Of a DNA stretch of 53,612 nucleotides, positions 1 to 53,612 are shown in pieces (within the stretch, counting starts at the first letter, position 1; the number at the start of each line of letters is the position of its first letter). Made by a program: the position numbers and the translations under genes. The DNA lies in the NCBI GenBank assembly GCA_964371005.1, contig CAYJNU010000001.1, forward strand, positions 27,104 to 80,715, in the 5' to 3' direction. The stretch is from an uncultured Verrucomicrobiota bacterium. GTDB taxonomy: Bacteria; Verrucomicrobiota; Verrucomicrobiia; Limisphaerales; MWDV01. The notes beneath the pieces were generated by a model that was given only the letters and a program-made list of their open reading frames with translations, was not told the DNA's origin and did no database searches.

Positions 1-1
1 C

Positions 2-457
2 ACCACCTCCTCCAAGGACAACAAGACGGCCACCGCCAAGGAATCCGGGCTGGATGCCAGTCTGGCCACGTTTCTCTACAGCCCGGCGGCGAGCGGTTTG
101 CTGACCAAAGGCGGGCAAATGCCGGCGATGAAATTCAACTCGAAGAGTGATTTTACCGGCGGCGGCAGCATCAACAACAAAGACCAACTGAGCGCCCGCG
201 CCGCCGTCCAGGTCAAAGATGTGCTGCCGAACCGCAATCTCATCATCGAAGGCCGCCGTGAAACCTCCGTGGGCGGCGAGCAACAAACCATGGTCCTGCG
301 TGGCATCGTGCGGCCTGAAGACGTGCTGGCCAACAACACGGTTTACAGCTACAACGTCGCCGACGCCAGCATCCAAATCGTCTCCAAGGGCACTCTCACG
401 GACAGCCAACGAAAGGGCTGGTTCACGAAAATCTGGGACAAAGTCACACCTTTCTGA
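2..457 (+). CDS. flgH: Flagellar L-ring protein FlgH, C-terminal part (5' end lies outside the window)
   Basis: Frame 2 is open from nt 2 to TGA 455-457. The translation '...FNSKSDFTGGGSINNKDQLSARAAVQVKDVLPNRNLIIEGRRETSVGGEQQTMVLRGIVRPEDV...' matches the conserved FlgH core. It lies directly upstream of flgI. Confidence 0.8.
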   Translation, partial: TTSSKDNKTATAKESGLDASLATFLYSPAASGLLTKGGQMPAMKFNSKSDFTGGGSINNKDQLSARAAVQVKDVLPNRNLIIEGRRETSVGGEQQTMVLRGIVRPEDVLANNTVYSYNVADASIQIVSKGTLTDSQRKGWFTKIWDKVTPF

Positions 458-637
458 ACCATGCCACTCGTTCCGCGTAATTTGACTCCCGATTCCCGCC
501 ACGGCTGCGCCAGCCAGAAGCTGCCGACCGCCTCCGAGCGCCACCCCGCGTCCTGCTGGCCATTGTTCGCGCGCCTGACCCACGCGGGTTTCTTCACCCG
601 CAGCATCCGCCAACGACAGGAGGGCGTGGGAGCGTTT

Positions 638-1792
638 GTGAAGACGCTGTCGCCGGGGCGCAGTTACGGCTGTGGTTTCCCAACCGCTGCCACCGGTTCG
701 CTGGCGTTGTTCCTGTTTGTGCTGGCAGCGTGCGTTCCTTCTGCCATCGCCGGCGTGCGCGTGCGCGATCTGGTGATGGTTTCCGGCGCCCGCGATAACC
801 AACTCGTGGGCTACGGCCTCGTGGTCGGACTCGCGGGCGATGGCGACAAAGACCCCGTCTATACGAAGCAGACCGTGGCCAACCTGCTTCAGCGTTATGG
901 CATCAACGTGCCGGCGGCGACCCTCTCCTCCAAGAACATCGCGGTCGTCATGGTGACAGCCGACATTCCGGCCTTCATCAAGCCCGGGGCGCGGCTGGAC
1001 GTGAACATCGCCTCACTGGGCGATGCCAAGTCGTTGCAGGGCGGCGTGCTGATGCAGACACCGCTACTTGGGGCGGACAACAGAGTTTACGCGGTGGCGC
1101 AGGGGCCACTTTCCGTGGGTGGGTTCTCCGCCGGTCAGGGCGGGGGCGGGGGGGCCACGGTGACCAAGAATCATCCCACCGTGGGGCAGATCGTCGGCGG
1201 TGCGCTTGTCGAACGCGAAATCCCCACCGAGATCGTGCGCGACAACGCGATCGAACTGCTGCTGCGTGAGCCCAGCTTCACTTCGGCCGCCCGGCTGGCC
1301 GTGGCCATCAACATTCTCTTCACGAATGCCGCCCACGCGGTGGATTCGACGACCGTGCAGGTTCGCCTCCCGGAAGGAGCGGAAGCCTCCGCGGTGGATT
1401 TTATTGCGCGGCTCGAAAGCATCGAGGTCACGCCCGATACGCCTGCGCGCATCATCATCAATGAGCGCACCGGCACGATCGTGGCCACGTCGCGCATCCG
1501 GATTTCCAACTGCGCCGTCTCGCACGGCAACGTCACCATCAACGTGGCCTCGACCCTCGATGTCTCGCAGCCGCAACCCTTCAGTAACACGGGTGAAACC
1601 ACGGTGACCCCGCGCACCCAGACGGACGTGACCGAAAACAAGTCGCACCTCGTGGCCCTGCCTGAAATGCCGACGGTGGAGAAAGTGGCCTCGGCGCTGA
1701 ACACCCTCGGGGTGACGCCACGCGACATGATGGCCATCTTCCAGGCCCTGAAACAGGCCGGGGCGTTGCAGGCCGAACTCGTCATCCGCTGA
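638..1792 (+). CDS. flgI: Flagellar P-ring protein FlgI (precursor with signal peptide)
   Basis: 'VSGARDNQLVGYGLVVGLAGDGD', 'LQGGVLMQTPLLGAD' and 'LNTLGVTPRDMMAIFQALKQAGALQAELVI' are typical FlgI blocks. The ORF is open from 461. GTG 638, 14 nt after AGGAGG at 618-623, gives a plausible signal peptide '...LALFLFVLAACVPSAIA'. The start is uncertain. Confidence 0.85.
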   Translation: MKTLSPGRSYGCGFPTAATGSLALFLFVLAACVPSAIAGVRVRDLVMVSGARDNQLVGYGLVVGLAGDGDKDPVYTKQTVANLLQRYGINVPAATLSSKNIAVVMVTADIPAFIKPGARLDVNIASLGDAKSLQGGVLMQTPLLGADNRVYAVAQGPLSVGGFSAGQGGGGGATVTKNHPTVGQIVGGALVEREIPTEIVRDNAIELLLREPSFTSAARLAVAINILFTNAAHAVDSTTVQVRLPEGAEASAVDFIARLESIEVTPDTPARIIINERTGTIVATSRIRISNCAVSHGNVTINVASTLDVSQPQPFSNTGETTVTPRTQTDVTENKSHLVALPEMPTVEKVASALNTLGVTPRDMMAIFQALKQAGALQAELVIR

Positions 1793-1794
1793 CC

Positions 1795-2271
1795 ATGGAA
1801 ATTGCCGCGCTCCATTCCTCCCGTCCCGCCGCGGACATCGCGCCCGAGCAACTTGCCGGGGACGCGAACCTCACGCCGGCGCAGAAGATTGCCGAGGGCG
1901 CGCGTCTCTTCGAAGCTTTGCTCCTGCGACAGATTTTGCAGGAGTCGCAGAAAACCGTCATTCAATCCAAGTTTGCCGACAATTCCACCTCCGCGGGCAT
2001 CTACCGCGACATGATCACGAACCAGCTTGCGGAGAGCATTTCGAAGTCTGGCAGCCTGGGCCTGGCCAAGTCGCTCGAGCAACAGCTCGGCGGCCAGCTC
2101 GGCCCGACTTCCTCGGCCGGACAGAGCCCCACCCCGACGGCATCGCCCACCTTGCCCGTCGGTCCGGTGACTGCCCGGCCTTTCTCTTCCGACGCCCCGT
2201 TTGCCGCGTCGGCTTCGAAGTGCGTTCCGCGCGCCCGCGGAGTTGAAGTCGTTTCCGCCCATCGTCCATGA
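1795..2271 (+). CDS. Flagellar rod-binding protein (FlgJ N-terminal domain-like, no muramidase domain)
   Basis: 'AQKIAEGARLFEALLLRQILQESQK...GIYRDMITNQLAESISKSGSLGLAKSLEQQL' resembles the rod-binding domain. The ATG lies 2 nt after the flgI stop, and the position between flgI and flgK fits. Confidence 0.7.
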   Translation: MEIAALHSSRPAADIAPEQLAGDANLTPAQKIAEGARLFEALLLRQILQESQKTVIQSKFADNSTSAGIYRDMITNQLAESISKSGSLGLAKSLEQQLGGQLGPTSSAGQSPTPTASPTLPVGPVTARPFSSDAPFAASASKCVPRARGVEVVSAHRP

Positions 2272-2765
2272 ATCACCTCGTACAAAACCTTGTCGAAGCA
2301 CTGCGCGAAGAACTGAAGGAATACGGCGAAATGCTCGCCCTCCTGGATCAGCAACAGGACTTGGTCATGCGCCGCCAGGCCCAGGACCTTGTGGTCAGCA
2401 CGTCCGGCGTAAACGCGCAAGCCGAAGCCATTGCCGCGGCACGCAACGAGCGCGAGCAGCGTCAGCGCCAGGTCGCCCGCCAGCTCGGCCTTCCCGAAGA
2501 CGCACCGTTTGCCGTCGTGGTGCCGCAGTTGCCGCCGGATTATCGCCCGCTCGTCAACGCGCTGGTGCAGGAGAACAATGAGCTTCTGGCGCGCATCCAG
2601 CAGCGGGCCCGTCAGAATCATCTGCTGCTCAGCCGCGTCGTTGACTTGATGCAGCGGTTCATCACCTCACTTTTCCCTGGCACGCCCACGCCGACCTACT
2701 CCGACGCGGGCCGGGTGCTGGCCAGCGGAGTACCGCAGAGCGCGTTCTACAACGCCATCGGATAA
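2268..2765 (+). CDS. flgN: FlgN-like flagellar export chaperone
   Basis: ATGA overlap with the upstream gene. It is a 165-aa helical protein ('LVEALREELKEYGEMLALLDQQQDLV...ELLARIQQRARQNHLLL') immediately 5' of flgK-flgL, the usual FlgN position. The family call rests on context and composition. Confidence 0.55.
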   Translation: MNHLVQNLVEALREELKEYGEMLALLDQQQDLVMRRQAQDLVVSTSGVNAQAEAIAAARNEREQRQRQVARQLGLPEDAPFAVVVPQLPPDYRPLVNALVQENNELLARIQQRARQNHLLLSRVVDLMQRFITSLFPGTPTPTYSDAGRVLASGVPQSAFYNAIG

Positions 2766-2769
2766 GATC

Positions 2770-4188
2770 ATGCTTGGTTTGTTCGGCACATTGAACTTGG
2801 GCACACGCGCGCTGCAAGCGCAGCAGACGGCCATTGAAGTCGCAGGCCAGAACCTGGCCAACGTCAACAATTCGGCCTACGCCCGCCAGCGGGTCGAGCT
2901 GCAAACCAGCCTCACCCTCTCTTCCTCGGTCGGCCAGCAGGGCACGGGCGTGGAAGTGGCCGCCATCAAACAACTCCGCGACACGCTCCTGGACGGGCAG
3001 CTTTGTAGCGAACTCCGCGCCGGCGGTTTTTGGGAAGCCAAACAGAGCGCGTTGCAGACGGCGCAAACCAGCCTGGGCGAGGTGTTTGACGGTTCCGTGG
3101 ACAGCAGTTCCGCCACCACGGACGCCGCGGCGGTGACGGCTTTGGCTGACGATCTGACCGGCTTGTTCAATGCCTTTCAGAGTGTGGCCACGACGCCAAC
3201 CTCCATCTCCGAGCGCCAGGCACTCATCAGTCAGGCGCAATCGCTCGCGACGCGGTTGAATCAGTCTGCGGGACAGCTCGATGAACTGAACGCCTCGTTG
3301 AACACCGCCCTCGACGCGGACGTGACGGCGGCGAACATACTGCTCGCCGGTATCGCCGACCTTAACAAACAGATTGCAGGTGCGGAGTTCGGCGGCGGTG
3401 CGGCCAACGATTTGCGGGACACCCGCGAGCAAAAGCTCGAACAGTTGTCAAAGCTCGTGAACATCGAAACCGGCAGCGACGCCAACGGCTCGCTCAGTGT
3501 GAGCATCGGCGGGGTGGCCTTGGTTTCGGGGCGTGAGGTGCTCGACACGTTGCAGACCTATGACGCGGGCAATGGTCAGTGGCTCGTCCGCGCCGCCACG
3601 GTCGGCACGCCCCTCGACCTCGCGGGCGGCAGCATGCAAGGCCGCATTGACGCACGCGACGGTGCGTTGAGAAGCCTCCGCGACGATTTGGATACCCTGG
3701 CCTCCGCCCTCATCACGGAGGTCAACTCGGTTCACAGCGCCGGTTACAGCCTGACCGGCAGCACCGGGGCGAATTTCTTCACTGGCACGGACGCGGCGTC
3801 CATCAGCGTGAGCACGACGCTGAAGGACGAACCTTCGCTGATTCAGGCCGCCGGCATCCCCGGCGCCGTTGGCGATAACACGGTGGCACTGGCGCTAGCC
3901 CGCCTGGCCGAAGCACCCCAGGCGGCGCTCGGGAACCAGCCTTTCGGCAGTGCCTATGGACGGACGGTCGCCGACCTTGGCAACGGATTGGCCGATGCCA
4001 ACAGTCAGTTGGCGAATCACGAAGCGGTGAAGTCTCTTTATTTGAAACAACGCGACGCCGTGAGCGGGGTGTCGCTCGACGAGGAAATGACAAACCTGGT
4101 CCGTTTCCAGAAGGCCTATCAGGCCTCCGCCCGGATCGTGAGCGTGGTGGATCAAATGCTCGACATCGTGGTGAACCTGGGTCGCTGA
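2770..4188 (+). CDS. flgK: Flagellar hook-associated protein 1 FlgK
   Basis: The N-terminus 'MLGLFGTLNLGTRALQAQQTAIEVAGQNLANVNNSAYARQRV' and C-terminus 'VSGVSLDEEMTNLVRFQKAYQASARIVSVVDQMLDIVVNL' are canonical FlgK termini. Confidence 0.9.
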   Translation: MLGLFGTLNLGTRALQAQQTAIEVAGQNLANVNNSAYARQRVELQTSLTLSSSVGQQGTGVEVAAIKQLRDTLLDGQLCSELRAGGFWEAKQSALQTAQTSLGEVFDGSVDSSSATTDAAAVTALADDLTGLFNAFQSVATTPTSISERQALISQAQSLATRLNQSAGQLDELNASLNTALDADVTAANILLAGIADLNKQIAGAEFGGGAANDLRDTREQKLEQLSKLVNIETGSDANGSLSVSIGGVALVSGREVLDTLQTYDAGNGQWLVRAATVGTPLDLAGGSMQGRIDARDGALRSLRDDLDTLASALITEVNSVHSAGYSLTGSTGANFFTGTDAASISVSTTLKDEPSLIQAAGIPGAVGDNTVALALARLAEAPQAALGNQPFGSAYGRTVADLGNGLADANSQLANHEAVKSLYLKQRDAVSGVSLDEEMTNLVRFQKAYQASARIVSVVDQMLDIVVNLGR

Positions 4189-4199
4189 AGCCTAACCTT

Positions 4200-5135
4200 A
4201 TGCGTGTCACCGGCAGCAACTACACCGAGAGCCTGGTCCAGCAGTTGAACACCCTGACCGCGCGGCAGTATCGCCTCCAAAACCAGGCGGCCACGGGGCA
4301 GCGTGTTTATTTGCCGGAAGACGATCCCACCGCGATGCAGCGGGCGATGGAGTTGCGCGCTGAGAACCGCAGCACCGCCCAGTTTGGCAAGAACATCGCC
4401 AGTCTCCAGGAACGCGCCACGGCGGGTTACGATACATTGCGCGCCTTGCAGAAGATCTCGGATCGCGTGGGGGAACTGGCCACGATGGCTGGTGGCATGC
4501 GCACGGCGGAGGAATTGAAGGTCTATGCAGGCGAAGTCACCCAATTGACCCAGCAGGCAGCGGACTTGATGAACACCCAATACGGCGGGCAATATCTGTT
4601 TGCCGGCACGAATTCCAGCACGGCCCCGTTCACGGTCGCCAAGGATGCCGATGGCCACGTGACGGCGGTGACCTACAACGGCAATACCAGCGTGGCTGCG
4701 GCGGACATCGGCTCCGGCGTCGCGCTGGCGGTGGACGTGCCGGGCGAAAATGCCACCGGCACCGGTCCGCGCGGGTTGGTGGCGGACAGCCGGTCGGGCG
4801 CGGATTTCTTCAACCACCTGATCGCCTTCCAGAACCATCTGCTCGCCGGCGATACGGAGGCCATCGAGAGCACGGATCGCCCGGCCTTGTTGCGGGATGA
4901 GGATAATTTCATCTTCCACCTCGGAAGCAATGGGGCAATCCAGACCCGGCTCGAATCCGCGGCCAAGCTGGCGGATAACCGCTCCCTGGCTCTCGATCAA
5001 CGGATTTCCCGCGAGGTGGACGCGGATCTGGCCGAAACCATCGTGGAACTGAACCAGGCCCAGACGGCTTACAGCGCCGCGCTCCAAAGCGGTGCGGGCA
5101 TCATGAAGCTGTCTCTCATGGACTACCTGCGGTAA
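4200..5135 (+). CDS. flgL: Flagellar hook-associated protein 3 FlgL
   Basis: 'MRVTGSNYTESLVQQLNTLTARQYRLQNQAATGQR' and the C-terminal 'DADLAETIVELNQAQTAYSAALQSGAGIMKLSLMDYL' are flagellin-superfamily termini typical of FlgL. It follows flgK. Confidence 0.85.
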   Translation: MRVTGSNYTESLVQQLNTLTARQYRLQNQAATGQRVYLPEDDPTAMQRAMELRAENRSTAQFGKNIASLQERATAGYDTLRALQKISDRVGELATMAGGMRTAEELKVYAGEVTQLTQQAADLMNTQYGGQYLFAGTNSSTAPFTVAKDADGHVTAVTYNGNTSVAAADIGSGVALAVDVPGENATGTGPRGLVADSRSGADFFNHLIAFQNHLLAGDTEAIESTDRPALLRDEDNFIFHLGSNGAIQTRLESAAKLADNRSLALDQRISREVDADLAETIVELNQAQTAYSAALQSGAGIMKLSLMDYLR

Positions 5136-5508
5136 GCGGCCGCAGCCTGCTTGGCCAACCGGGGCGGGCCGATCAGATCGGGCTCGGTGTCTGCCATCAT
5201 CCTCCCGAATCACGGGCTTCGGTTAATCCCCCAACGTTTCCTTTTCGCTCAGCGAACGTCAGCTTCGCCCCCTGATACTTGCCGCGAGGTCGAGTTCCCC
5301 CGTGCCACCACCCGATCATCCGCGCCGGGCGGACCGGGCAATTTCCTCCCCAGCCCAGCCAAAATTGCCGAGACATGAAAGCCGCCGGCACTCCGAAAAC
5401 CGCATTGCCGCTGCCTCGTAACTGTTAGTGGATTGATTTGTCGGAGGTTAGGCAAACCCGGGCGGCCGTTCCAAGGGCTGGCATATCCACTGCTAAACGT
5501 CCCGCGGA

Positions 5509-5946
5509 ATGAAATGCGATAGCCCGACACTAACGGAAACAACTGAGAAGGCCACCAGCCGCGGACTGAAGCTTCCGATGGGGCTCCTGGGGTTTGAGCA
5601 GATAAAAGACTATGTGCTCATCACCAACCCCGGCGAAGAACCCTTTCGTTGGCTGGAGGTGCGCAACAATCCTGCCCTGGCCTTTGTCGTGGTGGACCCG
5701 TTTGTCGTCGTGCCGGATTATCGCCCGAACCTTCCGCAGCCGGACGTGGAGTTCCTGGGCATTCAATCGCCCGAGGACGTGCAGCTCCTGAATATCGTGA
5801 CCGTGCATGGTCCCAACCGGGCCACGGTCAACCTCAAGGGGCCAATCGTGATGAACCGCCACACCGCTACTGGGAAACAGGTGGTCATATCCAACGCCAG
5901 CGAGTACTCCGTGCAGCACCCGCTGCCTGTGGCCGCCGCCGAATAA
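5509..5946 (+). CDS. fliW: Flagellar assembly factor FliW
   Basis: 'LKLPMGLLGFEQIKDYVLI...EPFRWLEV...LAFVVVDPFVVVPDYRPNL...LNIVTVH...ATVNLKGPIVMN' fits the FliW pattern. It is adjacent to csrA and flagellin. Confidence 0.85.
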   Translation: MKCDSPTLTETTEKATSRGLKLPMGLLGFEQIKDYVLITNPGEEPFRWLEVRNNPALAFVVVDPFVVVPDYRPNLPQPDVEFLGIQSPEDVQLLNIVTVHGPNRATVNLKGPIVMNRHTATGKQVVISNASEYSVQHPLPVAAAE

Positions 5947-5963
5947 CCTCAACCACGCCTGCC

Positions 5964-6245
5964 ATGCTTATCCTCTCCCGCAAAACCGGCGAAAGCATCG
6001 TGATTGATGGACGCATCCACGTGAAGATCGTTCGCGTGGAAGGCGAGGTGGTGAAAGTGGGCATTGACGCGCCGGCCGATGTGCCCGTCCACCGTCGTGA
6101 GGTGTACGAGGAAATCCAACGCAGCAACCAGGCCGCGCTGACCCGTCCCCGTGCTCCGCTGCCCAAGGTGCCATTCCGCCTGGCCGTGCAACCGCAACCG
6201 AAGTCCCAACCGGCGCCAACCGCTCCGTCGTCCCCAGTCCAGTAA
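5964..6245 (+). CDS. csrA: Carbon storage regulator CsrA (flagellar type, with a Pro/Gln-rich C-terminal extension)
   Basis: 'MLILSRKTGESIVIDGRIHVKIVRVEGEVVKVGIDAPADVPVHRREVYEEIQ' is a near-canonical CsrA core. The internal ATG at 5964 of ORF 5649..6245 was chosen as the start. Confidence 0.9.
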   Translation: MLILSRKTGESIVIDGRIHVKIVRVEGEVVKVGIDAPADVPVHRREVYEEIQRSNQAALTRPRAPLPKVPFRLAVQPQPKSQPAPTAPSSPVQ

Positions 6246-6266
6246 AACCGTCAAACCGTCCGTCCT

Positions 6267-7070
6267 ATGATCATTAATACCAACATCACTGCTCAGGTTT
6301 CCTCACATAACCTGCAAACCAACCAGGCCCTGCTCAGCAAGTCGCTCTCACGCCTGAGCTCGGGCAGCAAGATCGTGAACCCAGCCGACGATGCCGCTGG
6401 CCTGGCCGTCGCTTCCCGGCTCGATGCGCAAATCCGCCGACTCGACGCCGCGCGCGACAACGTGGGTAACGCTATCTCCTACACCCAGACCCAGGATGGC
6501 TATCTCAAGAAGATCGCCAAGGCGCTCGATCGCATGAGCGAACTCTCCATCCTGGCGCAGGACGTCACCAAGTCCGACAACGACCGCGCCCTGTACCAAA
6601 CCGAGTTTTCGCAGTTGAGCGCCTACGTCACCAGTTCGTCCACCAAGGATTTCAACGGGGTCAGCCTCTTCTCCGGCGACACGCTCGACGTGACGATTGA
6701 CTCGGAGGGCGTCTCGTTTGCCATGCAGGGCGTCACGCTCGGCGACGCCATTTACGGCGACGCCATTAGCGCCTCCGTGGCCGATCGCACGTCCGCCCAG
6801 GACGCCTTGACCAAGGTGAAGGCCGCGATCACGAAGCTTTCGGAAGACCGCGCGACCATCGGTGCCTATCAGGCGCGGATGAACTCGACGGTCGAGCAGT
6901 TGATGGTGAGCAAAGAGAACCTCACCGCCGCCAGTTCCCGCATCCAGGACGTGGACGTGGCCGAGGAAAGCACGCAATTCGCGAAGCAAAACATCCTCGT
7001 CCAGTCCGGCACTGCGATGCTGGCCCAGGCCAACTCCATGCCACAGTCGGTCCTCCGCCTGTTGCAGTAA
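6267..7070 (+). CDS. fliC: Flagellin (short, 267 aa, no large variable domain)
   Basis: 'MIINTNITAQVSSHNLQTNQALLSKSLSRLSSGSKIVNPADDAAGLAVASRL' and the C-terminal 'FAKQNILVQSGTAMLAQANSMPQSVLRLLQ' are canonical flagellin N- and C-domains. Confidence 0.9.
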   Translation: MIINTNITAQVSSHNLQTNQALLSKSLSRLSSGSKIVNPADDAAGLAVASRLDAQIRRLDAARDNVGNAISYTQTQDGYLKKIAKALDRMSELSILAQDVTKSDNDRALYQTEFSQLSAYVTSSSTKDFNGVSLFSGDTLDVTIDSEGVSFAMQGVTLGDAIYGDAISASVADRTSAQDALTKVKAAITKLSEDRATIGAYQARMNSTVEQLMVSKENLTAASSRIQDVDVAEESTQFAKQNILVQSGTAMLAQANSMPQSVLRLLQ

Positions 7071-7128
7071 CACGCTGTCCAGCGACTTTCGTCGCCCACC
7101 AAACGCCGAGACCGCTGGCTCCTTCCAC

Positions 7129-7157
7129 GGGCGGGCCGACCCCACATCGGCCCGCCC
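7129..7157 (+). terminator. GC-rich hairpin downstream of flagellin (putative terminator)
   Basis: GGGCGGGCCGA (7129-7139) and TCGGCCCGCCC (7147-7157) are perfect reverse complements with a 7-nt loop, 59 nt after the flagellin stop. No clear U-tract follows. Confidence 0.4.
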
Positions 7158-7260
7158 AGTCATCGAAAACTGAATTTGCCACCGCTGCGTAACCGGGCAG
7201 TGGCTGCCGCGCCGAACAAAAACAGGCCCGCTGCCGGTTGAGCCGGGCAGACCAAACAAA

Positions 7261-7932
7261 ATGAAAACCATAATTCCTCCCTCCACTTCCAAGCACAACG
7301 GCTTCGCACTCGATTTCAACCCCGCTGCCACCCTCAACCCGAAGGCGAGCCGTGAGATTGCCAACATCCGCGACTGGTGTCTCCGGCGCGCGGACGAATG
7401 GTATCAGCGCGGCGAACTGGGCGCCGCCCGCGATTTCCTGAAACAGGCGGCGGAAGTGGATCCCCAGGACGCCCACGTTTGGGTCGCCCTCGGGAGTCTC
7501 CACTATCAACTCGGCGAATTTGAACGCGCCGGGATGGCCTTCGTGCATGCCGGGGAACTCGTGCCAGCGGACAGCGACGTCTTTCTGCACTTGGCGCTCA
7601 CGCACCAACAGCTCGGCCAAGACAAGGAATCGGAAGCCCTCTTCCAACACGCCCTGGCGCTAAACCCTGAGAATCCGTTTGGCTTCAGCCTTTACAGCGG
7701 TTTCCTCTTCGCCCGCGAGCGCTACGATGAAGCCCGCGAATACGTCGAGCGCGCGCTCGAAGAGCAGCCGGACAATCTCGACCTGCTGATGCGCCTCGGC
7801 GTTTGCTGCTTCAAGACGAACGACCGGCACGCCGCCCAGGCCTGCTTTGAGCGCGTGCTCAAGCTGGACCCGGCCAATGACACCGCCCGTGAGAACCTCA
7901 CGATCCTCCACCCCACAGCGGCTATGCAATAA
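7261..7932 (+). CDS. Tetratricopeptide repeat (TPR) protein
   Basis: Repeated 34-aa TPR-like units ('AHVWVALGSLHYQLGEFERAGMAFVHAGELVPADS', 'VFLHLALTHQQLGQDKESEALFQHALALNPENP', 'LMRLGVCCFKTNDRHAAQACFERVLKLDPAND'). Confidence 0.7.
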   Translation: MKTIIPPSTSKHNGFALDFNPAATLNPKASREIANIRDWCLRRADEWYQRGELGAARDFLKQAAEVDPQDAHVWVALGSLHYQLGEFERAGMAFVHAGELVPADSDVFLHLALTHQQLGQDKESEALFQHALALNPENPFGFSLYSGFLFARERYDEAREYVERALEEQPDNLDLLMRLGVCCFKTNDRHAAQACFERVLKLDPANDTARENLTILHPTAAMQ

Positions 7933-8006
7933 ACCCGCCTCGCCACGGCTCGGTTTCCACGCCCCTGACCTCCTCCGAGCCGGAGGCTTGGCACACCCAC
8001 CACGCC

Positions 8007-8693
8007 ATGGCAAACCGAGTCCTCAAGGCCCTGGTCGCTGTTCGCAGCGGCTCTGTCCGGGTTCAAAACAAAAACATCCGTCGCTTTTGCGGAAGCACGC
8101 TGCTTGAACTCCGAGTCAAACAGCTCCTCCAGATCGAGCAATTGGACGGCGTAGTCGTCAACTCAAACGACCCCGCCATGCTCGAAATGGCCGCCGACCT
8201 GGGTGCGGACACCGTCCAGCGCGACCCCCACTACGCGTCCAATACGGTTTCCATGAGCGACGTCTACGCCAACATGGCTGCCGCGATGGATTGCACCGAC
8301 ATTCTCTATGCCAATGTCACCAATCCACTGGTCAAGTCGGAATCGTACATGCGCGCTATCGAAGCTTACGACAATCTTGGAGCCGGCCATGACTCGTTGG
8401 CTTCAGTCTGTCCGGTTAAGGAATTTCTCTGGCTCGATGGCAAGCCGATCAACTACGACCCCGCCCGGCAACCCCGCTCGCAAGACCTTCCCGACATCTG
8501 CAAGCTGACCTTCGCCATCTCGATCATTCCCAGGAGTTTAATGATGTCTCGAAAGAACGTCATTGGTTTTCGCCCACAGTTGTTTGTGATGGAAGATGTG
8601 GAGTCACTGGACATTGACACGCCGTTGGACTTCGCCGTAGCCGAACACTTCTACCAGAAGCTGGTCTTGGAACAGGAGGCCGTGCTTGCATGA
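8007..8693 (+). CDS. Acylneuraminate/nonulosonate cytidylyltransferase family protein (CMP-sugar synthetase-like)
   Basis: 'ALVAVRSGSVRVQNKNIRRFCGSTLLELRVKQLLQIEQLDGVVVNSNDPAMLEMAADLGADTVQRDP' matches the N-terminal pattern of CMP-NeuAc/Pse/Leg synthetase-type cytidylyltransferases. Confidence 0.7.
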   Translation: MANRVLKALVAVRSGSVRVQNKNIRRFCGSTLLELRVKQLLQIEQLDGVVVNSNDPAMLEMAADLGADTVQRDPHYASNTVSMSDVYANMAAAMDCTDILYANVTNPLVKSESYMRAIEAYDNLGAGHDSLASVCPVKEFLWLDGKPINYDPARQPRSQDLPDICKLTFAISIIPRSLMMSRKNVIGFRPQLFVMEDVESLDIDTPLDFAVAEHFYQKLVLEQEAVLA

Positions 8694-10381
8694 CGACTGA
8701 GTTACCAGCGCGTCCCGTTTGCTTGGCGTCGTTCTTTCTGCAACTTGATGCTGCGAATTGCCACTGGTGGAAGCAGTTACAGGCTAAACTGGCCCGGCAC
8801 GGGATGGATTTGGTTCTGCTCGGGACCACTCCGCCGTCGGACCCGGAGCTTCGCGTTATCGTCGTCCCATTCTGGCTGCACGAATATGCAGACGCATATG
8901 TCACTCCGGCAGCGCCCGTGATTCTAGAAGAACAACTGACCAACGTATTGATCACGCGAGACAACGCATGGGCCCTGCCGGAGCGTCGCAACCCAATTAA
9001 GTCCACAGCCGGACTGGGTGTATGCCAGCAGATAATGCGAAAGGTGCTTGATGGATTGCAGCCTTCAGCGGTTTTGGTCTGGGGCAACAGTCTGCCGCAA
9101 AGTTTCGTCCTTCAACAATTGGCCGTGCAACAGGGGCGGCCTTGTTGGGTGATCGAACGCGGGTTGTTGCCTGGGACACTCATGATGGAGATGGCAGGTC
9201 AGGGTGGCCAGTCAGAGTTAAATCTGAGTTTCACTCTGAGCCGCGCGCTGCAAGCATCTTGCGACAGCGACCTGTTTTTGTCGGCGCAGTCGGATTACCG
9301 CAGCCGCCGCGAGAGCAAATACGCGCAGGCTGAATTCCTGGACGCGGAGGCCTTTCGGAAGCAACACAACCCATCAGGCCGCAAGCTGGTCGCCTTGTTG
9401 CTCCAGCATGACGTCTCCAGTTGCCTCGTTCCCTGTGAATACCGGGGCGCTCAACTTCATTCTCCTGTTTTCGCCTCGTCCGAGGAGGCAATGCTCCGCC
9501 TCGCCACCGTCGCGCGCGAATTGGATTGCACCGTGCTGGCCAAGCCGCATCCCGTGGATCAAACGGACTACGCACACTGCCAGAACGATTATCTACGGGT
9601 GGTCCGCGACGTAAATCTTATGAGCATGGTGGAGGCGGCGGACGTGGTCGCAGCCATGACGAGCACCGCACAATTTGAGGCGCTGCTGTCAGAAAAACCG
9701 CTCCTCCTCTTGGCTCACAGTCCGTTGGCGAACAAAGGTGTAGCGTACGAAGTCAAAGAACTGGCGAACTTGGCCCCCACGCTACGCGCCGCGCTTGACC
9801 GCGACAATTTCGAATTTCGGCTGGTTAGAGCACGTGAGGTCCTGACCTTTATCCTCAAATACTATTCAATCGCCCTAACGGACAAGTCGTCTGCCAAAGC
9901 GACGTTGGGAGATCTCGCCGGTTTCCTCGCGCAGAATGCGCTCCCGCCTGCGGGTGAATCGTCCACCGAAATGCGATGCAGCGTCGTCGAGCGTTGCCTC
10001 GCTCAATGGAAAAAGATCGCCAACCCCGCGAGCCAAACTCCTCCTTCACAGCGAGCCGCCCCACCAACTTCTGCGGCGCCGCCATGCGCGGACCATTCAG
10101 GAGAATCCACGGAATCTTTGCAGCAGCGCGCGGCACAATTATGCACCGCGTCAGACTGGAAAAGAGCCGCGGAACTCTATCAGTCGCTCGGCAACCGCCG
10201 GCCCAATGACGTCGCCATCTGGTGGGGCCGCATCGAATGTGCGCGTCAGCAGGGTTATTCTGTGATGGCCGATTTGCTCTTGGAAGAGGCGTTGGAGACG
10301 CACCCTGAATGGGCCGCGCAGCTTCGTCGCCGCACAAAGACCGCTACCGCCACACTCCTGTCGGCGGGGGTCGCAACGTAA
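8690..10381 (+). CDS. Capsule-synthesis (KpsS/KpsC-like) family protein with a helical-repeat C-terminus; candidate CMP-sugar-dependent glycosyltransferase
   Basis: ATGA overlap with the cytidylyltransferase gene. 'VLAKPHPVDQ' (HP motif) followed by 'VVAAMTSTAQFEALLSEKPLLLLAHSPLANKG' resembles the conserved KpsS/KpsC blocks. The C-terminal approx. 90 aa look TPR-like ('AAELYQSLGNRRPNDVAIWWGRIECARQQG'). Confidence 0.5.
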   Translation: MTTELPARPVCLASFFLQLDAANCHWWKQLQAKLARHGMDLVLLGTTPPSDPELRVIVVPFWLHEYADAYVTPAAPVILEEQLTNVLITRDNAWALPERRNPIKSTAGLGVCQQIMRKVLDGLQPSAVLVWGNSLPQSFVLQQLAVQQGRPCWVIERGLLPGTLMMEMAGQGGQSELNLSFTLSRALQASCDSDLFLSAQSDYRSRRESKYAQAEFLDAEAFRKQHNPSGRKLVALLLQHDVSSCLVPCEYRGAQLHSPVFASSEEAMLRLATVARELDCTVLAKPHPVDQTDYAHCQNDYLRVVRDVNLMSMVEAADVVAAMTSTAQFEALLSEKPLLLLAHSPLANKGVAYEVKELANLAPTLRAALDRDNFEFRLVRAREVLTFILKYYSIALTDKSSAKATLGDLAGFLAQNALPPAGESSTEMRCSVVERCLAQWKKIANPASQTPPSQRAAPPTSAAPPCADHSGESTESLQQRAAQLCTASDWKRAAELYQSLGNRRPNDVAIWWGRIECARQQGYSVMADLLLEEALETHPEWAAQLRRRTKTATATLLSAGVAT

Positions 10382-10412
10382 CCAGACGAGACGACGGCCA
10401 ACCCTTTGAGAC

Positions 10413-13400
10413 ATGGACACGCCTGACTATCAAGCGAGGCTGCAACAGCAAATCGAGCAGTATCGGCATGTGGAGAACATGCATGACTTGCCCGCCATTT
10501 ATCACTATTGGTCCAACAAGTATCTGCGCCCGAACATCAAGGAGGTATTGGAAGTTGATTCCATCACCGAGTTTTACGCGGAGCATCTCCGGCGGGCGGC
10601 TCAAAAGCACAAAGGGCCTTATCGCTTCGCCAGCCTGGGCGCGGGTGATTGCCTGGTGGAGATTGACGTTGCCAAGAGTCTGCGCGCCGGCGGTTTGGCG
10701 GATTTCATCTTTGAATGCTTCGAGCTTTCACCAGTGCTGTTGGCACGCGCGCAAGCCTCCGCCAAGGCCGAGGGCTTGGAGAAGTGCATCCGCCTGGTTC
10801 CGACTGATCTGAACAAGTGGACGCCACGCCCGCAATCTTACACCGGCGTCATTGCCAATCATTCCCTCCACCACTTCGTTGATCTGGAGACGATCTTCGA
10901 CAACACGCACACCGCATTGCGGACCGACGGTGTGTTTGTAACCAACGACATGATCGGCCGCAACGGCCACATGCGCTGGCCGGAAGTCCTGCGCATGGTC
11001 GAGCCAATCTGGGCCACCCTGCCGAATCGCCTGAAATTCAACCAACAGCTTAAGTCGCTCGATGAATCATTCGTCAATCGCGACTGTTCCCTGGAAGGCT
11101 TTGAAGGCATCCGCGCCCAGGACATTCTGCCTTTGTTGGTGACGCGTTTCGAATTCAGTCACTTTCTCGCGTTCGGCGGGTTGATTGACGTGTTCATTGA
11201 TCGCGGCTACGGCCACAACTTCGATCCGGCCGACGAAAAAGACTTGGCCTTGATTGATTCCATTGCACAGCAAAATGACGCGGCTCTGGCTCAAGGCACC
11301 CTCAAGCCCACCATGTTGCTTGCCGTGATGACTCCCGGTCAGGTCGCCCAGCCAAAGTGCCATCAGGGTCTCACCCCGGAGTTCTCCGTGCGACCGCCCT
11401 CAATCATTGAACTCAATGTGACGCCCATTCCCAAAGTCTCCATCGTCATCCCTGTCCTGAACAAGGTGGATTTCACTCGCAAATGCCTTGACGCACTGCG
11501 CCGGCACACGCCGGCAGGACAATACGAGGTGGTCGTATGGGACAATGGCTCCACGGACGGCACGAAGACTTTCCTCGAAAAGCAATGTGCGGTTGATCCG
11601 GTCGTACGTTACTTCCGCAGCGAGGAAAACCTCGGCTTCGTCGGCGGGAACAACGCGGCCGTGCAACACGCACGCGGCGAATTCCTCGTCTTCCTCAACA
11701 ACGACACCGAACCGCAACCGGGCTGGCTGGAAGCACTCCTGCAAACGGCGGAGTCTGATTCCTCCGTCGGCGCCGTCGGCGCCAAATTGATTTATCCGGA
11801 CGGCAAACTCCAGGAAGCCGGTGGCATCATCTTCCGCGACGCGTCGGGCTGGAACTATGGCCGCACGCAGGACCCACGTGACCCGCGGTTCAATTTCCCA
11901 CGCGAGGTGGATTACTGTTCCGCGGCTTGTCTGCTCGTGCGGACGGCACTCTTCCGGCAATTGGGCGGGTTCGACGTTCGTTACTCACCCGCTTACTACG
12001 AGGACACCGACCTCTGCTTTGCGCTGCGCCATAACGGCTATCGCGTCATTTATCAGCCGCGCTGCGAAATCATCCACCACGAGGGCGCGACAGCCGGCCA
12101 GGACTTGACCAAGGGCTTCAAGCAGTATCAGGTCGCCAACCGCCAGAAGTTCACGGAGAAGTGGAAAGAAGCGCTCGGCCGCCAGCACGTGCCCGATGCG
12201 AACCTGGTGCGTCGGGCCAGCCACCGCGCGCGGGGGCAGCGGATTCTCGTCATTGATCCGCTCTTGCCCATGTACGATCGCGCGTCCGGCTCGCGGCGGC
12301 TGTTCGAGATGCTGAAGATTCTCGCCGCTGGCGGCAACGCCGTGACGTTCATCGCGCGCAATGGTCAAGGGGGGGAACGTTACGCGACGGAACTTCAGGC
12401 GCTGGGTATCGAAGTATATGCGGGTGATGCGGAACGCATGAAGGAATGTGGCTTCGCGGTTAAATGCTGGCCGCTCGATTTGCCGAAGCTGCTGCGCGAA
12501 TCGCAATACGAAACGATCATCCTCAGCTTCTGGTACGTCGCGGAACAATATCTTTCCCGCCTCCGCGCCTGGTCGCCGAAATCACGCGTGGTGGTTGACA
12601 CGGTGGACGTACATTTCCTCCGCGAGCGTCGCCAAGCTGAGCTGTATCAAGACCACGAGCTCTTGCTCCGGGCGCTGGACACGTACCGGCGCGAGTTGAA
12701 CGTCTATCGTCAGGCTGACGCACTGATCACGGTCACCGAGGACGACCGGCAGGCTTTGCTGAAGGAAATCCCGCAGAGTTGCATCTTCGTGGTACCCAAT
12801 ATCCACGAAGTAGCTGCGGACATTCCGCCCGTGGACCATCGCAACGGCTTGCTCTTCGTCGGGGGCTTCGGCCATCCGCCGAACGAGGACGCTGTCCTCC
12901 ATTTCCACCGTGAAATCTGGCCGCGCATTCGACAGCGCGTGCCTGACGCCCGCTGGACGATCGTCGGCAACAAACCGCCCGCCGCGGTGCAAGCGCTGGC
13001 TGGGCCAGCCATTGAGGTCACCGGCTACGTCCCAAGCATGGAGCCTTATCTGCGTTCGCATTTGGTTTCCGTTGCGCCACTGCGGTACGGCGCAGGGATG
13101 AAGGGCAAGATTGGCGAGGCGCTCGCGAACGGCCTGCCGGTGGTGACCACCCGCATCGGCGCCGAGGGCATGGGCTTGGAAGACGGCAAGGGCGGCACGC
13201 TGGTTGGCGATGATCCCGAAGCCTTTGCCGATCACGTCGCGCGGCTTTACACCGATCGCGGTCTATGGACCCAGCTTTCCGCCCAAGGTCGCCAGCACAT
13301 TGAATCCCACTTCACCCCGCAGTGCATCGCGCGCCAACTGGAGACGCTGCTGGATTGGAGCAGTTCGTTCTGCTCCATCATCGTGCTCGCGCTGAATCAG

Positions 13401-16214
13401 TGGGAACACACCGAGAAGTGTCTCGCCAGCCTCGCCCGCCACACCCCCGAACCGCACGAAGTGATCCTCGTGGACAACGGCTCGACAGACAAAACGCCCG
13501 AAGCGTTGCGCGTGATGGCCGTCAAGAATCAGCGCGTCCGCGTAATCTTCAATCGCGAGAATCGCGGTTTTGCCGCCGGTAACAATCAGGCTCTCGCCAT
13601 CGCGCGCGGCGACGTCGTCGTGCTCCTTAACAACGATACGGTTGTCACTCCGGGTTGGCTCGGGCGCATGCTTGACGTGCTCAAGCGGCATCCGGACACG
13701 GGCGTCGTCGGTCCGATGTCCAACCACGTTTCCGGCCCGCAACGCGTCAGCGATGTCAGTTACACGGACTTGGCCGGCCTACCCGCGTTCACCGAAAGCT
13801 GGGCCGCTGCGCATGATGAACAAGCATTTGAAGTCGGACGCGCCGTGGGCTTCTGCCTGCTCGCGCGGCGCGAGGTCATCGAGCGCATCGGCGGGCTCGA
13901 CGAGCGCTTTGGCAGCGGCAATTTCGAGGATGACGACTTTTGCATCCGCGCGCGGCTTGCCGGTTGGCGCATCCGGATCGCGAAAGATTCCTTCGTTCAC
14001 CACACGGGTAGCCAGACGTTCAAGGGCGCGAAGATTGACTATCGCTCAGCGATGCTGCGCAACTGGGAGTTGTTTCGGACGAAGTGGCAGTTACCCGCCG
14101 ATGTGGTGTTGGAGCAGGGTTATCCACTTCCGCAACGCCTGCCCGCCGGTGTGCCCCTCAACGCTCCCCTCTCCGCGCTCGAACTGACTCACACGATTAC
14201 CAGCGACCGCATCTGGTCGCAGCGCTCGCCGGCTGCCGCGCGCACGTTATCGGAGGATGAACTCCCGCCTGCGGCAAAAGTCGGCCGACTGGATGATGCT
14301 CGCGATCTGTTTGGCCGCCGCAATTATGCTGACGCGTGGCGAGCGGCCGTGATTGCTCTGCAAGCGCGCCCGTTCCATCCCGAAGCCTGCCTCCTGCTCG
14401 CGGAAATCGCCCTGGCCGCCGGCGACGCCGCCACGGCGCGGCTTTGCGCTCAGCGCGCCACCGAGTTCGCCCCGCACTGGAAGGCCGGGCGACAGTTCTT
14501 GAAGCAGCCGCTCAGAGGCGATGCGAAGCCCGAATGGCTGGCGCTGCCCGAGCAAATCCGAAATCCGAAATCCGCGACCCGGCATCGGTTGACCGTAGGC
14601 GTGCTCACAAAGAATGAGGAACGCTTCATCGCCCAGTGTCTGAACTCGGTGAAGGGCGTCGCCGACCAGATCATTGTCCTCGACACGGGTTCATCCGATC
14701 GCACGATCGAGATTGCGAAATCGCTCGGTGCGGAGGTTCATTCCACGACTTGGAACGACGACTTCAGCGCGCCGCGCAATCTGATTCTGGAGCACGCCAC
14801 CGGGGATTGGATTCTAATGCTCGACGCCGACGAAGAACTGCCCGCCGACCAGCACGCAGCACTGCGCGCGGACTTGCGCAAGCCCGAGGCCATTGCCTGC
14901 CGCGTGCCGTTGGTGAACCGCGGCCAGGAAGCCGAGGGTCAGAGTTTCATTCCGCGCCTGTTTCGCAACGCGCCCGGCGCGCACTACTACGGTCGCATTC
15001 ACGAGCAGGTGTTTCCCAGCCTGCTGCCGCTGTGCAAGAAGTTCGGACTCGACACGGCGCTTGGCACGGCCCGTCTGCTGCATCACGGCTACACGAAGGA
15101 ACTGGTCCGGGATCGCAACAAGATCGAGCGCAACCTGAATCTGCTTCGTCTTGCGATCGCCGAGCGGCCCGACGAACCCAATCTGATGATGAACCTCGGC
15201 CTCGAACTCGTGCGCTCCGGCGATCTCGATGCCGGCATTGTGCATTACCGCGACGCGTTCCGCCTGATGTCCGCGCAAAAGCCCGCCGAAGTCGTGCCCG
15301 AGTTGCGTGAAGTATTGCTGACGCAGTTCACGTCCCATCTTTACAAGGTGCGGGCGCATGACACCGTGGTGCAGGTACTGACCTCGCCGCTCGCGAAAGT
15401 CGGCAGCGGGTTGACCGCCTCCATGCACTTTGCCCTGGGCCTGTCGAGTTTCGAGTTGAAGGATTACCGGCAGGCGGTCGACAACATGCGCCAGTGTCTG
15501 GCGAAATTGAAGCAACCGGCACTCTCGCCCATCAACACGGATATCCTGACGGCCGCGCCGCATCATTGCCTGGCGTTGGCGCTCGCGAAGCTCAACGATG
15601 TGGCAGGCGCGGAGAAGGCCTTTCAAGCCGGGCTCGCCATGACCTCGCGGACGGAGGACATGCAGGTGGATTACGCTCGTTTCCTGATGGCGCAACAGCG
15701 GCCCGTGGAAGCCCTGCAAAGCCTGAATGAAGTGGTCCAGCGCAACGCCACCCACTCCTCGGCGTGGCGGTTGGGCGGCGAGATTGGCCTGAGCCAGCCG
15801 GAGTATCTGGAATTCGCGCGTGATTGGACTGCCGAAGCAGTGCGACAATTACCGAACGACTTGGCGGTGGTGGCTCAACGCGCCGAGGCGTTGATGCTCA
15901 GTCGGGAGCCCCGCGAGGCGCGCCCGCTTTGGGAACGCGCCTGCAACGGGGCGCGTCCGCCGCGCGCCGTCGCGGCGGCCATCCTATGCGCAACCCTCGA
16001 GGCGCAGCCGGGGCTGTCCCCGCAAAACGCCGCCGAAGAGGTGAATGTGAGCCGCGCGTTTGTGGATTGGTATCGGCGGCTGGTCACCTTCCAGGCGCTG
16101 GAAACCGTGGTTCAACTGAACGGTCGCGTCGGCCTGCTGCGGGAAACGCTGCCGGGCGCCGCCCGCGTGATCGAAACCGTCGTCGCGGCGGCCGATGCCG
16201 CCCAGCCGGGCTGA
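10413..16214 (+). CDS. 1933-aa multidomain glycan-modifying enzyme: class I SAM methyltransferase, GT2, GT4 (GT-B), GT2, TPR, GT2, TPR
   Basis: MT: 'FASLGAGDCLVEID...VIANHSLHHF'. GT2-A: 'VSIVIPVLNKVDFTRKCL...VVVWDNGSTDGT...FLNNDT'. GT4: 'RILVIDPLLP...GAGMKGKIGEALANGLPVVTT'. GT2-B: 'IIVLALNQWEHTEKCL...ILVDNGSTDKT...LLNNDT...FEDDDFC'. GT2-C: 'LTVGVLTKNEERFIAQCL...VLDTGSSDRT...MLDADEEL'. There are TPR-like stretches between and after the domains. Confidence 0.85.
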   Translation: MDTPDYQARLQQQIEQYRHVENMHDLPAIYHYWSNKYLRPNIKEVLEVDSITEFYAEHLRRAAQKHKGPYRFASLGAGDCLVEIDVAKSLRAGGLADFIFECFELSPVLLARAQASAKAEGLEKCIRLVPTDLNKWTPRPQSYTGVIANHSLHHFVDLETIFDNTHTALRTDGVFVTNDMIGRNGHMRWPEVLRMVEPIWATLPNRLKFNQQLKSLDESFVNRDCSLEGFEGIRAQDILPLLVTRFEFSHFLAFGGLIDVFIDRGYGHNFDPADEKDLALIDSIAQQNDAALAQGTLKPTMLLAVMTPGQVAQPKCHQGLTPEFSVRPPSIIELNVTPIPKVSIVIPVLNKVDFTRKCLDALRRHTPAGQYEVVVWDNGSTDGTKTFLEKQCAVDPVVRYFRSEENLGFVGGNNAAVQHARGEFLVFLNNDTEPQPGWLEALLQTAESDSSVGAVGAKLIYPDGKLQEAGGIIFRDASGWNYGRTQDPRDPRFNFPREVDYCSAACLLVRTALFRQLGGFDVRYSPAYYEDTDLCFALRHNGYRVIYQPRCEIIHHEGATAGQDLTKGFKQYQVANRQKFTEKWKEALGRQHVPDANLVRRASHRARGQRILVIDPLLPMYDRASGSRRLFEMLKILAAGGNAVTFIARNGQGGERYATELQALGIEVYAGDAERMKECGFAVKCWPLDLPKLLRESQYETIILSFWYVAEQYLSRLRAWSPKSRVVVDTVDVHFLRERRQAELYQDHELLLRALDTYRRELNVYRQADALITVTEDDRQALLKEIPQSCIFVVPNIHEVAADIPPVDHRNGLLFVGGFGHPPNEDAVLHFHREIWPRIRQRVPDARWTIVGNKPPAAVQALAGPAIEVTGYVPSMEPYLRSHLVSVAPLRYGAGMKGKIGEALANGLPVVTTRIGAEGMGLEDGKGGTLVGDDPEAFADHVARLYTDRGLWTQLSAQGRQHIESHFTPQCIARQLETLLDWSSSFCSIIVLALNQWEHTEKCLASLARHTPEPHEVILVDNGSTDKTPEALRVMAVKNQRVRVIFNRENRGFAAGNNQALAIARGDVVVLLNNDTVVTPGWLGRMLDVLKRHPDTGVVGPMSNHVSGPQRVSDVSYTDLAGLPAFTESWAAAHDEQAFEVGRAVGFCLLARREVIERIGGLDERFGSGNFEDDDFCIRARLAGWRIRIAKDSFVHHTGSQTFKGAKIDYRSAMLRNWELFRTKWQLPADVVLEQGYPLPQRLPAGVPLNAPLSALELTHTITSDRIWSQRSPAAARTLSEDELPPAAKVGRLDDARDLFGRRNYADAWRAAVIALQARPFHPEACLLLAEIALAAGDAATARLCAQRATEFAPHWKAGRQFLKQPLRGDAKPEWLALPEQIRNPKSATRHRLTVGVLTKNEERFIAQCLNSVKGVADQIIVLDTGSSDRTIEIAKSLGAEVHSTTWNDDFSAPRNLILEHATGDWILMLDADEELPADQHAALRADLRKPEAIACRVPLVNRGQEAEGQSFIPRLFRNAPGAHYYGRIHEQVFPSLLPLCKKFGLDTALGTARLLHHGYTKELVRDRNKIERNLNLLRLAIAERPDEPNLMMNLGLELVRSGDLDAGIVHYRDAFRLMSAQKPAEVVPELREVLLTQFTSHLYKVRAHDTVVQVLTSPLAKVGSGLTASMHFALGLSSFELKDYRQAVDNMRQCLAKLKQPALSPINTDILTAAPHHCLALALAKLNDVAGAEKAFQAGLAMTSRTEDMQVDYARFLMAQQRPVEALQSLNEVVQRNATHSSAWRLGGEIGLSQPEYLEFARDWTAEAVRQLPNDLAVVAQRAEALMLSREPREARPLWERACNGARPPRAVAAAILCATLEAQPGLSPQNAAEEVNVSRAFVDWYRRLVTFQALETVVQLNGRVGLLRETLPGAARVIETVVAAADAAQPG

Positions 16215-16225
16215 GTCCCTGAACC

Positions 16226-16302
16226 GGAGTGCGCCCGTCCTCGGGCGCAGCAACCCGGCTCGCACCCCAGGACGTTGCTGCGCCCGAGGACAGGCGCACT
16301 CC
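16226..16302. repeat. 29-bp inverted repeat (1 mismatch, 19-nt spacer) between convergent genes; palindromic element or bidirectional terminator
   Basis: GGAGTGCGCCCGTCCTCGGGCGCAGCAAC (16226-16254) versus GTTGCTGCGCCCGAGGACAGGCGCACTCC (16274-16302). It starts 12 nt after the stop of the 1933-aa gene. Confidence 0.65.
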
Positions 16303-16494
16303 GGGAGCTTCATGGATGCGGCTACCGCCGCGAGGAATTCCTAGAGTTGACCATCAAGCGACTTTGTCTGCCCGAGCACGTGCTCCGGCTGGTGGATAGC
16401 CTCGACGAGGTTCGCCACGCCCGCGCCGACCAGGGACCGCGCCGACCGACCCTGGCCGCCCGGAGGAGGCAATCTGCCCGGAAGCAGAAACAAA

Positions 16495-17322
16495 TCAGAA
16501 GAAAGGATTGTGCGCCTGCTCCTCCGCCACCATCGTCAACGGACCGTGGCCGGGACACAGCAATGTGTCCGGCGGCAGCGTCAGGATTTGCTCGCGCACC
16601 TTCTGACAAGCCAGTTCCCACGACTGGTTGCCGCGCCCAATCGAGCCGGCGAAAAGCGCGTCGCCCACGATTGCGACATGCGGTGCGTCTGCCGGCCAGT
16701 TGTGAACGATGTAAGTCACGCCGTCCTCGGAGTGGCCCGGCGTCTCGCGATGCGTGATCCGCAGGCTGCCCAACTGCACGCATTCGCCGGGCTTGGTGCG
16801 CTGGTCCGTCGGCGCACTCCGCGCGTTCGTGTGTAGCCGCACTTTCGGAAATGCCGCCCGCACGTCGTCCACGGCCGCCACGTGATCGTGATGGCCGTGG
16901 GTGATAAACAGGTGACGGAGCAGGAGCTGGTTTGCCTCGATCTCGGCGAGCGCATCTCGGACGTTCCAACCGGTGTCGAACAGCGCCGCGTCCCGCGTCA
17001 CCTCATCCCAGAGCAAGTAACAGTTCACCGCCATGCCGCCATCGGCAGTCGTGAACACGCGCAGTTCCCGCCACGTGCTCAGGTCCTTTTCCGACGGCAA
17101 CCAGCCATCTGCGATGCCCTCCAGTTTGGCGGCGTGCAAACCGAGCAAGCCTGCCAATGCCGGTAGATTCGGGCGCTTCCCGATCACGCCGAAGGTTTCC
17201 AGGGCAGCCAGCTCCGGCTCGCTCAAACCGGCGGCCTTCGCGGCGTCGGCTGCCGAAACGCCAGTCATGGCGCGTGCCTTGCGGATGATGTCGCCCAGAT
17301 GGTCTTCGAGATTCATGTTCAA
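16495..17322 (-). CDS. MBL-fold metallo-hydrolase (glyoxalase II-like) with an N-terminal HTH-like domain
   Basis: 'FITHGHHDH' (HxHxDH) and the later 'TPGHS' and 'CPGHG' are metal-ligand blocks. The N-terminal 'LGDIIRKARAMTGVSAADAAKAAGLSEPELAALE' looks like an XRE-type HTH. Confidence 0.8.
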   Translation of the reverse strand: MNMNLEDHLGDIIRKARAMTGVSAADAAKAAGLSEPELAALETFGVIGKRPNLPALAGLLGLHAAKLEGIADGWLPSEKDLSTWRELRVFTTADGGMAVNCYLLWDEVTRDAALFDTGWNVRDALAEIEANQLLLRHLFITHGHHDHVAAVDDVRAAFPKVRLHTNARSAPTDQRTKPGECVQLGSLRITHRETPGHSEDGVTYIVHNWPADAPHVAIVGDALFAGSIGRGNQSWELACQKVREQILTLPPDTLLCPGHGPLTMVAEEQAHNPFF

Positions 17323-17417
17323 ACGGTAGTCAGACGGAGGCGGGGCGCAAGTTGCCGGTTGCAGGTTTCAGTCGCCAAGCCAGCACCTTTCACTGGCGCC
17401 GGCTCGAATTACATCGG

Positions 17418-18128
17418 TCAACAGATCGTGACTTCGCGCAAACCAAGCAAGGCGGTGGTGTCGGCGTCATGGTCCGTCCCGCGTGGATGGAAAACGAATT
17501 CGTGTCGTCCGGGCGGCAGGCTGGAAAGGGCGGCTTGGATTTCTTTCGCGTTCATGCGGTACAGACGGTCAAGTCCCCAGAGCGTATCCGATTTCGCGGA
17601 GCGGTTCCACCGGCTGAGCCAGCGGCAGGCAAAGGGGCGAAGCCATCGCTCAGGGCCAGATGGACCAAACCAGCGCACCTCGAAACCGCGCAGCCAACCG
17701 ACAAACGTCCCAGGCAGGACGGACTCCAAGACGCGAAGCACCTGGGGGTGGACATGCAGGTGGTGGTGAGCATTCAGGAAATCACAGCGCAAGCCGGTGG
17801 ATTCAAACAACCGCCATTGTTGGCGAATCTCCCGACGCATGAGCTGTCGAGATTGAGCATGGCAGCCGATGGCCAGGCCGGCCCGAAAGGCGGATCCGCC
17901 CCAGGGCCAGGCCGGGCAGGTCGTCGGCGAAGAGTCGCACAAGTGCAGATGCCAACCGAGCTTTAGCGATGGGCACTCGCGGGCCAACTGAACCGCATGT
18001 TCGGTACCCGCTTGGCCCACCATCAGGCTGGCTCCATGAAGGGCGCCCTCGCGGTGCGCACGGAGAACCGCCAGGTTGATTGTTTCGCTGATGCCAAAAT
18101 CATCGGCAATGAAGACGCCGCCTGTCAT
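17418..18128 (-). CDS. ChbG/YdjC/HpnK-family carbohydrate deacetylase
   Basis: 'GVFIADDFGISETINLAVLRAHREGALHGASLMV' carries the DDFG motif and N-terminal block of the YdjC/ChbG/HpnK family. Its size of 236 aa fits. Confidence 0.75.
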   Translation of the reverse strand: MTGGVFIADDFGISETINLAVLRAHREGALHGASLMVGQAGTEHAVQLARECPSLKLGWHLHLCDSSPTTCPAWPWGGSAFRAGLAIGCHAQSRQLMRREIRQQWRLFESTGLRCDFLNAHHHLHVHPQVLRVLESVLPGTFVGWLRGFEVRWFGPSGPERWLRPFACRWLSRWNRSAKSDTLWGLDRLYRMNAKEIQAALSSLPPGRHEFVFHPRGTDHDADTTALLGLREVTIC

Positions 18129-18325
18129 GTGGCGAGGGTTTTACAGGCTTTGCTTTCCCATGCAAGGCTGATATGAAGCTGTGCGGAAGAACATGAAGGA
18201 CCAAGTCAACACCGCTCAGAAGGGCGGCATGGGTTTCATCGGTCGCGGACTCGTGCGCACCTCGATCACGCAAGGGAAACGCCTGAGTCTCCCATGCTTG
18301 GCCCTCCTTGCGGTTTTGCCTCTCC

Positions 18326-19603
18326 ATGCCGGTCATTGAGTATGCCTTGCTGGCTTGGACCGGTGTCGCCTTGATTTGGTGGCTGATCGCCTACCGGCTC
18401 CTGGGCGAATCACCCGACCCGAGCCCGGCGCCGACCGCGGCGCCACTGCCGACGCTCACGATCTTCAAACCGCTGCCTCCGACCACTGCCGACGCGGATC
18501 GCCTTCTTTTGGCGGCTGCCATCGAATCCTTTATCGCGCAGCTGGACGCGAATTCACAGATGCTTGTCGGCGTTGAACAAACGGAGGCGGACGCCTGGGA
18601 GCCGGTTTTCCAGCGTTGGCGTCGCGGTCCGGCAGCCGCACGGATTCTAATAGTGACCCTGCCGCCGCCACTTCCGGAAGCGAACCCCAAAATAGCCAAG
18701 CTGGAAGCTCTCGCGCCGATGGCGCTGGGGCGATTCTGGCTTTGGTCAGACGCGGACATCATCGCGCCCCCAGGCTTGCTAAGGCAGCTTCAGCGGGAAC
18801 TGGCCGATTCCGGTGCCGGCGGGGTAACGAGTGCCTACGCGGTGAGGTCGCCCGCGCGGGCGGCAGGAATGCTGGACGCGCTTTTTGTGAACCTGGAGTT
18901 CCTTCCCGGCGTGCTGCTGCTCGGCCGGCGCGGTCGGCTGGATTTCGCCTTCGGCGCCGCGACCTTGTTTTGCGCGGCGGATTTCCACGCCCGTGTCTCG
19001 TGGAGCGAGCTGCGCCGGGCCCTAGCCGATGACCACGAGTTGGGGAAGCGTCTGGGCTCCGTACGCCTGAGTGGTAGCGTCGTGGAGACGTTGGCCTTGT
19101 CGGTTGGCTGGCGACAGGCGCTGAACCACTATTATCGCTGGCAGAAGACGATTCGGTGGTGTCGGCCGGGAGGCTACGCGGCGTTACTCGTCATTCTGCC
19201 GTTCCTGGGGTGGCTGGCGGTGGCGTTGGCCCGTCCCTCGGCAGGACTGTCTTGGGCGGGGCTCGGTGGCACGTGGCTGGCAGAATCGGTTTTCGCTGGC
19301 ATCGCGTTTCGCAGGTTGAATTGTGTGCTACCGCGGAAAGGGTGGCTCGCGTTCATCGCTTGGCCCCCTCTGCGGGCGCTGACCTGGCTGGCGGTGTGGA
19401 TGCCCTTGCCGATCCGCTGGGGCGAAGGCCATGCCCTTTGGCGACAGCCACGACGCGCTTTCGCCAAATCGCCATCGGCGGAGGCGTGCGCTCAGACCGT
19501 CAAGGCACCAGCGACTGGCGGCGCTGCCGCAGGCCGCGAAAGAACTCAAAGCCCTCCCGACAGCGACGGACGCACACCGTGCGATCCTCCAGCATGGTCT
19601 TGA
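18326..19603 (+). CDS. Membrane glycosyltransferase, ceramide-glucosyltransferase/HpnI-like (GT-A with an R/QxxRW motif)
   Basis: N-terminal TM helix, 'LTIFKPL', 'WSDADIIAPPG', 'DDHELGKRL' and 'YYRWQKTIRW' ((Q/R)xxRW), plus C-terminal TM helices. ATG 18326 is preferred over TTG 18308. The 3' end overlaps the convergent radical SAM gene by 104 nt. Confidence 0.7.
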   Translation: MPVIEYALLAWTGVALIWWLIAYRLLGESPDPSPAPTAAPLPTLTIFKPLPPTTADADRLLLAAAIESFIAQLDANSQMLVGVEQTEADAWEPVFQRWRRGPAAARILIVTLPPPLPEANPKIAKLEALAPMALGRFWLWSDADIIAPPGLLRQLQRELADSGAGGVTSAYAVRSPARAAGMLDALFVNLEFLPGVLLLGRRGRLDFAFGAATLFCAADFHARVSWSELRRALADDHELGKRLGSVRLSGSVVETLALSVGWRQALNHYYRWQKTIRWCRPGGYAALLVILPFLGWLAVALARPSAGLSWAGLGGTWLAESVFAGIAFRRLNCVLPRKGWLAFIAWPPLRALTWLAVWMPLPIRWGEGHALWRQPRRAFAKSPSAEACAQTVKAPATGGAAAGRERTQSPPDSDGRTPCDPPAWS

Positions 19604-20927
19604 GGATGCGTAGGATCGGTCCGGGGCGAAGGTAGTAACTGCGGTAAAAGCGTTCCACCGCTTCAAAGATTTCCGCCCCACTCAGTTCGGGATACTCCAA
19701 GGCGGATGCCTGGAAGCCGTCTTCGCGCACCGATCCGGTGGCCACCGATTTGGCGAACCAGCCGTTCCGACGCGCCTGCTCATAAAGCTCCGTGCCCGGA
19801 TACGGGGCCGCGAGGGCGACCTGGATGCTAAACAAGTCGAGGTCCTTGGCGAAGTGGATGGTTTCCTCAATGGAATGTCTCGTCTCACCCGGAAGGCCCA
19901 GAATGAAGGCCCCATGAACGCGCACGCCGGTTTGGTGACACGCGCGCGTGAACCGACGCATCGTTTCCAGTGAAACACCCTTCTTGATGTTCTCCAGAAT
20001 CTTCGCGTTGCCGCTCTCGTAGCCAACCAGGAACAGCCGCAGTCCATAATCCTTGAAGAAACGCACGGTGTCTTCGTCCAGATTCGCGCGGCTGTTGCAG
20101 CTCCAGGTCAGGCCCAGCGGCGCAATTCGACGGGCGATTTCCCGAGCGCGGGGCAGGTTGGCCGTGAACGTATCGTCATCGAAAAAAAACTCTTTGACTT
20201 GAGGAAAGAGACGTTTCATGTACGCCATTTCCTCCGCCACGTTCTGCGCTGACCTGACCCGGTAACGCTGCCCTCCGATCGTCTGGGGCCAGAGGCAGAA
20301 CGTACACTGTGCCGGACAGCCCCGCCCGGAGTAGAAACTGACGTACGGATGGAGCAGGTAGCCAATGACGTAATTCTCGATCCGCAGGTTGCGCCGGTAC
20401 ACGTCCGCCACCCACGGCAGCACATCCAAGTCAGTGAGCAATTCCCGTTCAGGATTGTGGTGGATTGCGCCGCGGGCATCGCGGTAGGACAATCCGGTGA
20501 TTTGCCCCCACGGGCGACCTTCGCCCACCTCCTTGCAGGTGAAATCGAATTCTCTCCTTCCCACCCAGTCAATCGCCGGCGACGCCAACAATGTCTGTTC
20601 AGGCAGCACCGCAGCTTGAGCGCCCACAAATCCAATCCTTGTTTCCGGTCGCGCTTGCTTGATTGCCTCTGCCACGCAGCAGTCATTGCGCAGCGAAGGG
20701 GTCGAAGTGTGGATGACCACGTGATCGTGGTGACGCGCCTCGGCTAAACATTCCGCCAAGCCGAAGCGATGCGGCGGGCAATCCATCAATCGAGCGTCCG
20801 GCACCAGCGCTGCCGCTTGCGCCAACCAGGTAGGATACCAGAAACTGGTAACCTCACGCCGGGCTTGGTAGCGCGCTCCGGCGCCCCCGTCAAAACCGTC
20901 GTAACTCGGTGGGCACAAAAACAACAC
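19500..20927 (-). CDS. B12-binding-domain radical SAM protein, HpnJ-like
   Basis: The N-terminus 'LFLCPPSYDGFDGGAGARYQARREVTSFWYPTWLAQAAAL' resembles, as far as I recall it, the HpnJ N-terminus. The radical SAM cluster motif 'GRGCPAQCTFC' (CX3CX2C) is present. GTG start. Confidence 0.8.
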   Translation of the reverse strand: MLFLCPPSYDGFDGGAGARYQARREVTSFWYPTWLAQAAALVPDARLMDCPPHRFGLAECLAEARHHDHVVIHTSTPSLRNDCCVAEAIKQARPETRIGFVGAQAAVLPEQTLLASPAIDWVGRREFDFTCKEVGEGRPWGQITGLSYRDARGAIHHNPERELLTDLDVLPWVADVYRRNLRIENYVIGYLLHPYVSFYSGRGCPAQCTFCLWPQTIGGQRYRVRSAQNVAEEMAYMKRLFPQVKEFFFDDDTFTANLPRAREIARRIAPLGLTWSCNSRANLDEDTVRFFKDYGLRLFLVGYESGNAKILENIKKGVSLETMRRFTRACHQTGVRVHGAFILGLPGETRHSIEETIHFAKDLDLFSIQVALAAPYPGTELYEQARRNGWFAKSVATGSVREDGFQASALEYPELSGAEIFEAVERFYRSYYLRPGPILRILKTMLEDRTVCVRRCREGFEFFRGLRQRRQSLVP

Positions 20928-21233
20928 GCTGCCAAGCTAGCAGAGGCCGATGCCAACGCCAGATTTTGCGATGGGGGAGGGGCGTGGCCTCGACTCCCTT
21001 TCTGTTTTCACTCTGTTTGGGGTGGCCGACATCACGGAGCGCCAATTCCGCGTGCTATCCTCGGAGGTGCAGGGAGGGAATACAGTCCGCGTGTAACCTT
21101 TATGCAGCGGCTACTAACACTTCGCCGCGCCGTCTCCACAGAAAAAAGACGACAATGAAGTTGATATTGCCTGTTCTGGCCTCCACACTTCGAGGCGCTC
21201 CATCCGTGATGCTGATTTGGATGGTTCGCAGTT

Positions 21234-21557
21234 ATGCCATCGGAAGACGGTCATTTCGCACCACTACAGCTTGAACAAGCCATCCGGCGCCGTGCGCAGG
21301 TGATCAATGCCTTCAAAGAGGAGTTGATCCGGCGGCTAAACCTCCCTTTTGTCCCGGAAGACCTCCACGAAGATGTGTCACTGCTCGGTTCGGGGCTGGG
21401 GCTCGACTCGCTCGATGCGCTTGAGATCGTGCTTTGCATCGAACACTGCTTCCGCATCAAGATTCCCGACGAAAACATCGCCGTGCTGCGTTCAATCAAC
21501 ACCGTGGTGGATTTCATCATCGCCCAACAGGATGCCCAGGGAGGGAAGCCGGCATGA
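21234..21557 (+). CDS. Acyl carrier protein (phosphopantetheine attachment site)
   Basis: 'LLGSGLGLDSLDALEIVLCIEHCF' contains the DSL serine motif. It is 107 aa. Confidence 0.85.
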   Translation: MPSEDGHFAPLQLEQAIRRRAQVINAFKEELIRRLNLPFVPEDLHEDVSLLGSGLGLDSLDALEIVLCIEHCFRIKIPDENIAVLRSINTVVDFIIAQQDAQGGKPA

Positions 21558-22663
21558 GGATCTCGTTGCTTAAAGAGAAGCTGGCCGCCGCCGGGGCGTC
21601 ATTCCGCGAACGAGCCGGAACGGAAGTCGTTTCGCACTTCGCCGAACCGCCCACCGAGTATCGCGCGGTGCGCGATGCCGTGGCCCTGACGGATTTCTCC
21701 TTCGTCCGGTCTTTCCGCCTGCCCGAAGACAAGGGGCTGGATTTCCTGGACGCCCTCCTGGCCGGCAACGTGCCCAAGATCCGCTTTGGCCGGGCGCTGC
21801 ACACGATGATGCTTAACAGTGAGGGGCTGCTGGCAGGCGATTGTCTCGTAGCCAATAACGACCAGGAATTCGTCTTTCTGTGTGAGAGCATCGTGCCTGA
21901 CGTCGAAATAGATGCGCTGATGCAAGCGGCGGGCGTCGCGGACGCGGGACACGAAGAACTCACATCCAGCCATGTTTTGCTCAGCTTGGACGGCTACAGG
22001 GCATGGGAAGTCGTGAAGCGGCAATTTGGGCCGGATGTGCTCGGGCTGCCGTATCTGTCCATCGAGAACTACACTTTCGATGGTTCGCCGGTGCGGCTGT
22101 TCCGCGCGGGCAAGACCTCCGAGTTCGGCTACCTGATCCTGGCGCCCCAGAGCGTGGCCGTCGCATTGTTCGACACACTCAAGACCGAGGTGGAGCAATG
22201 TGAAGGACGCTTGTGTGGCGTGGACATTCACGACGAGTTACGGTTGGAAGGGCGTTTTTTCAACATTCACCAAGAAGGCCTGCGCGTGCGCGATCCGCTG
22301 CCGCTCGGCCTTCAGTGGATGGTGGATTTGGAGAAGGACAATTTCACGGGTGTTGCAGCGCTGAAGCAACGCCGGGCGGCGGGTCTCAAACAGAAGATCG
22401 TCGGCGTCGCGGCGGAGACTGATTGCCAATCGCTCAAGGCCGGGGCCCAAGTTTTCCATGAGGGCAAACCGGTGGCGGAAGTAGTAGCACACTGCTTCTC
22501 ACATGTCCTCAACCGCCCGCTCGGACTGGCGCTGTTCCCGATCGAGTTGGCCTATTCTGGACTCTCATTTCAACTCGGTGCGGCCGGCGGGCCGGCGATC
22601 ACGACCATCTCGATGCCGCCGATCATGCCCAAGAGTTTGGGTGTCAAACTCGACGAGATGTAA
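21554..22663 (+). CDS. GcvT/aminomethyltransferase-family folate-binding protein
   Basis: ATGA overlap with the ACP stop. 'EYRAVRDAVALTDFSFVRSFRLPEDKGLDFLDALLAGNVPKIRFGRALHTMMLNSEGLLAGDCLV' follows the T-protein N-terminal pattern, and the size (369 aa) fits. The internal ATG of ORF 21434..22663 was chosen. Confidence 0.7.
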   Translation: MRISLLKEKLAAAGASFRERAGTEVVSHFAEPPTEYRAVRDAVALTDFSFVRSFRLPEDKGLDFLDALLAGNVPKIRFGRALHTMMLNSEGLLAGDCLVANNDQEFVFLCESIVPDVEIDALMQAAGVADAGHEELTSSHVLLSLDGYRAWEVVKRQFGPDVLGLPYLSIENYTFDGSPVRLFRAGKTSEFGYLILAPQSVAVALFDTLKTEVEQCEGRLCGVDIHDELRLEGRFFNIHQEGLRVRDPLPLGLQWMVDLEKDNFTGVAALKQRRAAGLKQKIVGVAAETDCQSLKAGAQVFHEGKPVAEVVAHCFSHVLNRPLGLALFPIELAYSGLSFQLGAAGGPAITTISMPPIMPKSLGVKLDEM

Positions 22664-22669
22664 GCTGCC

Positions 22670-23116
22670 GTGGTGACCGCCCGCCATGCCGCTCCAGGCC
22701 GGCTGATCAAACGCCGAATCCCGATCACGCCGGCGTTTCATGAGACCGACATGATGGGCGTGGTGCACAACTCGGTCTATTTCCTGTGGTTCGAACAAGG
22801 ACGGCTCCAAATCATGCTGGAGGTATTGCCAATTGAGGAAGCCCTTGCGCTCGGCGTCGCCATGCCGGTGGTTGAAAACGTCTGTCATTATCGCAAGCCG
22901 GTGAAGTTCGGTGCGCCGCTCCTCCTCTACACCACGCATCACATCCAGCCCGCCTACGAAGGTCGGCTCGTCTTCCACCACTACCTGATTCACGAGAAGC
23001 ACCGCACGGCGATGGCCTGGGGGCAAACCGCCACCACGCTGGTGGAGGCAAACACCAACCGTCTGGTGAAAGACTGGCCCACCGACCTCTGGCAGCGCTA
23101 TCAGGCGCTGGCTTGA
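22670..23116 (+). CDS. Hotdog-fold acyl-CoA/acyl-ACP thioesterase (YbgC/4HBT family)
   Basis: 'FHETDMMGVVHNSVYFLWFEQGRLQIM' is the catalytic Asp block of 4HBT-type thioesterases. GTG start. Confidence 0.8.
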   Translation: MVTARHAAPGRLIKRRIPITPAFHETDMMGVVHNSVYFLWFEQGRLQIMLEVLPIEEALALGVAMPVVENVCHYRKPVKFGAPLLLYTTHHIQPAYEGRLVFHHYLIHEKHRTAMAWGQTATTLVEANTNRLVKDWPTDLWQRYQALA

Positions 23117-23150
23117 TACCGCGGCCTGAAACCGGGACAATCCCGCATTC

Positions 23151-23894
23151 ATGGAACGCGAATTTGAGAATCAGGTCGTGCTCGTCACCGGCGGCTCGCG
23201 AGGCATAGGCCGGGCCGTCGTCGAGCGGTTTGCCGCCCGCGGCGCAAAAGTCTTCTTCACCTACCACCAACAGGAGGAGCAGGCTCGCGAGGTGGCGGCG
23301 GCTTGTGGCGCCGTGGCCATGCAGTGTTCGCAGACAGACCCCGCCGCCATCGAAGCCGCCGTGCGACGCGTATCGACCGAGGGCGGGAAGATTGACGTGC
23401 TCGTCAACAACGCCGGCGTCACGGCGGACATGTTCCTGATGCTCATGCCGGCAGACGATTGGAACAAGGTGCTGGACACGAACCTGAACGGAGCGTTCCG
23501 CTGGTGCAAGAACGTCATCCGCCCAATGCTCCTGGCGCGCAAAGGCTCGATCATCAACGTCGCCTCCATCTCCGGCCTCGTCGGCGTCATGGGCCAGACC
23601 AACTACGCCGCGTCCAAAGGCGCGTTGCTGGCTTTCTCCCGTTCGCTGGCTGCTGAGGTCGGCCCCAAGGGCATCCGCGTGAACGCCGTCGTGCCCGGTT
23701 TCATTGAGACCGACATGACCGCGCGCGTGCCCCGTCAGATCAAGCAGCGCAATCTGGAGCACATTCTTCTGAAACGCTTCGGACAACCCGCAGAGGTTGC
23801 GTCCGTCGTCACGTTTCTCGCCTCGGAAGCGGCCTCTTACATCATGGGGCAAATGATCGTGGTGGACGGTGGCTTGACCGCTACCGCCGCGTGA
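23151..23894 (+). CDS. fabG: 3-oxoacyl-ACP reductase (SDR)
   Basis: '[11 protein letters not shown]' (TGxxxGxG), 'NNAGV' and 'YAASKGA' (YxxxK). It is 247 aa. Confidence 0.9.
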
Positions 23895-23904
23895 CCGTGC
23901 TCCG

Positions 23905-24891
23905 ATGAATGTCTTTCTATTCCCGGGCCAGGGTTCGCAAGAAATCGGGATGGCCGCCGACTTGTTCAAAGCGGATCCCTGCTTCCGTGACCTCGTTGCC
24001 TTCGCCGCCGGGAAGTCGGGAGCCGATTTGGAACGCATTTGCCTGCGCGGCCCCGAGCGGGAATTGATCCGGACCCGGAATCTGCAACCCTTGCTGGTCT
24101 GCGTTTCGCTGGGCTACCTGCGCCACTTGACCGAACGCGGAGTCCGGTCGGATTGTGTCCTCGGCCATTCGCTGGGTGAAGTGACGGCGCTGGCGGCAGC
24201 GGGCGTCATTTCCGCGGAAGCCGCCGTTGCGCTGGCAGCGGAACGCGGTCGCTTGATGGACGGAGCAGCGGCCCAAGTAGCGGGGGGCATGGTCGCCGTG
24301 ACCACACCGAATCGGGAACGGCTGGTGCAGTGGCTCGCCACAATGCCGCCCGAGCGTCTGGTTCTGGCGAATGACAATGCACCCACGCAACTCGTGCTCT
24401 CCGGCACCGTGGCTGCCTTGGAAGAAGTGGGGCGGTTCGTGGCGGCGGAGCGATTGGGGGCCTGCCGCAAATTGCCCGTGGCGGGTCCGTGGCACAGCCC
24501 GTTGATGGCAGAGGCGCAGCGCGCGTTCACCGGATGGCTGCAAGCGATTCCCTTTCGCGCGCCCGCCACCCCCGTCGTGTTCAACATCACGGGCAACCAG
24601 GAAGACGACCCCGCACGCATCCGCTCGCTTGCCGCCCGCAATCTCGCCGAGCCCGTTCGCTGGCGGACCAGCATGGAAACCGTGCGAACGATGCGACCAA
24701 CCACCCTGTTTGAGATCGGACCCGGCCGTGTGCTCGCGGGGTTGGCGCGAGCCAATGGCTTCGACGATGCCACCCGGATCGTTCACGTCAACAACCTGCG
24801 CGGCGTCGAGTTGGCGGTGGCGGCGAAGAATCCAGTGGACGTTGGCGGTCCAAATCGTTCATCGTCTTCGTCGTCAACCCCACCGGTTTAG
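23905..24891 (+). CDS. fabD: Malonyl-CoA:ACP transacylase
   Basis: 'FLFPGQGSQ' and 'GHSLGEVTALAAAG' form the acyltransferase GHSxG motif. Confidence 0.9.
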   Translation: MNVFLFPGQGSQEIGMAADLFKADPCFRDLVAFAAGKSGADLERICLRGPERELIRTRNLQPLLVCVSLGYLRHLTERGVRSDCVLGHSLGEVTALAAAGVISAEAAVALAAERGRLMDGAAAQVAGGMVAVTTPNRERLVQWLATMPPERLVLANDNAPTQLVLSGTVAALEEVGRFVAAERLGACRKLPVAGPWHSPLMAEAQRAFTGWLQAIPFRAPATPVVFNITGNQEDDPARIRSLAARNLAEPVRWRTSMETVRTMRPTTLFEIGPGRVLAGLARANGFDDATRIVHVNNLRGVELAVAAKNPVDVGGPNRSSSSSSTPPV

Positions 24892-24898
24892 ACGGGCG

Positions 24899-26737
24899 AT
24901 GCGGGTTGCCATCACAAACGACACAACGACACAGATGGATTCAGCCGCCGTTTCGGAAGTCAACCGGGCCAACATCCCGCCAGCAGAACAACGCCTGAGC
25001 GCTCGCTCGTCGCCCGTCGCCATGCAATTGCCAGGACGCAACGGCCACCGGCTTACCGTCCGGCTGGCCACAGAGCGGGACCGCGAGACCATCTACCGGG
25101 TACGCCATGAGGTTTATGCCCGGGAGCTGGGCCAGCATCACCCCAACGACGCGGGCCGCCTGACGGATGCACTCGACACGTTCAACGCCTACATTGTGAT
25201 TTCCGAAGGGGATACGGTGGCGGGCTTCGTTTCCATCACGCCGCCGGGCAGCCCGAGTTTCTCCATCGACAAGTATCTCCGCCGCGATCAACTCCCGTTC
25301 CCGTTCGACGACCGCCTCTTCGAAGTACGCCTGCTCACCGTCCCGGAGACGAAGCGCCGCCGACTGCTCGCGCTGGCGCTGATGTATGCCTCGTTCCGCT
25401 GGGTCGAAGCCCACGGCGGCACCAGGATTGTGGCCATCGGCCGCCGCGAGGTTTTCAGCATGTACGAGCGCGTGGGGCTCAAGCCCATTGGCCTCACCGT
25501 GCAATCCGGTGCTGTCACCTACGACGTGATGCAAACCACGATGCCGGAGGTTCACGCCGCGTTGCCCGGCATTCGTGGCATGCTTGACCGCATCCAGGCC
25601 GAAATGGCTTGGGACATCGGCGTTGCTTACGACACCCCGGCAGCCTGTTATCACGGCGGCGCCTTCTTCGACGCCGTAGGCGACGAATTCGGCTCGCTGG
25701 AGAAACTCGACACCATCATCAACGCCGACGTGCTGGATGCCTGGTTTCCGCCGTCGCCACGTGCGGTAGCAGCGCTTCAGGAGAATCTCCCACAGCTCCT
25801 GCGCACCTCGCCCCCGACCGGATGCGAAGGGCTGGTGCGCGCCATCGCGCGCACGCGCGGGGTGACACCCGATTCTATCCTGCCGGGCGCGGGTTCGTCC
25901 GACCTCATCTTTCTCGCCTTGCGCTACTGGCTGACACCGCAATCCCGCGTGCTGATTCTGGACCCCACGTATGGCGAGTACGCGCACGTCCTGGAAAAGG
26001 TCATCCGCTGTCGTGTCGAACGTTTGCGACTGCACCGCAACGAACATTTTCGGCTGGATCCGCGCCGCTTGGAGGCCCAGTTCGCGCACGACTACGATCT
26101 GGTTGTGCTGGTAAACCCAAACAGCCCCGCCGGCCAGCACGTTCCGCGTGCCGACCTGGAGCGGGTGTTGCGCGCCGCCCCGTCCCACACGCGGGTCTGG
26201 GTGGACGAAACCTACGTGGACTACGCCGGGCCGGGTGAAACGTTGGAGGCATTCGCCGCGGCCTCGGAGAACGTGATCGTGTGCAAGTCCATGTCGAAAA
26301 CCTACGCGTTGAGCGGCGCGCGGGTGGCGTATTTGTGCGCGGGGCCGCACCAACTGGAATCCCTGCGCCCGCTGACGCCGCCATGGGCGGTCAGCCTGCC
26401 CGCGCAGGTGGCGGCGGTGAAGGCCCTGGAGGACGTGGACTACTACGCGGCGCGCCATGCCGAAACGCACGGGTTGCGTGAGGATCTCGCCAAAGGGTTA
26501 CAGGCGCTCGGCTGGGACGTGCTGCCCAGCATGGCCAATTATCTCCTCTGCCATTTGCCGGCGGAGGGGCCGGACGCGGCGACGGTTGTCGCGCGCGGTC
26601 GGGAACGCGGTTTGTTCCTGCGGGACGCGGCGACGATGGGCTCGCAACTGGGCGACCGCGCGATCCGCGTCGCCGTGAAAAATGCCGCGACGAACGAGCG
26701 GATGCTTCAAATTCTGGGCGGTGTCTTGCGCGCCTGA
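24899..26737 (+). CDS. Fusion protein: GNAT-like N-acyltransferase domain plus class I/II PLP aminotransferase (HisC/CobD-like) domain
   Basis: N-terminal half: 'RETIYRVRHEVYARELGQ...YIVISEGDTVAGFVSITPP...RRRLLALALMYASFRWVEAHGGTRIVAIGRREVFSMYERVGLKP' (acyl-amino-acid-synthase/GNAT-like). C-terminal half: 'ADVLDAWFPPSP...ILPGAGSSDLI...VNPNSPAG...CKSMSKTYALSGARVAYL' (PLP lysine block). The ATG at 24899 inside ORF 24629..26737 was chosen. Confidence 0.7.
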   Translation: MRVAITNDTTTQMDSAAVSEVNRANIPPAEQRLSARSSPVAMQLPGRNGHRLTVRLATERDRETIYRVRHEVYARELGQHHPNDAGRLTDALDTFNAYIVISEGDTVAGFVSITPPGSPSFSIDKYLRRDQLPFPFDDRLFEVRLLTVPETKRRRLLALALMYASFRWVEAHGGTRIVAIGRREVFSMYERVGLKPIGLTVQSGAVTYDVMQTTMPEVHAALPGIRGMLDRIQAEMAWDIGVAYDTPAACYHGGAFFDAVGDEFGSLEKLDTIINADVLDAWFPPSPRAVAALQENLPQLLRTSPPTGCEGLVRAIARTRGVTPDSILPGAGSSDLIFLALRYWLTPQSRVLILDPTYGEYAHVLEKVIRCRVERLRLHRNEHFRLDPRRLEAQFAHDYDLVVLVNPNSPAGQHVPRADLERVLRAAPSHTRVWVDETYVDYAGPGETLEAFAAASENVIVCKSMSKTYALSGARVAYLCAGPHQLESLRPLTPPWAVSLPAQVAAVKALEDVDYYAARHAETHGLREDLAKGLQALGWDVLPSMANYLLCHLPAEGPDAATVVARGRERGLFLRDAATMGSQLGDRAIRVAVKNAATNERMLQILGGVLRA

Positions 26738-26744
26738 ATGCACT

Positions 26745-27833
26745 TCAGGTGGCGGGCGGTGGAAAAAACCGTTCCAGTCGCGCAAACAAGGATCTGTCTC
26801 CCTCCAACTCAATCTGACGTTGGGTCAACGCCTGACGCGCATCGGTCTGCCGGGTGAAGAGGCCCGCCCACACCGCTGCGGTACAACGAACGCGCAGATC
26901 CGGGTCCGTTGCGGCCCCTTCCACCAACTCGCATCGTCCGCGGTCAATTCGGACCTGATACACGAGGTCCGGCTCGCGGAACTCGAACTGCAGGACCGCC
27001 CGCACCCGGGCCGCCGCCTTCGCGTCGAAAAAGCGCACCATCTCGCGCATGAGGATGCGCACGTCCGCGGAGACCTGCTTCTGCACTTCGGCAGGGTCCA
27101 AGCCCGTTTCGCGCAACGCCTCGGCGCGTCTCCAGTAGATGTTTGAGTAGGTGCGGAAATGCTCGGGTGACGCCGCCAGCGGCAGTGCCACCGCCTCGGT
27201 GGTTTCCGCCGTCAATCTCCCGGTCGTGCCGGCCTCGCGCCCCGCCTGAACAAACGCCGTCTCGATCCGCTTCAGCGTCTTCGGTTTCGAGAGCGGATAA
27301 TCCAGCAGATACGATTCCGGCCGTGTCAGTTGGCCGCCGAGTTCCAGATCCAAGCTGTCGGCAATGAGTTGGAAGGTGGCATTCAGTGGCTCGTACGGCT
27401 CCGGGCCGGGCAATGCGCCGGTTACGATGGTGATCAACTTCTTGTGGCGCCAGCGGCGCGGGAAACGCACGCTGTTGCGCGTCAGGCCGCGCGCGGAACG
27501 GACGACGCCGGGCGCAAACAACGGGAACGTGCGCTCAAACCAAGTCTTCAGCAACGCGCTCATCGAGTAGAAGTAGAGTGGCGTCACGCACACGATCACG
27601 TCGGCGTCGAGCACCTGTTCGAGCTGCGCGCCCATGTCATCGCCGTGGACGCATTGACCGGGCGTGACCAGCCAGCAGTGAAAACAACCGAGACAGGGCT
27701 GAACGGAAAGCGCCGAGAGGTCCGTGCCGGTCACCTTTGCCCCGACCTCGTGCAGGCCCTGGAGAAAGAGATCCGCGACGCGCTGCGTGTAGCCATGCTT
27801 GCGCGGATTGCCTCGCACCAGCAGCACCTTCAT
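26745..27833 (-). CDS. Fusion protein: iron-sulfur flavoprotein-like FMN reductase domain plus SCP2 sterol/lipid-carrier domain
   Basis: 'MKVLLVRGNPRKHGYT' is a flavodoxin-like NADPH-FMN-reductase start. The compact Cys motif 'CLGCFHCWLVTPGQC' (CX2CX2CX7C) is present. The C-terminus 'LQFEFREPDLVYQVRIDRGRCELVEGAATDPDLRVRCTAAVWAGLFTRQTDARQALTQRQIELEGDRSLFARL' is SCP2-like. Confidence 0.7.
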   Translation of the reverse strand: MKVLLVRGNPRKHGYTQRVADLFLQGLHEVGAKVTGTDLSALSVQPCLGCFHCWLVTPGQCVHGDDMGAQLEQVLDADVIVCVTPLYFYSMSALLKTWFERTFPLFAPGVVRSARGLTRNSVRFPRRWRHKKLITIVTGALPGPEPYEPLNATFQLIADSLDLELGGQLTRPESYLLDYPLSKPKTLKRIETAFVQAGREAGTTGRLTAETTEAVALPLAASPEHFRTYSNIYWRRAEALRETGLDPAEVQKQVSADVRILMREMVRFFDAKAAARVRAVLQFEFREPDLVYQVRIDRGRCELVEGAATDPDLRVRCTAAVWAGLFTRQTDARQALTQRQIELEGDRSLFARLERFFPPPAT

Positions 27834-28297
27834 GCGCCGCCCTCGATTTGTGCCAGCGTCAAGACGCCGCTGGCAATCACGTTCCGCCCCACCGTGGCCT
27901 CCACGTTGAACCGAAACAATCCGCCGAAGCTCTTGTCGCTCGCCGATCGCAGCACCAGCACGTCGCCAGGCCTGGCCGGGTGGGTGAACTTCACATTGGT
28001 CGTGGCCAGGAAGAACATCTTCGGCCGCTCTGGCGGCGTGGCAGCAGCCAGCTTGTCGCTCAACCCAAGCAGCAGCCCGCTGGTTTGGGCGAGTGCCTCC
28101 GCCACCAATACGCCCGGCATGATGGGGCGGCCGGGAAAGTGCCCGGCGAACTGCGGCTCGTCGGAACGCAGCTCGCGTTCGGCGACGATGGATTTGTAGG
28201 CCTCCAGCCTGACCACGCGATCTACGAACAGGAACGGCGCCCGGTGCGGGAGCAGCGACAGCAGCTCGTCTCGGTTGAAAAGCGGTTGCTCAGTCAT
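27830..28297 (-). CDS. fabZ: 3-hydroxyacyl-ACP dehydratase
   Basis: 'LLPHRAPFLFVDRV' and 'FAGHFPGRPIMPGVLVAEALAQ' are canonical FabZ motifs. ATGA overlap with the downstream gene. Confidence 0.85.
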   Translation of the reverse strand: MTEQPLFNRDELLSLLPHRAPFLFVDRVVRLEAYKSIVAERELRSDEPQFAGHFPGRPIMPGVLVAEALAQTSGLLLGLSDKLAAATPPERPKMFFLATTNVKFTHPARPGDVLVLRSASDKSFGGLFRFNVEATVGRNVIASGVLTLAQIEGGA

Positions 28298-29108
28298 GAT
28301 TCTCAGGGGTGCGGTTTTCCCAGCAGGTCCCGACGTCCAACGCGTTCAACGCGCGCGCCATCCGCCGATGCACCCGGTCGCACAATGTGTTCGCGTCATC
28401 GTCGGGAGCCGGCGGCTCGGGGTCAAGGAAGTGGATGCGATAATCATTGCGACCGCGGGGAAACACGCTCCCCGGCAACTTCGCCATGAACGGCTGTGTG
28501 GAGTGGACGATGACCGGCACGACCGGAACTCGGGCCGCCTGCGCCAGTTGAAAGGCCAACGCATTGAACCGCTGCAGGCGTCCGTTGCGCGCCCGCGTGC
28601 CTTCGGGAAACACGAGCAGGCTGCGGCCCTCGGCAAGCACGCGCCGGCACTTCTCCAGCGAAGCGCCGACGGAACGGAGCGAATGCCGGTCCAGGCTGAC
28701 GAGATCAAAATACTTCGCCAACAAGGCGTACATGGGCTGCCGTGTGTCCCGCGACTTGATCACCACGCCCAGATGCGGCACCAAGCCAAGCAACAAAATG
28801 GCGTCCATGAAGCCGCGATGATTGGCCACCACCACGGCCGGGCGCGCCGCCAGCACCCGATCCAGTCCGGCGATTCCCGCAACGCGATAGACGCCGATGA
28901 CCGGCAACCAGCCGCGGGTGAACAGAGCCAGATAACGGTGAATCAGCGCGTGGATCGTGCGATGACGCGCCCGCGGAAACGGCAATAACACCAGGAGCAC
29001 GGGCACCAGACACAGGACGAACACGCCTTTCGAGACGACGTAGCTCAGATAGCCCAGCGAGCAGCACAGCACCGTCAATGGCAAGCAGCGTTCGCCGGAC
29101 GACTTCAT
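28290..29108 (-). CDS. PlsC-type lysophospholipid/glycerol-phosphate acyltransferase
   Basis: 'VVANHRGFMD' (HX4D) and 'LLVFPEGTRARNG' (FPEGTR), with N-terminal TM helices. Confidence 0.8.
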   Translation of the reverse strand: MKSSGERCLPLTVLCCSLGYLSYVVSKGVFVLCLVPVLLVLLPFPRARHRTIHALIHRYLALFTRGWLPVIGVYRVAGIAGLDRVLAARPAVVVANHRGFMDAILLLGLVPHLGVVIKSRDTRQPMYALLAKYFDLVSLDRHSLRSVGASLEKCRRVLAEGRSLLVFPEGTRARNGRLQRFNALAFQLAQAARVPVVPVIVHSTQPFMAKLPGSVFPRGRNDYRIHFLDPEPPAPDDDANTLCDRVHRRMARALNALDVGTCWENRTPENHD

Positions 29109-30793
29109 GGGGCTTTCACCGGGGCCGCCGCAAGCTTGGCGGCCAGGGCTTCGATCTGCTTTCGTTCACCCGCCAGCGCGGGCTTGCCCGCGAGCGCTGC
29201 CTGACACGCGGTGGCCGCCGCCGAGAACTTGCCCTGCCGCGAGAGCGCTTCGGCAAGCAGCCAACTGTTGCGATAGAATCCCGGATTGTTCGTTTCCGCG
29301 GTGCGCGCCTGAGTCGCCGCAGACTCAATGTCGCCGCGTGCCAGGGCCTGTCGTCCTGCCTCCAGCGCCGCAGTGGCCACGCGGTACCGCTCGAACTCGC
29401 CGCTGGCGAGGATCGGATCTTCCGCCACCGCTTGTTCCGGCAGCACCGTACCCGGCGCGCTCAGGTCGAACGCCACGAAACGACCCAGTTGATGCGGCGG
29501 AAGCGACGCCCAGAATACCCCTGCCGTCAGGTCCATCACCACCGAGTGCGTCGCGATCAGCGGGTTCAAGGTACTGCGATGGCCGTTGCCGGGAAACGCG
29601 CCGCAGGGCAACCGACGGTCGCGGAGGAAAGCGGCGCACTGTGCAGCGTCAACCGGTCTGGACGTTCCTTCGATGAGTTCACGCAGCCGGTCGTAACGCG
29701 CAACCGAGGTGTCCACACGCTTGAATTCCTCGTTGAGCGGATCGTCTTTCAACGCGTCCGTCAGATAGTGATTCGCACAGACGATCCAAGGCTCGTCACC
29801 AGGCTCGCGCACCGCCATGGTGTCCGGCGTCTTCTCGATCACCACGAACCGCCCATCCTTGCGGCTGCCCACGAGAAAGAGCGCGGAGACAAACACCTGC
29901 CGCTTCTGAATGATCGCCTTCGCTTCCTCGATCGTGCGGGCGTGCTGCAACACCTCGCGCGCGACCAAGCACGTCGGCGTCGCGGCGTCGCCGGGCAGGT
30001 GCGAGGGCGCGCCGTTTACGGTCACGGACAAGCCCTCACGGTTCATCCCCGAAACACAACCCGCCATGCCCGCCCACGCCAAAGAAATGAAGGGAATGCC
30101 GTTCGCCGGTTCGCAGATGATCAGAATGCGGTCTTCGTCGAAGATGGGATCGGCTTCCCAATCGAAGTTACGCCCCGCCAGCAAGTGCCCATCGCGCGTG
30201 CGGTCACCCCACGCGCCGAAGGCCGTGCAGCCGCGGCGAATCAGCGGACTGTTCATCAGCATGTAGGAGATGTCCTGCGCCGCGTGGTAGTTCAGCAACC
30301 GGAAATAGAATGGGCCGACCTCCGGATGCGGGTCGCGACAGCCCAAGCTCAGGCCGAGGATTTCCAGTTGTTGATCCGCAGTGATGTGCTCCGGTAGATG
30401 GCGATTCTTATAGACGACGATGAACTTCAAAAGGAACTGCGTCCAGCGATAGGGCGCGACGCGGTGGAACAGGCCCAGCACGGTCTCCTCCTGACGCTCG
30501 ACGTATTTCTGTGTCAGCGCGCCGTTGGCGTAGCCCATCTCGAACGGCGTACCCTTGAGATAAAGCACCGGCAGGCCCTCGACTTTGCCAAACCAGCTCT
30601 GCCCCAGATACACCCGTCCGTCCCGCGACTCAGGCGTGAGCTCGGTGATCGCCGTGTTGACCGGCAGTGGCGGCGGTTTCGCCACCCAGAGGTGCATGAG
30701 CGCCACCATGCCAAGCCATGTGGCGAGCAGCAGTCCGACAAGGCTGCCTGTCACCCAAAGCAGCCGGCGACGCCACTTGTGTTGTCCTCTCAT
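29105..30793 (-). CDS. C45-family Ntn acyltransferase/hydrolase (acyl-CoA:6-APA acyltransferase-like) with an N-terminal TM helix and a C-terminal TPR-like region
   Basis: 'NSPLIRRGCTAFGAWGDRTRDGHLLAGRNFDWE' matches the Gly-Cys autoprocessing/nucleophile block (C189). The N-terminus is 'LLWVTGSLVGLLLATWLGMVALM'. The C-terminus 'ALEAGRQALARGDIESAATQARTAETNNPGFYRNSWLLAEALSRQGKFSAAATACQAAL' is TPR-like. Confidence 0.6.
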   Translation of the reverse strand: MRGQHKWRRRLLWVTGSLVGLLLATWLGMVALMHLWVAKPPPLPVNTAITELTPESRDGRVYLGQSWFGKVEGLPVLYLKGTPFEMGYANGALTQKYVERQEETVLGLFHRVAPYRWTQFLLKFIVVYKNRHLPEHITADQQLEILGLSLGCRDPHPEVGPFYFRLLNYHAAQDISYMLMNSPLIRRGCTAFGAWGDRTRDGHLLAGRNFDWEADPIFDEDRILIICEPANGIPFISLAWAGMAGCVSGMNREGLSVTVNGAPSHLPGDAATPTCLVAREVLQHARTIEEAKAIIQKRQVFVSALFLVGSRKDGRFVVIEKTPDTMAVREPGDEPWIVCANHYLTDALKDDPLNEEFKRVDTSVARYDRLRELIEGTSRPVDAAQCAAFLRDRRLPCGAFPGNGHRSTLNPLIATHSVVMDLTAGVFWASLPPHQLGRFVAFDLSAPGTVLPEQAVAEDPILASGEFERYRVATAALEAGRQALARGDIESAATQARTAETNNPGFYRNSWLLAEALSRQGKFSAAATACQAALAGKPALAGERKQIEALAAKLAAAPVKAP

Positions 30794-31515
30794 CGCCGGA
30801 CTCCTTCGGAGGTTGGAGCAGCCGTGGCAGAAACGGCCAAGTCAACGATGCGCAAGTCGAGCTGGTACGCCCCGGCTTGGACATGGAACTCTGCGGGCAT
30901 CCCAGCGGCCCCACCAAACGTGCGATACCGAGATATCTCAGCACGCCAGAAGGGGCGTTCCTGCTGCGCGAGTTCCACCATTTCCAGTTTGCACCCGGCG
31001 TTGTCGAGGACATAACGCGCGATCATTCTGTCCTCCGTCGGCTTGGTTTGCATCACCATTCGACCGTCCGGCATCATGCCGGCCGCAACCAGCTCCGGCG
31101 GCGGCACAAACAGCCAGCGCAGGTCACGCGCGACGAATTGCCGCGCCCAGTCTTCGCGGAACAAAGGTGTCACCTGGCGCACCTCGGTGTCTCCGTTGTG
31201 ACTCACGCGCACGGCGGTCACCACGCCGAGATTGCTGACCAACGCGAGATCATATCCGGCCGCGGCAACAGACAGAACGCCGTCGCAAGTAAACTGTTTG
31301 CTCCCGACCCGGATGATGGCCCGTTGCACGGCGCGATACTGTGGCGGGAAAAGTCTCGCCACGGTGCGTCTGGCTTGTTCAACCCTCGTCGTCTCCAACG
31401 GCACGGCCTCCGTCACTGCCAAAGGCAGGAGTTTGCGGCTCGTCACGCAACCACAGGCCACCAGAGCCAGCAGAAGGCTCGACAACAGTGTTGAAACAGT
31501 CTTCGCGCTGCTCAC
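30790..31515 (-). CDS. Lipoprotein of unknown function (possibly DUF3261-like, as found next to LolA-like genes in aryl-polyene-type clusters)
   Basis: Signal peptide with lipobox 'LLLALVACG'. GTGA overlap with the upstream LolA-like gene and ATGA overlap downstream. The family assignment is by context only. Confidence 0.5.
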   Translation of the reverse strand: MSSAKTVSTLLSSLLLALVACGCVTSRKLLPLAVTEAVPLETTRVEQARRTVARLFPPQYRAVQRAIIRVGSKQFTCDGVLSVAAAGYDLALVSNLGVVTAVRVSHNGDTEVRQVTPLFREDWARQFVARDLRWLFVPPPELVAAGMMPDGRMVMQTKPTEDRMIARYVLDNAGCKLEMVELAQQERPFWRAEISRYRTFGGAAGMPAEFHVQAGAYQLDLRIVDLAVSATAAPTSEGVRR

Positions 31516-32216
31516 GGCTGCTTGGTGTTCTGGGATGCGGCGGCTCGAATTTCCGTCATCCCGACGGGTGCGCTACGATCAAATGCCTTGGCCGGAAACG
31601 CCACGCCAATCGTTTGCTCACTGAATCGGATGTCCGTGAAATCGCCGCCCGTTTCTCGCAAGACCACTCGCCGCGTGGCCTTGAGGTCGGGCGCAAGATG
31701 CACCTCGATTGCTCGCATCACCTTCCGCATCTTTTCGTTGCGGGGAGTGAGCTGGACAACGACTCCGTCCGATGAATTGGTCAGCGCCACCGCGTAATCG
31801 CGGCTCTCGCTGGCGTAGCGGCCTTCCATGATCCCGGCGATCTGGGCGATGACATTTTGCATCGCGGCGGCCAATCCCATGTCGAGCTTCTTCCACTTCT
31901 CGTCTGTCCACTCGAACTGCGCCACGCCCGAGCCGTCGGAAATCAGAATGGATTGATACGGCTGCGTGACTTCCCAACGGATGCGTCCCGGTTTCTGAAA
32001 GCACAACCACCCTTCCGAGCGCAGAGGTTCGTTAAACAGCGACAGATGCCGCTCTTGGACGAAGCGGCTCAGGACGCAATCCGCCCGGCCCAGCGCCTGG
32101 CTGACCTCGGCCAGCGAAACAGCAGCCGCGTTCGTGGCTTGGGCCGCAGCCAACCGGGCGAACCCGAGCGCTACCAGCACCACCAGGACACCGAGTGTGT
32201 TCGAAAATCTATTCAT
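31512..32216 (-). CDS. LolA-like outer-membrane lipoprotein/lipid carrier protein
   Basis: Signal peptide 'MNRFSNTLGVLVVLVALGFARLAAAQA'. 'FVQERHLSLFNEPLRSEGWLCFQKPGRIRWEVTQPYQSILISDG' follows the LolA pattern. ATG 32216 was chosen (8-nt overlap with the upstream stop); the ORF is open to 32285. Confidence 0.7.
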   Translation of the reverse strand: MNRFSNTLGVLVVLVALGFARLAAAQATNAAAVSLAEVSQALGRADCVLSRFVQERHLSLFNEPLRSEGWLCFQKPGRIRWEVTQPYQSILISDGSGVAQFEWTDEKWKKLDMGLAAAMQNVIAQIAGIMEGRYASESRDYAVALTNSSDGVVVQLTPRNEKMRKVMRAIEVHLAPDLKATRRVVLRETGGDFTDIRFSEQTIGVAFPAKAFDRSAPVGMTEIRAAASQNTKQP

Positions 32217-32994
32217 TGGGTTCCTCGCACTCGACCAGTTCATCCAGCCGCAGGCATTCGTACCCGGCGGATTGGAGCCGGTCAATCAGCATTGAAACCG
32301 CGGCCAGCAACCGCTCCACCGGCCCCCCGCCATCGTGCAACAGCAAAACCGCGCCCGGGCGCAAACCCCGCAGCAGCCGGCTGACAATCTGTTCCGGCGT
32401 ATCAGCCAGCCGCGAATCCAAACCACGCGCCGTGTAGCCGGTCACGCGCAGGTTCAGCTCGCGTGCGACCCGGAATACGCGCTGGTTGCTCAATCCCATC
32501 GGCGGCCGAAAGAACCGGGGCGCCTGGCCAGTGGCCTGGCGGATGGCCTCCTGCGCCTCGGCAAGCTCCCCGCGCAGCCGCGCCACGCTAAACAGGTTCG
32601 TCCCGCGATGATGCCGGTGTGAGTGATTTTCGACCAGATGCCCCTCGGCGACCACGCGGCGGACGAGTTCGGGATGCTGCGCTACACGTTCGCCCACGCA
32701 GAAGAACGCCGCCTTCACCTGCCGTTTCGCCAGCAAGTCCAACAGCGCCGGCGTGGCGACCGGGTCTGGGCCGTCGTCGAACGTCAGGCCAACCACGCGC
32801 CGCGTGGTGCGGACGCGGCAAAGGCTCGGGCCGAACATTCGCCACTGAGGAAAGGAAACGCCCAGCCCGACGGTGAGCCCAGCGACACAGCAAAGCACGA
32901 TCAATAAACCCCATCGCTGCGGGCCGTGCGTTTGCCAGATGATCAGTGCGGCCAGAAGAACCGTGCCGACGACGAGACATTGGTAGCGGGTCAC
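32209..32994 (-). CDS. Polysaccharide deacetylase (NodB homology domain), membrane anchored
   Basis: 'VGLTFDDGPDP' and 'VENHSHRH' are NodB motifs 1 and 2, and two N-terminal TM helices are present. GTG 32994 forms a GTGA overlap with the KS-CLF stop; the ORF is open to 33159, so the start is uncertain. Confidence 0.8.
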   Translation of the reverse strand: MTRYQCLVVGTVLLAALIIWQTHGPQRWGLLIVLCCVAGLTVGLGVSFPQWRMFGPSLCRVRTTRRVVGLTFDDGPDPVATPALLDLLAKRQVKAAFFCVGERVAQHPELVRRVVAEGHLVENHSHRHHRGTNLFSVARLRGELAEAQEAIRQATGQAPRFFRPPMGLSNQRVFRVARELNLRVTGYTARGLDSRLADTPEQIVSRLLRGLRPGAVLLLHDGGGPVERLLAAVSMLIDRLQSAGYECLRLDELVECEEPNE

Positions 32995-35519
32995 GCGCAC
33001 ACGCAACAAACCGCTTTGCCGCCGCCCGGCGACAGGGTGTAGAGAACGATCTTCCGGCAACGCTGAACGGGCACACCTGGCAACACAAGTTCGCCGTGCA
33101 CCAGTCCCACCGCCACGTAGAAACCGAACGCGGAGGCGGAATGATGCTCGCCAGAACACTGTTTGTAGGCCGCCGCCGGCATCGCATGACCAGCCAGCTT
33201 GGAGAGCGCACCGGCCACCGTCTGATATGCCTCATCGCCCAAACGGGGGACCTGACCGCCGTAGAACCGACTTGGAGTCTGCCGTATCGCAGAATTGCAT
33301 TCTGCAGAAGGCCCGCGAGTGTCTGAAGCGCTGGAAGTCCCGAAGCCTTGCCGATTACAAATCGGCGATACGGCAGATTCAGAATCTGCGCTCCCTTTCT
33401 CGCCGTTGGCGCCCGTCAGCAACAGATCCACTTCTCCCAAGCGAACACCGGCAGCCGTCAGCGCTTCTGCAATCCAGCGCGCCTCAGCGGCGGCGTCAAA
33501 CGTTGGTTCAGTGAGCTGCCCCAACCGGATTGCGGAAACCCAGGCCAGCGGATGAGCAGCGTGTTCGGGACGCGCCAGCGCAAACATGGCGCAGCCTTCA
33601 CCCGGCAACGCCCGCTGGCGACCTTGCGGCGCGGAAGCAAAGGGTCGCACCGCAGGCGTTTGTTCGTTCCACCATCCCCACCGTCTTCCCGCGGCCAGAT
33701 GATGCGGATTCAACTCGTCCCCGGCTCCGACCAGCGCCGCGTCTGCCCGACCCGCGGCGATTTCGCGCGCGCCCTGCCAAAGTGCAGATTCAAAGCAGAT
33801 GCCACGCTGAACCGAAGTCGAATTCAATCCGCGCAGTTCCAGTTCAATGGCGATTTGCGAGGCGAGGCCGTTGTGAACCGAGTTCGTGAAGAAGAGGGGA
33901 CGCGGCGCACGCTCGTCCTTCGCAATCAGGTTCTCGACGAAGGCCGCCGTGTCGTTCAAAGAACCGAGTCCTGTTCCGACGGCCACGCAGATACGGTCAG
34001 GCGGCACGCCCGGCAGTGCGTCCGCAGGCAGGCACTGCTTGGCTGCCACAAGCGCCATTTGTTGAAGCCGGTTCAGCTTCCGCCGTTTCGCAGAATCGAG
34101 CGCCTGTTCGGCGCCAAAATCGCCGCAGGCATAAACGGGAATCGCGCCCCGTCCCGGGGCAAGCCAGGTTTCGGCGACCGACAACTTCGCACCGCCGCGT
34201 TCTACAGCCTCGCGTATTGCCGCGGTCGAGTTACCCGCCGCGCTTACCGCTGCGGCGCCGATGATCGCCAGGCGCGCAAGCGGCCCGGCGTTCTCCTCCA
34301 CCATGATGACGGCCGGCGCAGCATCGGCGCGGGAGAAAACGAGGGCGACGTTGTTCCCGCCGAAGCCGAAGGAGTTGCTCAAGATGTGGCGAACCGGAAG
34401 TCCTCCAAACTCGCGCACCGGCTCGAACCCGACTTTCGGATCGGATTGCTCGAACCCCAGGCTCGCGGGCACGGCCTGTTGCCGCAATGCCTCGACGCAG
34501 AGCACGGCCTTGATCGCTCCACTCGCCGCCAGGGTGTGGCCGAAGAAGCGCATCATCGAGCCGACCGGTGGCAGCGCGTCACCGAACAGTCGTCTCAAAG
34601 CACGCGCCTCTGTGGCGTCGTTGTCCGGCGTGCCGGTGCCGTGGGCACTGACGTAGCCGACGTCGCCCACCGTCCTTCCAGCGCTGTGCAGCGCGGCCTG
34701 CATGGCGGCGAGCGCGCCGCGGCCTTCCGGATGCGGCGCCGTGGCATGCCAAGCGTCGCAACTCGCGCCCCAGCCTTCAAGTCGCGCCAGGATTTGCGCG
34801 CCGCGCACGCGGGCGGATTCCTCGGATTCCAGCACCAGCATGCCGGCGCCTTCGCCGAGACTGATGCCGGTGCGCCGCGCGTCGAAGGGTCGGCAACCAT
34901 TCGGGTCGAGAAGTAGCAGTGAGCCGAAGCCGTTCAGCGTGAGGCGGCAAAGCGAGTCGCCGCCGCCAACCAACGCGAAGTCAGCTTCGCCACTTTCGAT
35001 CAGGTCCGCGCCCATGGCCAAAGCCATTGCCCCCGCAGCACAGGCGGCGGACACGGTGGTGCAGACCCCTTTGGCGCCAATCTGGCGAGCGCACAATTCA
35101 GCGGCGCCGGCGCACTCATGAAACCGCAGCGGGCCAAAGCGGGAGCGATGTTCTCGCAGCAGCGTGGAGAGGACCTGTTCAGTGCTTGGCATTCCGCCCA
35201 CGGTGCTGCCAATGACCACGGCCATGCGGTCTGGCGATAGCGGGTGGGGCACTTGGTTGAATCCAGCCGCGGTCAGTGCTTCCCGGGCGGCGATCCAGAC
35301 CAGTTTGTCCGATCGCGAGCCGCGGACGTTGCCGGCCAGCGCGTTCACATCTTCGCGAACCTCGCCGACGAGGTGTTGCCCAAACCGGGGCGAGGGAAAG
35401 CGGGTGAGCGAACCGAGGCCGGATCGGCCGGCACGGAGGGATTGCCAAACCTGCGGAACGCCACAGCCCGCCGCACAGATGACGCCCGTGCCAGTGATGA
35501 CTGGGCGCCGCCGGGTCAT
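32991..35519 (-). CDS. Fused beta-ketoacyl synthase plus chain-length-factor-like domain (KS-CLF, 842 aa)
   Basis: The N-terminal half has 'VSAACAAGAMAL' (active Cys), 'SAHGTGTPDNDATE' and 'GHTLAASG' (His/His). The C-terminal half is KS-like but has 'SVQRGICFESAL' where the Cys block should be, and lacks the His pair. Confidence 0.85.
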   Translation of the reverse strand: MTRRRPVITGTGVICAAGCGVPQVWQSLRAGRSGLGSLTRFPSPRFGQHLVGEVREDVNALAGNVRGSRSDKLVWIAAREALTAAGFNQVPHPLSPDRMAVVIGSTVGGMPSTEQVLSTLLREHRSRFGPLRFHECAGAAELCARQIGAKGVCTTVSAACAAGAMALAMGADLIESGEADFALVGGGDSLCRLTLNGFGSLLLLDPNGCRPFDARRTGISLGEGAGMLVLESEESARVRGAQILARLEGWGASCDAWHATAPHPEGRGALAAMQAALHSAGRTVGDVGYVSAHGTGTPDNDATEARALRRLFGDALPPVGSMMRFFGHTLAASGAIKAVLCVEALRQQAVPASLGFEQSDPKVGFEPVREFGGLPVRHILSNSFGFGGNNVALVFSRADAAPAVIMVEENAGPLARLAIIGAAAVSAAGNSTAAIREAVERGGAKLSVAETWLAPGRGAIPVYACGDFGAEQALDSAKRRKLNRLQQMALVAAKQCLPADALPGVPPDRICVAVGTGLGSLNDTAAFVENLIAKDERAPRPLFFTNSVHNGLASQIAIELELRGLNSTSVQRGICFESALWQGAREIAAGRADAALVGAGDELNPHHLAAGRRWGWWNEQTPAVRPFASAPQGRQRALPGEGCAMFALARPEHAAHPLAWVSAIRLGQLTEPTFDAAAEARWIAEALTAAGVRLGEVDLLLTGANGEKGSADSESAVSPICNRQGFGTSSASDTRGPSAECNSAIRQTPSRFYGGQVPRLGDEAYQTVAGALSKLAGHAMPAAAYKQCSGEHHSASAFGFYVAVGLVHGELVLPGVPVQRCRKIVLYTLSPGGGKAVCCVCA
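33279..33390. repeat. Composite palindromic element embedded in frame in the CLF-like domain
   Basis: A 13-bp inverted repeat TCTGCCGTATCGC (33279-33291) / GCGATACGGCAGA (33366-33378). There are also three perfect 7-bp/3-nt-loop hairpins at 33290-33306, 33351-33367 and 33374-33390. GC content is locally lower. Confidence 0.7.
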
Positions 35520-35773
35520 GACTTGCGGTTGGCGGCGACGAACTCCGCCAAGGCGGTGACCGACGCGAACGCCTTGTCGGCGACCTGCCGCTCCTGGATG
35601 ATGATGCCGTAGTCCTGATCCAGTAGCGCCACCAACTCCAGCGCGTCAATCGAGTCCAGCCCCAAGCCGGTACCGAACAGTGGTTCGTCGGCCTTGATGT
35701 CGGCGGGCTTCACGCTGTCGAGGTTCAACGCGGAGATGATCTTGGCTTTGAGTTCTTCAATCAGGCTTTCCAT
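35516..35773 (-). CDS. Acyl carrier protein
   Basis: 'LFGTGLGLDSIDALELVALLDQDYG' contains the DSI/DSL serine motif. It is 85 aa, with an ATGA overlap with the downstream KS-CLF. Confidence 0.9.
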   Translation of the reverse strand: MESLIEELKAKIISALNLDSVKPADIKADEPLFGTGLGLDSIDALELVALLDQDYGIIIQERQVADKAFASVTALAEFVAANRKS

Positions 35774-35800
35774 AAACGGCGCGGCAAGGGTAACGGTGGC

Positions 35801-37873
35801 TTAAGGGTAAGCAAGCGTGTTTCGCTCGCGACACAGTCTCAAGCTCTGCACAGCGACGGAAGCCGCAGTGAGCGCGTGCTCGCGCGGCTTGCCAGCACGC
35901 CGCCCCAGCAAAAGCGCCGCGCCATGCCAATCGCCGGGCGGCAGCATCTCAGGCGCAAATCCGGTGTCGGCAAGCTGGCGCGGGACGGCTTCACAACTGA
36001 GGCACACGACCAGATCGGCGGCGCCAGTTTGAAGCCAGTCCGTCGCTGTAGCAATCGCAGCGTGGTTGCCCGCCCGCGAGGTCAACAGACACAGCCCCGG
36101 CCCTTGAAGCCGATGCCGAATGCAAACCGCGCCGATCACCGTGCTCGGAAGCGTGTAGGTAAACAGGCTCGGACGCGGCGTTCGGAGGAATTGCACGTCG
36201 GTGGCGAGCGAACCGGCGCTCGTTTCGACGCAAATACTCACGCGCTCGCGTTCCCCCGCCTCGCGGGTTTCAAAACCGGCGTCCAGCAACTCCACGACGA
36301 TCAGCCCCAACCGACACATTAAATCCATGCGCCCGAACCGTGAGGCATCGCCGGTGAAGAGCAGCGACCAATGCACAGCGTCCAGCTCACCGCGCTGAAA
36401 CGGCCCGGCCACTTCCGGCGGCCACGGACGCACGCCGGCGAGATCGTTGCCGTGGCCTTCGGGACCGATGTAGCTGGCGGCGAGAATCGCGAACTCCGTG
36501 GGCAAGGCGCCAGCCTGGGTAACATGGTTCGCGGGAACCGTTCGTTGCGGTAGGCCCGCACAAGAATCTGATTGGAGCGCGGCCGTCTCAGCCGCGGCCG
36601 TTTCGCAGGCGGAGGGGACTGGATCGAGTTCGGAAGCGGCGGGCGTTTTGGAGTGGCTGCGGCTGGGACAGCCGCGTGCCGAGCAATGTTCCAACACAAC
36701 CGCCGCGTTTGTCCCGGCAAAACCGCAGTTGACCTTCAGGATGCGGTGCAAGCCTGCGACCGATTGTGGCTCGCGCAGCAGACTCGACGGGGCAACCGGA
36801 TCTGGCTCGCCGAGCCGCGGGGTGCCGGGCAGCGTTTGCTTTTCCACCGCGAGCAAACACAGGATCGTTTCCAGCAAACCCGCCGCGCCGAGCGTATGGC
36901 CCAACATGCCTTTGCTGGAGCTGAACGGCGGGACGGCGTCGCCGAACACCCGGACGAGAGCGAGCGCTTCCATGTTGTCGTTATAGGCCGTGCCGGTGCC
37001 GTGGGCGTTGACATAGCCAATGTCGGCGGGTCTCAAGCCAGCCTTGGCGAGTGTACGGGAGATGGCCAGGGCCAGCCCGGCGCCATCGCGTGACGGGCCC
37101 GTGAGGTGGTTCGCGTCGTTGCTGGAGCCCCAGCCAGTCAGGAAAGCCCTTGCAGTCGGAGCCAAATCCCGCCGCGCCAAGACGACGGTGGCTGCGCCCT
37201 CGCCCAGGCTTAGGCCCACACGCGCCTTGTCGAAGGGCCGGCAACCGTCCGGGTCGAGCGACTTGAGCGACGTGAAGCCAGCCAGCACGAAATGTGAGAT
37301 CACATCCACACCCGTGACAAACACAACATCTGCCTCACCGTTGCCGATGAACGCCGCGCCCTGCTGGAGCGCAAGCAGACCGGAGACACAGGCAGCGGAG
37401 ACGCACTGGACCGGGCCACGAATGTCGAGCGCTGTTGCCAAATCCGCTGCCAAGAGCGCCGGCTGCAAATGTCGCTTCGCCGCCTCGGAGCAAGGCTGCC
37501 CTCGAACCAGACGCTCCAAGGCCTCGATGTCGCCCTTGGTCGTGGAAAGCACGAGCGCCCGGCGTCCCGGCGGAATCCCCGGGGTCGCCGGGTCAAGGAG
37601 CGCTTGCCGCATAGCCGCCGTCGCGAACAGATACGCGCGAGCATCGGCCTGCGCCGGATTCGTCGCCTGCAATTGCCCGACGATCTCCTCCGGCACACAG
37701 CCACACACCATGGCCTGGTAACCCTTGCCTTCAAACCGGGCGCACAGCCGCAAGCCCGAGCCATTGGACTCGATGGCTTTGACCAGCGGGGCGAGCCCCA
37801 AACCGAGCGCGCTGATCGCGCCGCAGCCGGTTATCGCAACAGCGTGGTCGGGGATTTCCAAAGCGTTGCCCAT
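35801..37873 (-). CDS. Beta-ketoacyl synthase with a C-terminal partial KS/CLF-like extension (690 aa)
   Basis: 'VSAACVSGLLAL' (Cys), 'NAHGTGTAYNDNME' and 'GHTLGAAG' (His/His) are present. About 270 extra C-terminal residues resemble a thiolase-fold N-subdomain without catalytic residues. Confidence 0.85.
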   Translation of the reverse strand: MGNALEIPDHAVAITGCGAISALGLGLAPLVKAIESNGSGLRLCARFEGKGYQAMVCGCVPEEIVGQLQATNPAQADARAYLFATAAMRQALLDPATPGIPPGRRALVLSTTKGDIEALERLVRGQPCSEAAKRHLQPALLAADLATALDIRGPVQCVSAACVSGLLALQQGAAFIGNGEADVVFVTGVDVISHFVLAGFTSLKSLDPDGCRPFDKARVGLSLGEGAATVVLARRDLAPTARAFLTGWGSSNDANHLTGPSRDGAGLALAISRTLAKAGLRPADIGYVNAHGTGTAYNDNMEALALVRVFGDAVPPFSSSKGMLGHTLGAAGLLETILCLLAVEKQTLPGTPRLGEPDPVAPSSLLREPQSVAGLHRILKVNCGFAGTNAAVVLEHCSARGCPSRSHSKTPAASELDPVPSACETAAAETAALQSDSCAGLPQRTVPANHVTQAGALPTEFAILAASYIGPEGHGNDLAGVRPWPPEVAGPFQRGELDAVHWSLLFTGDASRFGRMDLMCRLGLIVVELLDAGFETREAGERERVSICVETSAGSLATDVQFLRTPRPSLFTYTLPSTVIGAVCIRHRLQGPGLCLLTSRAGNHAAIATATDWLQTGAADLVVCLSCEAVPRQLADTGFAPEMLPPGDWHGAALLLGRRAGKPREHALTAASVAVQSLRLCRERNTLAYP

Positions 37874-38337
37874 GCGTTAAGGCGTTCGATCATGAATGGC
37901 GGCCAGGTGAGTATCAATTCACCGTCCGGCTTGGTGAAGACTTGCACGGTTCTGCCGGTCGCCAGCAAGGTCGGCTCGCCTTCACGGTGAATCTCGTAGG
38001 TAAACTCCAACCGCGCCGCGTCGGATTGCCACAAACGTGCCGTCACCTCCAGCACGTCCGCCATGCGCGCCGGCACAAGGTAATCTACCTGAAGCTGCAC
38101 GACCGGCGCGGCGGTGTTGTTCTCGAAGAACACCGGGTAATCGAGTCCATACCGGCGGCCCCAAGCGCGGCGGGCTTCCTCGAAGAAGTTCGCGTAGTGC
38201 CCATGCCAGACGATGCGCAACGCATCCACCTCGTTGAAACGCACGCGGACGGTGGTCCGCTCTTCCAGATACGGACGCGCGGCATGGGACGGCTGGGCGA
38301 GCGTGGGACGGCGGCGTGGAGCGTCGGGCGGTTTCAT
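37831..38337 (-). CDS. Hotdog-fold thioesterase (4HBT family)
   Basis: 'VRVRFNEVDALRIVWHGHYANFFEEARRAWGRRYG' is the 4HBT catalytic Asp block. ATGA overlap with the upstream acyltransferase gene. Confidence 0.75.
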   Translation of the reverse strand: MKPPDAPRRRPTLAQPSHAARPYLEERTTVRVRFNEVDALRIVWHGHYANFFEEARRAWGRRYGLDYPVFFENNTAAPVVQLQVDYLVPARMADVLEVTARLWQSDAARLEFTYEIHREGEPTLLATGRTVQVFTKPDGELILTWPPFMIERLNAWATLWKSPTTLLR

Positions 38338-39371
38338 GTGGGTTCATCCCAGAAAGGATAGAGGTTGAGCCATTGAAAAGGATACTGCCGGGCAACGGTT
38401 TCGAGACGCTGCACGAACTGAGCGACGTACGGACGTAGCGCTTCCACCGGCTGCCGCAGGACTTCGCGGGCAATGAACTGCGGCGGAAACGAGAAGAACC
38501 GGTATTCGCCCACCCGCTCGCGCACCGCGAACACTTGGAACAATGGCGCGCCGCTGGCAGCGGCCAGCTTGTAGGCGCCGACTGGAAACCGCGCCGAATG
38601 GCCGAAAAACGGCACGGCCAAATCTTCACCGCCGAACGAGCGGTCACCGTGCAGGAGAATGATTTCGCCGCGTTTCAGTGCGGCAAGAATTGGGATGCTG
38701 CGGAGCGGATGATCGTCGGTGGTCAGCAACCGAAATTGTTTTGCCTGCAACGCGTGGTCGAACAACTGCCGAATCCGCGCCTCCTCCTTTTCCACGACGA
38801 CCATGTTCACCGGTTTCCCGTGCCGGCCCAGCAAATGGCCGCCCATTTCCCAACCGCCGAGATGCGCGCCGAGGAGGATGATGCCACGACCTTGATCGAG
38901 GAATTCCCGGAACATCGTCTCGCCTTCGTAGCGACAATCCATCCGCGTGCGGCCCATGATCAGCGCGAGCCGATCCAGCAGTGTCACACCATACGCGTAG
39001 AAGTGGCGATAGACGAGCCCGAGGCGTTTCCACAACGGCTGCGGTCCAAGGGCGCGGCTCAGGAACTGCACCGAACTGCGCCGGGCAAGCGGGCTGGCGA
39101 CGAGGAAGTAAGCCGCCACTGGCGTCAGCCACGCGTAGGCCGCGCGCAACCCGAACAGGCGAATCAACTGCACGAACCACCAGTTGCCGAAGTAGCCGCC
39201 CCGCGTGCGTCCGGACCAGCGAACGGACGGGAGCGCGGCTGTCCCGGCCGCAGCGAGTTGCCCGGGTTGGCAGGCGGGTGATGCCTCGGGCGTGGGTGTA
39301 CCCGCGGACGATGCTGCAGTTGGGACAGCCTCGCTCCGGCGGGTCGGGGCAGCTCGGCTCGCTTCCATCAC
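38334..39371 (-). CDS. LpxL/HtrB-type lysophospholipid (lipid A biosynthesis-like) acyltransferase
   Basis: 'ILLGAHLGGWEMGG' (HX4E block of LABLAT-type acyltransferases), with size and TM-containing N-terminus as in that family. ATGA overlap with the ammonia-lyase stop supports the 39371 start. Confidence 0.7.
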   Translation of the reverse strand: MMEASRAAPTRRSEAVPTAASSAGTPTPEASPACQPGQLAAAGTAALPSVRWSGRTRGGYFGNWWFVQLIRLFGLRAAYAWLTPVAAYFLVASPLARRSSVQFLSRALGPQPLWKRLGLVYRHFYAYGVTLLDRLALIMGRTRMDCRYEGETMFREFLDQGRGIILLGAHLGGWEMGGHLLGRHGKPVNMVVVEKEEARIRQLFDHALQAKQFRLLTTDDHPLRSIPILAALKRGEIILLHGDRSFGGEDLAVPFFGHSARFPVGAYKLAAASGAPLFQVFAVRERVGEYRFFSFPPQFIAREVLRQPVEALRPYVAQFVQRLETVARQYPFQWLNLYPFWDEPT

Positions 39372-40936
39372 GGCGCGGCGGGTCGGGACGGCAGCAGCGT
39401 GCGTTGCGCATCGTCCGTTTGCAGCAGGGCGGTCACGCGCGCGATGTCCTCAAACAGCGGTCGGTCGTTCCCAAGCTTCTCCGAAACGCTGCGCACCAGC
39501 CGATGCACCTCGCGAAAATGCTCACCCATCACATCGCCGCCGCGCAGATCAGCAGCCTGCACGAGCGCCAGGGCTTGAATGCCAAGTAGCTTCCAAACCT
39601 TGCCCACCAGGTCGCGCGTCAGCCGTGCCGATATTGTGCCCATGCTGACCACGTCCTGATTGTTGGCGTTGGTCGGAATGGTCTGTACCGACGCAGGCGC
39701 GCTGAGCATGCGGCATTCGGCGGCGAGCGACGTGGCCAGAAGCTGCACGCCCATGAAACCGGAGTTCAGCCCGGAATCGCCGCCCGAGAGCAACGGCGGC
39801 AGGCCCAAGCTGTAGCGCCAATTCACCAGCCGCTCCAGTTGGCGTTCCGCCAGCAACGCGGTTTTCGCCAGGCCAAGGCGGAGGTAATCGCAAACCATCG
39901 CGATTTGCTGGCCATAAAAATTCCCGCAATGAATCACCGATTCGGTGTCCGGGAAGACGAGCGGATTATCGGTGGAGGCGTTCAATTCTCGGGTGATGAC
40001 GGCCTCAATGTGCCAGAGCGCCTCCTGAATTGCGCCCAGCACCTGCGGCGCGCAACGCACGGAATACGGGTCTTGAATCTCGACTCCCGGCTCGACGGGC
40101 TTCGCGTACGAACCCCACTGATGTTCGTCGATCTCGCGGCAGAATTTGGGGTGCGTGCGCAGGTGTTGGGCGATGCGATCCGCAACCGCGGATTGACCGC
40201 GGAAACCGCGAGCCTTGTGGACCTGTTCGCACAGCACTTCCGGCGACGCCCAAAGCGCCTGAAACAGGCAAGCCGTGAGCAATTCCATCCAACTCAAGAC
40301 CGCGGCCGCCTCGTGCGCGGCCAGGGCGGCCAGGGCCGCCATCACGGATGTGCCATTGACGAGCGCGAGACCTTCCTTGCACTGGAGCACCACCGGCCTG
40401 AGGCCATGCTTCGCCAGCGCCTCGGTAGCAGGCAACCGCTCGTCACCGACGCGCGCGTGCCCCAAACCCACCAACAGGCGCGACATGTGCGCCAGCGGGG
40501 CAAGGTCGCCGCTCGCGCCGACCGAACCTTCGCAAGGAATCTCGGGCAGGATGTCACTGTTCAACGCTGCGATGAGCAAGTCCACAACCTCAGGACGAAT
40601 ACCGGAGAATCCTCGCGCCAGCGCGTTGGCCCGCGCGGCCATGATGGCGCGGGTCTCGACGGCAGAGAAGAGCGGGCCTTGTCCGACGGAAAGATGGTGC
40701 AGCAGATTAACCTGGTGTTGGGCCAGGTCCTGGGGCGAGACGCGCGTGCCGCTGAGGGGACCGAAACCGGTGTTGATGCCATAAACCGCGCGCGGCTGGG
40801 CAGCAATGCTCTCGACGAGCGCGCGGCTGCGCGCCATCAACTCGCGGGCGGGAGCGGTCAGCGTACAGGGGTCATTCCGGTGGGCAACCTGCCACAGACG
40901 CGGAATGTTCAATTGGTGTCCGTTCAGCTCGGTCAT
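39368..40936 (-). CDS. MIO-dependent aromatic amino acid ammonia-lyase (HAL/PAL/TAL family; His-Leu selectivity pair suggests tyrosine ammonia-lyase)
   Basis: 'GSVGASGDLAPLAH' holds the Ala-Ser-Gly MIO triad (A141-S142-G143). 'YGINTGFG' is present. In 'QVNLLHHLSVGQG', His81-Leu82 sit at the substrate-switch position. Confidence 0.9.
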   Translation of the reverse strand: MTELNGHQLNIPRLWQVAHRNDPCTLTAPARELMARSRALVESIAAQPRAVYGINTGFGPLSGTRVSPQDLAQHQVNLLHHLSVGQGPLFSAVETRAIMAARANALARGFSGIRPEVVDLLIAALNSDILPEIPCEGSVGASGDLAPLAHMSRLLVGLGHARVGDERLPATEALAKHGLRPVVLQCKEGLALVNGTSVMAALAALAAHEAAAVLSWMELLTACLFQALWASPEVLCEQVHKARGFRGQSAVADRIAQHLRTHPKFCREIDEHQWGSYAKPVEPGVEIQDPYSVRCAPQVLGAIQEALWHIEAVITRELNASTDNPLVFPDTESVIHCGNFYGQQIAMVCDYLRLGLAKTALLAERQLERLVNWRYSLGLPPLLSGGDSGLNSGFMGVQLLATSLAAECRMLSAPASVQTIPTNANNQDVVSMGTISARLTRDLVGKVWKLLGIQALALVQAADLRGGDVMGEHFREVHRLVRSVSEKLGNDRPLFEDIARVTALLQTDDAQRTLLPSRPAAP

Positions 40937-41077
40937 GATTTACTTCAAGCAACCCGGTGAGGTCTGAGCGCGTCGCGCTGCTACGCACTTGCCCAACGCT
41001 CGGTTCGTGAACGATGTGGAGGCTAGCCTTCGTGGTATGGGGTATGCAAACGAATGTTGTGCCTTCAGCCCACGATT

Positions 41078-42385
41078 TCAGGCTTTCAAACCGCTTCCAG
41101 CCGTCACAAACCACTGCCGCCATTCGGCACGGGAGATTTTACCACGCGCGTTGGTCGCCAGCTCCGGCACGAAGCGCCATTCGCGCGGCACGCACCACTC
41201 GGGCAGGCGTGCGAGCAGGAAGCTGCGCAACGTTTCCCGCCCGACTCCAGCCTCCGCCGCCAAGCACGCGACAATAACTTCTGCACGTGGCGCGTCAGGG
41301 CTGGGCACGCCAAAGACGACGCATTCCCGCACGCCGGGATGCGTGCGTAGCGCCTGCTCAATGGTTTCAGGCAGCACCTTGCGCCCGGCGACATTGATCT
41401 GGTCTCCTGCGCGCCCGCGGAGCAGAACCCGGCCCTCGCTCAGTTCGGCGAGGTCGCTCGTTTCAAACCGGCCGTTTCCCAACGCCGGGTCCGGCTCGGG
41501 CCAGTAGGTTTCACCCGCTGCCCCGCTCTGCACGGTGAGACAGCCGGTTTCATTGAGTGCAAGCCTTACGTTGCACATCGGCGCGCCAACAAAGGCATCA
41601 TCCTCGCGCGGATTGAAACTTGCGTCATAGGCGATGCCGCCGCACTCCGTTGCACCGTAGAAATTGTGAACCTTGAGTCCGCACGCGCGGAACAGTGTCT
41701 GTTCCAGCCCTGGGGACAGGGGGGCGCCGGCCGAAATGGCGAGGCGGACATTCGGCGGCACGGCAACAACCTCGTGCCACGCACGCCACAACGCCGGCAC
41801 GGCGGGCAGCGTAAGCGCCGGATGGCTGGCCGCGGCCTGCCGCATCGCTTCGGGCAGCGGTGAAGGCGCGAGGATCAGCGGAATGCCGTGAAGCAACAGC
41901 GGCAGAACAAGGTTGGAAAAGCCGTACGAATGCGCGAGCGAAATCACCCCGAGATTTGGCCAATCCGGTCGAAGGCCCATCGTGGCGACGATGTTGGTGG
42001 CATCGGCCGCGAGCTGTGAAGCGGTAAACGCCACCACCCGCGGCGTCCCGGTGCTGGCGGAGGTGGTCTTGAGATGAACACAAGGCGCGGGCGGCGTGGG
42101 CAGGGCGGGCGCCGTTTGACCAGGTTCAAGCGGCCACACCACGCGCCGGGTCCTCCAGCCGCGGAGCACTTCAAAGATGAATTCCGGGACGTGCCCTTGC
42201 GGATGCACGAATCGTTCGCCCGGCGATGGCAAACGCTCGGCTTCGCCGGCGAGTTCCCGGAATGACCATATTCGTCCGGAAGCCAGGTCGCTCAAGGCTC
42301 GGGCATCGGCATGGTCGCGAACGATTTGCTGCCAGCGTGCGTACAACATTGTTTGCGCTTGTGAAGTCGTTAGTATCCGCGCCAA
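41078..42385 (-). CDS. AMP-dependent synthetase/ligase (aryl/acyl-CoA or -ACP ligase, short form)
   Basis: 'LKTTSASTGTPRVV' (P-loop-like AMP-binding motif I), 'FYGATECGG' and 'FETSDLAEL...LLRGRAGDQINVAGRKV' (motifs of the adenylate-forming superfamily). Confidence 0.85.
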   Translation of the reverse strand: MARILTTSQAQTMLYARWQQIVRDHADARALSDLASGRIWSFRELAGEAERLPSPGERFVHPQGHVPEFIFEVLRGWRTRRVVWPLEPGQTAPALPTPPAPCVHLKTTSASTGTPRVVAFTASQLAADATNIVATMGLRPDWPNLGVISLAHSYGFSNLVLPLLLHGIPLILAPSPLPEAMRQAAASHPALTLPAVPALWRAWHEVVAVPPNVRLAISAGAPLSPGLEQTLFRACGLKVHNFYGATECGGIAYDASFNPREDDAFVGAPMCNVRLALNETGCLTVQSGAAGETYWPEPDPALGNGRFETSDLAELSEGRVLLRGRAGDQINVAGRKVLPETIEQALRTHPGVRECVVFGVPSPDAPRAEVIVACLAAEAGVGRETLRSFLLARLPEWCVPREWRFVPELATNARGKISRAEWRQWFVTAGSGLKA

Positions 42386-42386
42386 C

Positions 42387-43139
42387 GTGAGTTGGCAAGC
42401 AATTCAACCTCGCGCCCCCATTGCCGCGGCCCGCCGTTTCGTGTTTGAACGGGATACGTTCGCCTTTGCCAACGAGCTGATCTGGGAGTATCGCTTCGAC
42501 CCGATCACCGGCAAGGCCACGACGCTGTGGAACAAACCGCCGCCCAACTACGCTCATCGCTGCTTCGTGCTGACCCGCTCCGCCCGGCAATTCCTTTACC
42601 ACGCGCGTTTCGATGCCGCACTACCGGTGACGGATGGAGAAACCTATTGCCGGCTCATACGCACCGTGGTGTCGCGGGATCCCCGGCGTCCCGGCACGCC
42701 CGAGAACCGCGCGGTCGTTCCCGGCTACGAGGGATTGCGCGCGTTCAGCCTCGCGCACGAGCCGCTCCTGAAGACCCACTGTGGCGGCGCGTGGCAATCA
42801 TATTTCCTGCGCAGCCATTGGCGGATCGTGTTGCCCATGACGCGCGCGCACCAGGCAAAGATGGCGCAGCAGCTCGTGGATTCCTTTGCGCCGCGGCTCG
42901 CGCCCATCGCCCACCTCGTCCGCTTCCCACAACTCACCATCAACCACGGCATCGTGCTGACGGACCATGCGGAAACGCCGGCGGGCATTCGTTTCTCGGC
43001 GTACGATCCAAACGTCCCAGCCCAGCCAGCCGAGCTTTTCTTCGACCGCGAACAGCGCACGTTTCATTTTCCCCGGAACCATTACTGGCCGGGCGGACGC
43101 GTGGATGTGATCGAGGCGTATCGCGGCGGACTCTACTGA
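42387..43139 (+). CDS. Conserved-looking hypothetical protein (no family recognised)
   Basis: The ORF is open from 42177 but overlaps the divergent ligase gene there. In-frame GTGs at 42387 and 42441 are candidate starts. The composition is globular ('FVFERDTFAFANELIWEYRFDPITGKATTLWNKPPPNYAHRCFVLTRSARQFLYHARFD'). Confidence 0.45.
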   Translation: MSWQAIQPRAPIAAARRFVFERDTFAFANELIWEYRFDPITGKATTLWNKPPPNYAHRCFVLTRSARQFLYHARFDAALPVTDGETYCRLIRTVVSRDPRRPGTPENRAVVPGYEGLRAFSLAHEPLLKTHCGGAWQSYFLRSHWRIVLPMTRAHQAKMAQQLVDSFAPRLAPIAHLVRFPQLTINHGIVLTDHAETPAGIRFSAYDPNVPAQPAELFFDREQRTFHFPRNHYWPGGRVDVIEAYRGGLY

Positions 43140-43564
43140 ACTCGCGTTTTGTTGCGCCCCGCCGGCCGGAACGCCAGGCCGAAGAATACCAATCCACAAA
43201 CGTTGATACCCGCAATGTACCCCAGCTTGTAGGCGCGGCCCGAATTGGTCGGAGCATAGATCGGGACATCTTTTCCCATGAGGAGACTCGGCAGCGCCAC
43301 CGGCATCAACGCGCCATGAGTCGTGCCCAACCAGAATCCCGCCGTGTTCTCGGTGCGATACAGGCGCGGGGCTGCCCACGCGTAAACCCAGCCCAAGAGC
43401 AAGCCCACAACGACCAGAGTTGCCGCCTTCTGAAGCAGCCGCTGGACGCATCCACGTCGCCTGGCTTGGGCGGCGCCAGGCTCGGCGCCCGCGGCTTTGG
43501 GCGAACGTTCGCTTGCTGGTTGGTTCACGCGCCGAAGTCTAGCGAGCCACGGTTGCGATGCCAT
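43133..43564 (-). CDS. Small integral membrane protein (about 3 TM helices), unknown function
   Basis: The C-terminal 100 aa of ORF 43133..43891 contain hydrophobic spans 'ATLVVVGLLLGWVYAWAA', 'FWLGTTHGALMPVALPSLLM' and 'LGYIAGINVCGLVFFGLAF'. ATG 43564 was chosen; the start is uncertain. Confidence 0.4.
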   Translation of the reverse strand: MASQPWLARLRRVNQPASERSPKAAGAEPGAAQARRRGCVQRLLQKAATLVVVGLLLGWVYAWAAPRLYRTENTAGFWLGTTHGALMPVALPSLLMGKDVPIYAPTNSGRAYKLGYIAGINVCGLVFFGLAFRPAGRNKTRVQ

Positions 43565-43615
43565 TCCCGAATTGCGGTTGCTTGACGAGGTCGGCTTGGT
43601 AGGCTGTGGTTCAAC

Positions 43616-44644
43616 ATGCTTCACACGCCGACTGCGAGCGAACTTACCGCCCGGGACGGAGTCCAGGAGCGCCTCCACGAACGGGCGCGGGCCGCAGTCC
43701 ACTCCCGGTTTGGCCGGCAGGTGTTTGTCCGGGCCGTGGTCGAGGTTTCCAACTTCTGTCGGGAAAACTGCCATTACTGCGGCATGCGCCGCGACAACCG
43801 CGCCCTGCACCGGACACGCATCGCGAGGGATGAACTGTTGGAGCTGCTGGTGAATCATCGCCCTGCCGCCGTCACCGACATCATGCTTCAAGCCGGCGAA
43901 GACCCAGTGGCGGCGCGCGAAATCGTGCTTCCACTGGTGCAGGCCTTGCGCCGGGAAACGCCCTGCGGCATCAGCGCCTGCCTGGGCACGCTGGACAGGG
44001 CGTTGTGTTCAGATTTGAATGCCGCCGGGGCATCGGTTTGCGTGCTCAAGTTCGAAACCTCCGATCCCCGAATCTACGAACAATGCGAAGCCCCGGGCAC
44101 GCTGCACCAACGATTGGAGCATCTCCACTGGCTCGCGGCGAACGGTTGGTGGGTCAGTTCGGGATTCATCGTCGGGCTGCCCCGGCAAACGGTGGAATCG
44201 TGGCTCGCGGATTGTCAGCTCGCGTCGCGCCTGCCGGTGACGGGGTGCAGCGCCAGCCCGTTTGTGCCGGGCGAAGCCACTCCATTGGCGAATGCCCTGC
44301 CCGGGGACGTGGAGACCACCTTGAACTGCATGGCCGTGATGCGCCTGCTGCGGCCGGGCTGGATCATCCCTGCGGTCAGCGCGCTCAATATCGGCCAGCC
44401 GGGCAGCGGCTATCGACGCGGCCTGCGCGCGGGCGCGAACCTCGTCACCATCAACCTCACGCCGCGTGACCTGCAACGCGAATACCTCATCTACAAACGC
44501 GACCGCTTCATCATGAACGAGGAGCGCGTCATGACCGCGCTGGAGACCGAGGGATTGACACCGTCGCCCCAGAGCTTGACTGGCTTTTTCGGCAACCGCG
44601 CGGCGCAGGCCACCGGATCAACCATCGCGCAGGCGGCCACCTGA
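43616..44644 (+). CDS. Radical SAM protein, BioB/HydE/ThiH-like
   Basis: 'VEVSNFCRENCHYCGMRRDN' (CX3CX2C at C48/C52/C55). It is 342 aa with TIM-barrel-like periodicity as in BioB-type enzymes. Confidence 0.8.
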   Translation: MLHTPTASELTARDGVQERLHERARAAVHSRFGRQVFVRAVVEVSNFCRENCHYCGMRRDNRALHRTRIARDELLELLVNHRPAAVTDIMLQAGEDPVAAREIVLPLVQALRRETPCGISACLGTLDRALCSDLNAAGASVCVLKFETSDPRIYEQCEAPGTLHQRLEHLHWLAANGWWVSSGFIVGLPRQTVESWLADCQLASRLPVTGCSASPFVPGEATPLANALPGDVETTLNCMAVMRLLRPGWIIPAVSALNIGQPGSGYRRGLRAGANLVTINLTPRDLQREYLIYKRDRFIMNEERVMTALETEGLTPSPQSLTGFFGNRAAQATGSTIAQAAT

Positions 44645-44650
44645 GTTCAC

Positions 44651-46060
44651 ATGGCCAGCCGCGTCCTTCTCGTCAGCCCGAACCGATGTGTCACACCGGA
44701 CCCCGTGTTTCCGCTGGGGCTCGCCCATGTGAACGCGGCGTTGCGGACAGCGGGCCACGAAACGCGTTGGCTGGATGCGCTGGTCAACGGCGAGACGCTT
44801 GAAAGCGCATTGGCTGAATTCCAACCACACTTCGTCGGCGTATCGCTGCGCAACATTGACGACGTTTTGATCCTGAAAAAGGAGACGTATTTCGATGAAC
44901 TCGCGCGCATCACGGAAACGGTGCGGCGTGTGCGTCCCTGCCCGGTGATTCTCGGCGGGAGCGGTTTCTCGGTGATGCCGGAGCGGTTGCTGACTGCCAG
45001 CGGGGCCGACTTCGGAATTCATGGTGAAGGCGAATCTGGCTTGGTTGCGCTGCTGGCGGCGTTGGAACAAGGCACTGATCCGACGGGATTGAAGGGCCTG
45101 GTGTTTCGCCGTAATGGGAGCGTGATGGCGAACCCACCTCAGCCCGCGCCGGTCACGCAGCCGCTGGCGGAGGCGGATCGCCCCGCGGCGCTTGTCGAAC
45201 ATTACGTGCGTACCAGCGGCATGTTGAACCTCCAGACCCAGCGGGGTTGCGCCCACACCTGTTGCTATTGCACCTACCCGCTCATTGAGGGTCGCCGTCA
45301 CCGCCGTCGCCCGCCGGAGTTGATCGCTGAGGAAATGGTCCAACTCAAAGAGCGCGGGGTGAACTACGTGTTCATCGTGGATTCGATATTCAACTCGTCG
45401 CCGGCGCACGTTGCGGAAACATGCGATGCCCTCCTGCGACGGGGAGTGGCCATGCGCTGGGGATGCTTCCTGCGCCCCGCCGGCCTGACCGCCGAACTGA
45501 TGAAGCTCATGGCCCGTGCGGGGCTGGCGCATGCGGAGTTCGGCTCGGATAGTCTTTGCGATCCTGTGCTGGAAGCCTACGGGAAACGCTTCTGCTTCGA
45601 CGAGGTGGCCCAGAGTTCGGAATTCGCACGTGAAGCCGGGGTGGATGCGTGTCACTTCCTGATCTGCGGCGGACCGGGGGAAACCGAAGCGACGTTGGAG
45701 ACCTCGTTTCAGAATTCGCTGCGACTGCCGAACCCGATCATCATGGCGGTCGTCGGCATGCGGATTTATCCGGGCACCGAACTCCAAAAACGGGCGATGG
45801 CTGAAGAGGTCATCACGCCAGATACAGACCTGCTGCCACCCGTGTATTATCTCGCGCCGGGTTTGACGGAGGAAGGTGTATTCGCACGCCTGCGCGAGTT
45901 TGCCAAACGCAGCGCGGGCTGGATTCCCGGCGATCCCGGCCCGTCGTACGCGAGCCTGGTGCAGCGCCTCCGGCGCCGCGGCGTGGCCGGGCCGTTGTGG
46001 AGCTACTTCGCCATGCTGCAACGCATCATGCCACCGGCGCCGCAGTCCACCGCTGCATGA
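44651..46060 (+). CDS. B12-binding-domain radical SAM protein (class B), lipid-biosynthesis-associated type
   Basis: N-terminal Rossmann-like B12 domain 'RVLLVSPNRCVTPDPVFPLGLAHVNAALRTAGHE...FVGVSLRNIDD...ILGGSGFS'. Radical SAM motif 'QRGCAHTCCYC'. Confidence 0.85.
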   Translation: MASRVLLVSPNRCVTPDPVFPLGLAHVNAALRTAGHETRWLDALVNGETLESALAEFQPHFVGVSLRNIDDVLILKKETYFDELARITETVRRVRPCPVILGGSGFSVMPERLLTASGADFGIHGEGESGLVALLAALEQGTDPTGLKGLVFRRNGSVMANPPQPAPVTQPLAEADRPAALVEHYVRTSGMLNLQTQRGCAHTCCYCTYPLIEGRRHRRRPPELIAEEMVQLKERGVNYVFIVDSIFNSSPAHVAETCDALLRRGVAMRWGCFLRPAGLTAELMKLMARAGLAHAEFGSDSLCDPVLEAYGKRFCFDEVAQSSEFAREAGVDACHFLICGGPGETEATLETSFQNSLRLPNPIIMAVVGMRIYPGTELQKRAMAEEVITPDTDLLPPVYYLAPGLTEEGVFARLREFAKRSAGWIPGDPGPSYASLVQRLRRRGVAGPLWSYFAMLQRIMPPAPQSTAA

Positions 46061-47442
46061 AACGCCTCCTCCTTATCTCGCCCGTCGCGTCGCGCAGCCT
46101 CATGGGCGGGGACTTCTTCTTCCGCATGCCGTGTCTGGCGTTACTGAAAGTCGCCGCGCTCACACCGCCGGGTTGGGAGGTGCGGGTGGTGGATGAGAAG
46201 GTCGAAACGCTCGACCTCGAACAAAGCTCGGATGTGGTTGGCATCACGGCGGTGACTCCCACCGCGCCGCGTGCTTACGTCATCGCTGATCATTTCCGGA
46301 AGCGCGGCTGCCGTGTGGTTATGGGGGGCATGCATGCGTCGGTTTTGCCAGAGGAAGCGCTCAAGCACTGTGATGCAGTGGTCATTGGCGAGGCGGAACA
46401 TCTCTGGCCGCGCGCGCTCAAGGATTTCGAGCAAGGCACGTTGCAGCCAGTCTATCGCCACGAAGATGGGTTGCCTGCGCTGGATGGTTTGCCCCGACCC
46501 AACTGGGAGCTGTTTCGAGAAAAGCGTTACCTGCCCGTGCATTTCGTCGAAACCACGCGCGGCTGTCCGCTCGACTGCGAATTCTGTGCAGTGACCAGTT
46601 CCTTTGGTGGTCGCTATCGCAACCGCCCGCTCGACGAAGTGTTGGCCGAGTTGCACGGTCTCAAGCCGTTCGACGGCCTGCTGACACTGAAGAACTGCGT
46701 GTTCTTCGTGGACGACAACATTTTCAGCAACCGCGCCTACGCCCGGGAATTGTTCACGCGCATCGCCGACCTGAAGCTAATCTGGTTCGGTCAGGCCTCC
46801 GTGAACATTGCGAATGATGACGAAATCCTGCGACTCGCCCGGCGTAGCGGCTGCACCGGCCTGTTCATGGGGCTGGAGTCGCTTTCCGAGCAGACCCTCC
46901 GCGCCGCGGGCAAACGGGTGAACCATCCGGAACACTATCTCGACGTGATTCGCAAGTTGCACGACCATGGCATTGGCGTGGACGCCTCGTTCGTGTTTGG
47001 CTTCGACACGGACGATTTGGGCGTCTTTGACCGCACGCTGGAGTTTGCGATCCGGGCAAAGGTGGAGGTTGCCTACTTCTCGATCCTTACGCCGTATCCC
47101 GGCACGCGCGTCCACAATCGGCTGCGCGAGGAAGGCCGGCTGTTCAGCACCGACTGGTCGCTCTACGACAGCAGCCGCGTGGTTTATCGCCCCAAGACCA
47201 TGACGCCGGACCAATTGCTCGATGGCTATCATCGCACGCTGAAGAGCTTCTACTCGGTGTCCTCGGTCTGCCGGCGATTATGGGGAGCAAGCTCGCGGAA
47301 GAACTTCTTTTATCCGATGAACTTCGGTTTCCGCCAGAGTGTGAAGCGGCTTTCGCAGACCTACCACGCCGGCGGATTGCGCGTCGAACCGCAAGCGGAA
47401 CTCGTGAATCATGTTGTTCCCTCCACCGAAACCTCCTGCTGA
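46057..47442 (+). CDS. B12-binding-domain radical SAM protein (class B, with a DUF4070-like C-terminus)
   Basis: ATGA overlap with the upstream gene. 'LLLISPV...PCLALLKVAALTPPGWEVRVVDE...VVGITAVTPTAPRAY...VVMGGMHAS' is the B12 domain. 'TRGCPLDCEFC' is the radical SAM motif. Confidence 0.85.
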   Translation: MKRLLLISPVASRSLMGGDFFFRMPCLALLKVAALTPPGWEVRVVDEKVETLDLEQSSDVVGITAVTPTAPRAYVIADHFRKRGCRVVMGGMHASVLPEEALKHCDAVVIGEAEHLWPRALKDFEQGTLQPVYRHEDGLPALDGLPRPNWELFREKRYLPVHFVETTRGCPLDCEFCAVTSSFGGRYRNRPLDEVLAELHGLKPFDGLLTLKNCVFFVDDNIFSNRAYARELFTRIADLKLIWFGQASVNIANDDEILRLARRSGCTGLFMGLESLSEQTLRAAGKRVNHPEHYLDVIRKLHDHGIGVDASFVFGFDTDDLGVFDRTLEFAIRAKVEVAYFSILTPYPGTRVHNRLREEGRLFSTDWSLYDSSRVVYRPKTMTPDQLLDGYHRTLKSFYSVSSVCRRLWGASSRKNFFYPMNFGFRQSVKRLSQTYHAGGLRVEPQAELVNHVVPSTETSC

Positions 47443-48652
47443 ACCGCCGCGGGTCGTTGTCACCGGCGCGGGTATCGTCACCGCGCTCGGGATGGGCTGG
47501 CAGGTCAACGCGGAAGGCTTCCGCGTTGGGCGAACCGCCTTCCGCCCGGTCACGCTGTTCGACGTTTCGCGGCAACGCGTGAAACTGGCGGCGGAAGTGG
47601 ATCTACCCCAAACCCTGCCGGCGACGTTACTGCCTGAGAAGGAAACTCGCCGCCTCGACCGCGCCGGACGATTGCTGCTTCTAGCCGCTCGCGAGGCTTG
47701 GCAACAAGCGGGCTGGACACCGGACGAAACGCTGCCTGTGGTGATGGGGACCACCAGTGGCGGCATGAACTCAGGCGAGCAGTACTACCGCAAAGCAATT
47801 GCATCGACATCGGCGAAGCGTGGTCAGCCAACGCTTGCGTTGCATTATCAGGCACAAACCCAAGCCCGGTTGGTGGCTGAAGCCTTGGGCGCGGGCGGAC
47901 CGATTCAACTCGTGGCCAACGCCTGTGCTTCGGGCGCGAATGCCATCGGCTGCGCCTGGGAGTTACTCCGGCGCGGACGTGCAACGCGTGTGCTCACCGG
48001 CGGCTACGATGCACTGAGCTTGCTTACGTTCTCCGGCTTCGACGCGTTGCAGGCGCTCTCGACCACATCCTGCCGACCATTCGACGCAAAGCGAGACGGA
48101 CTGGCATTGGGCGAAGGAGCGGGTGTGCTCACATTGGAGACGCTGGACTCGGCTCGTCAGCGCAACGCGGTCATTCTGGGTGAAATCACCGGCTATGGCG
48201 CGGGCATTGACCTGCACCACCTCACCCAACCGCATCCCCAAGGCGACGCCGCGCTGGAAACCATGCGCCTCGCTTGCGCCAGCGCCGGGGTTTCTCCGGC
48301 CGAGGTGGATTACGTCAACGCGCACGGCACCGGGACGCCGTTGAACGACACCGCGGAAGCCATCGCCCTCGCACGCTGGGCCGGCGAATGCGCCTCCACG
48401 CTGCCGGTCAGCTCCACCAAGGCCAGCATCGGCCATCTCCTCGGGGCAGCGGGCGCGGTCGAAGCCGTCGTCAGCTTAATGGCGCTCCGCGGACAATGGC
48501 TGCCACCCGAGCGCGTGGTGGAAACCCCAGATCCAGCGTGCCGCTTCCCGCTAGTGCTCGAACCAATGGAACGGCGCGTGAACGTGGTGCTGTCGAACTC
48601 GTTTGGCTTTGGCGGGGCGAACGCCAGCCTGATTTTGCGGAGGTTCGCATGA
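47411..48652 (+). CDS. Beta-ketoacyl-ACP synthase (FabF/KS-alpha type)
   Basis: 'RVVVTGAGIVTALG', 'ANACASGANAIG' (active Cys), 'NAHGTGTPLNDTAE' and 'GHLLGAAG' (His/His), and 'SNSFGFGGANASL'. Confidence 0.9.
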   Translation: MLFPPPKPPAEPPRVVVTGAGIVTALGMGWQVNAEGFRVGRTAFRPVTLFDVSRQRVKLAAEVDLPQTLPATLLPEKETRRLDRAGRLLLLAAREAWQQAGWTPDETLPVVMGTTSGGMNSGEQYYRKAIASTSAKRGQPTLALHYQAQTQARLVAEALGAGGPIQLVANACASGANAIGCAWELLRRGRATRVLTGGYDALSLLTFSGFDALQALSTTSCRPFDAKRDGLALGEGAGVLTLETLDSARQRNAVILGEITGYGAGIDLHHLTQPHPQGDAALETMRLACASAGVSPAEVDYVNAHGTGTPLNDTAEAIALARWAGECASTLPVSSTKASIGHLLGAAGAVEAVVSLMALRGQWLPPERVVETPDPACRFPLVLEPMERRVNVVLSNSFGFGGANASLILRRFA

Positions 48653-49674
48653 CGCGCATCGGCCTCAGCGGCTGGGGCGCGGTTTCGCCGGCGGGCTGGG
48701 GCGTGCCCGCAATGCGCGCCGCGTTGGAGCACGGCGCGCCCATCCCCGCTCAGCCAATGACGCGCCCCGACGGTTCGGTCCTGTGGGTTCGGAACGTGCC
48801 ACCTCCGTCGCCAGCGCGCCCAGCTTTCCTCGCGCATCCTCGACTGCGGCGCACGAGCGTGATCACTCATGCCTGTGCGGCCGCAACGCTGGAGGCTTTG
48901 GAGCCAATCAGGGCAACGGGCGGCAACCGCGAGAACCGGCTGGGGTTGATCGTCTGTCTGCTGGCAGGTTGCACACAATACACCGAACGCTTCTACAAAG
49001 AAGTGCTGCAAGATCCGGCCACCGCCGGCCCACTCATCTTTCCGGAAACCGTGTTCAACGCTCCCGCCAGCCACCTTGCGGTGCTGTTGGGCGGCGTGAC
49101 CGCTTGTTACACGTTGCTGGGGGATCCGGCGTCGTTTCTCACCGGAGTGGCGCTCGCCGCAGATTGGCTGCTTGAAGGAAGGGTGGACTCCTGCGTCGTG
49201 CTCGGCGCCGAGGAGCCACACTGGTTGCTGGCCGACGCGTTGCGGCACTTCGATCCACAGGCTGTGCTCGGCGGTGGCGCCGGCGCGCTCTGCCTTACGC
49301 GGCAAGAGGAGGCGCAAGCTCCCGTCGAGTTGGATTTGATCACGGACGCTTTTCTCTACTCTCACACCCGAACCCGCTCCGCCGCTGCTGCACAGATGCG
49401 GTACGCCTTGCCGCCGGCTGCTCCCGGCGAGCTGCTTTGCGACGGTTTGCAGGGGGCACCGCATTCTGACCGGGCCGAGACTGCGGCTTGGCGTACCTGG
49501 CCCGGCTCGCGGATCAGCCCCAAGATGGTGCTCGGCGAAGGGCTGATGGCCGCCGCCGCCTGGCAGTGCGTTATTGCTTGCGACACTCTGGCCATGGGCC
49601 GCCACCCTGCAGGACAAGTCAGCCTGGTGGGCGTCAATCAGCAGGCGGTAGGTGCGCGATTTCAGGGCGCCTAA
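48649..49674 (+). CDS. KS-like chain length factor (no active-site Cys or His pair)
   Basis: ATGA overlap with the KS stop. It has KS-fold-like blocks ('RIGLSGWGAVSPAG', 'VVLGAEE'), but 'TLLGDPASFLTG' replaces the Cys block. The internal ATG 48649 of ORF 48274..49674 was chosen. Confidence 0.7.
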   Translation: MTRIGLSGWGAVSPAGWGVPAMRAALEHGAPIPAQPMTRPDGSVLWVRNVPPPSPARPAFLAHPRLRRTSVITHACAAATLEALEPIRATGGNRENRLGLIVCLLAGCTQYTERFYKEVLQDPATAGPLIFPETVFNAPASHLAVLLGGVTACYTLLGDPASFLTGVALAADWLLEGRVDSCVVLGAEEPHWLLADALRHFDPQAVLGGGAGALCLTRQEEAQAPVELDLITDAFLYSHTRTRSAAAAQMRYALPPAAPGELLCDGLQGAPHSDRAETAAWRTWPGSRISPKMVLGEGLMAAAAWQCVIACDTLAMGRHPAGQVSLVGVNQQAVGARFQGA

Positions 49675-49974
49675 CTCGCGGCTGTTTTCTCGTCCTCGCG
49701 GGCACTGCCACTCGATCCCCCCCGTCTCTGTCCCTCCTGTTTCCAGGTGTCTTTCCAGTTCTGAGCTTTGGTCTCGGGCTGTTTGCCCTCCCGCTCGGCC
49801 CCGCTTCTACCGAAGAACGCATTCCTCTCTGAGGGGGGCGTCGGGCAACTGACGTCCCTACTTCGACAGGCCGCCCTTGGCGTGGCATTGATCGGTGGCG
49901 GCCGGGGGCATCTTTCCACCGTGTCGGTTGCGAGGTCGCTTTACTCTCGGGCAATCCGGATCATGGTGGTTCGT

Positions 49975-50817
49975 TCAGAGCAGCGCGTGTAGTTGGAAGA
50001 ACTTCACGATGATAGCCGGGGCGGCCGGCGGGTATTGGTGTGTGCCAGGATGGATGAACGTCACCACGGGGGCAACGAGTTTCGACGGGTAGAGAGTGCA
50101 GCCAGCTTGGCTTTCCCAGGGGTGGCCTTCTCCGCACTGGTTGAGCCGGCGCAGGGCGGTGATCATCTGTTGTTGCCACGCGAATTTGACCAGTGCGTCA
50201 TTCTCGCCGGCCACGTGCAGCACAGGTTTTGGGATGTAGTCTCGATTCCGCACCCCGACCTTCTCAGTGTTCGAGGAGGAGGGAAGAACCAACGCGCGCC
50301 CCACAGCGGCAGAGGAGGCAAACGCGGCAAACCGGTCGCCCCGCTCTGCCCAGAGCAGGTAGGTGAACCCGCCGCCGTTGGAGTGGCCGGTGGCATAGAC
50401 GCGTTTGGCATCAACCCGGTAGTCCTGTTGGAGGCGGGCGAGCACGGTGTCGAAGAATTTCAGATCGCGGTCGCCATGGTCGCCGGCGGCGTGCTGCCAG
50501 CCGGGCCTCTTGCCTTCCGGGTCGGTGAGACGACCCGGCGTGTTGAGGCCCTGCATGTAAACCACGATCGCCTCCGGCCACCGGGTGTGAAAGCCAAACA
50601 TGCGGGCCGCGTTCTGCATCGAGCCGCCATGCCCGTGAAAAGCAAAGACAACGGGCGAGGGGTTGGTGTGGGCTTGCGACGGCGCATGCACAAGCGCCTC
50701 GCGGACACAACCATCTACCGTCCAATGCCGGTGTGCCAGTGAGTCAGCGGCATGGGTTGGGCTGACGGACAAGAGTGCGGCCAAACAAAGGATGAGGCAG
50801 CCGAGATGCGCCCTCAC
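49975..50817 (-). CDS. Secreted alpha/beta-hydrolase esterase (PHB depolymerase/LpqC/feruloyl-esterase-like family)
   Basis: 'VVFAFHGHGGS' and 'ATGHSNGGGFTYLL' (GxSxG nucleophile elbow). GTG 50817 gives the signal peptide 'RAHLGCLILCLAALLSVSPTHA'. The ORF is open to 50904. Confidence 0.75.
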   Translation of the reverse strand: MRAHLGCLILCLAALLSVSPTHAADSLAHRHWTVDGCVREALVHAPSQAHTNPSPVVFAFHGHGGSMQNAARMFGFHTRWPEAIVVYMQGLNTPGRLTDPEGKRPGWQHAAGDHGDRDLKFFDTVLARLQQDYRVDAKRVYATGHSNGGGFTYLLWAERGDRFAAFASSAAVGRALVLPSSSNTEKVGVRNRDYIPKPVLHVAGENDALVKFAWQQQMITALRRLNQCGEGHPWESQAGCTLYPSKLVAPVVTFIHPGTHQYPPAAPAIIVKFFQLHALL

Positions 50818-51440
50818 GTGCGTGGCGGGGTCGGCGGCGGCCCGAAGCCGTTGTTCCAGCTTGTCAGTAGCGACGCTGTTTTCGGATGGGGCGATCCAGA
50901 TCATGGCAATTCAGCAAGGGCGGCTGGGGGTATGGCCAGGGCCGGGCGACCGACGGTTGCCGCGCTCGTCGTAAAGGCTGGTTGCTCTGATCTTTCCCAG
51001 GCCATGTGAACCTCGCTCCAGAAGGTATTTCAAACGATTGCAGAGGCAACGGGAAAGGAGGGCCGGTTTCTTCCCGTCAGGAAATGGTGGAGGCAGCGGA
51101 GAGTTGAAATGGGACGACGTCACGCGGGCATTCTCGTATTTCATCGAACCGTTCGTTCGGGGTTGGTTTGCGAAGCGTATTTGCGTGGTTGGGGAGGAAT
51201 CCCCGGGTGGGTTTTCAAGGAGGGCTGGCTCAAAAGGCCTCAGGCGGGGCGCGGCTGGTTTCGCGAGTTCCGTAAGAGCAGCCTCGTGCATTTTGTGCCG
51301 GAGCGGTACCGCAAGCAGGACGTTCAGAAGCTCGCCCCACCCTTGGACGAACGGGTGCGAGAACCTTCAGCGCCGGCGCCGGACACCGTCAAATTCAGCA
51401 TTGCATTTGCGCGGTACGCCCTCCATCTTCTGGCCCGGTT

Positions 51441-51518
51441 CGGGGCGTAGCGTAGCCCGGCTAGCGCGCTTGTTTCGGGTACAAGAGGTCGTGAGTTCAA
51501 ATCTCACCGCCCCGACCA
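51441..51518 (+). tRNA. tRNA-Pro (anticodon CGG), CCA encoded
   Basis: Hand-folded cloverleaf: acceptor CGGGGCG/CGCCCCG, D stem GCGT/GCGC, anticodon stem CTTGT/ACAAG with loop TTCGGGT (CGG), T stem GTGAG/CTCAC with loop TTCAAAT, discriminator A, CCA. C1-G72 and A73 are typical of bacterial tRNA-Pro. Confidence 0.9.
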
Positions 51519-51546
51519 TTTTTTCTTCGTGTTTTGAGGAAAAGGC

Positions 51547-51575
51547 TGGATATCCTAACGTAATCCTAATATAAT
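51547..51575 (+). promoter_or_regulatory. Putative sigma70-type promoter of the integrase gene (TGGATA-N17-TATAAT); would give a leaderless or near-leaderless mRNA
   Basis: TGGATA at 51547-51552, a 17-nt spacer, TATAAT at 51570-51575, then ATG at 51583 only 7 nt downstream. It sits in an AT-rich patch within an otherwise GC-rich sequence. Confidence 0.35.
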
Positions 51576-51582
51576 AGACTCC

Positions 51583-53166
51583 ATGAAGAAGAAACGATGC
51601 ACGTTTCCCGTGGAGGTTTCCGAGGGGTCGGTTACCGTCAAAGTCTACCGCGTTCGGAACAAGGTTTATCGCTTCACCACCCAACGCGGGAAGGTCTCCC
51701 TCAAGCCCCGGTTCAGTTTCATGGTCAATTACGTGGCCGGGGAACAGCGCCACCAAAAGATGTTCGCTGACTACGAGGAGGCCTACCGGCACGCGGAGTC
51801 CAAAGCCCGAGCGCTAAGCCGTGGGGAGCACGATGCGCTTGAACTGCGGGCCGTGGATGCCCGCGCCTACGTCAATGCCGTGGACTTGGTCAAGCCGACC
51901 GGGATGCCGTTGGAGGTCATTGCCAAGGATTACATGGAGGCCTGGAAGGCGCTCGCCGGCCGGGCCACCGTCCCGGAGGCGGCCCGGGAATATGCCCGGC
52001 GGCATCAGCACAACATGCCGCGGAAGACGGTCCCGGAAGCAGTGGAGGAAATGATCAAGGTCCGGGAGAAGGATGGCACAAGCGACGCCTACCTGAAGGT
52101 GCTGCGGGTTTACCTGGGCCAGTTCAAGCAGCGGATTCAAACGCAACTGACGCTGGTCACCACGGGGATGCTCACAGAGTATTTCCGGAGTCTGGAGGTG
52201 TCGCCGCGCAGCAAGAACAACGCGCGGGCCACGGTGGGGGCGTTTTTCAAGTTCTGCAAGGAGAACGGCTGGCTGCCGCGGGATCATGAGGGGGTGTCGC
52301 AAGTGGCGAAGTTCAAGGAGCGCGCGCCGGAGACGATCGAGATTTACACGCCGCCGGAATTGGTCGAATTGCTGCGGGTCGCGAAGCCGGAGCTGGTGCC
52401 GTTCCTGACCATCGGGGCGTTTGCCGGGCTGCGAACGGCGGAGATCGAGCGGCTGGATTGGGCGGAAGTTCGACTGAAGGAGCGCTTGATCGAGATCAAG
52501 GCGGCCAAGGCGAAGACGGCGAGCCGGCGGCTGGTGCCGATCAGCGAGAATCTGGCGGCGTGGCTCAAGGGGTATGCGCAGGACAGCGGCCCGGTGTTTC
52601 CGTATGTGAACACGGCGAAACGGATCGGCTGGCTGGTGGAGGATGTGACGGAGGCGCGGGCGCTGGCGGCCATCCACAAAGCGGTGGAGCGGAACGGCCG
52701 CGAGGATTCGACACCTCACCGGGACACCTCATCCGGCCTGCGGCCACCTTCTCCCCAAGGCGGAGAAGGGAATCTCCCCGGCCGAGGCGGAGAGGGTGTG
52801 AGGCAGTGGAAGGGCTGGAAGCAGGATGAACTGGTGGCGGCGCATCGGGCTCGGGCCAAGGTGGAACGGGTGGCGTTTTCGGAGCGGAAGGCCAAGGCGC
52901 TGGCGGAGGGACACAAGGCTCCGGCCGAACCGATGGAGCTGACGACGGCGTTGCCGGACGGGACGGAGGTGAAGTATCGGCGGGCGAAGTGGAAAAAGAA
53001 CGCGCTGCGGCATTCGTTCATCAGTTACCGGGTTGCGGAGAGCCAGGACGTGGCCAAGGTGGCGCTGGAGGCGGGGAATTCACCGCAGATCATTTTCGAG
53101 CATTACCGGGAGCTGGTGCGGCCAGCAGCGGCGAAGGAGTGGTTTTCCATTGTTCCGAATAGCTGA
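51583..53166 (+). CDS. Tyrosine-type site-specific integrase (527 aa, with a large insertion in the catalytic domain)
   Basis: 'FLTIGAFAGLRTAEIERLDWAEV' (catalytic Arg I), 'RRLVPISENLAAWL', 'NALRHSFISY' (xxxRH box) and 'GNSPQIIFEHY' (nucleophile Tyr). It lies directly 3' of a tRNA gene. Confidence 0.85.
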   Translation: MKKKRCTFPVEVSEGSVTVKVYRVRNKVYRFTTQRGKVSLKPRFSFMVNYVAGEQRHQKMFADYEEAYRHAESKARALSRGEHDALELRAVDARAYVNAVDLVKPTGMPLEVIAKDYMEAWKALAGRATVPEAAREYARRHQHNMPRKTVPEAVEEMIKVREKDGTSDAYLKVLRVYLGQFKQRIQTQLTLVTTGMLTEYFRSLEVSPRSKNNARATVGAFFKFCKENGWLPRDHEGVSQVAKFKERAPETIEIYTPPELVELLRVAKPELVPFLTIGAFAGLRTAEIERLDWAEVRLKERLIEIKAAKAKTASRRLVPISENLAAWLKGYAQDSGPVFPYVNTAKRIGWLVEDVTEARALAAIHKAVERNGREDSTPHRDTSSGLRPPSPQGGEGNLPGRGGEGVRQWKGWKQDELVAAHRARAKVERVAFSERKAKALAEGHKAPAEPMELTTALPDGTEVKYRRAKWKKNALRHSFISYRVAESQDVAKVALEAGNSPQIIFEHYRELVRPAAAKEWFSIVPNS

Positions 53167-53472
53167 AGGCGGACGGGAGCAGGGGCAGCGACCTTCCACA
53201 GTGTCCGGGTGACGTGGGTCACGCTGGCGCTGACGGCCGGGGTACCGCTGGAGCTGGTGCAAAAGGTGACGGGGCACAAGACGACGGACATCGTGCTCAA
53301 GCATTACTTCCAGCCAGGGCGCGAGGATTTTCGCCAGACGTTGCAGTCGGCGATGCCCAAGCTGCTGACCAACGGGCACAAGACGCCGAAGGAGGAAATG
53401 CGCGAGCTGATCGCGGCGGTGAGGCCGGTGGCGCTGCGGGAGCGACTGCTTGAGGTGTGGGGGAAGTGGTGA
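53167..53472 (+). pseudogene. Remnant of a second tyrosine integrase (C-terminal catalytic segment only)
   Basis: The frame is open immediately after the integrase TGA (53164-53166), in the same frame. '...TFHSVRVTWVTLALTAGVPLELVQKVTGHKTTDIVLKHY' carries the HxxR, His and Tyr boxes, but no N-terminal or core-binding part is present. Confidence 0.6.
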
Positions 53473-53612
53473 AGCCGCCAAGCCAGGGTGACGATTGCGT
53501 GATGCAACTGCCGTTTCGCGGGGAAGTGGCTTCACCGATTGGGCCCGCGCTTGGTGGCAAGGTCTTTCGTTTTGAGTTCATGCGCGGGCGAGGAGGGCCA
53601 GACCGCGGCCCG

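Follow-up and report, generated by a model that had tools for sequence, protein, structure and literature searches.

Whether two enzyme domains carried on one polypeptide truly belong together, and what they would make, is the question raised by the gene that ends an ACP operon in the window, i.e. the whole 53,612-nucleotide stretch of DNA analyzed here. The gene and its N-terminal extension were delimited as follows:

24899..26737, + strand: complete gene for a 612-aa two-domain protein (P0001; open frame, both domains match Pfam, fusion conserved)
24899..25045, + strand: N-terminal extension, residues 1-49, variable and probably disordered (homologues unaligned before about residue 50; pLDDT <50 over residues 1-48)

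Translation of 24899-26737 gave 612 residues with zero internal stops, in agreement with the single ORF of the initial annotation, and all four peptide strings quoted there were found. GC content by codon position (0.67/0.51/0.78) followed a typical coding pattern in a window of 63% GC; the 509-aa ORF antisense to the gene is a shadow ORF. The start lies 7 nt past the FabD stop codon. M1, M13 or M42 could be the start codon, and the domain architecture is unaffected by this choice.

The initial annotation had allowed for a frameshift joining two separate genes. The fused frame was recovered in more than 120 protein clusters (62-84% identity over 81-99% of the query) and in at least 583 species-representative genomes, mostly of Verrucomicrobiota and spread over at least 8 phyla overall. 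Because it recurs across hundreds of independent assemblies, frameshift or misassembly was excluded as its origin. Among 85 sequences from at least 8 phyla 75 residues were invariant, including E142, R144, K467 and two substrate arginines, and on sequence grounds both domains look functional. The fusion is a real, widely conserved two-part enzyme.

The N-terminal domain was located by profile and structure searches:

25046..25603, + strand: LuxI/FeeM-like N-acyltransferase domain, residues 50-235 (Pfam FeeM, Acetyltransf_5 and Acetyltransf_1; Foldseek)
25322..25330, + strand: codons for E142-V143-R144 in strand beta-4 (E142 and R144 invariant in all 85 sequences compared)

The FeeM profile (PF21926) aligned with residues 65-199 at 26.1 bits (cut-off 27) when the protein was scanned, and reached 29.7 bits in a six-frame search of the genome; many relatives carry a precomputed PF21926 match. 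In the AF2 model (pLDDT 83 for this domain) the fold resembles that of FeeM (2g0b), and the best Foldseek matches were the AHL synthases BjaI, RpaI, TofI and LasI (TM-scores up to 0.70) together with FeeM 2g0b (E = 3.3e-7, TM-scores 0.60-0.64). Residues invariant in the family include R69, H70, E76, Q79, D90, E142, R144 and R153. E142 is a putative catalytic base, which we take to be equivalent to FeeM Glu95 and LuxI Glu97/101. The OlsB equivalog of NCBIfam scored 11.3 bits (E = 0.17, cut-off 320), and an exosortase-type N-acyl synthase model matched marginally (E = 1.7e-4).

The structural ranking, headed by BjaI (E = 1e-9, query-normalised TM 0.70), would suit a LuxI-type synthase proper, forming an acyl-homoserine-lactone-like signal from S-adenosylmethionine (SAM), with the PLP domain processing the SAM-derived part. 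RpaI was also the sole PDB sequence match of the domain, and IMG labels relatives N-acyl-L-homoserine lactone synthetase-like. Such an activity is nevertheless very improbable here, for the family has an invariant glutamine, Q79, where RpaI has the tryptophan after RG, presumably the residue that binds SAM in LuxI enzymes (Trp34). In addition, Pfam Autoind_synth (PF00765) gave no match to the protein, the PLP domain is of HisC/CobD and not ACC-synthase type, and the neighbors are lipid acyltransferases, not LuxR regulators.

The remainder of the protein comprises a linker and the PLP domain:

25604..25750, + strand: linker helix and conserved arm, residues 236-284 (alignments, invariant-residue lists)
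25751..26734, + strand: HisC/CobD-family fold-type-I PLP domain, residues 285-612 (Pfam, NCBIfam, PDB, Foldseek)
26297..26299, + strand: codon for K467, the PLP Schiff-base lysine of an SMSK motif, aligned with the SLTK lysine of CobD 1lc5

Helix 215-235 was modelled with confidence, and the linker and arm hold the invariant residues W238, C250, H252, G253, G254 and F257 and the block A276-D277-V278-L279-D280-(A281)-W282. Aminotran_1_2 (PF00155) covered residues 285-603 (E = 5e-38, 131.6 bits vs. a cut-off of 19.7), and the Lys, Asp, Tyr/Asn and Ser/Arg set of fold-type-I class I/II PLP enzymes was present; N406, N408, D436, Y439, S464, S466, K467, R475, R575 and R590 were invariant in the 85 sequences. 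R575 and R590 align with the arginines in the IRS and YRVAIR stretches of CobD, which we take to bind the substrate phosphate. PDB sequence matches included CobD (1lc5, E = 2e-24), HisC (3hdo) and SMUL_1544 (6oux), and Foldseek comparisons with CobD and HisC gave target-normalised TM-scores of 0.82-0.88. The division into an acyltransferase of FeeM/LuxI-like fold and a HisC/CobD-family PLP domain with an SMSK lysine, as first annotated, was thus borne out.

A housekeeping HisC or CobD identity was rejected. The protein scored 188.7 bits with CobD (TIGR01140, cut-off 290.55) and 180.6 bits with HisC (TIGR01141, cut-off 276.55), i.e. short of both curated cut-offs, and a separate hisC (334.6 bits) lies on another contig of the genome. 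No cobalamin genes were found adjoining the fusion in Pfam scans of the adjacent genes.

We favor, at a probability of about 0.55, a self-contained two-step enzyme in which, in this operon and cluster setting, a small amine would be made by the PLP domain and then N-acylated from an acyl carrier. The order given in the initial annotation, amine first and acylation second, is upheld, since PLP needs a free amine. In the first step the C-terminal domain would supply a small primary amine, most likely a phosphorylated amino alcohol. Our first guess is serinol phosphate, formed by glutamate-dependent transamination of dihydroxyacetone phosphate (DHAP), and the main alternative would be decarboxylation of phosphoserine or phosphothreonine; the naming of serinol phosphate as the amine is itself a guess. 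In the second step the N-terminal domain would acylate that amine with a chain delivered as a carrier-protein thioester, yielding an N-acyl amino alcohol (phosphate).

The decarboxylation alternative casts the PLP domain as a CobD-type enzyme that converts O-phospho-L-serine or -threonine to ethanolamine or aminopropanol phosphate, the N-acylation of which would give an N-acyl-ethanolamine-phosphate-type lipid. CobD was the top NCBIfam match as well as the top PDB sequence match, and the Foldseek alignment spanned almost all of the CobD chain (364-370 columns, target-normalised TM 0.86-0.88), slightly above HisC; the serine-phosphate decarboxylase SMUL_1544 was also matched. The invariant H252-G253-G254 arm presumably resembles the N-terminal HGG of CobD, although the profile match begins only at position 31, leaving the N-terminal arm unaligned, and a sequence search with the CYHGG arm gave no usable match to the CobD N-terminus. 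The CobD score falls 100 bits below its cut-off and is almost equaled by that of HisC, so that transamination and decarboxylation are not separable by sequence. The sole experimentally linked precedent, an N-acyl synthase reportedly joined to an aminotransferase, gives serinol, the formation of which requires transamination rather than loss of CO2. Decarboxylation is therefore regarded as unlikely, though worth serious consideration.

The two-step enzyme was then considered in its genomic setting, which consists of its own operon, a convergent operon and a third group of genes:

21234..21557, + strand: ACP1, first gene of the operon, with a GLDSLD phosphopantetheine site (Pfam PP-binding; motif read from the sequence)
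21554..22663, + strand: GcvT-family folate-binding protein (Pfam GCV_T, GCV_T_C)
22670..23116, + strand: 4HBT (hot-dog fold) thioesterase (Pfam 4HBT_2)
23151..23894, + strand: FabG-type 3-oxoacyl-ACP reductase (Pfam adh_short_C2; NCBIfam NF009466 above cut-off)
23905..24891, + strand: FabD-type malonyl-CoA:ACP transacylase with a GHSLG active site (Pfam Acyl_transf_1)
26745..42385, - strand: convergent flexirubin/aryl-polyene-like operon (Pfam scans)
43616..48652, + strand: three genes for radical SAM proteins and one more KS gene (Pfam scan)

The fusion is the last gene after ACP, the GcvT-like gene, 4HBT, FabG and FabD on the same strand, which confirms its earlier placement at the close of the ACP/FabG/FabD operon. 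The GLDSLD attachment site of ACP1 is intact. The start of the GcvT-like gene overlaps the ACP1 stop (ATGA), and the NCBIfam GcvT models scored far below cut-off on its product; this partner, though conserved, plays no part in the two-step model. The FabG-type protein scored 236.5 bits with the FlxB model (cut-off 340), and the FabD-type protein 218.5 bits with TIGR00128 (cut-off 260.9).

Read by rising coordinate, i.e. in reverse of transcription, the convergent operon begins with FMN-reductase::SCP2, ApeP-like FabA, LPLAT, C45 acyltransferase, a 241-aa protein, LolA-like and polysaccharide deacetylase genes, and its last seven are KS-CLF, ACP2, KS, 4HBT, LpxL-like acyltransferase, aromatic amino acid ammonia-lyase and AMP-ligase. 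With a TAL-like ammonia-lyase and a ligase, KS/CLF, ACP, an ApeP-like dehydratase, a ketoreductase, LolA-like and LPLAT genes, the neighborhood has the make-up of an aryl polyene/flexirubin cluster, and the comparison with flexirubins drawn in the initial annotation holds. The third group includes a 481-aa radical SAM protein (45997-47442; B12-binding and DUF4070 domains) that is 34% identical to a B12 radical SAM protein directly upstream of the fusion in locus L038; its relatives occur in 9 of 80 fusion loci.

Recurrence of this setting was assessed over the same 80 loci. The ACP operon accompanies the fusion in 9, and in 6-7 of those 9 (L018 and L020 included) genes of the convergent operon also lie downstream of it; in L018, L020 and L021 the ortholog of the dehydratase is matched by ApeP-like and ApeI-like families. 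A related cluster (ACP-GcvT-4HBT-FabG-FabD plus KS/CLF) is also present without the fusion, which is thus an optional add-on and not part of the pathway core. The link of the fusion to an aryl-polyene product is accordingly circumstantial, and the amide-linked aryl-polyene head group put forward earlier, while plausible, was overstated. Taken as a whole, that interpretation was partly supported.

The presence of FabD and FabG in the operon, with KS/CLF nearby, means that 3-oxoacyl-ACP species would be at hand, and the PLP domain might instead work on the lipid, transaminating a 3-oxoacyl or aldehyde intermediate bound to ACP or CoA to an amino-lipid, in the style of iturin-type beta-amino fatty acids, leaving the N-terminal domain to acylate the lipid amine. 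At L015, the sole sphingolipid-like locus, a relative of the fusion stands beside a serine-palmitoyltransferase-like enzyme, an NAD epimerase/reductase and a lipid kinase, and here the N-terminal domain could serve as a ceramide synthase. We consider lipid transamination improbable, as KS, ACP and FabG are missing from the vicinity of the fusion in the majority of the 80 loci, and the two invariant arginines and HisC/CobD kinship suggest a small phosphorylated or carboxylated substrate. The beta-amino fatty acid transaminases known so far belong to class III, not to the HisC family.

No universal neighbor of the fusion was found among the 80 loci, the majority of which have no conserved lipid-related neighbor. 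The commonest neighbors, in 12 of 80, were Aas-type LPLAT plus acyl-ACP-synthetase genes, and the distribution is that of a self-standing module set beside lipid-acylation genes. Three further associations gained no support. Of the adjacent hpnI/J/K-like genes that would indicate a hopanoid link, none recurs beside the fusion in the 80 loci; no sign of kinship with bacterial ceramide synthase was seen, the FeeM profile having no match in a Caulobacter control genome; and coupling to PlsY was not seen within 10 kb of the fusion in any of the 80 loci, but does hold for a paralogue in the same genome. That paralogue, a second fusion (FeeM::class-V aminotransferase), directly follows a PlsY paralogue, and PlsY being a glycerol-3-phosphate acyltransferase, its context points to a glycerol-phosphate-like amine.

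Other architectures included PAP2_C::FeeM::PLP and the OlsF-like LPLAT::FeeM (P0147). In a split form, the gene of a separate N-acyl synthase, 45% identical to the N-terminal domain of the window, overlaps the stop of a HisC/CobD-like PLP gene, and the pair adjoins a CDP-alcohol phosphatidyltransferase, which supports functional coupling of the two domains and an alcohol-phosphate substrate. For stand-alone N-domain proteins, a PLP gene was adjacent in only one of three contexts examined.

These arrangements bear on a further explanation, in which the PLP domain is a MocR/GabR-like ligand sensor or scaffold that controls or dimerises the acyltransferase and makes no substrate. MocR-type sensor domains also keep the PLP-binding residues, and a MocR-like model was among the weak NCBIfam matches. 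We give this explanation hardly any credence: the substrate arginines and the full active-site set are invariant across phyla, the split form keeps the PLP enzyme as its own gene, translationally coupled to the acyltransferase gene, and the fusion of an unrelated class V PLP enzyme to the same N-domain family is more easily explained by substrate supply.

For the two-step enzyme of the window, phylogeny offers an indication of the acyl donor. The protein falls in a clade of 15 sequences (SH-aLRT 100), 14 of which have the ACP operon. Identity between this clade and the rest of the family was 51% for the N-terminal domain and 63% for the PLP domain, the former being the more divergent, and the only clade-specific residue found was R154 (G elsewhere), which adjoins the invariant R153 in a stretch taken to be the carrier-arm-binding loop. 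This pattern, together with R154, is consistent with the same amine and a different acyl donor. As the specialised clade sits at the end of an ACP operon in an aryl-polyene-type cluster, the ACP encoded in the operon itself is the probable donor. What results is probably a lipid or anchor with an amide linkage, which the LPLAT, LpxL-like and LolA-like neighbors would further acylate and export. A more detailed proposal, which we hold to be rather doubtful, is that the clade ends a type II polyketide line by placing the ACP-bound chain onto a self-made amino alcohol phosphate. This would yield a hitherto undescribed class of amide-linked pigment phospholipids of the Verrucomicrobiota outer membrane, in which a serinol-phosphate backbone replaces glycerol phosphate; the GcvT-like protein, coupled to the ACP, would help to make or trim the head group.

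Hundreds of species carry the family, in phyla that are abundant in soil and freshwater but seldom cultured (Verrucomicrobiota, Acidobacteriota and others), and public annotation as histidinol-phosphate aminotransferase masks its probable lipid-biosynthetic function. If the proposed chemistry is true, ceramide-like or lysophosphatidate-like N-acyl amino alcohol (phosphate) lipids would arise from one protein, and the window would show how such a module gets attached to a pigment-type polyketide pathway.

Among known systems, Ape and Flx clusters share with the window an ammonia-lyase, AMP-ligase, KS/CLF, two ACPs, an ApeP/ApeI-like dehydratase, FabG, 4HBT, LPLAT and a LolA-like protein. To our knowledge, PLP enzymes, N-acyl synthases and GcvT-like proteins are absent from the Ape and Flx clusters described so far, and the window cluster additionally has three radical SAM enzymes, a C45 acyltransferase and an FMN-reductase::SCP2 protein; no DarA/DarB-type resorcinol genes were seen in it. 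FeeM and OlsB/OlsF catalyze acyl-ACP-dependent amide formation. The N-terminal domain of the window has in common with them the GNAT/LuxI-like fold and an R-x-R-H-x-V-Y...E-L N-terminal motif, and the LPLAT fusion P0147 mirrors the OlsF architecture, but FeeM and OlsB/OlsF take ready-made amino acids and have no PLP domain.

For the C-terminal domain, comparison was made with PLP enzymes that make amino alcohol phosphates and so set a chemical precedent in this PLP family. [quoted passage not shown] CobD and SMUL_1544 are among the closest solved relatives of the C-terminal domain by sequence and structure; Cj1437, Cj1436 and RtxA were likened to it by described activity. All five are stand-alone or otherwise fused, and their products enter capsule, toxin or cobamide, not N-acyl lipids.

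The initial annotation did not recognise the architecture from any described pathway. It is common (at least 583 species) and not unprecedented, although this particular family is uncharacterised. The closest described precedent is the N-acyl serinol synthase of Gemella haemolysans, which work by Cohen and colleagues in 2017 reportedly identified as an N-acyl synthase fused to an aminotransferase predicted to make serinol; an explicit description of the two-domain architecture was not found in the literature searched. The two were likened by description: in both, one protein supplies an amino alcohol and N-acylates it, as predicted here for the window. In a 2026 PNAS study, the single Gemella haemolysans nas gene gave N-oleoyl and N-palmitoyl serinol in E. 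coli (PMC13012048). Gemella is a Firmicute of the human microbiome and its nas gene has no polyketide context, whereas the family of the window is environmental (Verrucomicrobiota, Acidobacteriota and others), and the fusion in the window lies in an ACP/FabD/FabG operon within an aryl-polyene-like cluster, where its product may keep the phosphate.

The fusion gene was translated into 612 residues with no stop codon inside, and all peptide strings cited in the initial annotation, which had claimed a single open reading frame, were found in this translation. Codon-position GC (0.67/0.51/0.78; window GC 63%) was as in a real gene, and a long ORF across it on the opposite strand is a shadow ORF. 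The fusion ATG lies 7 nt downstream of the FabD stop codon, and the gene is, as had also been claimed, the last of an ACP/FabG/FabD operon, after five others. A flexirubin/aryl-polyene-like operon runs convergent to it.

21234-21557 (+): ACP, operon gene 1, GLDSLD site intact
21554-22663 (+): GcvT-like folate protein, start overlapping the ACP stop (ATGA) at 21554-21557
Operon gene 3 (+): 4HBT thioesterase
Operon gene 4 (+): FabG
Operon gene 5 (+): FabD, GHSLG active site
24899-26737 (+): fusion gene, 612 residues
Convergent operon, first half: FMN-reductase::SCP2, ApeP-like dehydratase, LPLAT, C45 acyltransferase, LolA-like protein, polysaccharide deacetylase
Convergent operon, rest: KS-CLF, ACP, KS, 4HBT, LpxL-like acyltransferase, aromatic amino acid ammonia-lyase, AMP-ligase
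43616-48652 (+): three radical SAM genes in a row, then a further KS, after the convergent operon

Of the three radical SAMs, two carry a B12-binding domain; DUF4070 is present as well in one of these two. The ACP-GcvT pair was kept in every operon copy examined, clusters without the fusion included.

Pfam placed Aminotran_1_2 on residues 285-603 (E 5e-38) and FeeM (PF21926, N-acyl amino acid synthase family) on residues 65-199, the latter at 26.1 bits against a 27-bit cut-off in the protein search, with weaker GNAT matches, and at 29.7 bits, above the cut-off, in the six-frame genome search. Residues 1-48 differed among homologues and were modelled with low confidence, so the start codon is uncertain; the domain architecture is independent of which start codon is used.

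For the occurrence of the fusion, 5.8 billion proteins were searched, and >120 clusters matched at 62-84% identity across 81-99% of the query, both domains being precomputed in many of them. A species scan (one genome per species) gave at least 599 matching stretches, at least 583 of them confirmed; the best 80 of the at least 599 all (80/80) spanned approximately residues 50-610, at 52-72% identity. This recurrence in clusters and confirmed stretches excludes a frameshift or assembly error, and the fused frame is real. Carriers in the species scan were mostly Verrucomicrobiota MAGs, with other bins from Acidobacteriota, Nitrospirota, Planctomycetota, Gemmatimonadota, Omnitrophota, Hydrogenedentota, Binatota and Pseudomonadota. 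Among 200 genomes sampled from the phylum, 3 carried the fusion, as did 2 of the 40 nearest relatives, whereas all 3 genomes from its own genus lacked it; with this patchy distribution it behaves as an accessory gene. Some records need care: a Verrucomicrobiota-type operon was found at L041, L056 and L082 on contigs titled 'uncultured Bifidobacteriaceae bacterium', and the record of L080 is titled Akkermansia muciniphila; these four bin labels look unreliable. The contig of L022 (GCA_039725825.1, JBCLBK010000001.1) is duplicated almost perfectly in inverted orientation, so that the fusion and all flanking genes occur as mirrored pairs, and looks like a palindromic assembly artefact.

The C-domain was matched nearly equally by the CobD (TIGR01140, 188.7 bits) and HisC (TIGR01141, 180.6 bits) models, both scores lying ~100 bits below curated cut-offs. 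A bona fide hisC (334.6 bits) was found on another contig of the window genome, and the genome search returned no CobD above its cut-off. The nearest solved structures were CobD (1lc5) and several HisC enzymes, on which the AlphaFold model of the fusion (pLDDT 81) was superposed with target-normalised TM-scores of 0.82-0.88. Together with the Aminotran_1_2 match, these model and structure matches uphold the HisC/CobD-like PLP domain originally assigned. Across 85 aligned sequences, 75 positions were invariant, including the PLP set (N406, N408, D436, Y439, S464, S466, K467, R475), the linker arm H252-G253-G254 and the C-terminal R575 and R590. The last two align with the CobD arginines of ...IRS... 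and ...YRVAIR..., the substrate-phosphate binders in CobD and HisC.

Modelled alone (pLDDT 83), the N-domain had as its top structure matches the LuxI-type AHL synthases BjaI, RpaI, TofI, MesI, LasI and EsaI, plus FeeM. An AHL synthase was rejected: the SAM-binding tryptophan position of LuxI enzymes is an invariant Q79 in the fusion family, and the Pfam Autoind_synth profile had no match on the fusion protein. The N-domain is therefore a FeeM/OlsB-like N-acyl synthase, its activity being predicted from sequence, and the profile and structure matches agree with the GNAT-like N-acyltransferase that had been proposed. E142, R144 and R153 were invariant (85 sequences). When the N-domain was searched against the whole representative library, 728 representatives were recovered at E <= 1e-3; of the best 150, ~35 were full-length fusions. 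The matches also included stand-alone proteins (199-217 aa), a PAP2_C::N-acyl synthase::PLP protein (P0260, 666 aa) and an LPLAT::N-acyl synthase protein (P0147, 469 aa), which resembles OlsF.

Two arrangements bear on the coupling of the two activities. Locus L133 (4444-7651) holds a split form: after a CDP-alcohol phosphatidyltransferase gene comes a hexapeptide-repeat::HisC/CobD-like PLP gene (596 aa), whose stop codon is overlapped by the gene of a stand-alone N-acyl synthase (216 aa). This N-acyl synthase is 45% identical to the window N-domain; for the PLP domain, identity is 22%. In two other stand-alone N-domain cases examined, the PLP neighbour was missing. The window genome itself carries on contig C469 (L035, 2418-4067) a second, independent fusion, of a FeeM-like N-domain and a class-V aminotransferase (549 aa), 3 nt after a paralogue of PlsY (glycerol-3-phosphate acyltransferase, 1764-2414). 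Its N-domain is ~25-30% identical to those of the window's fusion family, and at least 12 further genomes sampled from the phylum have similar frames (536-595 aa). Because two unrelated PLP classes are joined to one acyltransferase family, the arrangement is easiest to explain with the PLP domain as the putative amine supplier for the N-domain. The partners (PlsY, Aas, LPLAT, PAP2, CDP-alcohol) suggest that the amine is glycerol-phosphate-like.

The PLP step would have to precede acylation, since PLP chemistry needs a free amine. Substrates of the HisC/CobD family are phosphorylated three-carbon units: imidazole-acetol phosphate for HisC, threonine phosphate for CobD and serine phosphate for SMUL_1544, which we take, in view of the PDB matches of the C-domain, to be members of one family. 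From these substrates, the first choice proposed is that the PLP domain would convert DHAP and glutamate to serinol phosphate; a decarboxylation yielding ethanolamine phosphate or aminopropanol phosphate comes second. In the next step the N-domain would N-acylate this product with acyl-ACP as donor, in the window presumably ACP1 (operon gene 1) loaded via FabD, KS and FabG. LPLAT and LpxL-like enzymes could attach more chains, the aryl polyene among them, and export could be the task of the LolA-like protein. The scheme leaves the GcvT-like partner without a role.

For the neighbourhoods, the 80 best loci of the species scan were compared. The six-gene operon (ACP-GcvT-4HBT-FabG-FabD-fusion) was present in 9/80, with aryl-polyene-like genes alongside in 6-7 of those 9, and it also stands ahead of the fusion in metagenomic relatives L016, L018, L020 and L021. 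In a maximum-likelihood tree the window protein fell in a 15-sequence clade (SH-aLRT 100), 14 of which have the operon. Identity between members of this clade and other family members was 51% for the N-domain and 63% for the PLP domain, and the single clade-specific residue found was R154 instead of G, adjoining R153 in what is presumably the loop after strand beta-4 to which the pantetheine arm binds in GNAT enzymes. The greater N-domain divergence and R154 would fit an unchanged amine and a change of acyl donor. Elsewhere, Aas-type LPLAT+acyl-ACP-synthetase genes directly adjoined the fusion (12/80), some of these loci with an LplT-like MFS transporter, or a B12/DUF4070 radical SAM, 34% identical to the window enzyme at 45997-47442, lay immediately upstream (5/80). 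At L016 a relative of the DUF4070 radical SAM is fused to KS-CLF. An NAD-epimerase gene stands beside the fusion at L019. L015 (G140:C4, 191-11211) has a sphingolipid-like neighbourhood: a MarR gene, the fusion, then UbiA, SPASM radical SAM, DAGK-type lipid kinase, OYE flavoprotein, serine-palmitoyltransferase-like alpha-oxoamine synthase and NAD epimerase/reductase. Many of the 80 loci had no recurrent neighbour. In the window, HpnK-like YdjC deacetylase, HpnI-like GT21 glycosyltransferase and HpnJ-like B12 radical SAM genes adjoin the operon (17418-20927); 0/80 loci had any of these beside the fusion. In two further Verrucomicrobiota genomes (L126, G374:C16; L127, G065:C8), B12-rSAM, KS/CLF and ACP-GcvT-4HBT-FabG-FabD are followed by FMN-reductase::SCP2 and LPLAT. 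These clusters contain no N-acyl-synthase::PLP gene, and the fusion is therefore a portable optional add-on, not a core pathway gene.

We know of no such N-acyl-synthase::PLP enzyme in described aryl-polyene and flexirubin clusters. The closest precedent for the architecture, likened by description, is Gemella nas, in which, as Cohen et al. reportedly described in 2017, an N-acyl synthase is joined to an aminotransferase. With this precedent, the initial annotation stands in its observation and only in part in its interpretation, the view that the architecture matched no described pathway being given up. According to PMC13012048, Gemella haemolysans nas, expressed as the sole gene in E. coli, yielded N-oleoyl and N-palmitoyl serinol. 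The fusion family is widespread, uncharacterised and mis-annotated, with a described precedent for its architecture; what is new here is a fusion clade recruited into an aryl-polyene-type cluster.

Follow-up and report, generated by a model that had tools for sequence, protein, structure and literature searches.

A unit of five forward-strand genes, encoding three radical SAM (rSAM) enzymes, a beta-ketoacyl-ACP synthase (KS) and a KS-like partner resembling a chain-length factor (CLF), lies in a 53,612-nucleotide stretch of DNA (the window) from an uncultured Verrucomicrobiota bacterium. The unit is a member of the already catalogued 'ladderane-type' family of lipid gene clusters and not a new kind of system. 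Its core, rSAM2-KS-CLF, is conserved, rSAM1 and rSAM3 are accessories that have been gained and lost independently, and the cassette recurs in many uncultured Verrucomicrobiota. What does it make? With somewhat less than even confidence, the five genes are read here as an elongation-plus-tailoring module of a large aryl-polyene (APE)-type outer-membrane lipid or pigment cluster, with rSAM2, and probably rSAM3, as predicted C-methyltransferases. The genes are:

43616-44644, + strand: rSAM1, 342 aa; HydE/PylB-like radical SAM protein; optional accessory of the cassette
44651-46060, + strand: rSAM2, 469 aa; cobalamin-binding radical SAM protein, TIGR04072 member; core gene of the cassette
46057-47442, + strand: rSAM3, 461 aa; second cobalamin-binding radical SAM protein, with C-terminal DUF4070; optional accessory, in no curated family
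47411-48652, + strand: KS, 413 aa; FabF-like beta-ketoacyl-ACP synthase with intact Cys-His-Lys-His
48649-49674, + strand: CLF-like partner, 341 aa; degenerate FabF without the catalytic triad (Pro/Asp/Lys/Glu)

The first-pass annotation had described five packed forward-strand genes with one gap and three overlaps; this is exact, and an independent gene caller reproduced every boundary. A 6-nt gap separates rSAM1 from rSAM2 (TGA GTTCAC ATG), ATGA overlaps join rSAM2 to rSAM3 (46057-46060) and the KS to its partner (48649-48652), and rSAM3 and the KS overlap by 32 nt (47411-47442). Eleven public metagenome contigs, drawn from several samples, carry the identical sequence, and their recorded gene calls give proteins of 342, 469, 461, 413 and 341 aa with identical junctions. 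Because these independent calls agree, the five start sites are not an artefact of ORF picking. Purifying selection acts on the whole set: measured against one relative that is ~89 % identical (dS 0.84-1.3), dN/dS is 0.157 for rSAM1, 0.076 for rSAM2, 0.065 for rSAM3, 0.074 for the KS and 0.142 for the CLF-like gene, and these low values indicate that all five are functional. In the same relative, inserts of 341 nt and 178 nt, both carrying a REP-like palindrome, open the rSAM1/rSAM2 and rSAM2/rSAM3 junctions, respectively, so the tight coupling at these two points is lineage-specific; this relative keeps the overlaps of rSAM3 with the KS and of the KS with the CLF.

Does the linkage hold beyond this lineage? 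Homologues were checked for loss of linkage in a survey of 57 informative loci with an rSAM2 orthologue, and the linkage stands. The KS directly follows rSAM2, with or without an intervening rSAM3, in 38 of the 57, where identities are 53-66 % and the reading frames overlap or nearly abut; 13 rSAM2 orthologues have no adjacent KS. Four gene orders make up the linked loci: rSAM1-rSAM2-rSAM3-KS (12), rSAM1-rSAM2-KS (9), rSAM2-rSAM3-KS (9) and rSAM2-KS (8). At least 12 of the 57 loci have the full five-gene order, in which the rSAM3 orthologues P0173 and P0129 lie, and in two loci (L023 and L107) it is followed by KR and ACP genes. An rSAM1 orthologue lies directly upstream of rSAM2 at 23/57 loci, and rSAM3 lies between rSAM2 and the KS at 21/57, with six more copies where there is no adjacent KS. 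At another locus (L108) the cassette stands alone among housekeeping genes.

The iron-sulphur motifs attributed to the three enzymes are all found in the proteins concerned: CRENCHYC at residue 48 of rSAM1, CAHTCCYC at residue 200 of rSAM2 and CPLDCEFC at residue 170 of rSAM3. The expected Pfam domains are likewise present, namely Radical_SAM (the only domain listed) in rSAM1, B12-binding and Radical_SAM in rSAM2, and B12-binding, Radical_SAM and DUF4070 in rSAM3. The HMM searches that had been proposed also place rSAM2 in a lipid-associated family. It passes the NCBIfam model TIGR04072 'rSAM_ladder_B12' (full name 'lipid biosynthesis B12-binding/radical SAM protein') with 402.9 bits against a cutoff of 360, and its orthologues in Verrucomicrobiota bear this name in NCBI (PGAP). 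No reaction has been demonstrated for any TIGR04072 member, and in August 2026 the homologue from anammox bacteria was still listed under 'unknown transformation'.

Among characterised enzymes, rSAM2 comes nearest to BzaD (204.6 bits) and the TsrM type (160.3 bits), whose scores are well under the family cutoffs (204 vs 450; 160 vs 500); HpnR, PhpK and BchE are far lower, and the best PDB match is TsrM (6wte, 130.7 bits). The domain order is the same in rSAM2, TsrM and BzaD, and the equivalent of TsrM Arg69, which lies under the cobalamin, is invariant across the family (R67-N-x-D). By contrast, rSAM2 has Ile in place of TsrM Glu273, the residue that keeps SAM from binding the cluster; SAM can thus probably ligate the cluster, and 5'-dA radical chemistry is expected. 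TsrM and BzaD methylate free aromatic sp2 carbons, BzaD being a predicted Csp2-methylase like TsrM, but rSAM2 has a lipid/polyketide context and not a thiopeptide or cobamide one. rSAM1 matches the HydE model TIGR03956 (187 bits, below the cutoff of 254.6) and PylB (109 bits), with the same two enzymes in the PDB (145 and 83 bits); both act on amino-acid-type substrates. The top families for rSAM3, all far under their cutoffs, mix cyclase (BchE, 96 bits), ring-contraction (HpnJ, 95 bits) and methylase (HpnR, 88 bits) chemistry, and its PDB match is QCMT (9ccb, 59 bits).

The KS has the N- and C-terminal Pfam ketoacyl-synt domains, scores 363 bits against the fabF model (under the cutoff of 493) and is invariant at its Cys/His/Lys/His positions in 49 of 49 orthologues. 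Its PDB matches are led by Thermus thermophilus FabF (293 bits), ahead of amxFabF2 (9s5h_B, 248 bits) and ApeO-type 6qsp (177 bits). An intact KS beside a partner without the catalytic Cys had been proposed, and the partner indeed has Pro/Asp/Lys/Glu at these sites. Across 39 orthologues of the partner, the Cys is replaced by Pro, Ala or Asp, the second His by Glu (37/39), and the Lys is retained in 30; the same pattern is listed for Kuste3606 and Kuste2805. The partner's Pfam ketoacyl-synt match is sub-threshold only, and as a single sequence it has one significant PDB match (E 1.4e-5), to 9s5h_C, which is amxFabF-mut in the amxFabF-het structure 9s5h of B. fulgida. A profile of 19 orthologues again finds this chain best (9e-14), although at 54 bits the match is remote; FabFs follow, and ApeC, the actinorhodin CLF and Iga12 are absent from the PDB matches of this profile. 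Judged by sequence, the KS and its dead partner bear the hallmarks of a KS/chain-length-factor pair of the amxFabF2/amxFabF-mut kind.

The cassette adjoins a larger set of genes, which occupy the window to its left:

21234..26737, + strand: left-arm block with a second ACP (21234-21557), GcvT-like protein, 4HBT thioesterase, FabG/FlxB-like KR, FabD-like acyltransferase and FeeM-aminotransferase fusion
26745..33159, - strand: lipid assembly/export block with polysaccharide deacetylase, LolA-like protein, unknown 241-aa protein, C45 acyltransferase/TPR, PlsC-like acyltransferase, FabZ/ApeI-like dehydratase and FMN-reductase+SCP2
32991..39368, - strand: aryl-polyene-type core operon with LpxL-like acyltransferase, 4HBT thioesterase, two KS-CLF fusions and ACP (Pfam and NCBIfam)
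39368..40936, - strand: aromatic amino acid ammonia-lyase, TAL/HAL type (Pfam Lyase_aromatic, 531 bits)
41078..42349, - strand: AMP-dependent ligase, ApeH-like adenylating enzyme, oriented divergently from the cassette (Pfam AMP-binding and AMP-binding_C)
42387..43139, + strand: DUF8321/DUF8322 protein, 250 aa, between the AMP-ligase and rSAM genes (precomputed Pfam on a public gene call)
43133..43564, - strand: small conserved membrane-like protein, oriented divergently from rSAM1 and uncalled in this contig's public annotation

The module is embedded in, or travels with, an APE-type skeleton, to which the TAL operon is added in this lineage. Around the cassettes of relatives this skeleton comprises MMPL/LpxL-AT, LolA, an ApeI-like dehydratase (DH), an AMP-ligase and GT2; the AMP-ligase orthologues (51-68 % identity) adjoin the cassette at most loci. 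The DUF8321/DUF8322 protein also has orthologues at most loci (50-66 % identity); it had no match in the Pfam and NCBIfam copies searched, and its Pfam assignment comes via the public call. The small membrane-like protein has homologues called as genes at L023, L105 and L107, is 58 % identical to the 136-aa gene of L023 and keeps 52 invariant columns in a four-way alignment. The ammonia-lyase, probably the supplier of an aryl starter, scores 497 bits against HAL and 382 against FlxA, both under cutoffs. Its orthologues (79-83 % identity) lie near rSAM2 at L043, L049 and L047 in differing arrangements; together with the window, the TAL operon accompanies rSAM2 in three (window, L043/L049, L047), although no TAL is found within 10 kb at many related loci. 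The core operon, whose KS-CLF fusions are 690 and 842 aa and whose ACP is at 35516-35773 (an 85-aa PP-binding protein in public gene calls), has its counterpart directly after rSAM2 at L047. The 21234..26737 block is probably the left arm of the cluster; at L048 an orthologue of its KR (74 % identity) is directly upstream of rSAM2.

How does this compare with known systems? Rattray et al. 2009 (PMC2649909) described rSAM-containing FAS-II-like clusters in Kuenenia, Desulfotalea, Geobacter and Pelobacter, and antiSMASH 'ladderane' BGCs have been reported in non-anammox phyla, Verrucomicrobiota included. With a curated NCBI family as well, the novelty first ascribed to the cassette was overstated. 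Conversely, the ladderane parallel is stronger than claimed: since rSAM2 is in TIGR04072 and the CLF-like protein is nearest to amxFabF-mut, the link is a family relationship and not a mere analogy. TIGR04072 neighbourhoods share with the window a cobalamin rSAM from that family, an active KS of the FabF type with a triad-less FabF (Lys kept, His333 to Glu), and nearby genes for an aryl/phenylacetyl-CoA-ligase-like AMP enzyme, polysaccharide deacetylase, acyltransferases and lipoprotein-carrier-like proteins. The present cassette differs in the number of its rSAM genes, as many as three of which immediately precede KS/CLF within a single operon, the extra ones including HydE/PylB-like and DUF4070-type enzymes, in the attached TAL operon with its two KS-CLF fusion proteins and in its Verrucomicrobiota host; no phytoene-desaturase-like gene was found here.

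Anammox Cluster I (KustE3603-3608: amxACP, amxFabZ, amxFabF2, amxFabF-mut, PDH, B12-rSAM) likewise has a KS/dead-KS pair and a cobalamin rSAM in one operon, and the pair is a functional heterodimer (bioRxiv 10.64898/2026.05.19.726425). The likeness of rSAM2 to the anammox rSAM is through the family and not by direct sequence comparison, and the KS is no nearer to amxFabF2 than to ordinary FabFs. In the window the rSAM genes come first and the KS precedes the CLF, whereas anammox FabF-mut is upstream of FabF2; PDH and an adjoining amxACP-amxFabZ block are absent. With APE and flexirubin clusters (ApeA-S of E. coli/Xenorhabdus; FlxA/FlxB) the window shares an adenylating enzyme, ACPs, KS/CLF, an ApeI-like dehydratase, a FabG-like KR (FlxB-like, 236 bits), 4HBT thioesterase, LpxL-like acyltransferase, LolA and a flexirubin-like TAL, and relatives add an MMPL exporter and GT2. 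All these family scores are under cutoffs, however, the KS-CLF proteins of the TAL operon are fusions, and the cassette CLF is not ApeC-like (no PDB match to 6qsp chain B). That aryl polyene clusters lack rSAM genes is true of the characterised clusters but not in Verrucomicrobiota, where an rSAM-containing APE-type skeleton is common.

On the reading favoured here, the lyase and AMP-ligase would provide and load an aryl starter, e.g., p-coumarate, which the KS/CLF systems would lengthen on ACP. rSAM2, and probably rSAM3, would be C-methyltransferases that work by cobalamin-dependent radical chemistry and need no oxygen. Their target would be an sp2 carbon, or one adjacent to it, in the aryl head group or the polyene, presented either as free starter or as ACP-bound chain. 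They may replace the SAM-dependent methyltransferase (ApeB type) missing from the cluster; a scan of the cluster ORFs (19.5-50.9 kb) yielded no protein with a Methyltransf domain. rSAM1 would contribute a further radical reaction, its likeliest substrate being a precursor that resembles an amino acid. C-methylation of an aryl/polyene unit is the best guess because the closest characterised relatives of rSAM2 are TsrM and BzaD, and C-methyltransferases are the majority of characterised cobalamin rSAM enzymes. The first-pass annotation had placed the radical chemistry on the ACP-bound chain. This is one option only, given the free aromatics used by TsrM/BzaD and the amino-acid-type substrates of HydE/PylB, and modification of the aromatic starter would seem at least as likely.

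Alternatively, the KS/CLF might make or extend an ordinary acyl-ACP independently of any aryl polyene, with the rSAMs branching or modifying the aliphatic chain (e.g., anaerobic mid-chain methylation) and acyltransferases, LolA and MMPL placing it in the outer membrane; adjacency of the TAL operon would then reflect a common destination and not a common substrate. The KS resembles housekeeping FabF more than the ApeO type, and the L108 cassette is solitary, so such a substrate is possible. The family name 'lipid biosynthesis', the absence of a TAL within 10 kb at most related loci, and the hopanoid methylases HpnP and HpnR, cobalamin rSAM enzymes that methylate lipid sp3 carbons, point the same way. 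It is nevertheless rather unlikely: the near-constant partners are APE-type (ApeI-like DH, ApeH-like AMP-ligase, LolA, MMPL/LpxL-AT fusion), the TAL operon stays beside rSAM2 through three rearrangements, and rSAM2 is nearer to aromatic sp2 methylases than to HpnR.

Ring-forming or other C-C bond chemistry, in which one or more rSAMs cyclise or cross-link an unsaturated ACP-bound chain during KS/CLF elongation to give carbocyclic lipids (cyclobutane, cyclopropane, cyclopentane), would be related in mechanism to the ladderane proposals, one of which is a stepwise 'cyclise while elongating' scheme. The ladderane-named family of rSAM2, the amxFabF-mut-like partner, the BchE and HpnJ matches of rSAM3, and the GrsA/GrsB precedent for ring making in lipids by cobalamin rSAMs are consistent with it. 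It is improbable all the same, since the phytoene-desaturase-like gene of anammox Cluster I is absent from the window ORFs scanned, the FabZ/ApeI-like dehydratase and two ACPs lie elsewhere in the cluster instead of adjoining KS/CLF, and the closest characterised relatives of rSAM2 are methylases. Moreover, ladderanes are known from anammox bacteria only, Desulfotalea makes none despite a syntenic cluster, and rSAM1 and rSAM3 are dispensable at many loci, which fits decoration better than scaffold building. Could the rSAMs instead serve unrelated pathways, such as HydE-type hydrogenase maturation or BzaD-like synthesis of the B12 lower ligand? HydE is the best match of rSAM1, BzaD the second-best of rSAM2, and some rSAM2 orthologues lack a KS neighbour. 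Such coincidental adjacency is very improbable, and effectively refuted by the synteny data: the linkage persists in 38 of the 57 loci at 53-66 % identity with overlapping or near-abutting frames, ACP and KR follow the cassette in relatives, the HydE and BzaD scores are far under cutoffs while rSAM2 passes another family, and no hydrogenase or Bza genes occur among the window ORFs scanned.

A fourth rSAM gene had been counted at the far edge of the cluster (19500-20927), but nothing was found that ties it to the cassette. It encodes a bona fide hopanoid HpnJ (711 bits against a cutoff of 577.6) and adjoins a gene for an HpnI-like glycosyltransferase, which points to hopanoid side-chain chemistry.

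The cassette consists of five plus-strand genes, which encode three radical SAM (rSAM) proteins, a ketosynthase (KS) and a KS-like partner (CLF):

43616-44644, plus strand: rSAM1, 342 aa, motif CRENCHYC; Pfam Radical_SAM
44651-46060, plus strand: rSAM2, 469 aa, motif CAHTCCYC at residue 200; PF02310 at residues 19-134 and PF04055 at 196-351
46057-47442, plus strand: rSAM3, 461 aa, motif CPLDCEFC; Pfam B12-binding, Radical_SAM and DUF4070
47411-48652, plus strand: KS, 413 aa; both Pfam KS domains
48649-49674, plus strand: KS-like partner, 341 aa; Pfam KS match sub-threshold only

An ORF check confirmed these genes at the positions claimed in the first-pass annotation, together with the junctions it had described (a gap of 6 nt, two ATGA overlaps, at 46057 and 48649, and one of 32 nt at 47411-47442) and the CxxxCxxC motif it had read in each rSAM protein. 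The Pfam assignments agree, with Radical_SAM in all three, B12-binding in rSAM2 and rSAM3, and DUF4070 in rSAM3. Eleven public metagenome contigs, drawn from several samples, carry the identical sequence, and the same five products and junctions have been called on them. In comparison with L105, a relative of about 89% identity, dN/dS is 0.157 for rSAM1, 0.076 for rSAM2, 0.065 for rSAM3, 0.074 for KS and 0.142 for the partner, at dS values of 0.84-1.3. Taken with the matching public gene calls, these ratios indicate that the five genes are real and constrained.

Is the tight coupling of the genes conserved as well? The first-pass annotation had treated all five as one translationally coupled unit, and this is conserved only in its second half. 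In L105 the rSAM3/KS and KS/CLF overlaps are kept, but the rSAM1|rSAM2 and rSAM2|rSAM3 junctions are opened by inserts of 341 nt and 178 nt (9660-10000 and 11411-11588), so the three rSAM genes have no conserved translational coupling. Both inserts, which are also present in L106, share a 51-nt element whose copies are 76% identical. In the first insert of L105 this element forms a 30-nt imperfect palindrome (TCTTGGAGGGCGGCGGCCCGCCGCCACTTT / AAAGCGGTAGAGGGCCGCCGCACTTCAAGA) and resembles REP/MITE sequences; it is not detectable in the window, where four weak matches compare with 2.4 expected by chance. An Rfam search of the whole window at the gathering threshold for a riboswitch or other RNA upstream of the operon returned only tRNA-Pro, and a permissive scan of 42300-43700 added no RNA ahead of the cassette. 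Terminator and promoter scans of 42300-51600 gave four terminator-like sites against 10.2 in shuffled sequence and are, with fewer sites than the shuffles, uninformative on operon structure.

rSAM2 is a member of the NCBIfam family TIGR04072 ('lipid biosynthesis B12-binding/radical SAM protein', model name rSAM_ladder_B12). It scores 402.9 bits (E 1.4e-120; residues 4-451 against model positions 1-439 of 443) where the curated cutoff is 360 bits, it has the B12-binding and radical SAM architecture, and its neighbourhood is of the KS/ACP type. NCBI has assigned the same family name to its Verrucomicrobiota orthologues P0033 and P0113. The next-best NCBIfam families are BzaD (204.6 bits) and the TsrM-type tryptophan C2-methylase (160.3 bits), both well above HpnR, PhpK and BchE, and the best PDB relative is TsrM (130.7 bits). 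Arg69 of TsrM, which lies under the cobalamin ('VRNTD'), aligns with the 'LRNID' of rSAM2, where R67, N68 and D70 are invariant in the family alignment. Glu273 of TsrM is a ligand of the unique iron and stops the radical from forming (PMC8992657); its position is occupied by Ile in rSAM2. From this substitution and the retained Arg69 equivalent we infer that rSAM2 is a cobalamin enzyme still capable of generating the 5'-dA radical. Assignment of rSAM2 to the TsrM-type non-radical methylases (TIGR04428) was rejected, given a score of 160 bits against a cutoff of 500 and the Ile in place of Glu273.

The two other rSAM proteins are harder to place. rSAM1 falls below every NCBIfam cutoff, with 187 bits against 254.6 on the HydE model TIGR03956; in the PDB it matches HydE (145 bits) and PylB (83 bits). 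A role as the [FeFe]-hydrogenase maturase HydE was rejected on the sub-cutoff score and on context, as neither hydrogenase nor maturase genes (HydA, HydF, HydG) were found among the window ORFs scanned. When rSAM1 is aligned by eye with E. coli BioB, only one of the three [2Fe-2S] cysteines appears to be matched (C122), which makes BioB-type sulfur insertion less likely. A literature search on HydE-like and PylB-like enzymes found nothing relevant. rSAM3 fits no curated NCBIfam family (BchE 96, HpnJ 95 and HpnR 88 bits), and its best structural match is the glutamine C-methyltransferase QCMT (9ccb, 59 bits). Reviews from 2026 still place the rSAM enzymes of 'ladderane' clusters under unknown transformations or as uncharacterised, and describe no characterised TIGR04072 member.

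The KS is FabF-like, with PDB matches to T. thermophilus FabF (293 bits), 9s5h chain B (248 bits) and 6qsp (177 bits), and its Cys/His/Lys/His residues are invariant in 49 orthologues. The partner has Pro/Asp/Lys/Glu at these positions, so that the first-pass description of an intact KS beside a partner lacking the catalytic Cys is correct. Across 39 partner orthologues the Cys position holds Pro, Ala, Asp or Gln (Gln in four), the first His is mostly Asp, the Lys is kept in 30 and the second His is Glu in 37. In the chain-length factors of type II polyketide synthases the active-site Cys is replaced by a conserved Gln, used for malonyl-ACP decarboxylation. The partner was rejected as such a factor, having Pro at the Gln position; a PDB search with a profile of 19 partner orthologues gave no match to the actinorhodin CLF, Iga12 or ApeC. 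The same profile places 9s5h chain C (E = 9e-14) above ordinary FabFs, and chain C is the sole significant match of the single sequence. The 9s5h structure is the amxFabF2/amxFabF-mut heterodimer of Brocadia fulgida (Supplementary Table 2, bioRxiv 10.64898/2026.05.19.726425), and the anammox pair is a functional KS/CLF-like heterodimer (same preprint). The combination of a retained Lys with His333 changed to Glu has been tabulated for Kuste3606 and Kuste2805 (PMC2649909). By these sequence features the KS and its partner would correspond to the active FabF2 and triad-less FabF-mut pairing that is likewise found in anammox Cluster I. At one related locus (L045, 11442-13781) the order is rSAM2-CLF-KS, as reported for anammox bacteria, where amxFabF-mut is upstream of amxFabF2; at another (L074, 12721-13731) a CLF-like gene follows rSAM3 and the KS is about 7 kb away.

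How widely is this arrangement conserved? A genome scan for rSAM2 relatives returned 19 loci, the most distant at 35% identity. The closest are nearly all Verrucomicrobiota metagenome-assembled genomes (57-65% identity), with single matches from Nitrospirota, Fibrobacteria and Acidobacteria. The best 80 loci of a metagenome scan, taken with alignment, have 53-66% identity and are in many cases from peat or wetland; the best 120 protein matches listed for rSAM2 are all Verrucomicrobiota-like. Window proteins were mapped onto the loci by tblastn, and the count was restricted to the 57 loci whose sequence extends 1.1 kb or more upstream and 3 kb or more downstream of the rSAM2 orthologue; the numbers are approximate because some loci are the same organism sampled twice (e.g., L023 and L024). 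The order rSAM1-rSAM2-rSAM3-KS occurs in 12 of the 57, rSAM1-rSAM2-KS in nine, rSAM2-rSAM3-KS in nine and rSAM2-KS in eight. Without an adjacent KS, rSAM2-rSAM3 is found in four and rSAM1-rSAM2-rSAM3 in two, and rSAM2 is solitary in the remaining 13. The KS is thus directly downstream in two thirds of the informative loci (38/57), and all four combinations of presence and absence of rSAM1 and rSAM3 are seen. The co-conservation on which the first-pass annotation had staked its reading therefore holds for rSAM genes and KS, with the complete order in a subset.

Five-gene loci resemble each other beyond the cassette. At a locus of 65% identity (L023/L024) public gene calls give the full order followed by a ketoreductase (KR) and an ACP; upstream are an MMPL/LpxL-acyltransferase fusion, LolA, an ApeI-like dehydratase, an AMP-ligase, DUF8321/8322 and GT2. 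The arrangement recurs in L107, whose rSAM3 protein has index entries in 110 blocks of the collection. The five-gene order was recovered again by a search seeded with rSAM3 orthologues. Of 34 loci with wide flanks, the majority of those with KS/CLF also have genes for ACP, AMP-ligase, DUF8321/2, the small membrane protein, GT2, ApeI-like, LolA and MMPL proteins. An aromatic amino acid ammonia-lyase (TAL) operon is divergent from the cassette in the window and L105 but lies about 4-5 kb downstream of the CLF in L043 and L049. In L047 a solitary rSAM2 orthologue is followed directly by TAL-LpxL-TE-KS690-KS842-deacetylase (47-83% identity), and in L048 an orthologue of the window KR (74% identity) abuts rSAM2. 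That the partnership with TAL and KR has survived rearrangement speaks for functional coupling. Not all loci conform: the L108 cassette sits by itself amid housekeeping genes, and the Nitrospirota orthologue of rSAM2 has a nitrilase, a two-component system and a porin as neighbours. In L015 (6608-13664) and L016 (11483-13666), genes for a class II DAHP synthase and a SIS-domain protein come after a solitary rSAM2 orthologue (59-60% identity), and in L015 a DHQ-synthase-like gene lies about 2 kb upstream. This is suggestive of a link to aromatic precursor supply, but these may be ordinary shikimate genes and the observation carries little weight. In L004 (15592-16764), L031 and L073 an extra rSAM3 paralogue (35-38% identity) is present just downstream of the CLF or KR, so that a cassette can contain more cobalamin rSAM genes than the window has.

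The neighbours of the cassette in the window are as follows:

21234-26737, plus strand: arm with second ACP, GcvT-like protein, thioesterase, FabG/FlxB-like KR, FabD-like acyltransferase and FeeM-aminotransferase fusion
32991-37873, minus strand: two KS proteins of 842 and 690 aa, with the same lengths in public gene calls
35516-35773, minus strand: 85-aa ACP between these two
41078-42349, divergent from the cassette: AMP-ligase
42387-43139, left of the cassette: DUF8321/DUF8322 protein
43133-43564, minus strand: small membrane-like gene, conserved, missing from this contig's public annotation
right of the cassette, opposite strand: PHB-depolymerase-like esterase
51441-51518, right of the esterase: tRNA-Pro
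directly after tRNA-Pro, within 49675-53166: integrase-like gene, 527 aa

The minus-strand operon starts with TAL, an LpxL-like acyltransferase and a 4HBT thioesterase, continues with the 690-aa protein, the ACP, the 842-aa protein, a polysaccharide deacetylase and LolA, and ends with a C45 acyltransferase, a PlsC-like acyltransferase, a FabZ/ApeI-like dehydratase and an FMN-reductase/SCP2 protein. The C-terminal halves of the 842- and 690-aa proteins are weakly KS-like (CLF- or AmcG-like), so both look like KS-CLF fusions. On the plus-strand arm, the second ACP (21234-21557; motif LGLDSLDALE) appears to overlap, in ATGA style, the likely true start of the GcvT-like gene at about 21554. The last protein of the arm is an unusual fusion, 702 aa long, in which a FeeM-type N-acyl amino acid synthase is joined to a CobD/HisC-like PLP enzyme; L105 has instead a stand-alone FeeM gene between TAL and the LpxL-like gene. 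The small membrane-like gene occupies the apparent intergenic gap between the DUF8321/2 gene and rSAM1 and starts about 50 nt from the rSAM1 start; it is called in three related loci and has a hydrophobic core of about 95 aa, with 52 invariant columns in a four-way alignment at 54-65% identity. Taken together, the genes around the cassette are predicted to form an aryl-polyene (APE)/flexirubin-like pathway with aromatic starter supply. Nothing follows the CLF but the opposite-strand esterase, tRNA-Pro and the integrase, where relatives have KR and ACP, and the right flank (49675-53166) may be the edge of an integrated element.

The APE core set is recognisable in the window: the AMP-ligase, two ACPs, three KS/CLF systems, the FabG/FlxB-like KR, the FabZ/ApeI-like dehydratase and 4HBT thioesterases. 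Of the export and attachment set, the window has the LpxL-like acyltransferase and LolA, whereas L023 and L107 have all four including GT2 and MMPL; no MMPL gene was found in the window and no GT2 inside its cluster. No SAM-dependent methyltransferase of the ApeB type known from APE clusters was found among the window cluster ORFs between 19.5 and 50.9 kb. With rSAM genes present, ApeB absent and a CLF that is not ApeC-like, this is not a canonical APE cluster. Nor is it anammox Cluster I, which has a phytoene-desaturase-like PDH and has amxACP and amxFabZ adjoining the KS pair; the window ORFs scanned contain no amine-oxidase/phytoene-desaturase domain, and the window ACPs and FabZ-like gene are elsewhere in the cluster. 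No anammox sequences are among the listed rSAM2 relatives, so the relation of rSAM2 to the anammox rSAM rests on the name and score of the NCBIfam model. The FAS-II-like clusters that Rattray et al. (2009) reported from Kuenenia, Desulfotalea, Geobacter and Pelobacter carry rSAM genes and triad-less FabFs together with a 'phenylacetyl-CoA ligase', a glycosyltransferase and a membrane protein; in the same study Desulfotalea yielded no ladderanes (PMC2649909). Homologous clusters have been known since then in other, culturable bacteria. Ladderanes have been reported from anammox bacteria only, and antiSMASH 'ladderane' clusters with unknown products are found in Verrucomicrobiota and other non-anammox phyla (PMC8692599, PMC9902471). 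The window cluster is best described as a Verrucomicrobiota form of the lipid cluster type marked by TIGR04072, joined to an APE/flexirubin-like pathway. Non-exhaustive literature searches found no paper on the three-rSAM cassette or its link to the TAL operon, none naming TIGR04072, and no title or abstract joining aryl polyene, radical SAM and chain length factor.

What might the rSAM enzymes do in such a pathway? Synteny and selection show a conserved cassette of a predicted active KS, a dead FabF-type partner and one to three rSAM genes inside an APE-type lipid cluster. Coincidental adjacency is contradicted by the synteny across loci and is effectively excluded. The first-pass proposal that the enzymes act on the ACP-bound chain made by this KS/CLF fares less evenly: its link between rSAM and KS/CLF genes stands, conserved by synteny, but an ACP-bound substrate is not specifically supported. 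In the scheme favoured here, the lyase and AMP-ligase would provide an aryl acid and load it, the KS/CLF systems would elongate it on ACP, and rSAM2 and probably rSAM3 would be oxygen-independent, cobalamin-dependent C-methylases acting on the free aromatic starter or on the ACP-bound chain. Methylation is favoured because the nearest characterised relatives of rSAM2 are TsrM and BzaD, methylases of aromatic Csp2 carbons, because methyltransferases predominate among characterised cobalamin rSAM enzymes, and because the cluster lacks any SAM-dependent methyltransferase (no Methyltransf domain among cluster ORFs between 19.5 and 50.9 kb). The optional nature of the accessory rSAM genes also suits decoration over scaffold building.

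The same optional nature weighs against ring formation, in which the TIGR04072-type, HydE-like and DUF4070-type enzymes would forge C-C bonds in an ACP-bound polyene during extension by the KS/dead-KS pair, without methylation. The inclusion of BchE and HpnJ among the best family matches of rSAM3 and the real family link of rSAM2 to anammox clusters speak for ring formation, which we nevertheless consider improbable. If it were true, Verrucomicrobiota would make a new class of carbocyclic aryl-polyene or fatty-acyl lipids by ladderane enzymology, and non-anammox cassettes in another host would give an experimental entry to ladderane biosynthesis. A less likely alternative is that the rSAM enzymes modify an ordinary acyl chain and have no part in making the aryl polyene; a KS of FabF type and the isolated cassette of L108 fit this, and the recurrent partnership with TAL fits it less readily. 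Nothing in the analysis yet separates methylation from more exotic chemistry.

The reaction of cobalamin rSAM enzymes in 'ladderane-type' lipid clusters has been an open problem since 2009, and to our knowledge anammox bacteria are not genetically manipulable. In many Verrucomicrobiota a TIGR04072 enzyme and a matching KS/dead-KS pair form a compact, strongly conserved cassette, with the other two rSAM genes behaving as optional additions, and this cassette appears wired into an aryl-polyene-type pathway with recognisable aromatic starter supply. The gene set at 41078-49674 (about 8.6 kb) is a small, concrete unit for heterologous expression, and loci without rSAM1 and/or rSAM3 offer natural 'knock-out' variants. 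Methylases would imply an anaerobic route to decorated aryl polyenes, and ring-forming enzymes would bear directly on ladderane biosynthesis; either outcome would show what class of product is made by a gene cluster that is very common in Verrucomicrobiota of soil and peat.

Further to the left, the window contains:

461-16214: flagellar FlgI, FlgK, FlgL-like protein and flagellin, then a cytidylyltransferase and a capsule-synthesis-like protein
within 461-16214: 1933-aa multidomain protein with methyltransferase, GT4, three GT2 and TPR domains
19500-20927, minus strand: HpnJ, TIGR03471 at 711 bits against a cutoff of 577.6, full length

The last of these had been counted in the first-pass annotation as a fourth rSAM gene at the edge of the cluster. 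It was rejected as a cassette member, being a genuine HpnJ beside an HpnI-like glycosyltransferase. The two genes are convergent with an overlap of about 100 nt (18308-20927), and the neighbour, a GT21 glycosyltransferase, has HpnI as its sole NCBIfam match (116 bits against a cutoff of 310). The pair looks like one for hopanoid cyclitol-ether side chains, situated beside the polyene cluster. The 'HpnJ-like' tblastn matches near rSAM2 orthologues in L017 and L018 have only 26-28% identity, and those genes are other class-B rSAMs and not HpnJ. The genes at 461-16214 may constitute a flagellin glycosylation island.
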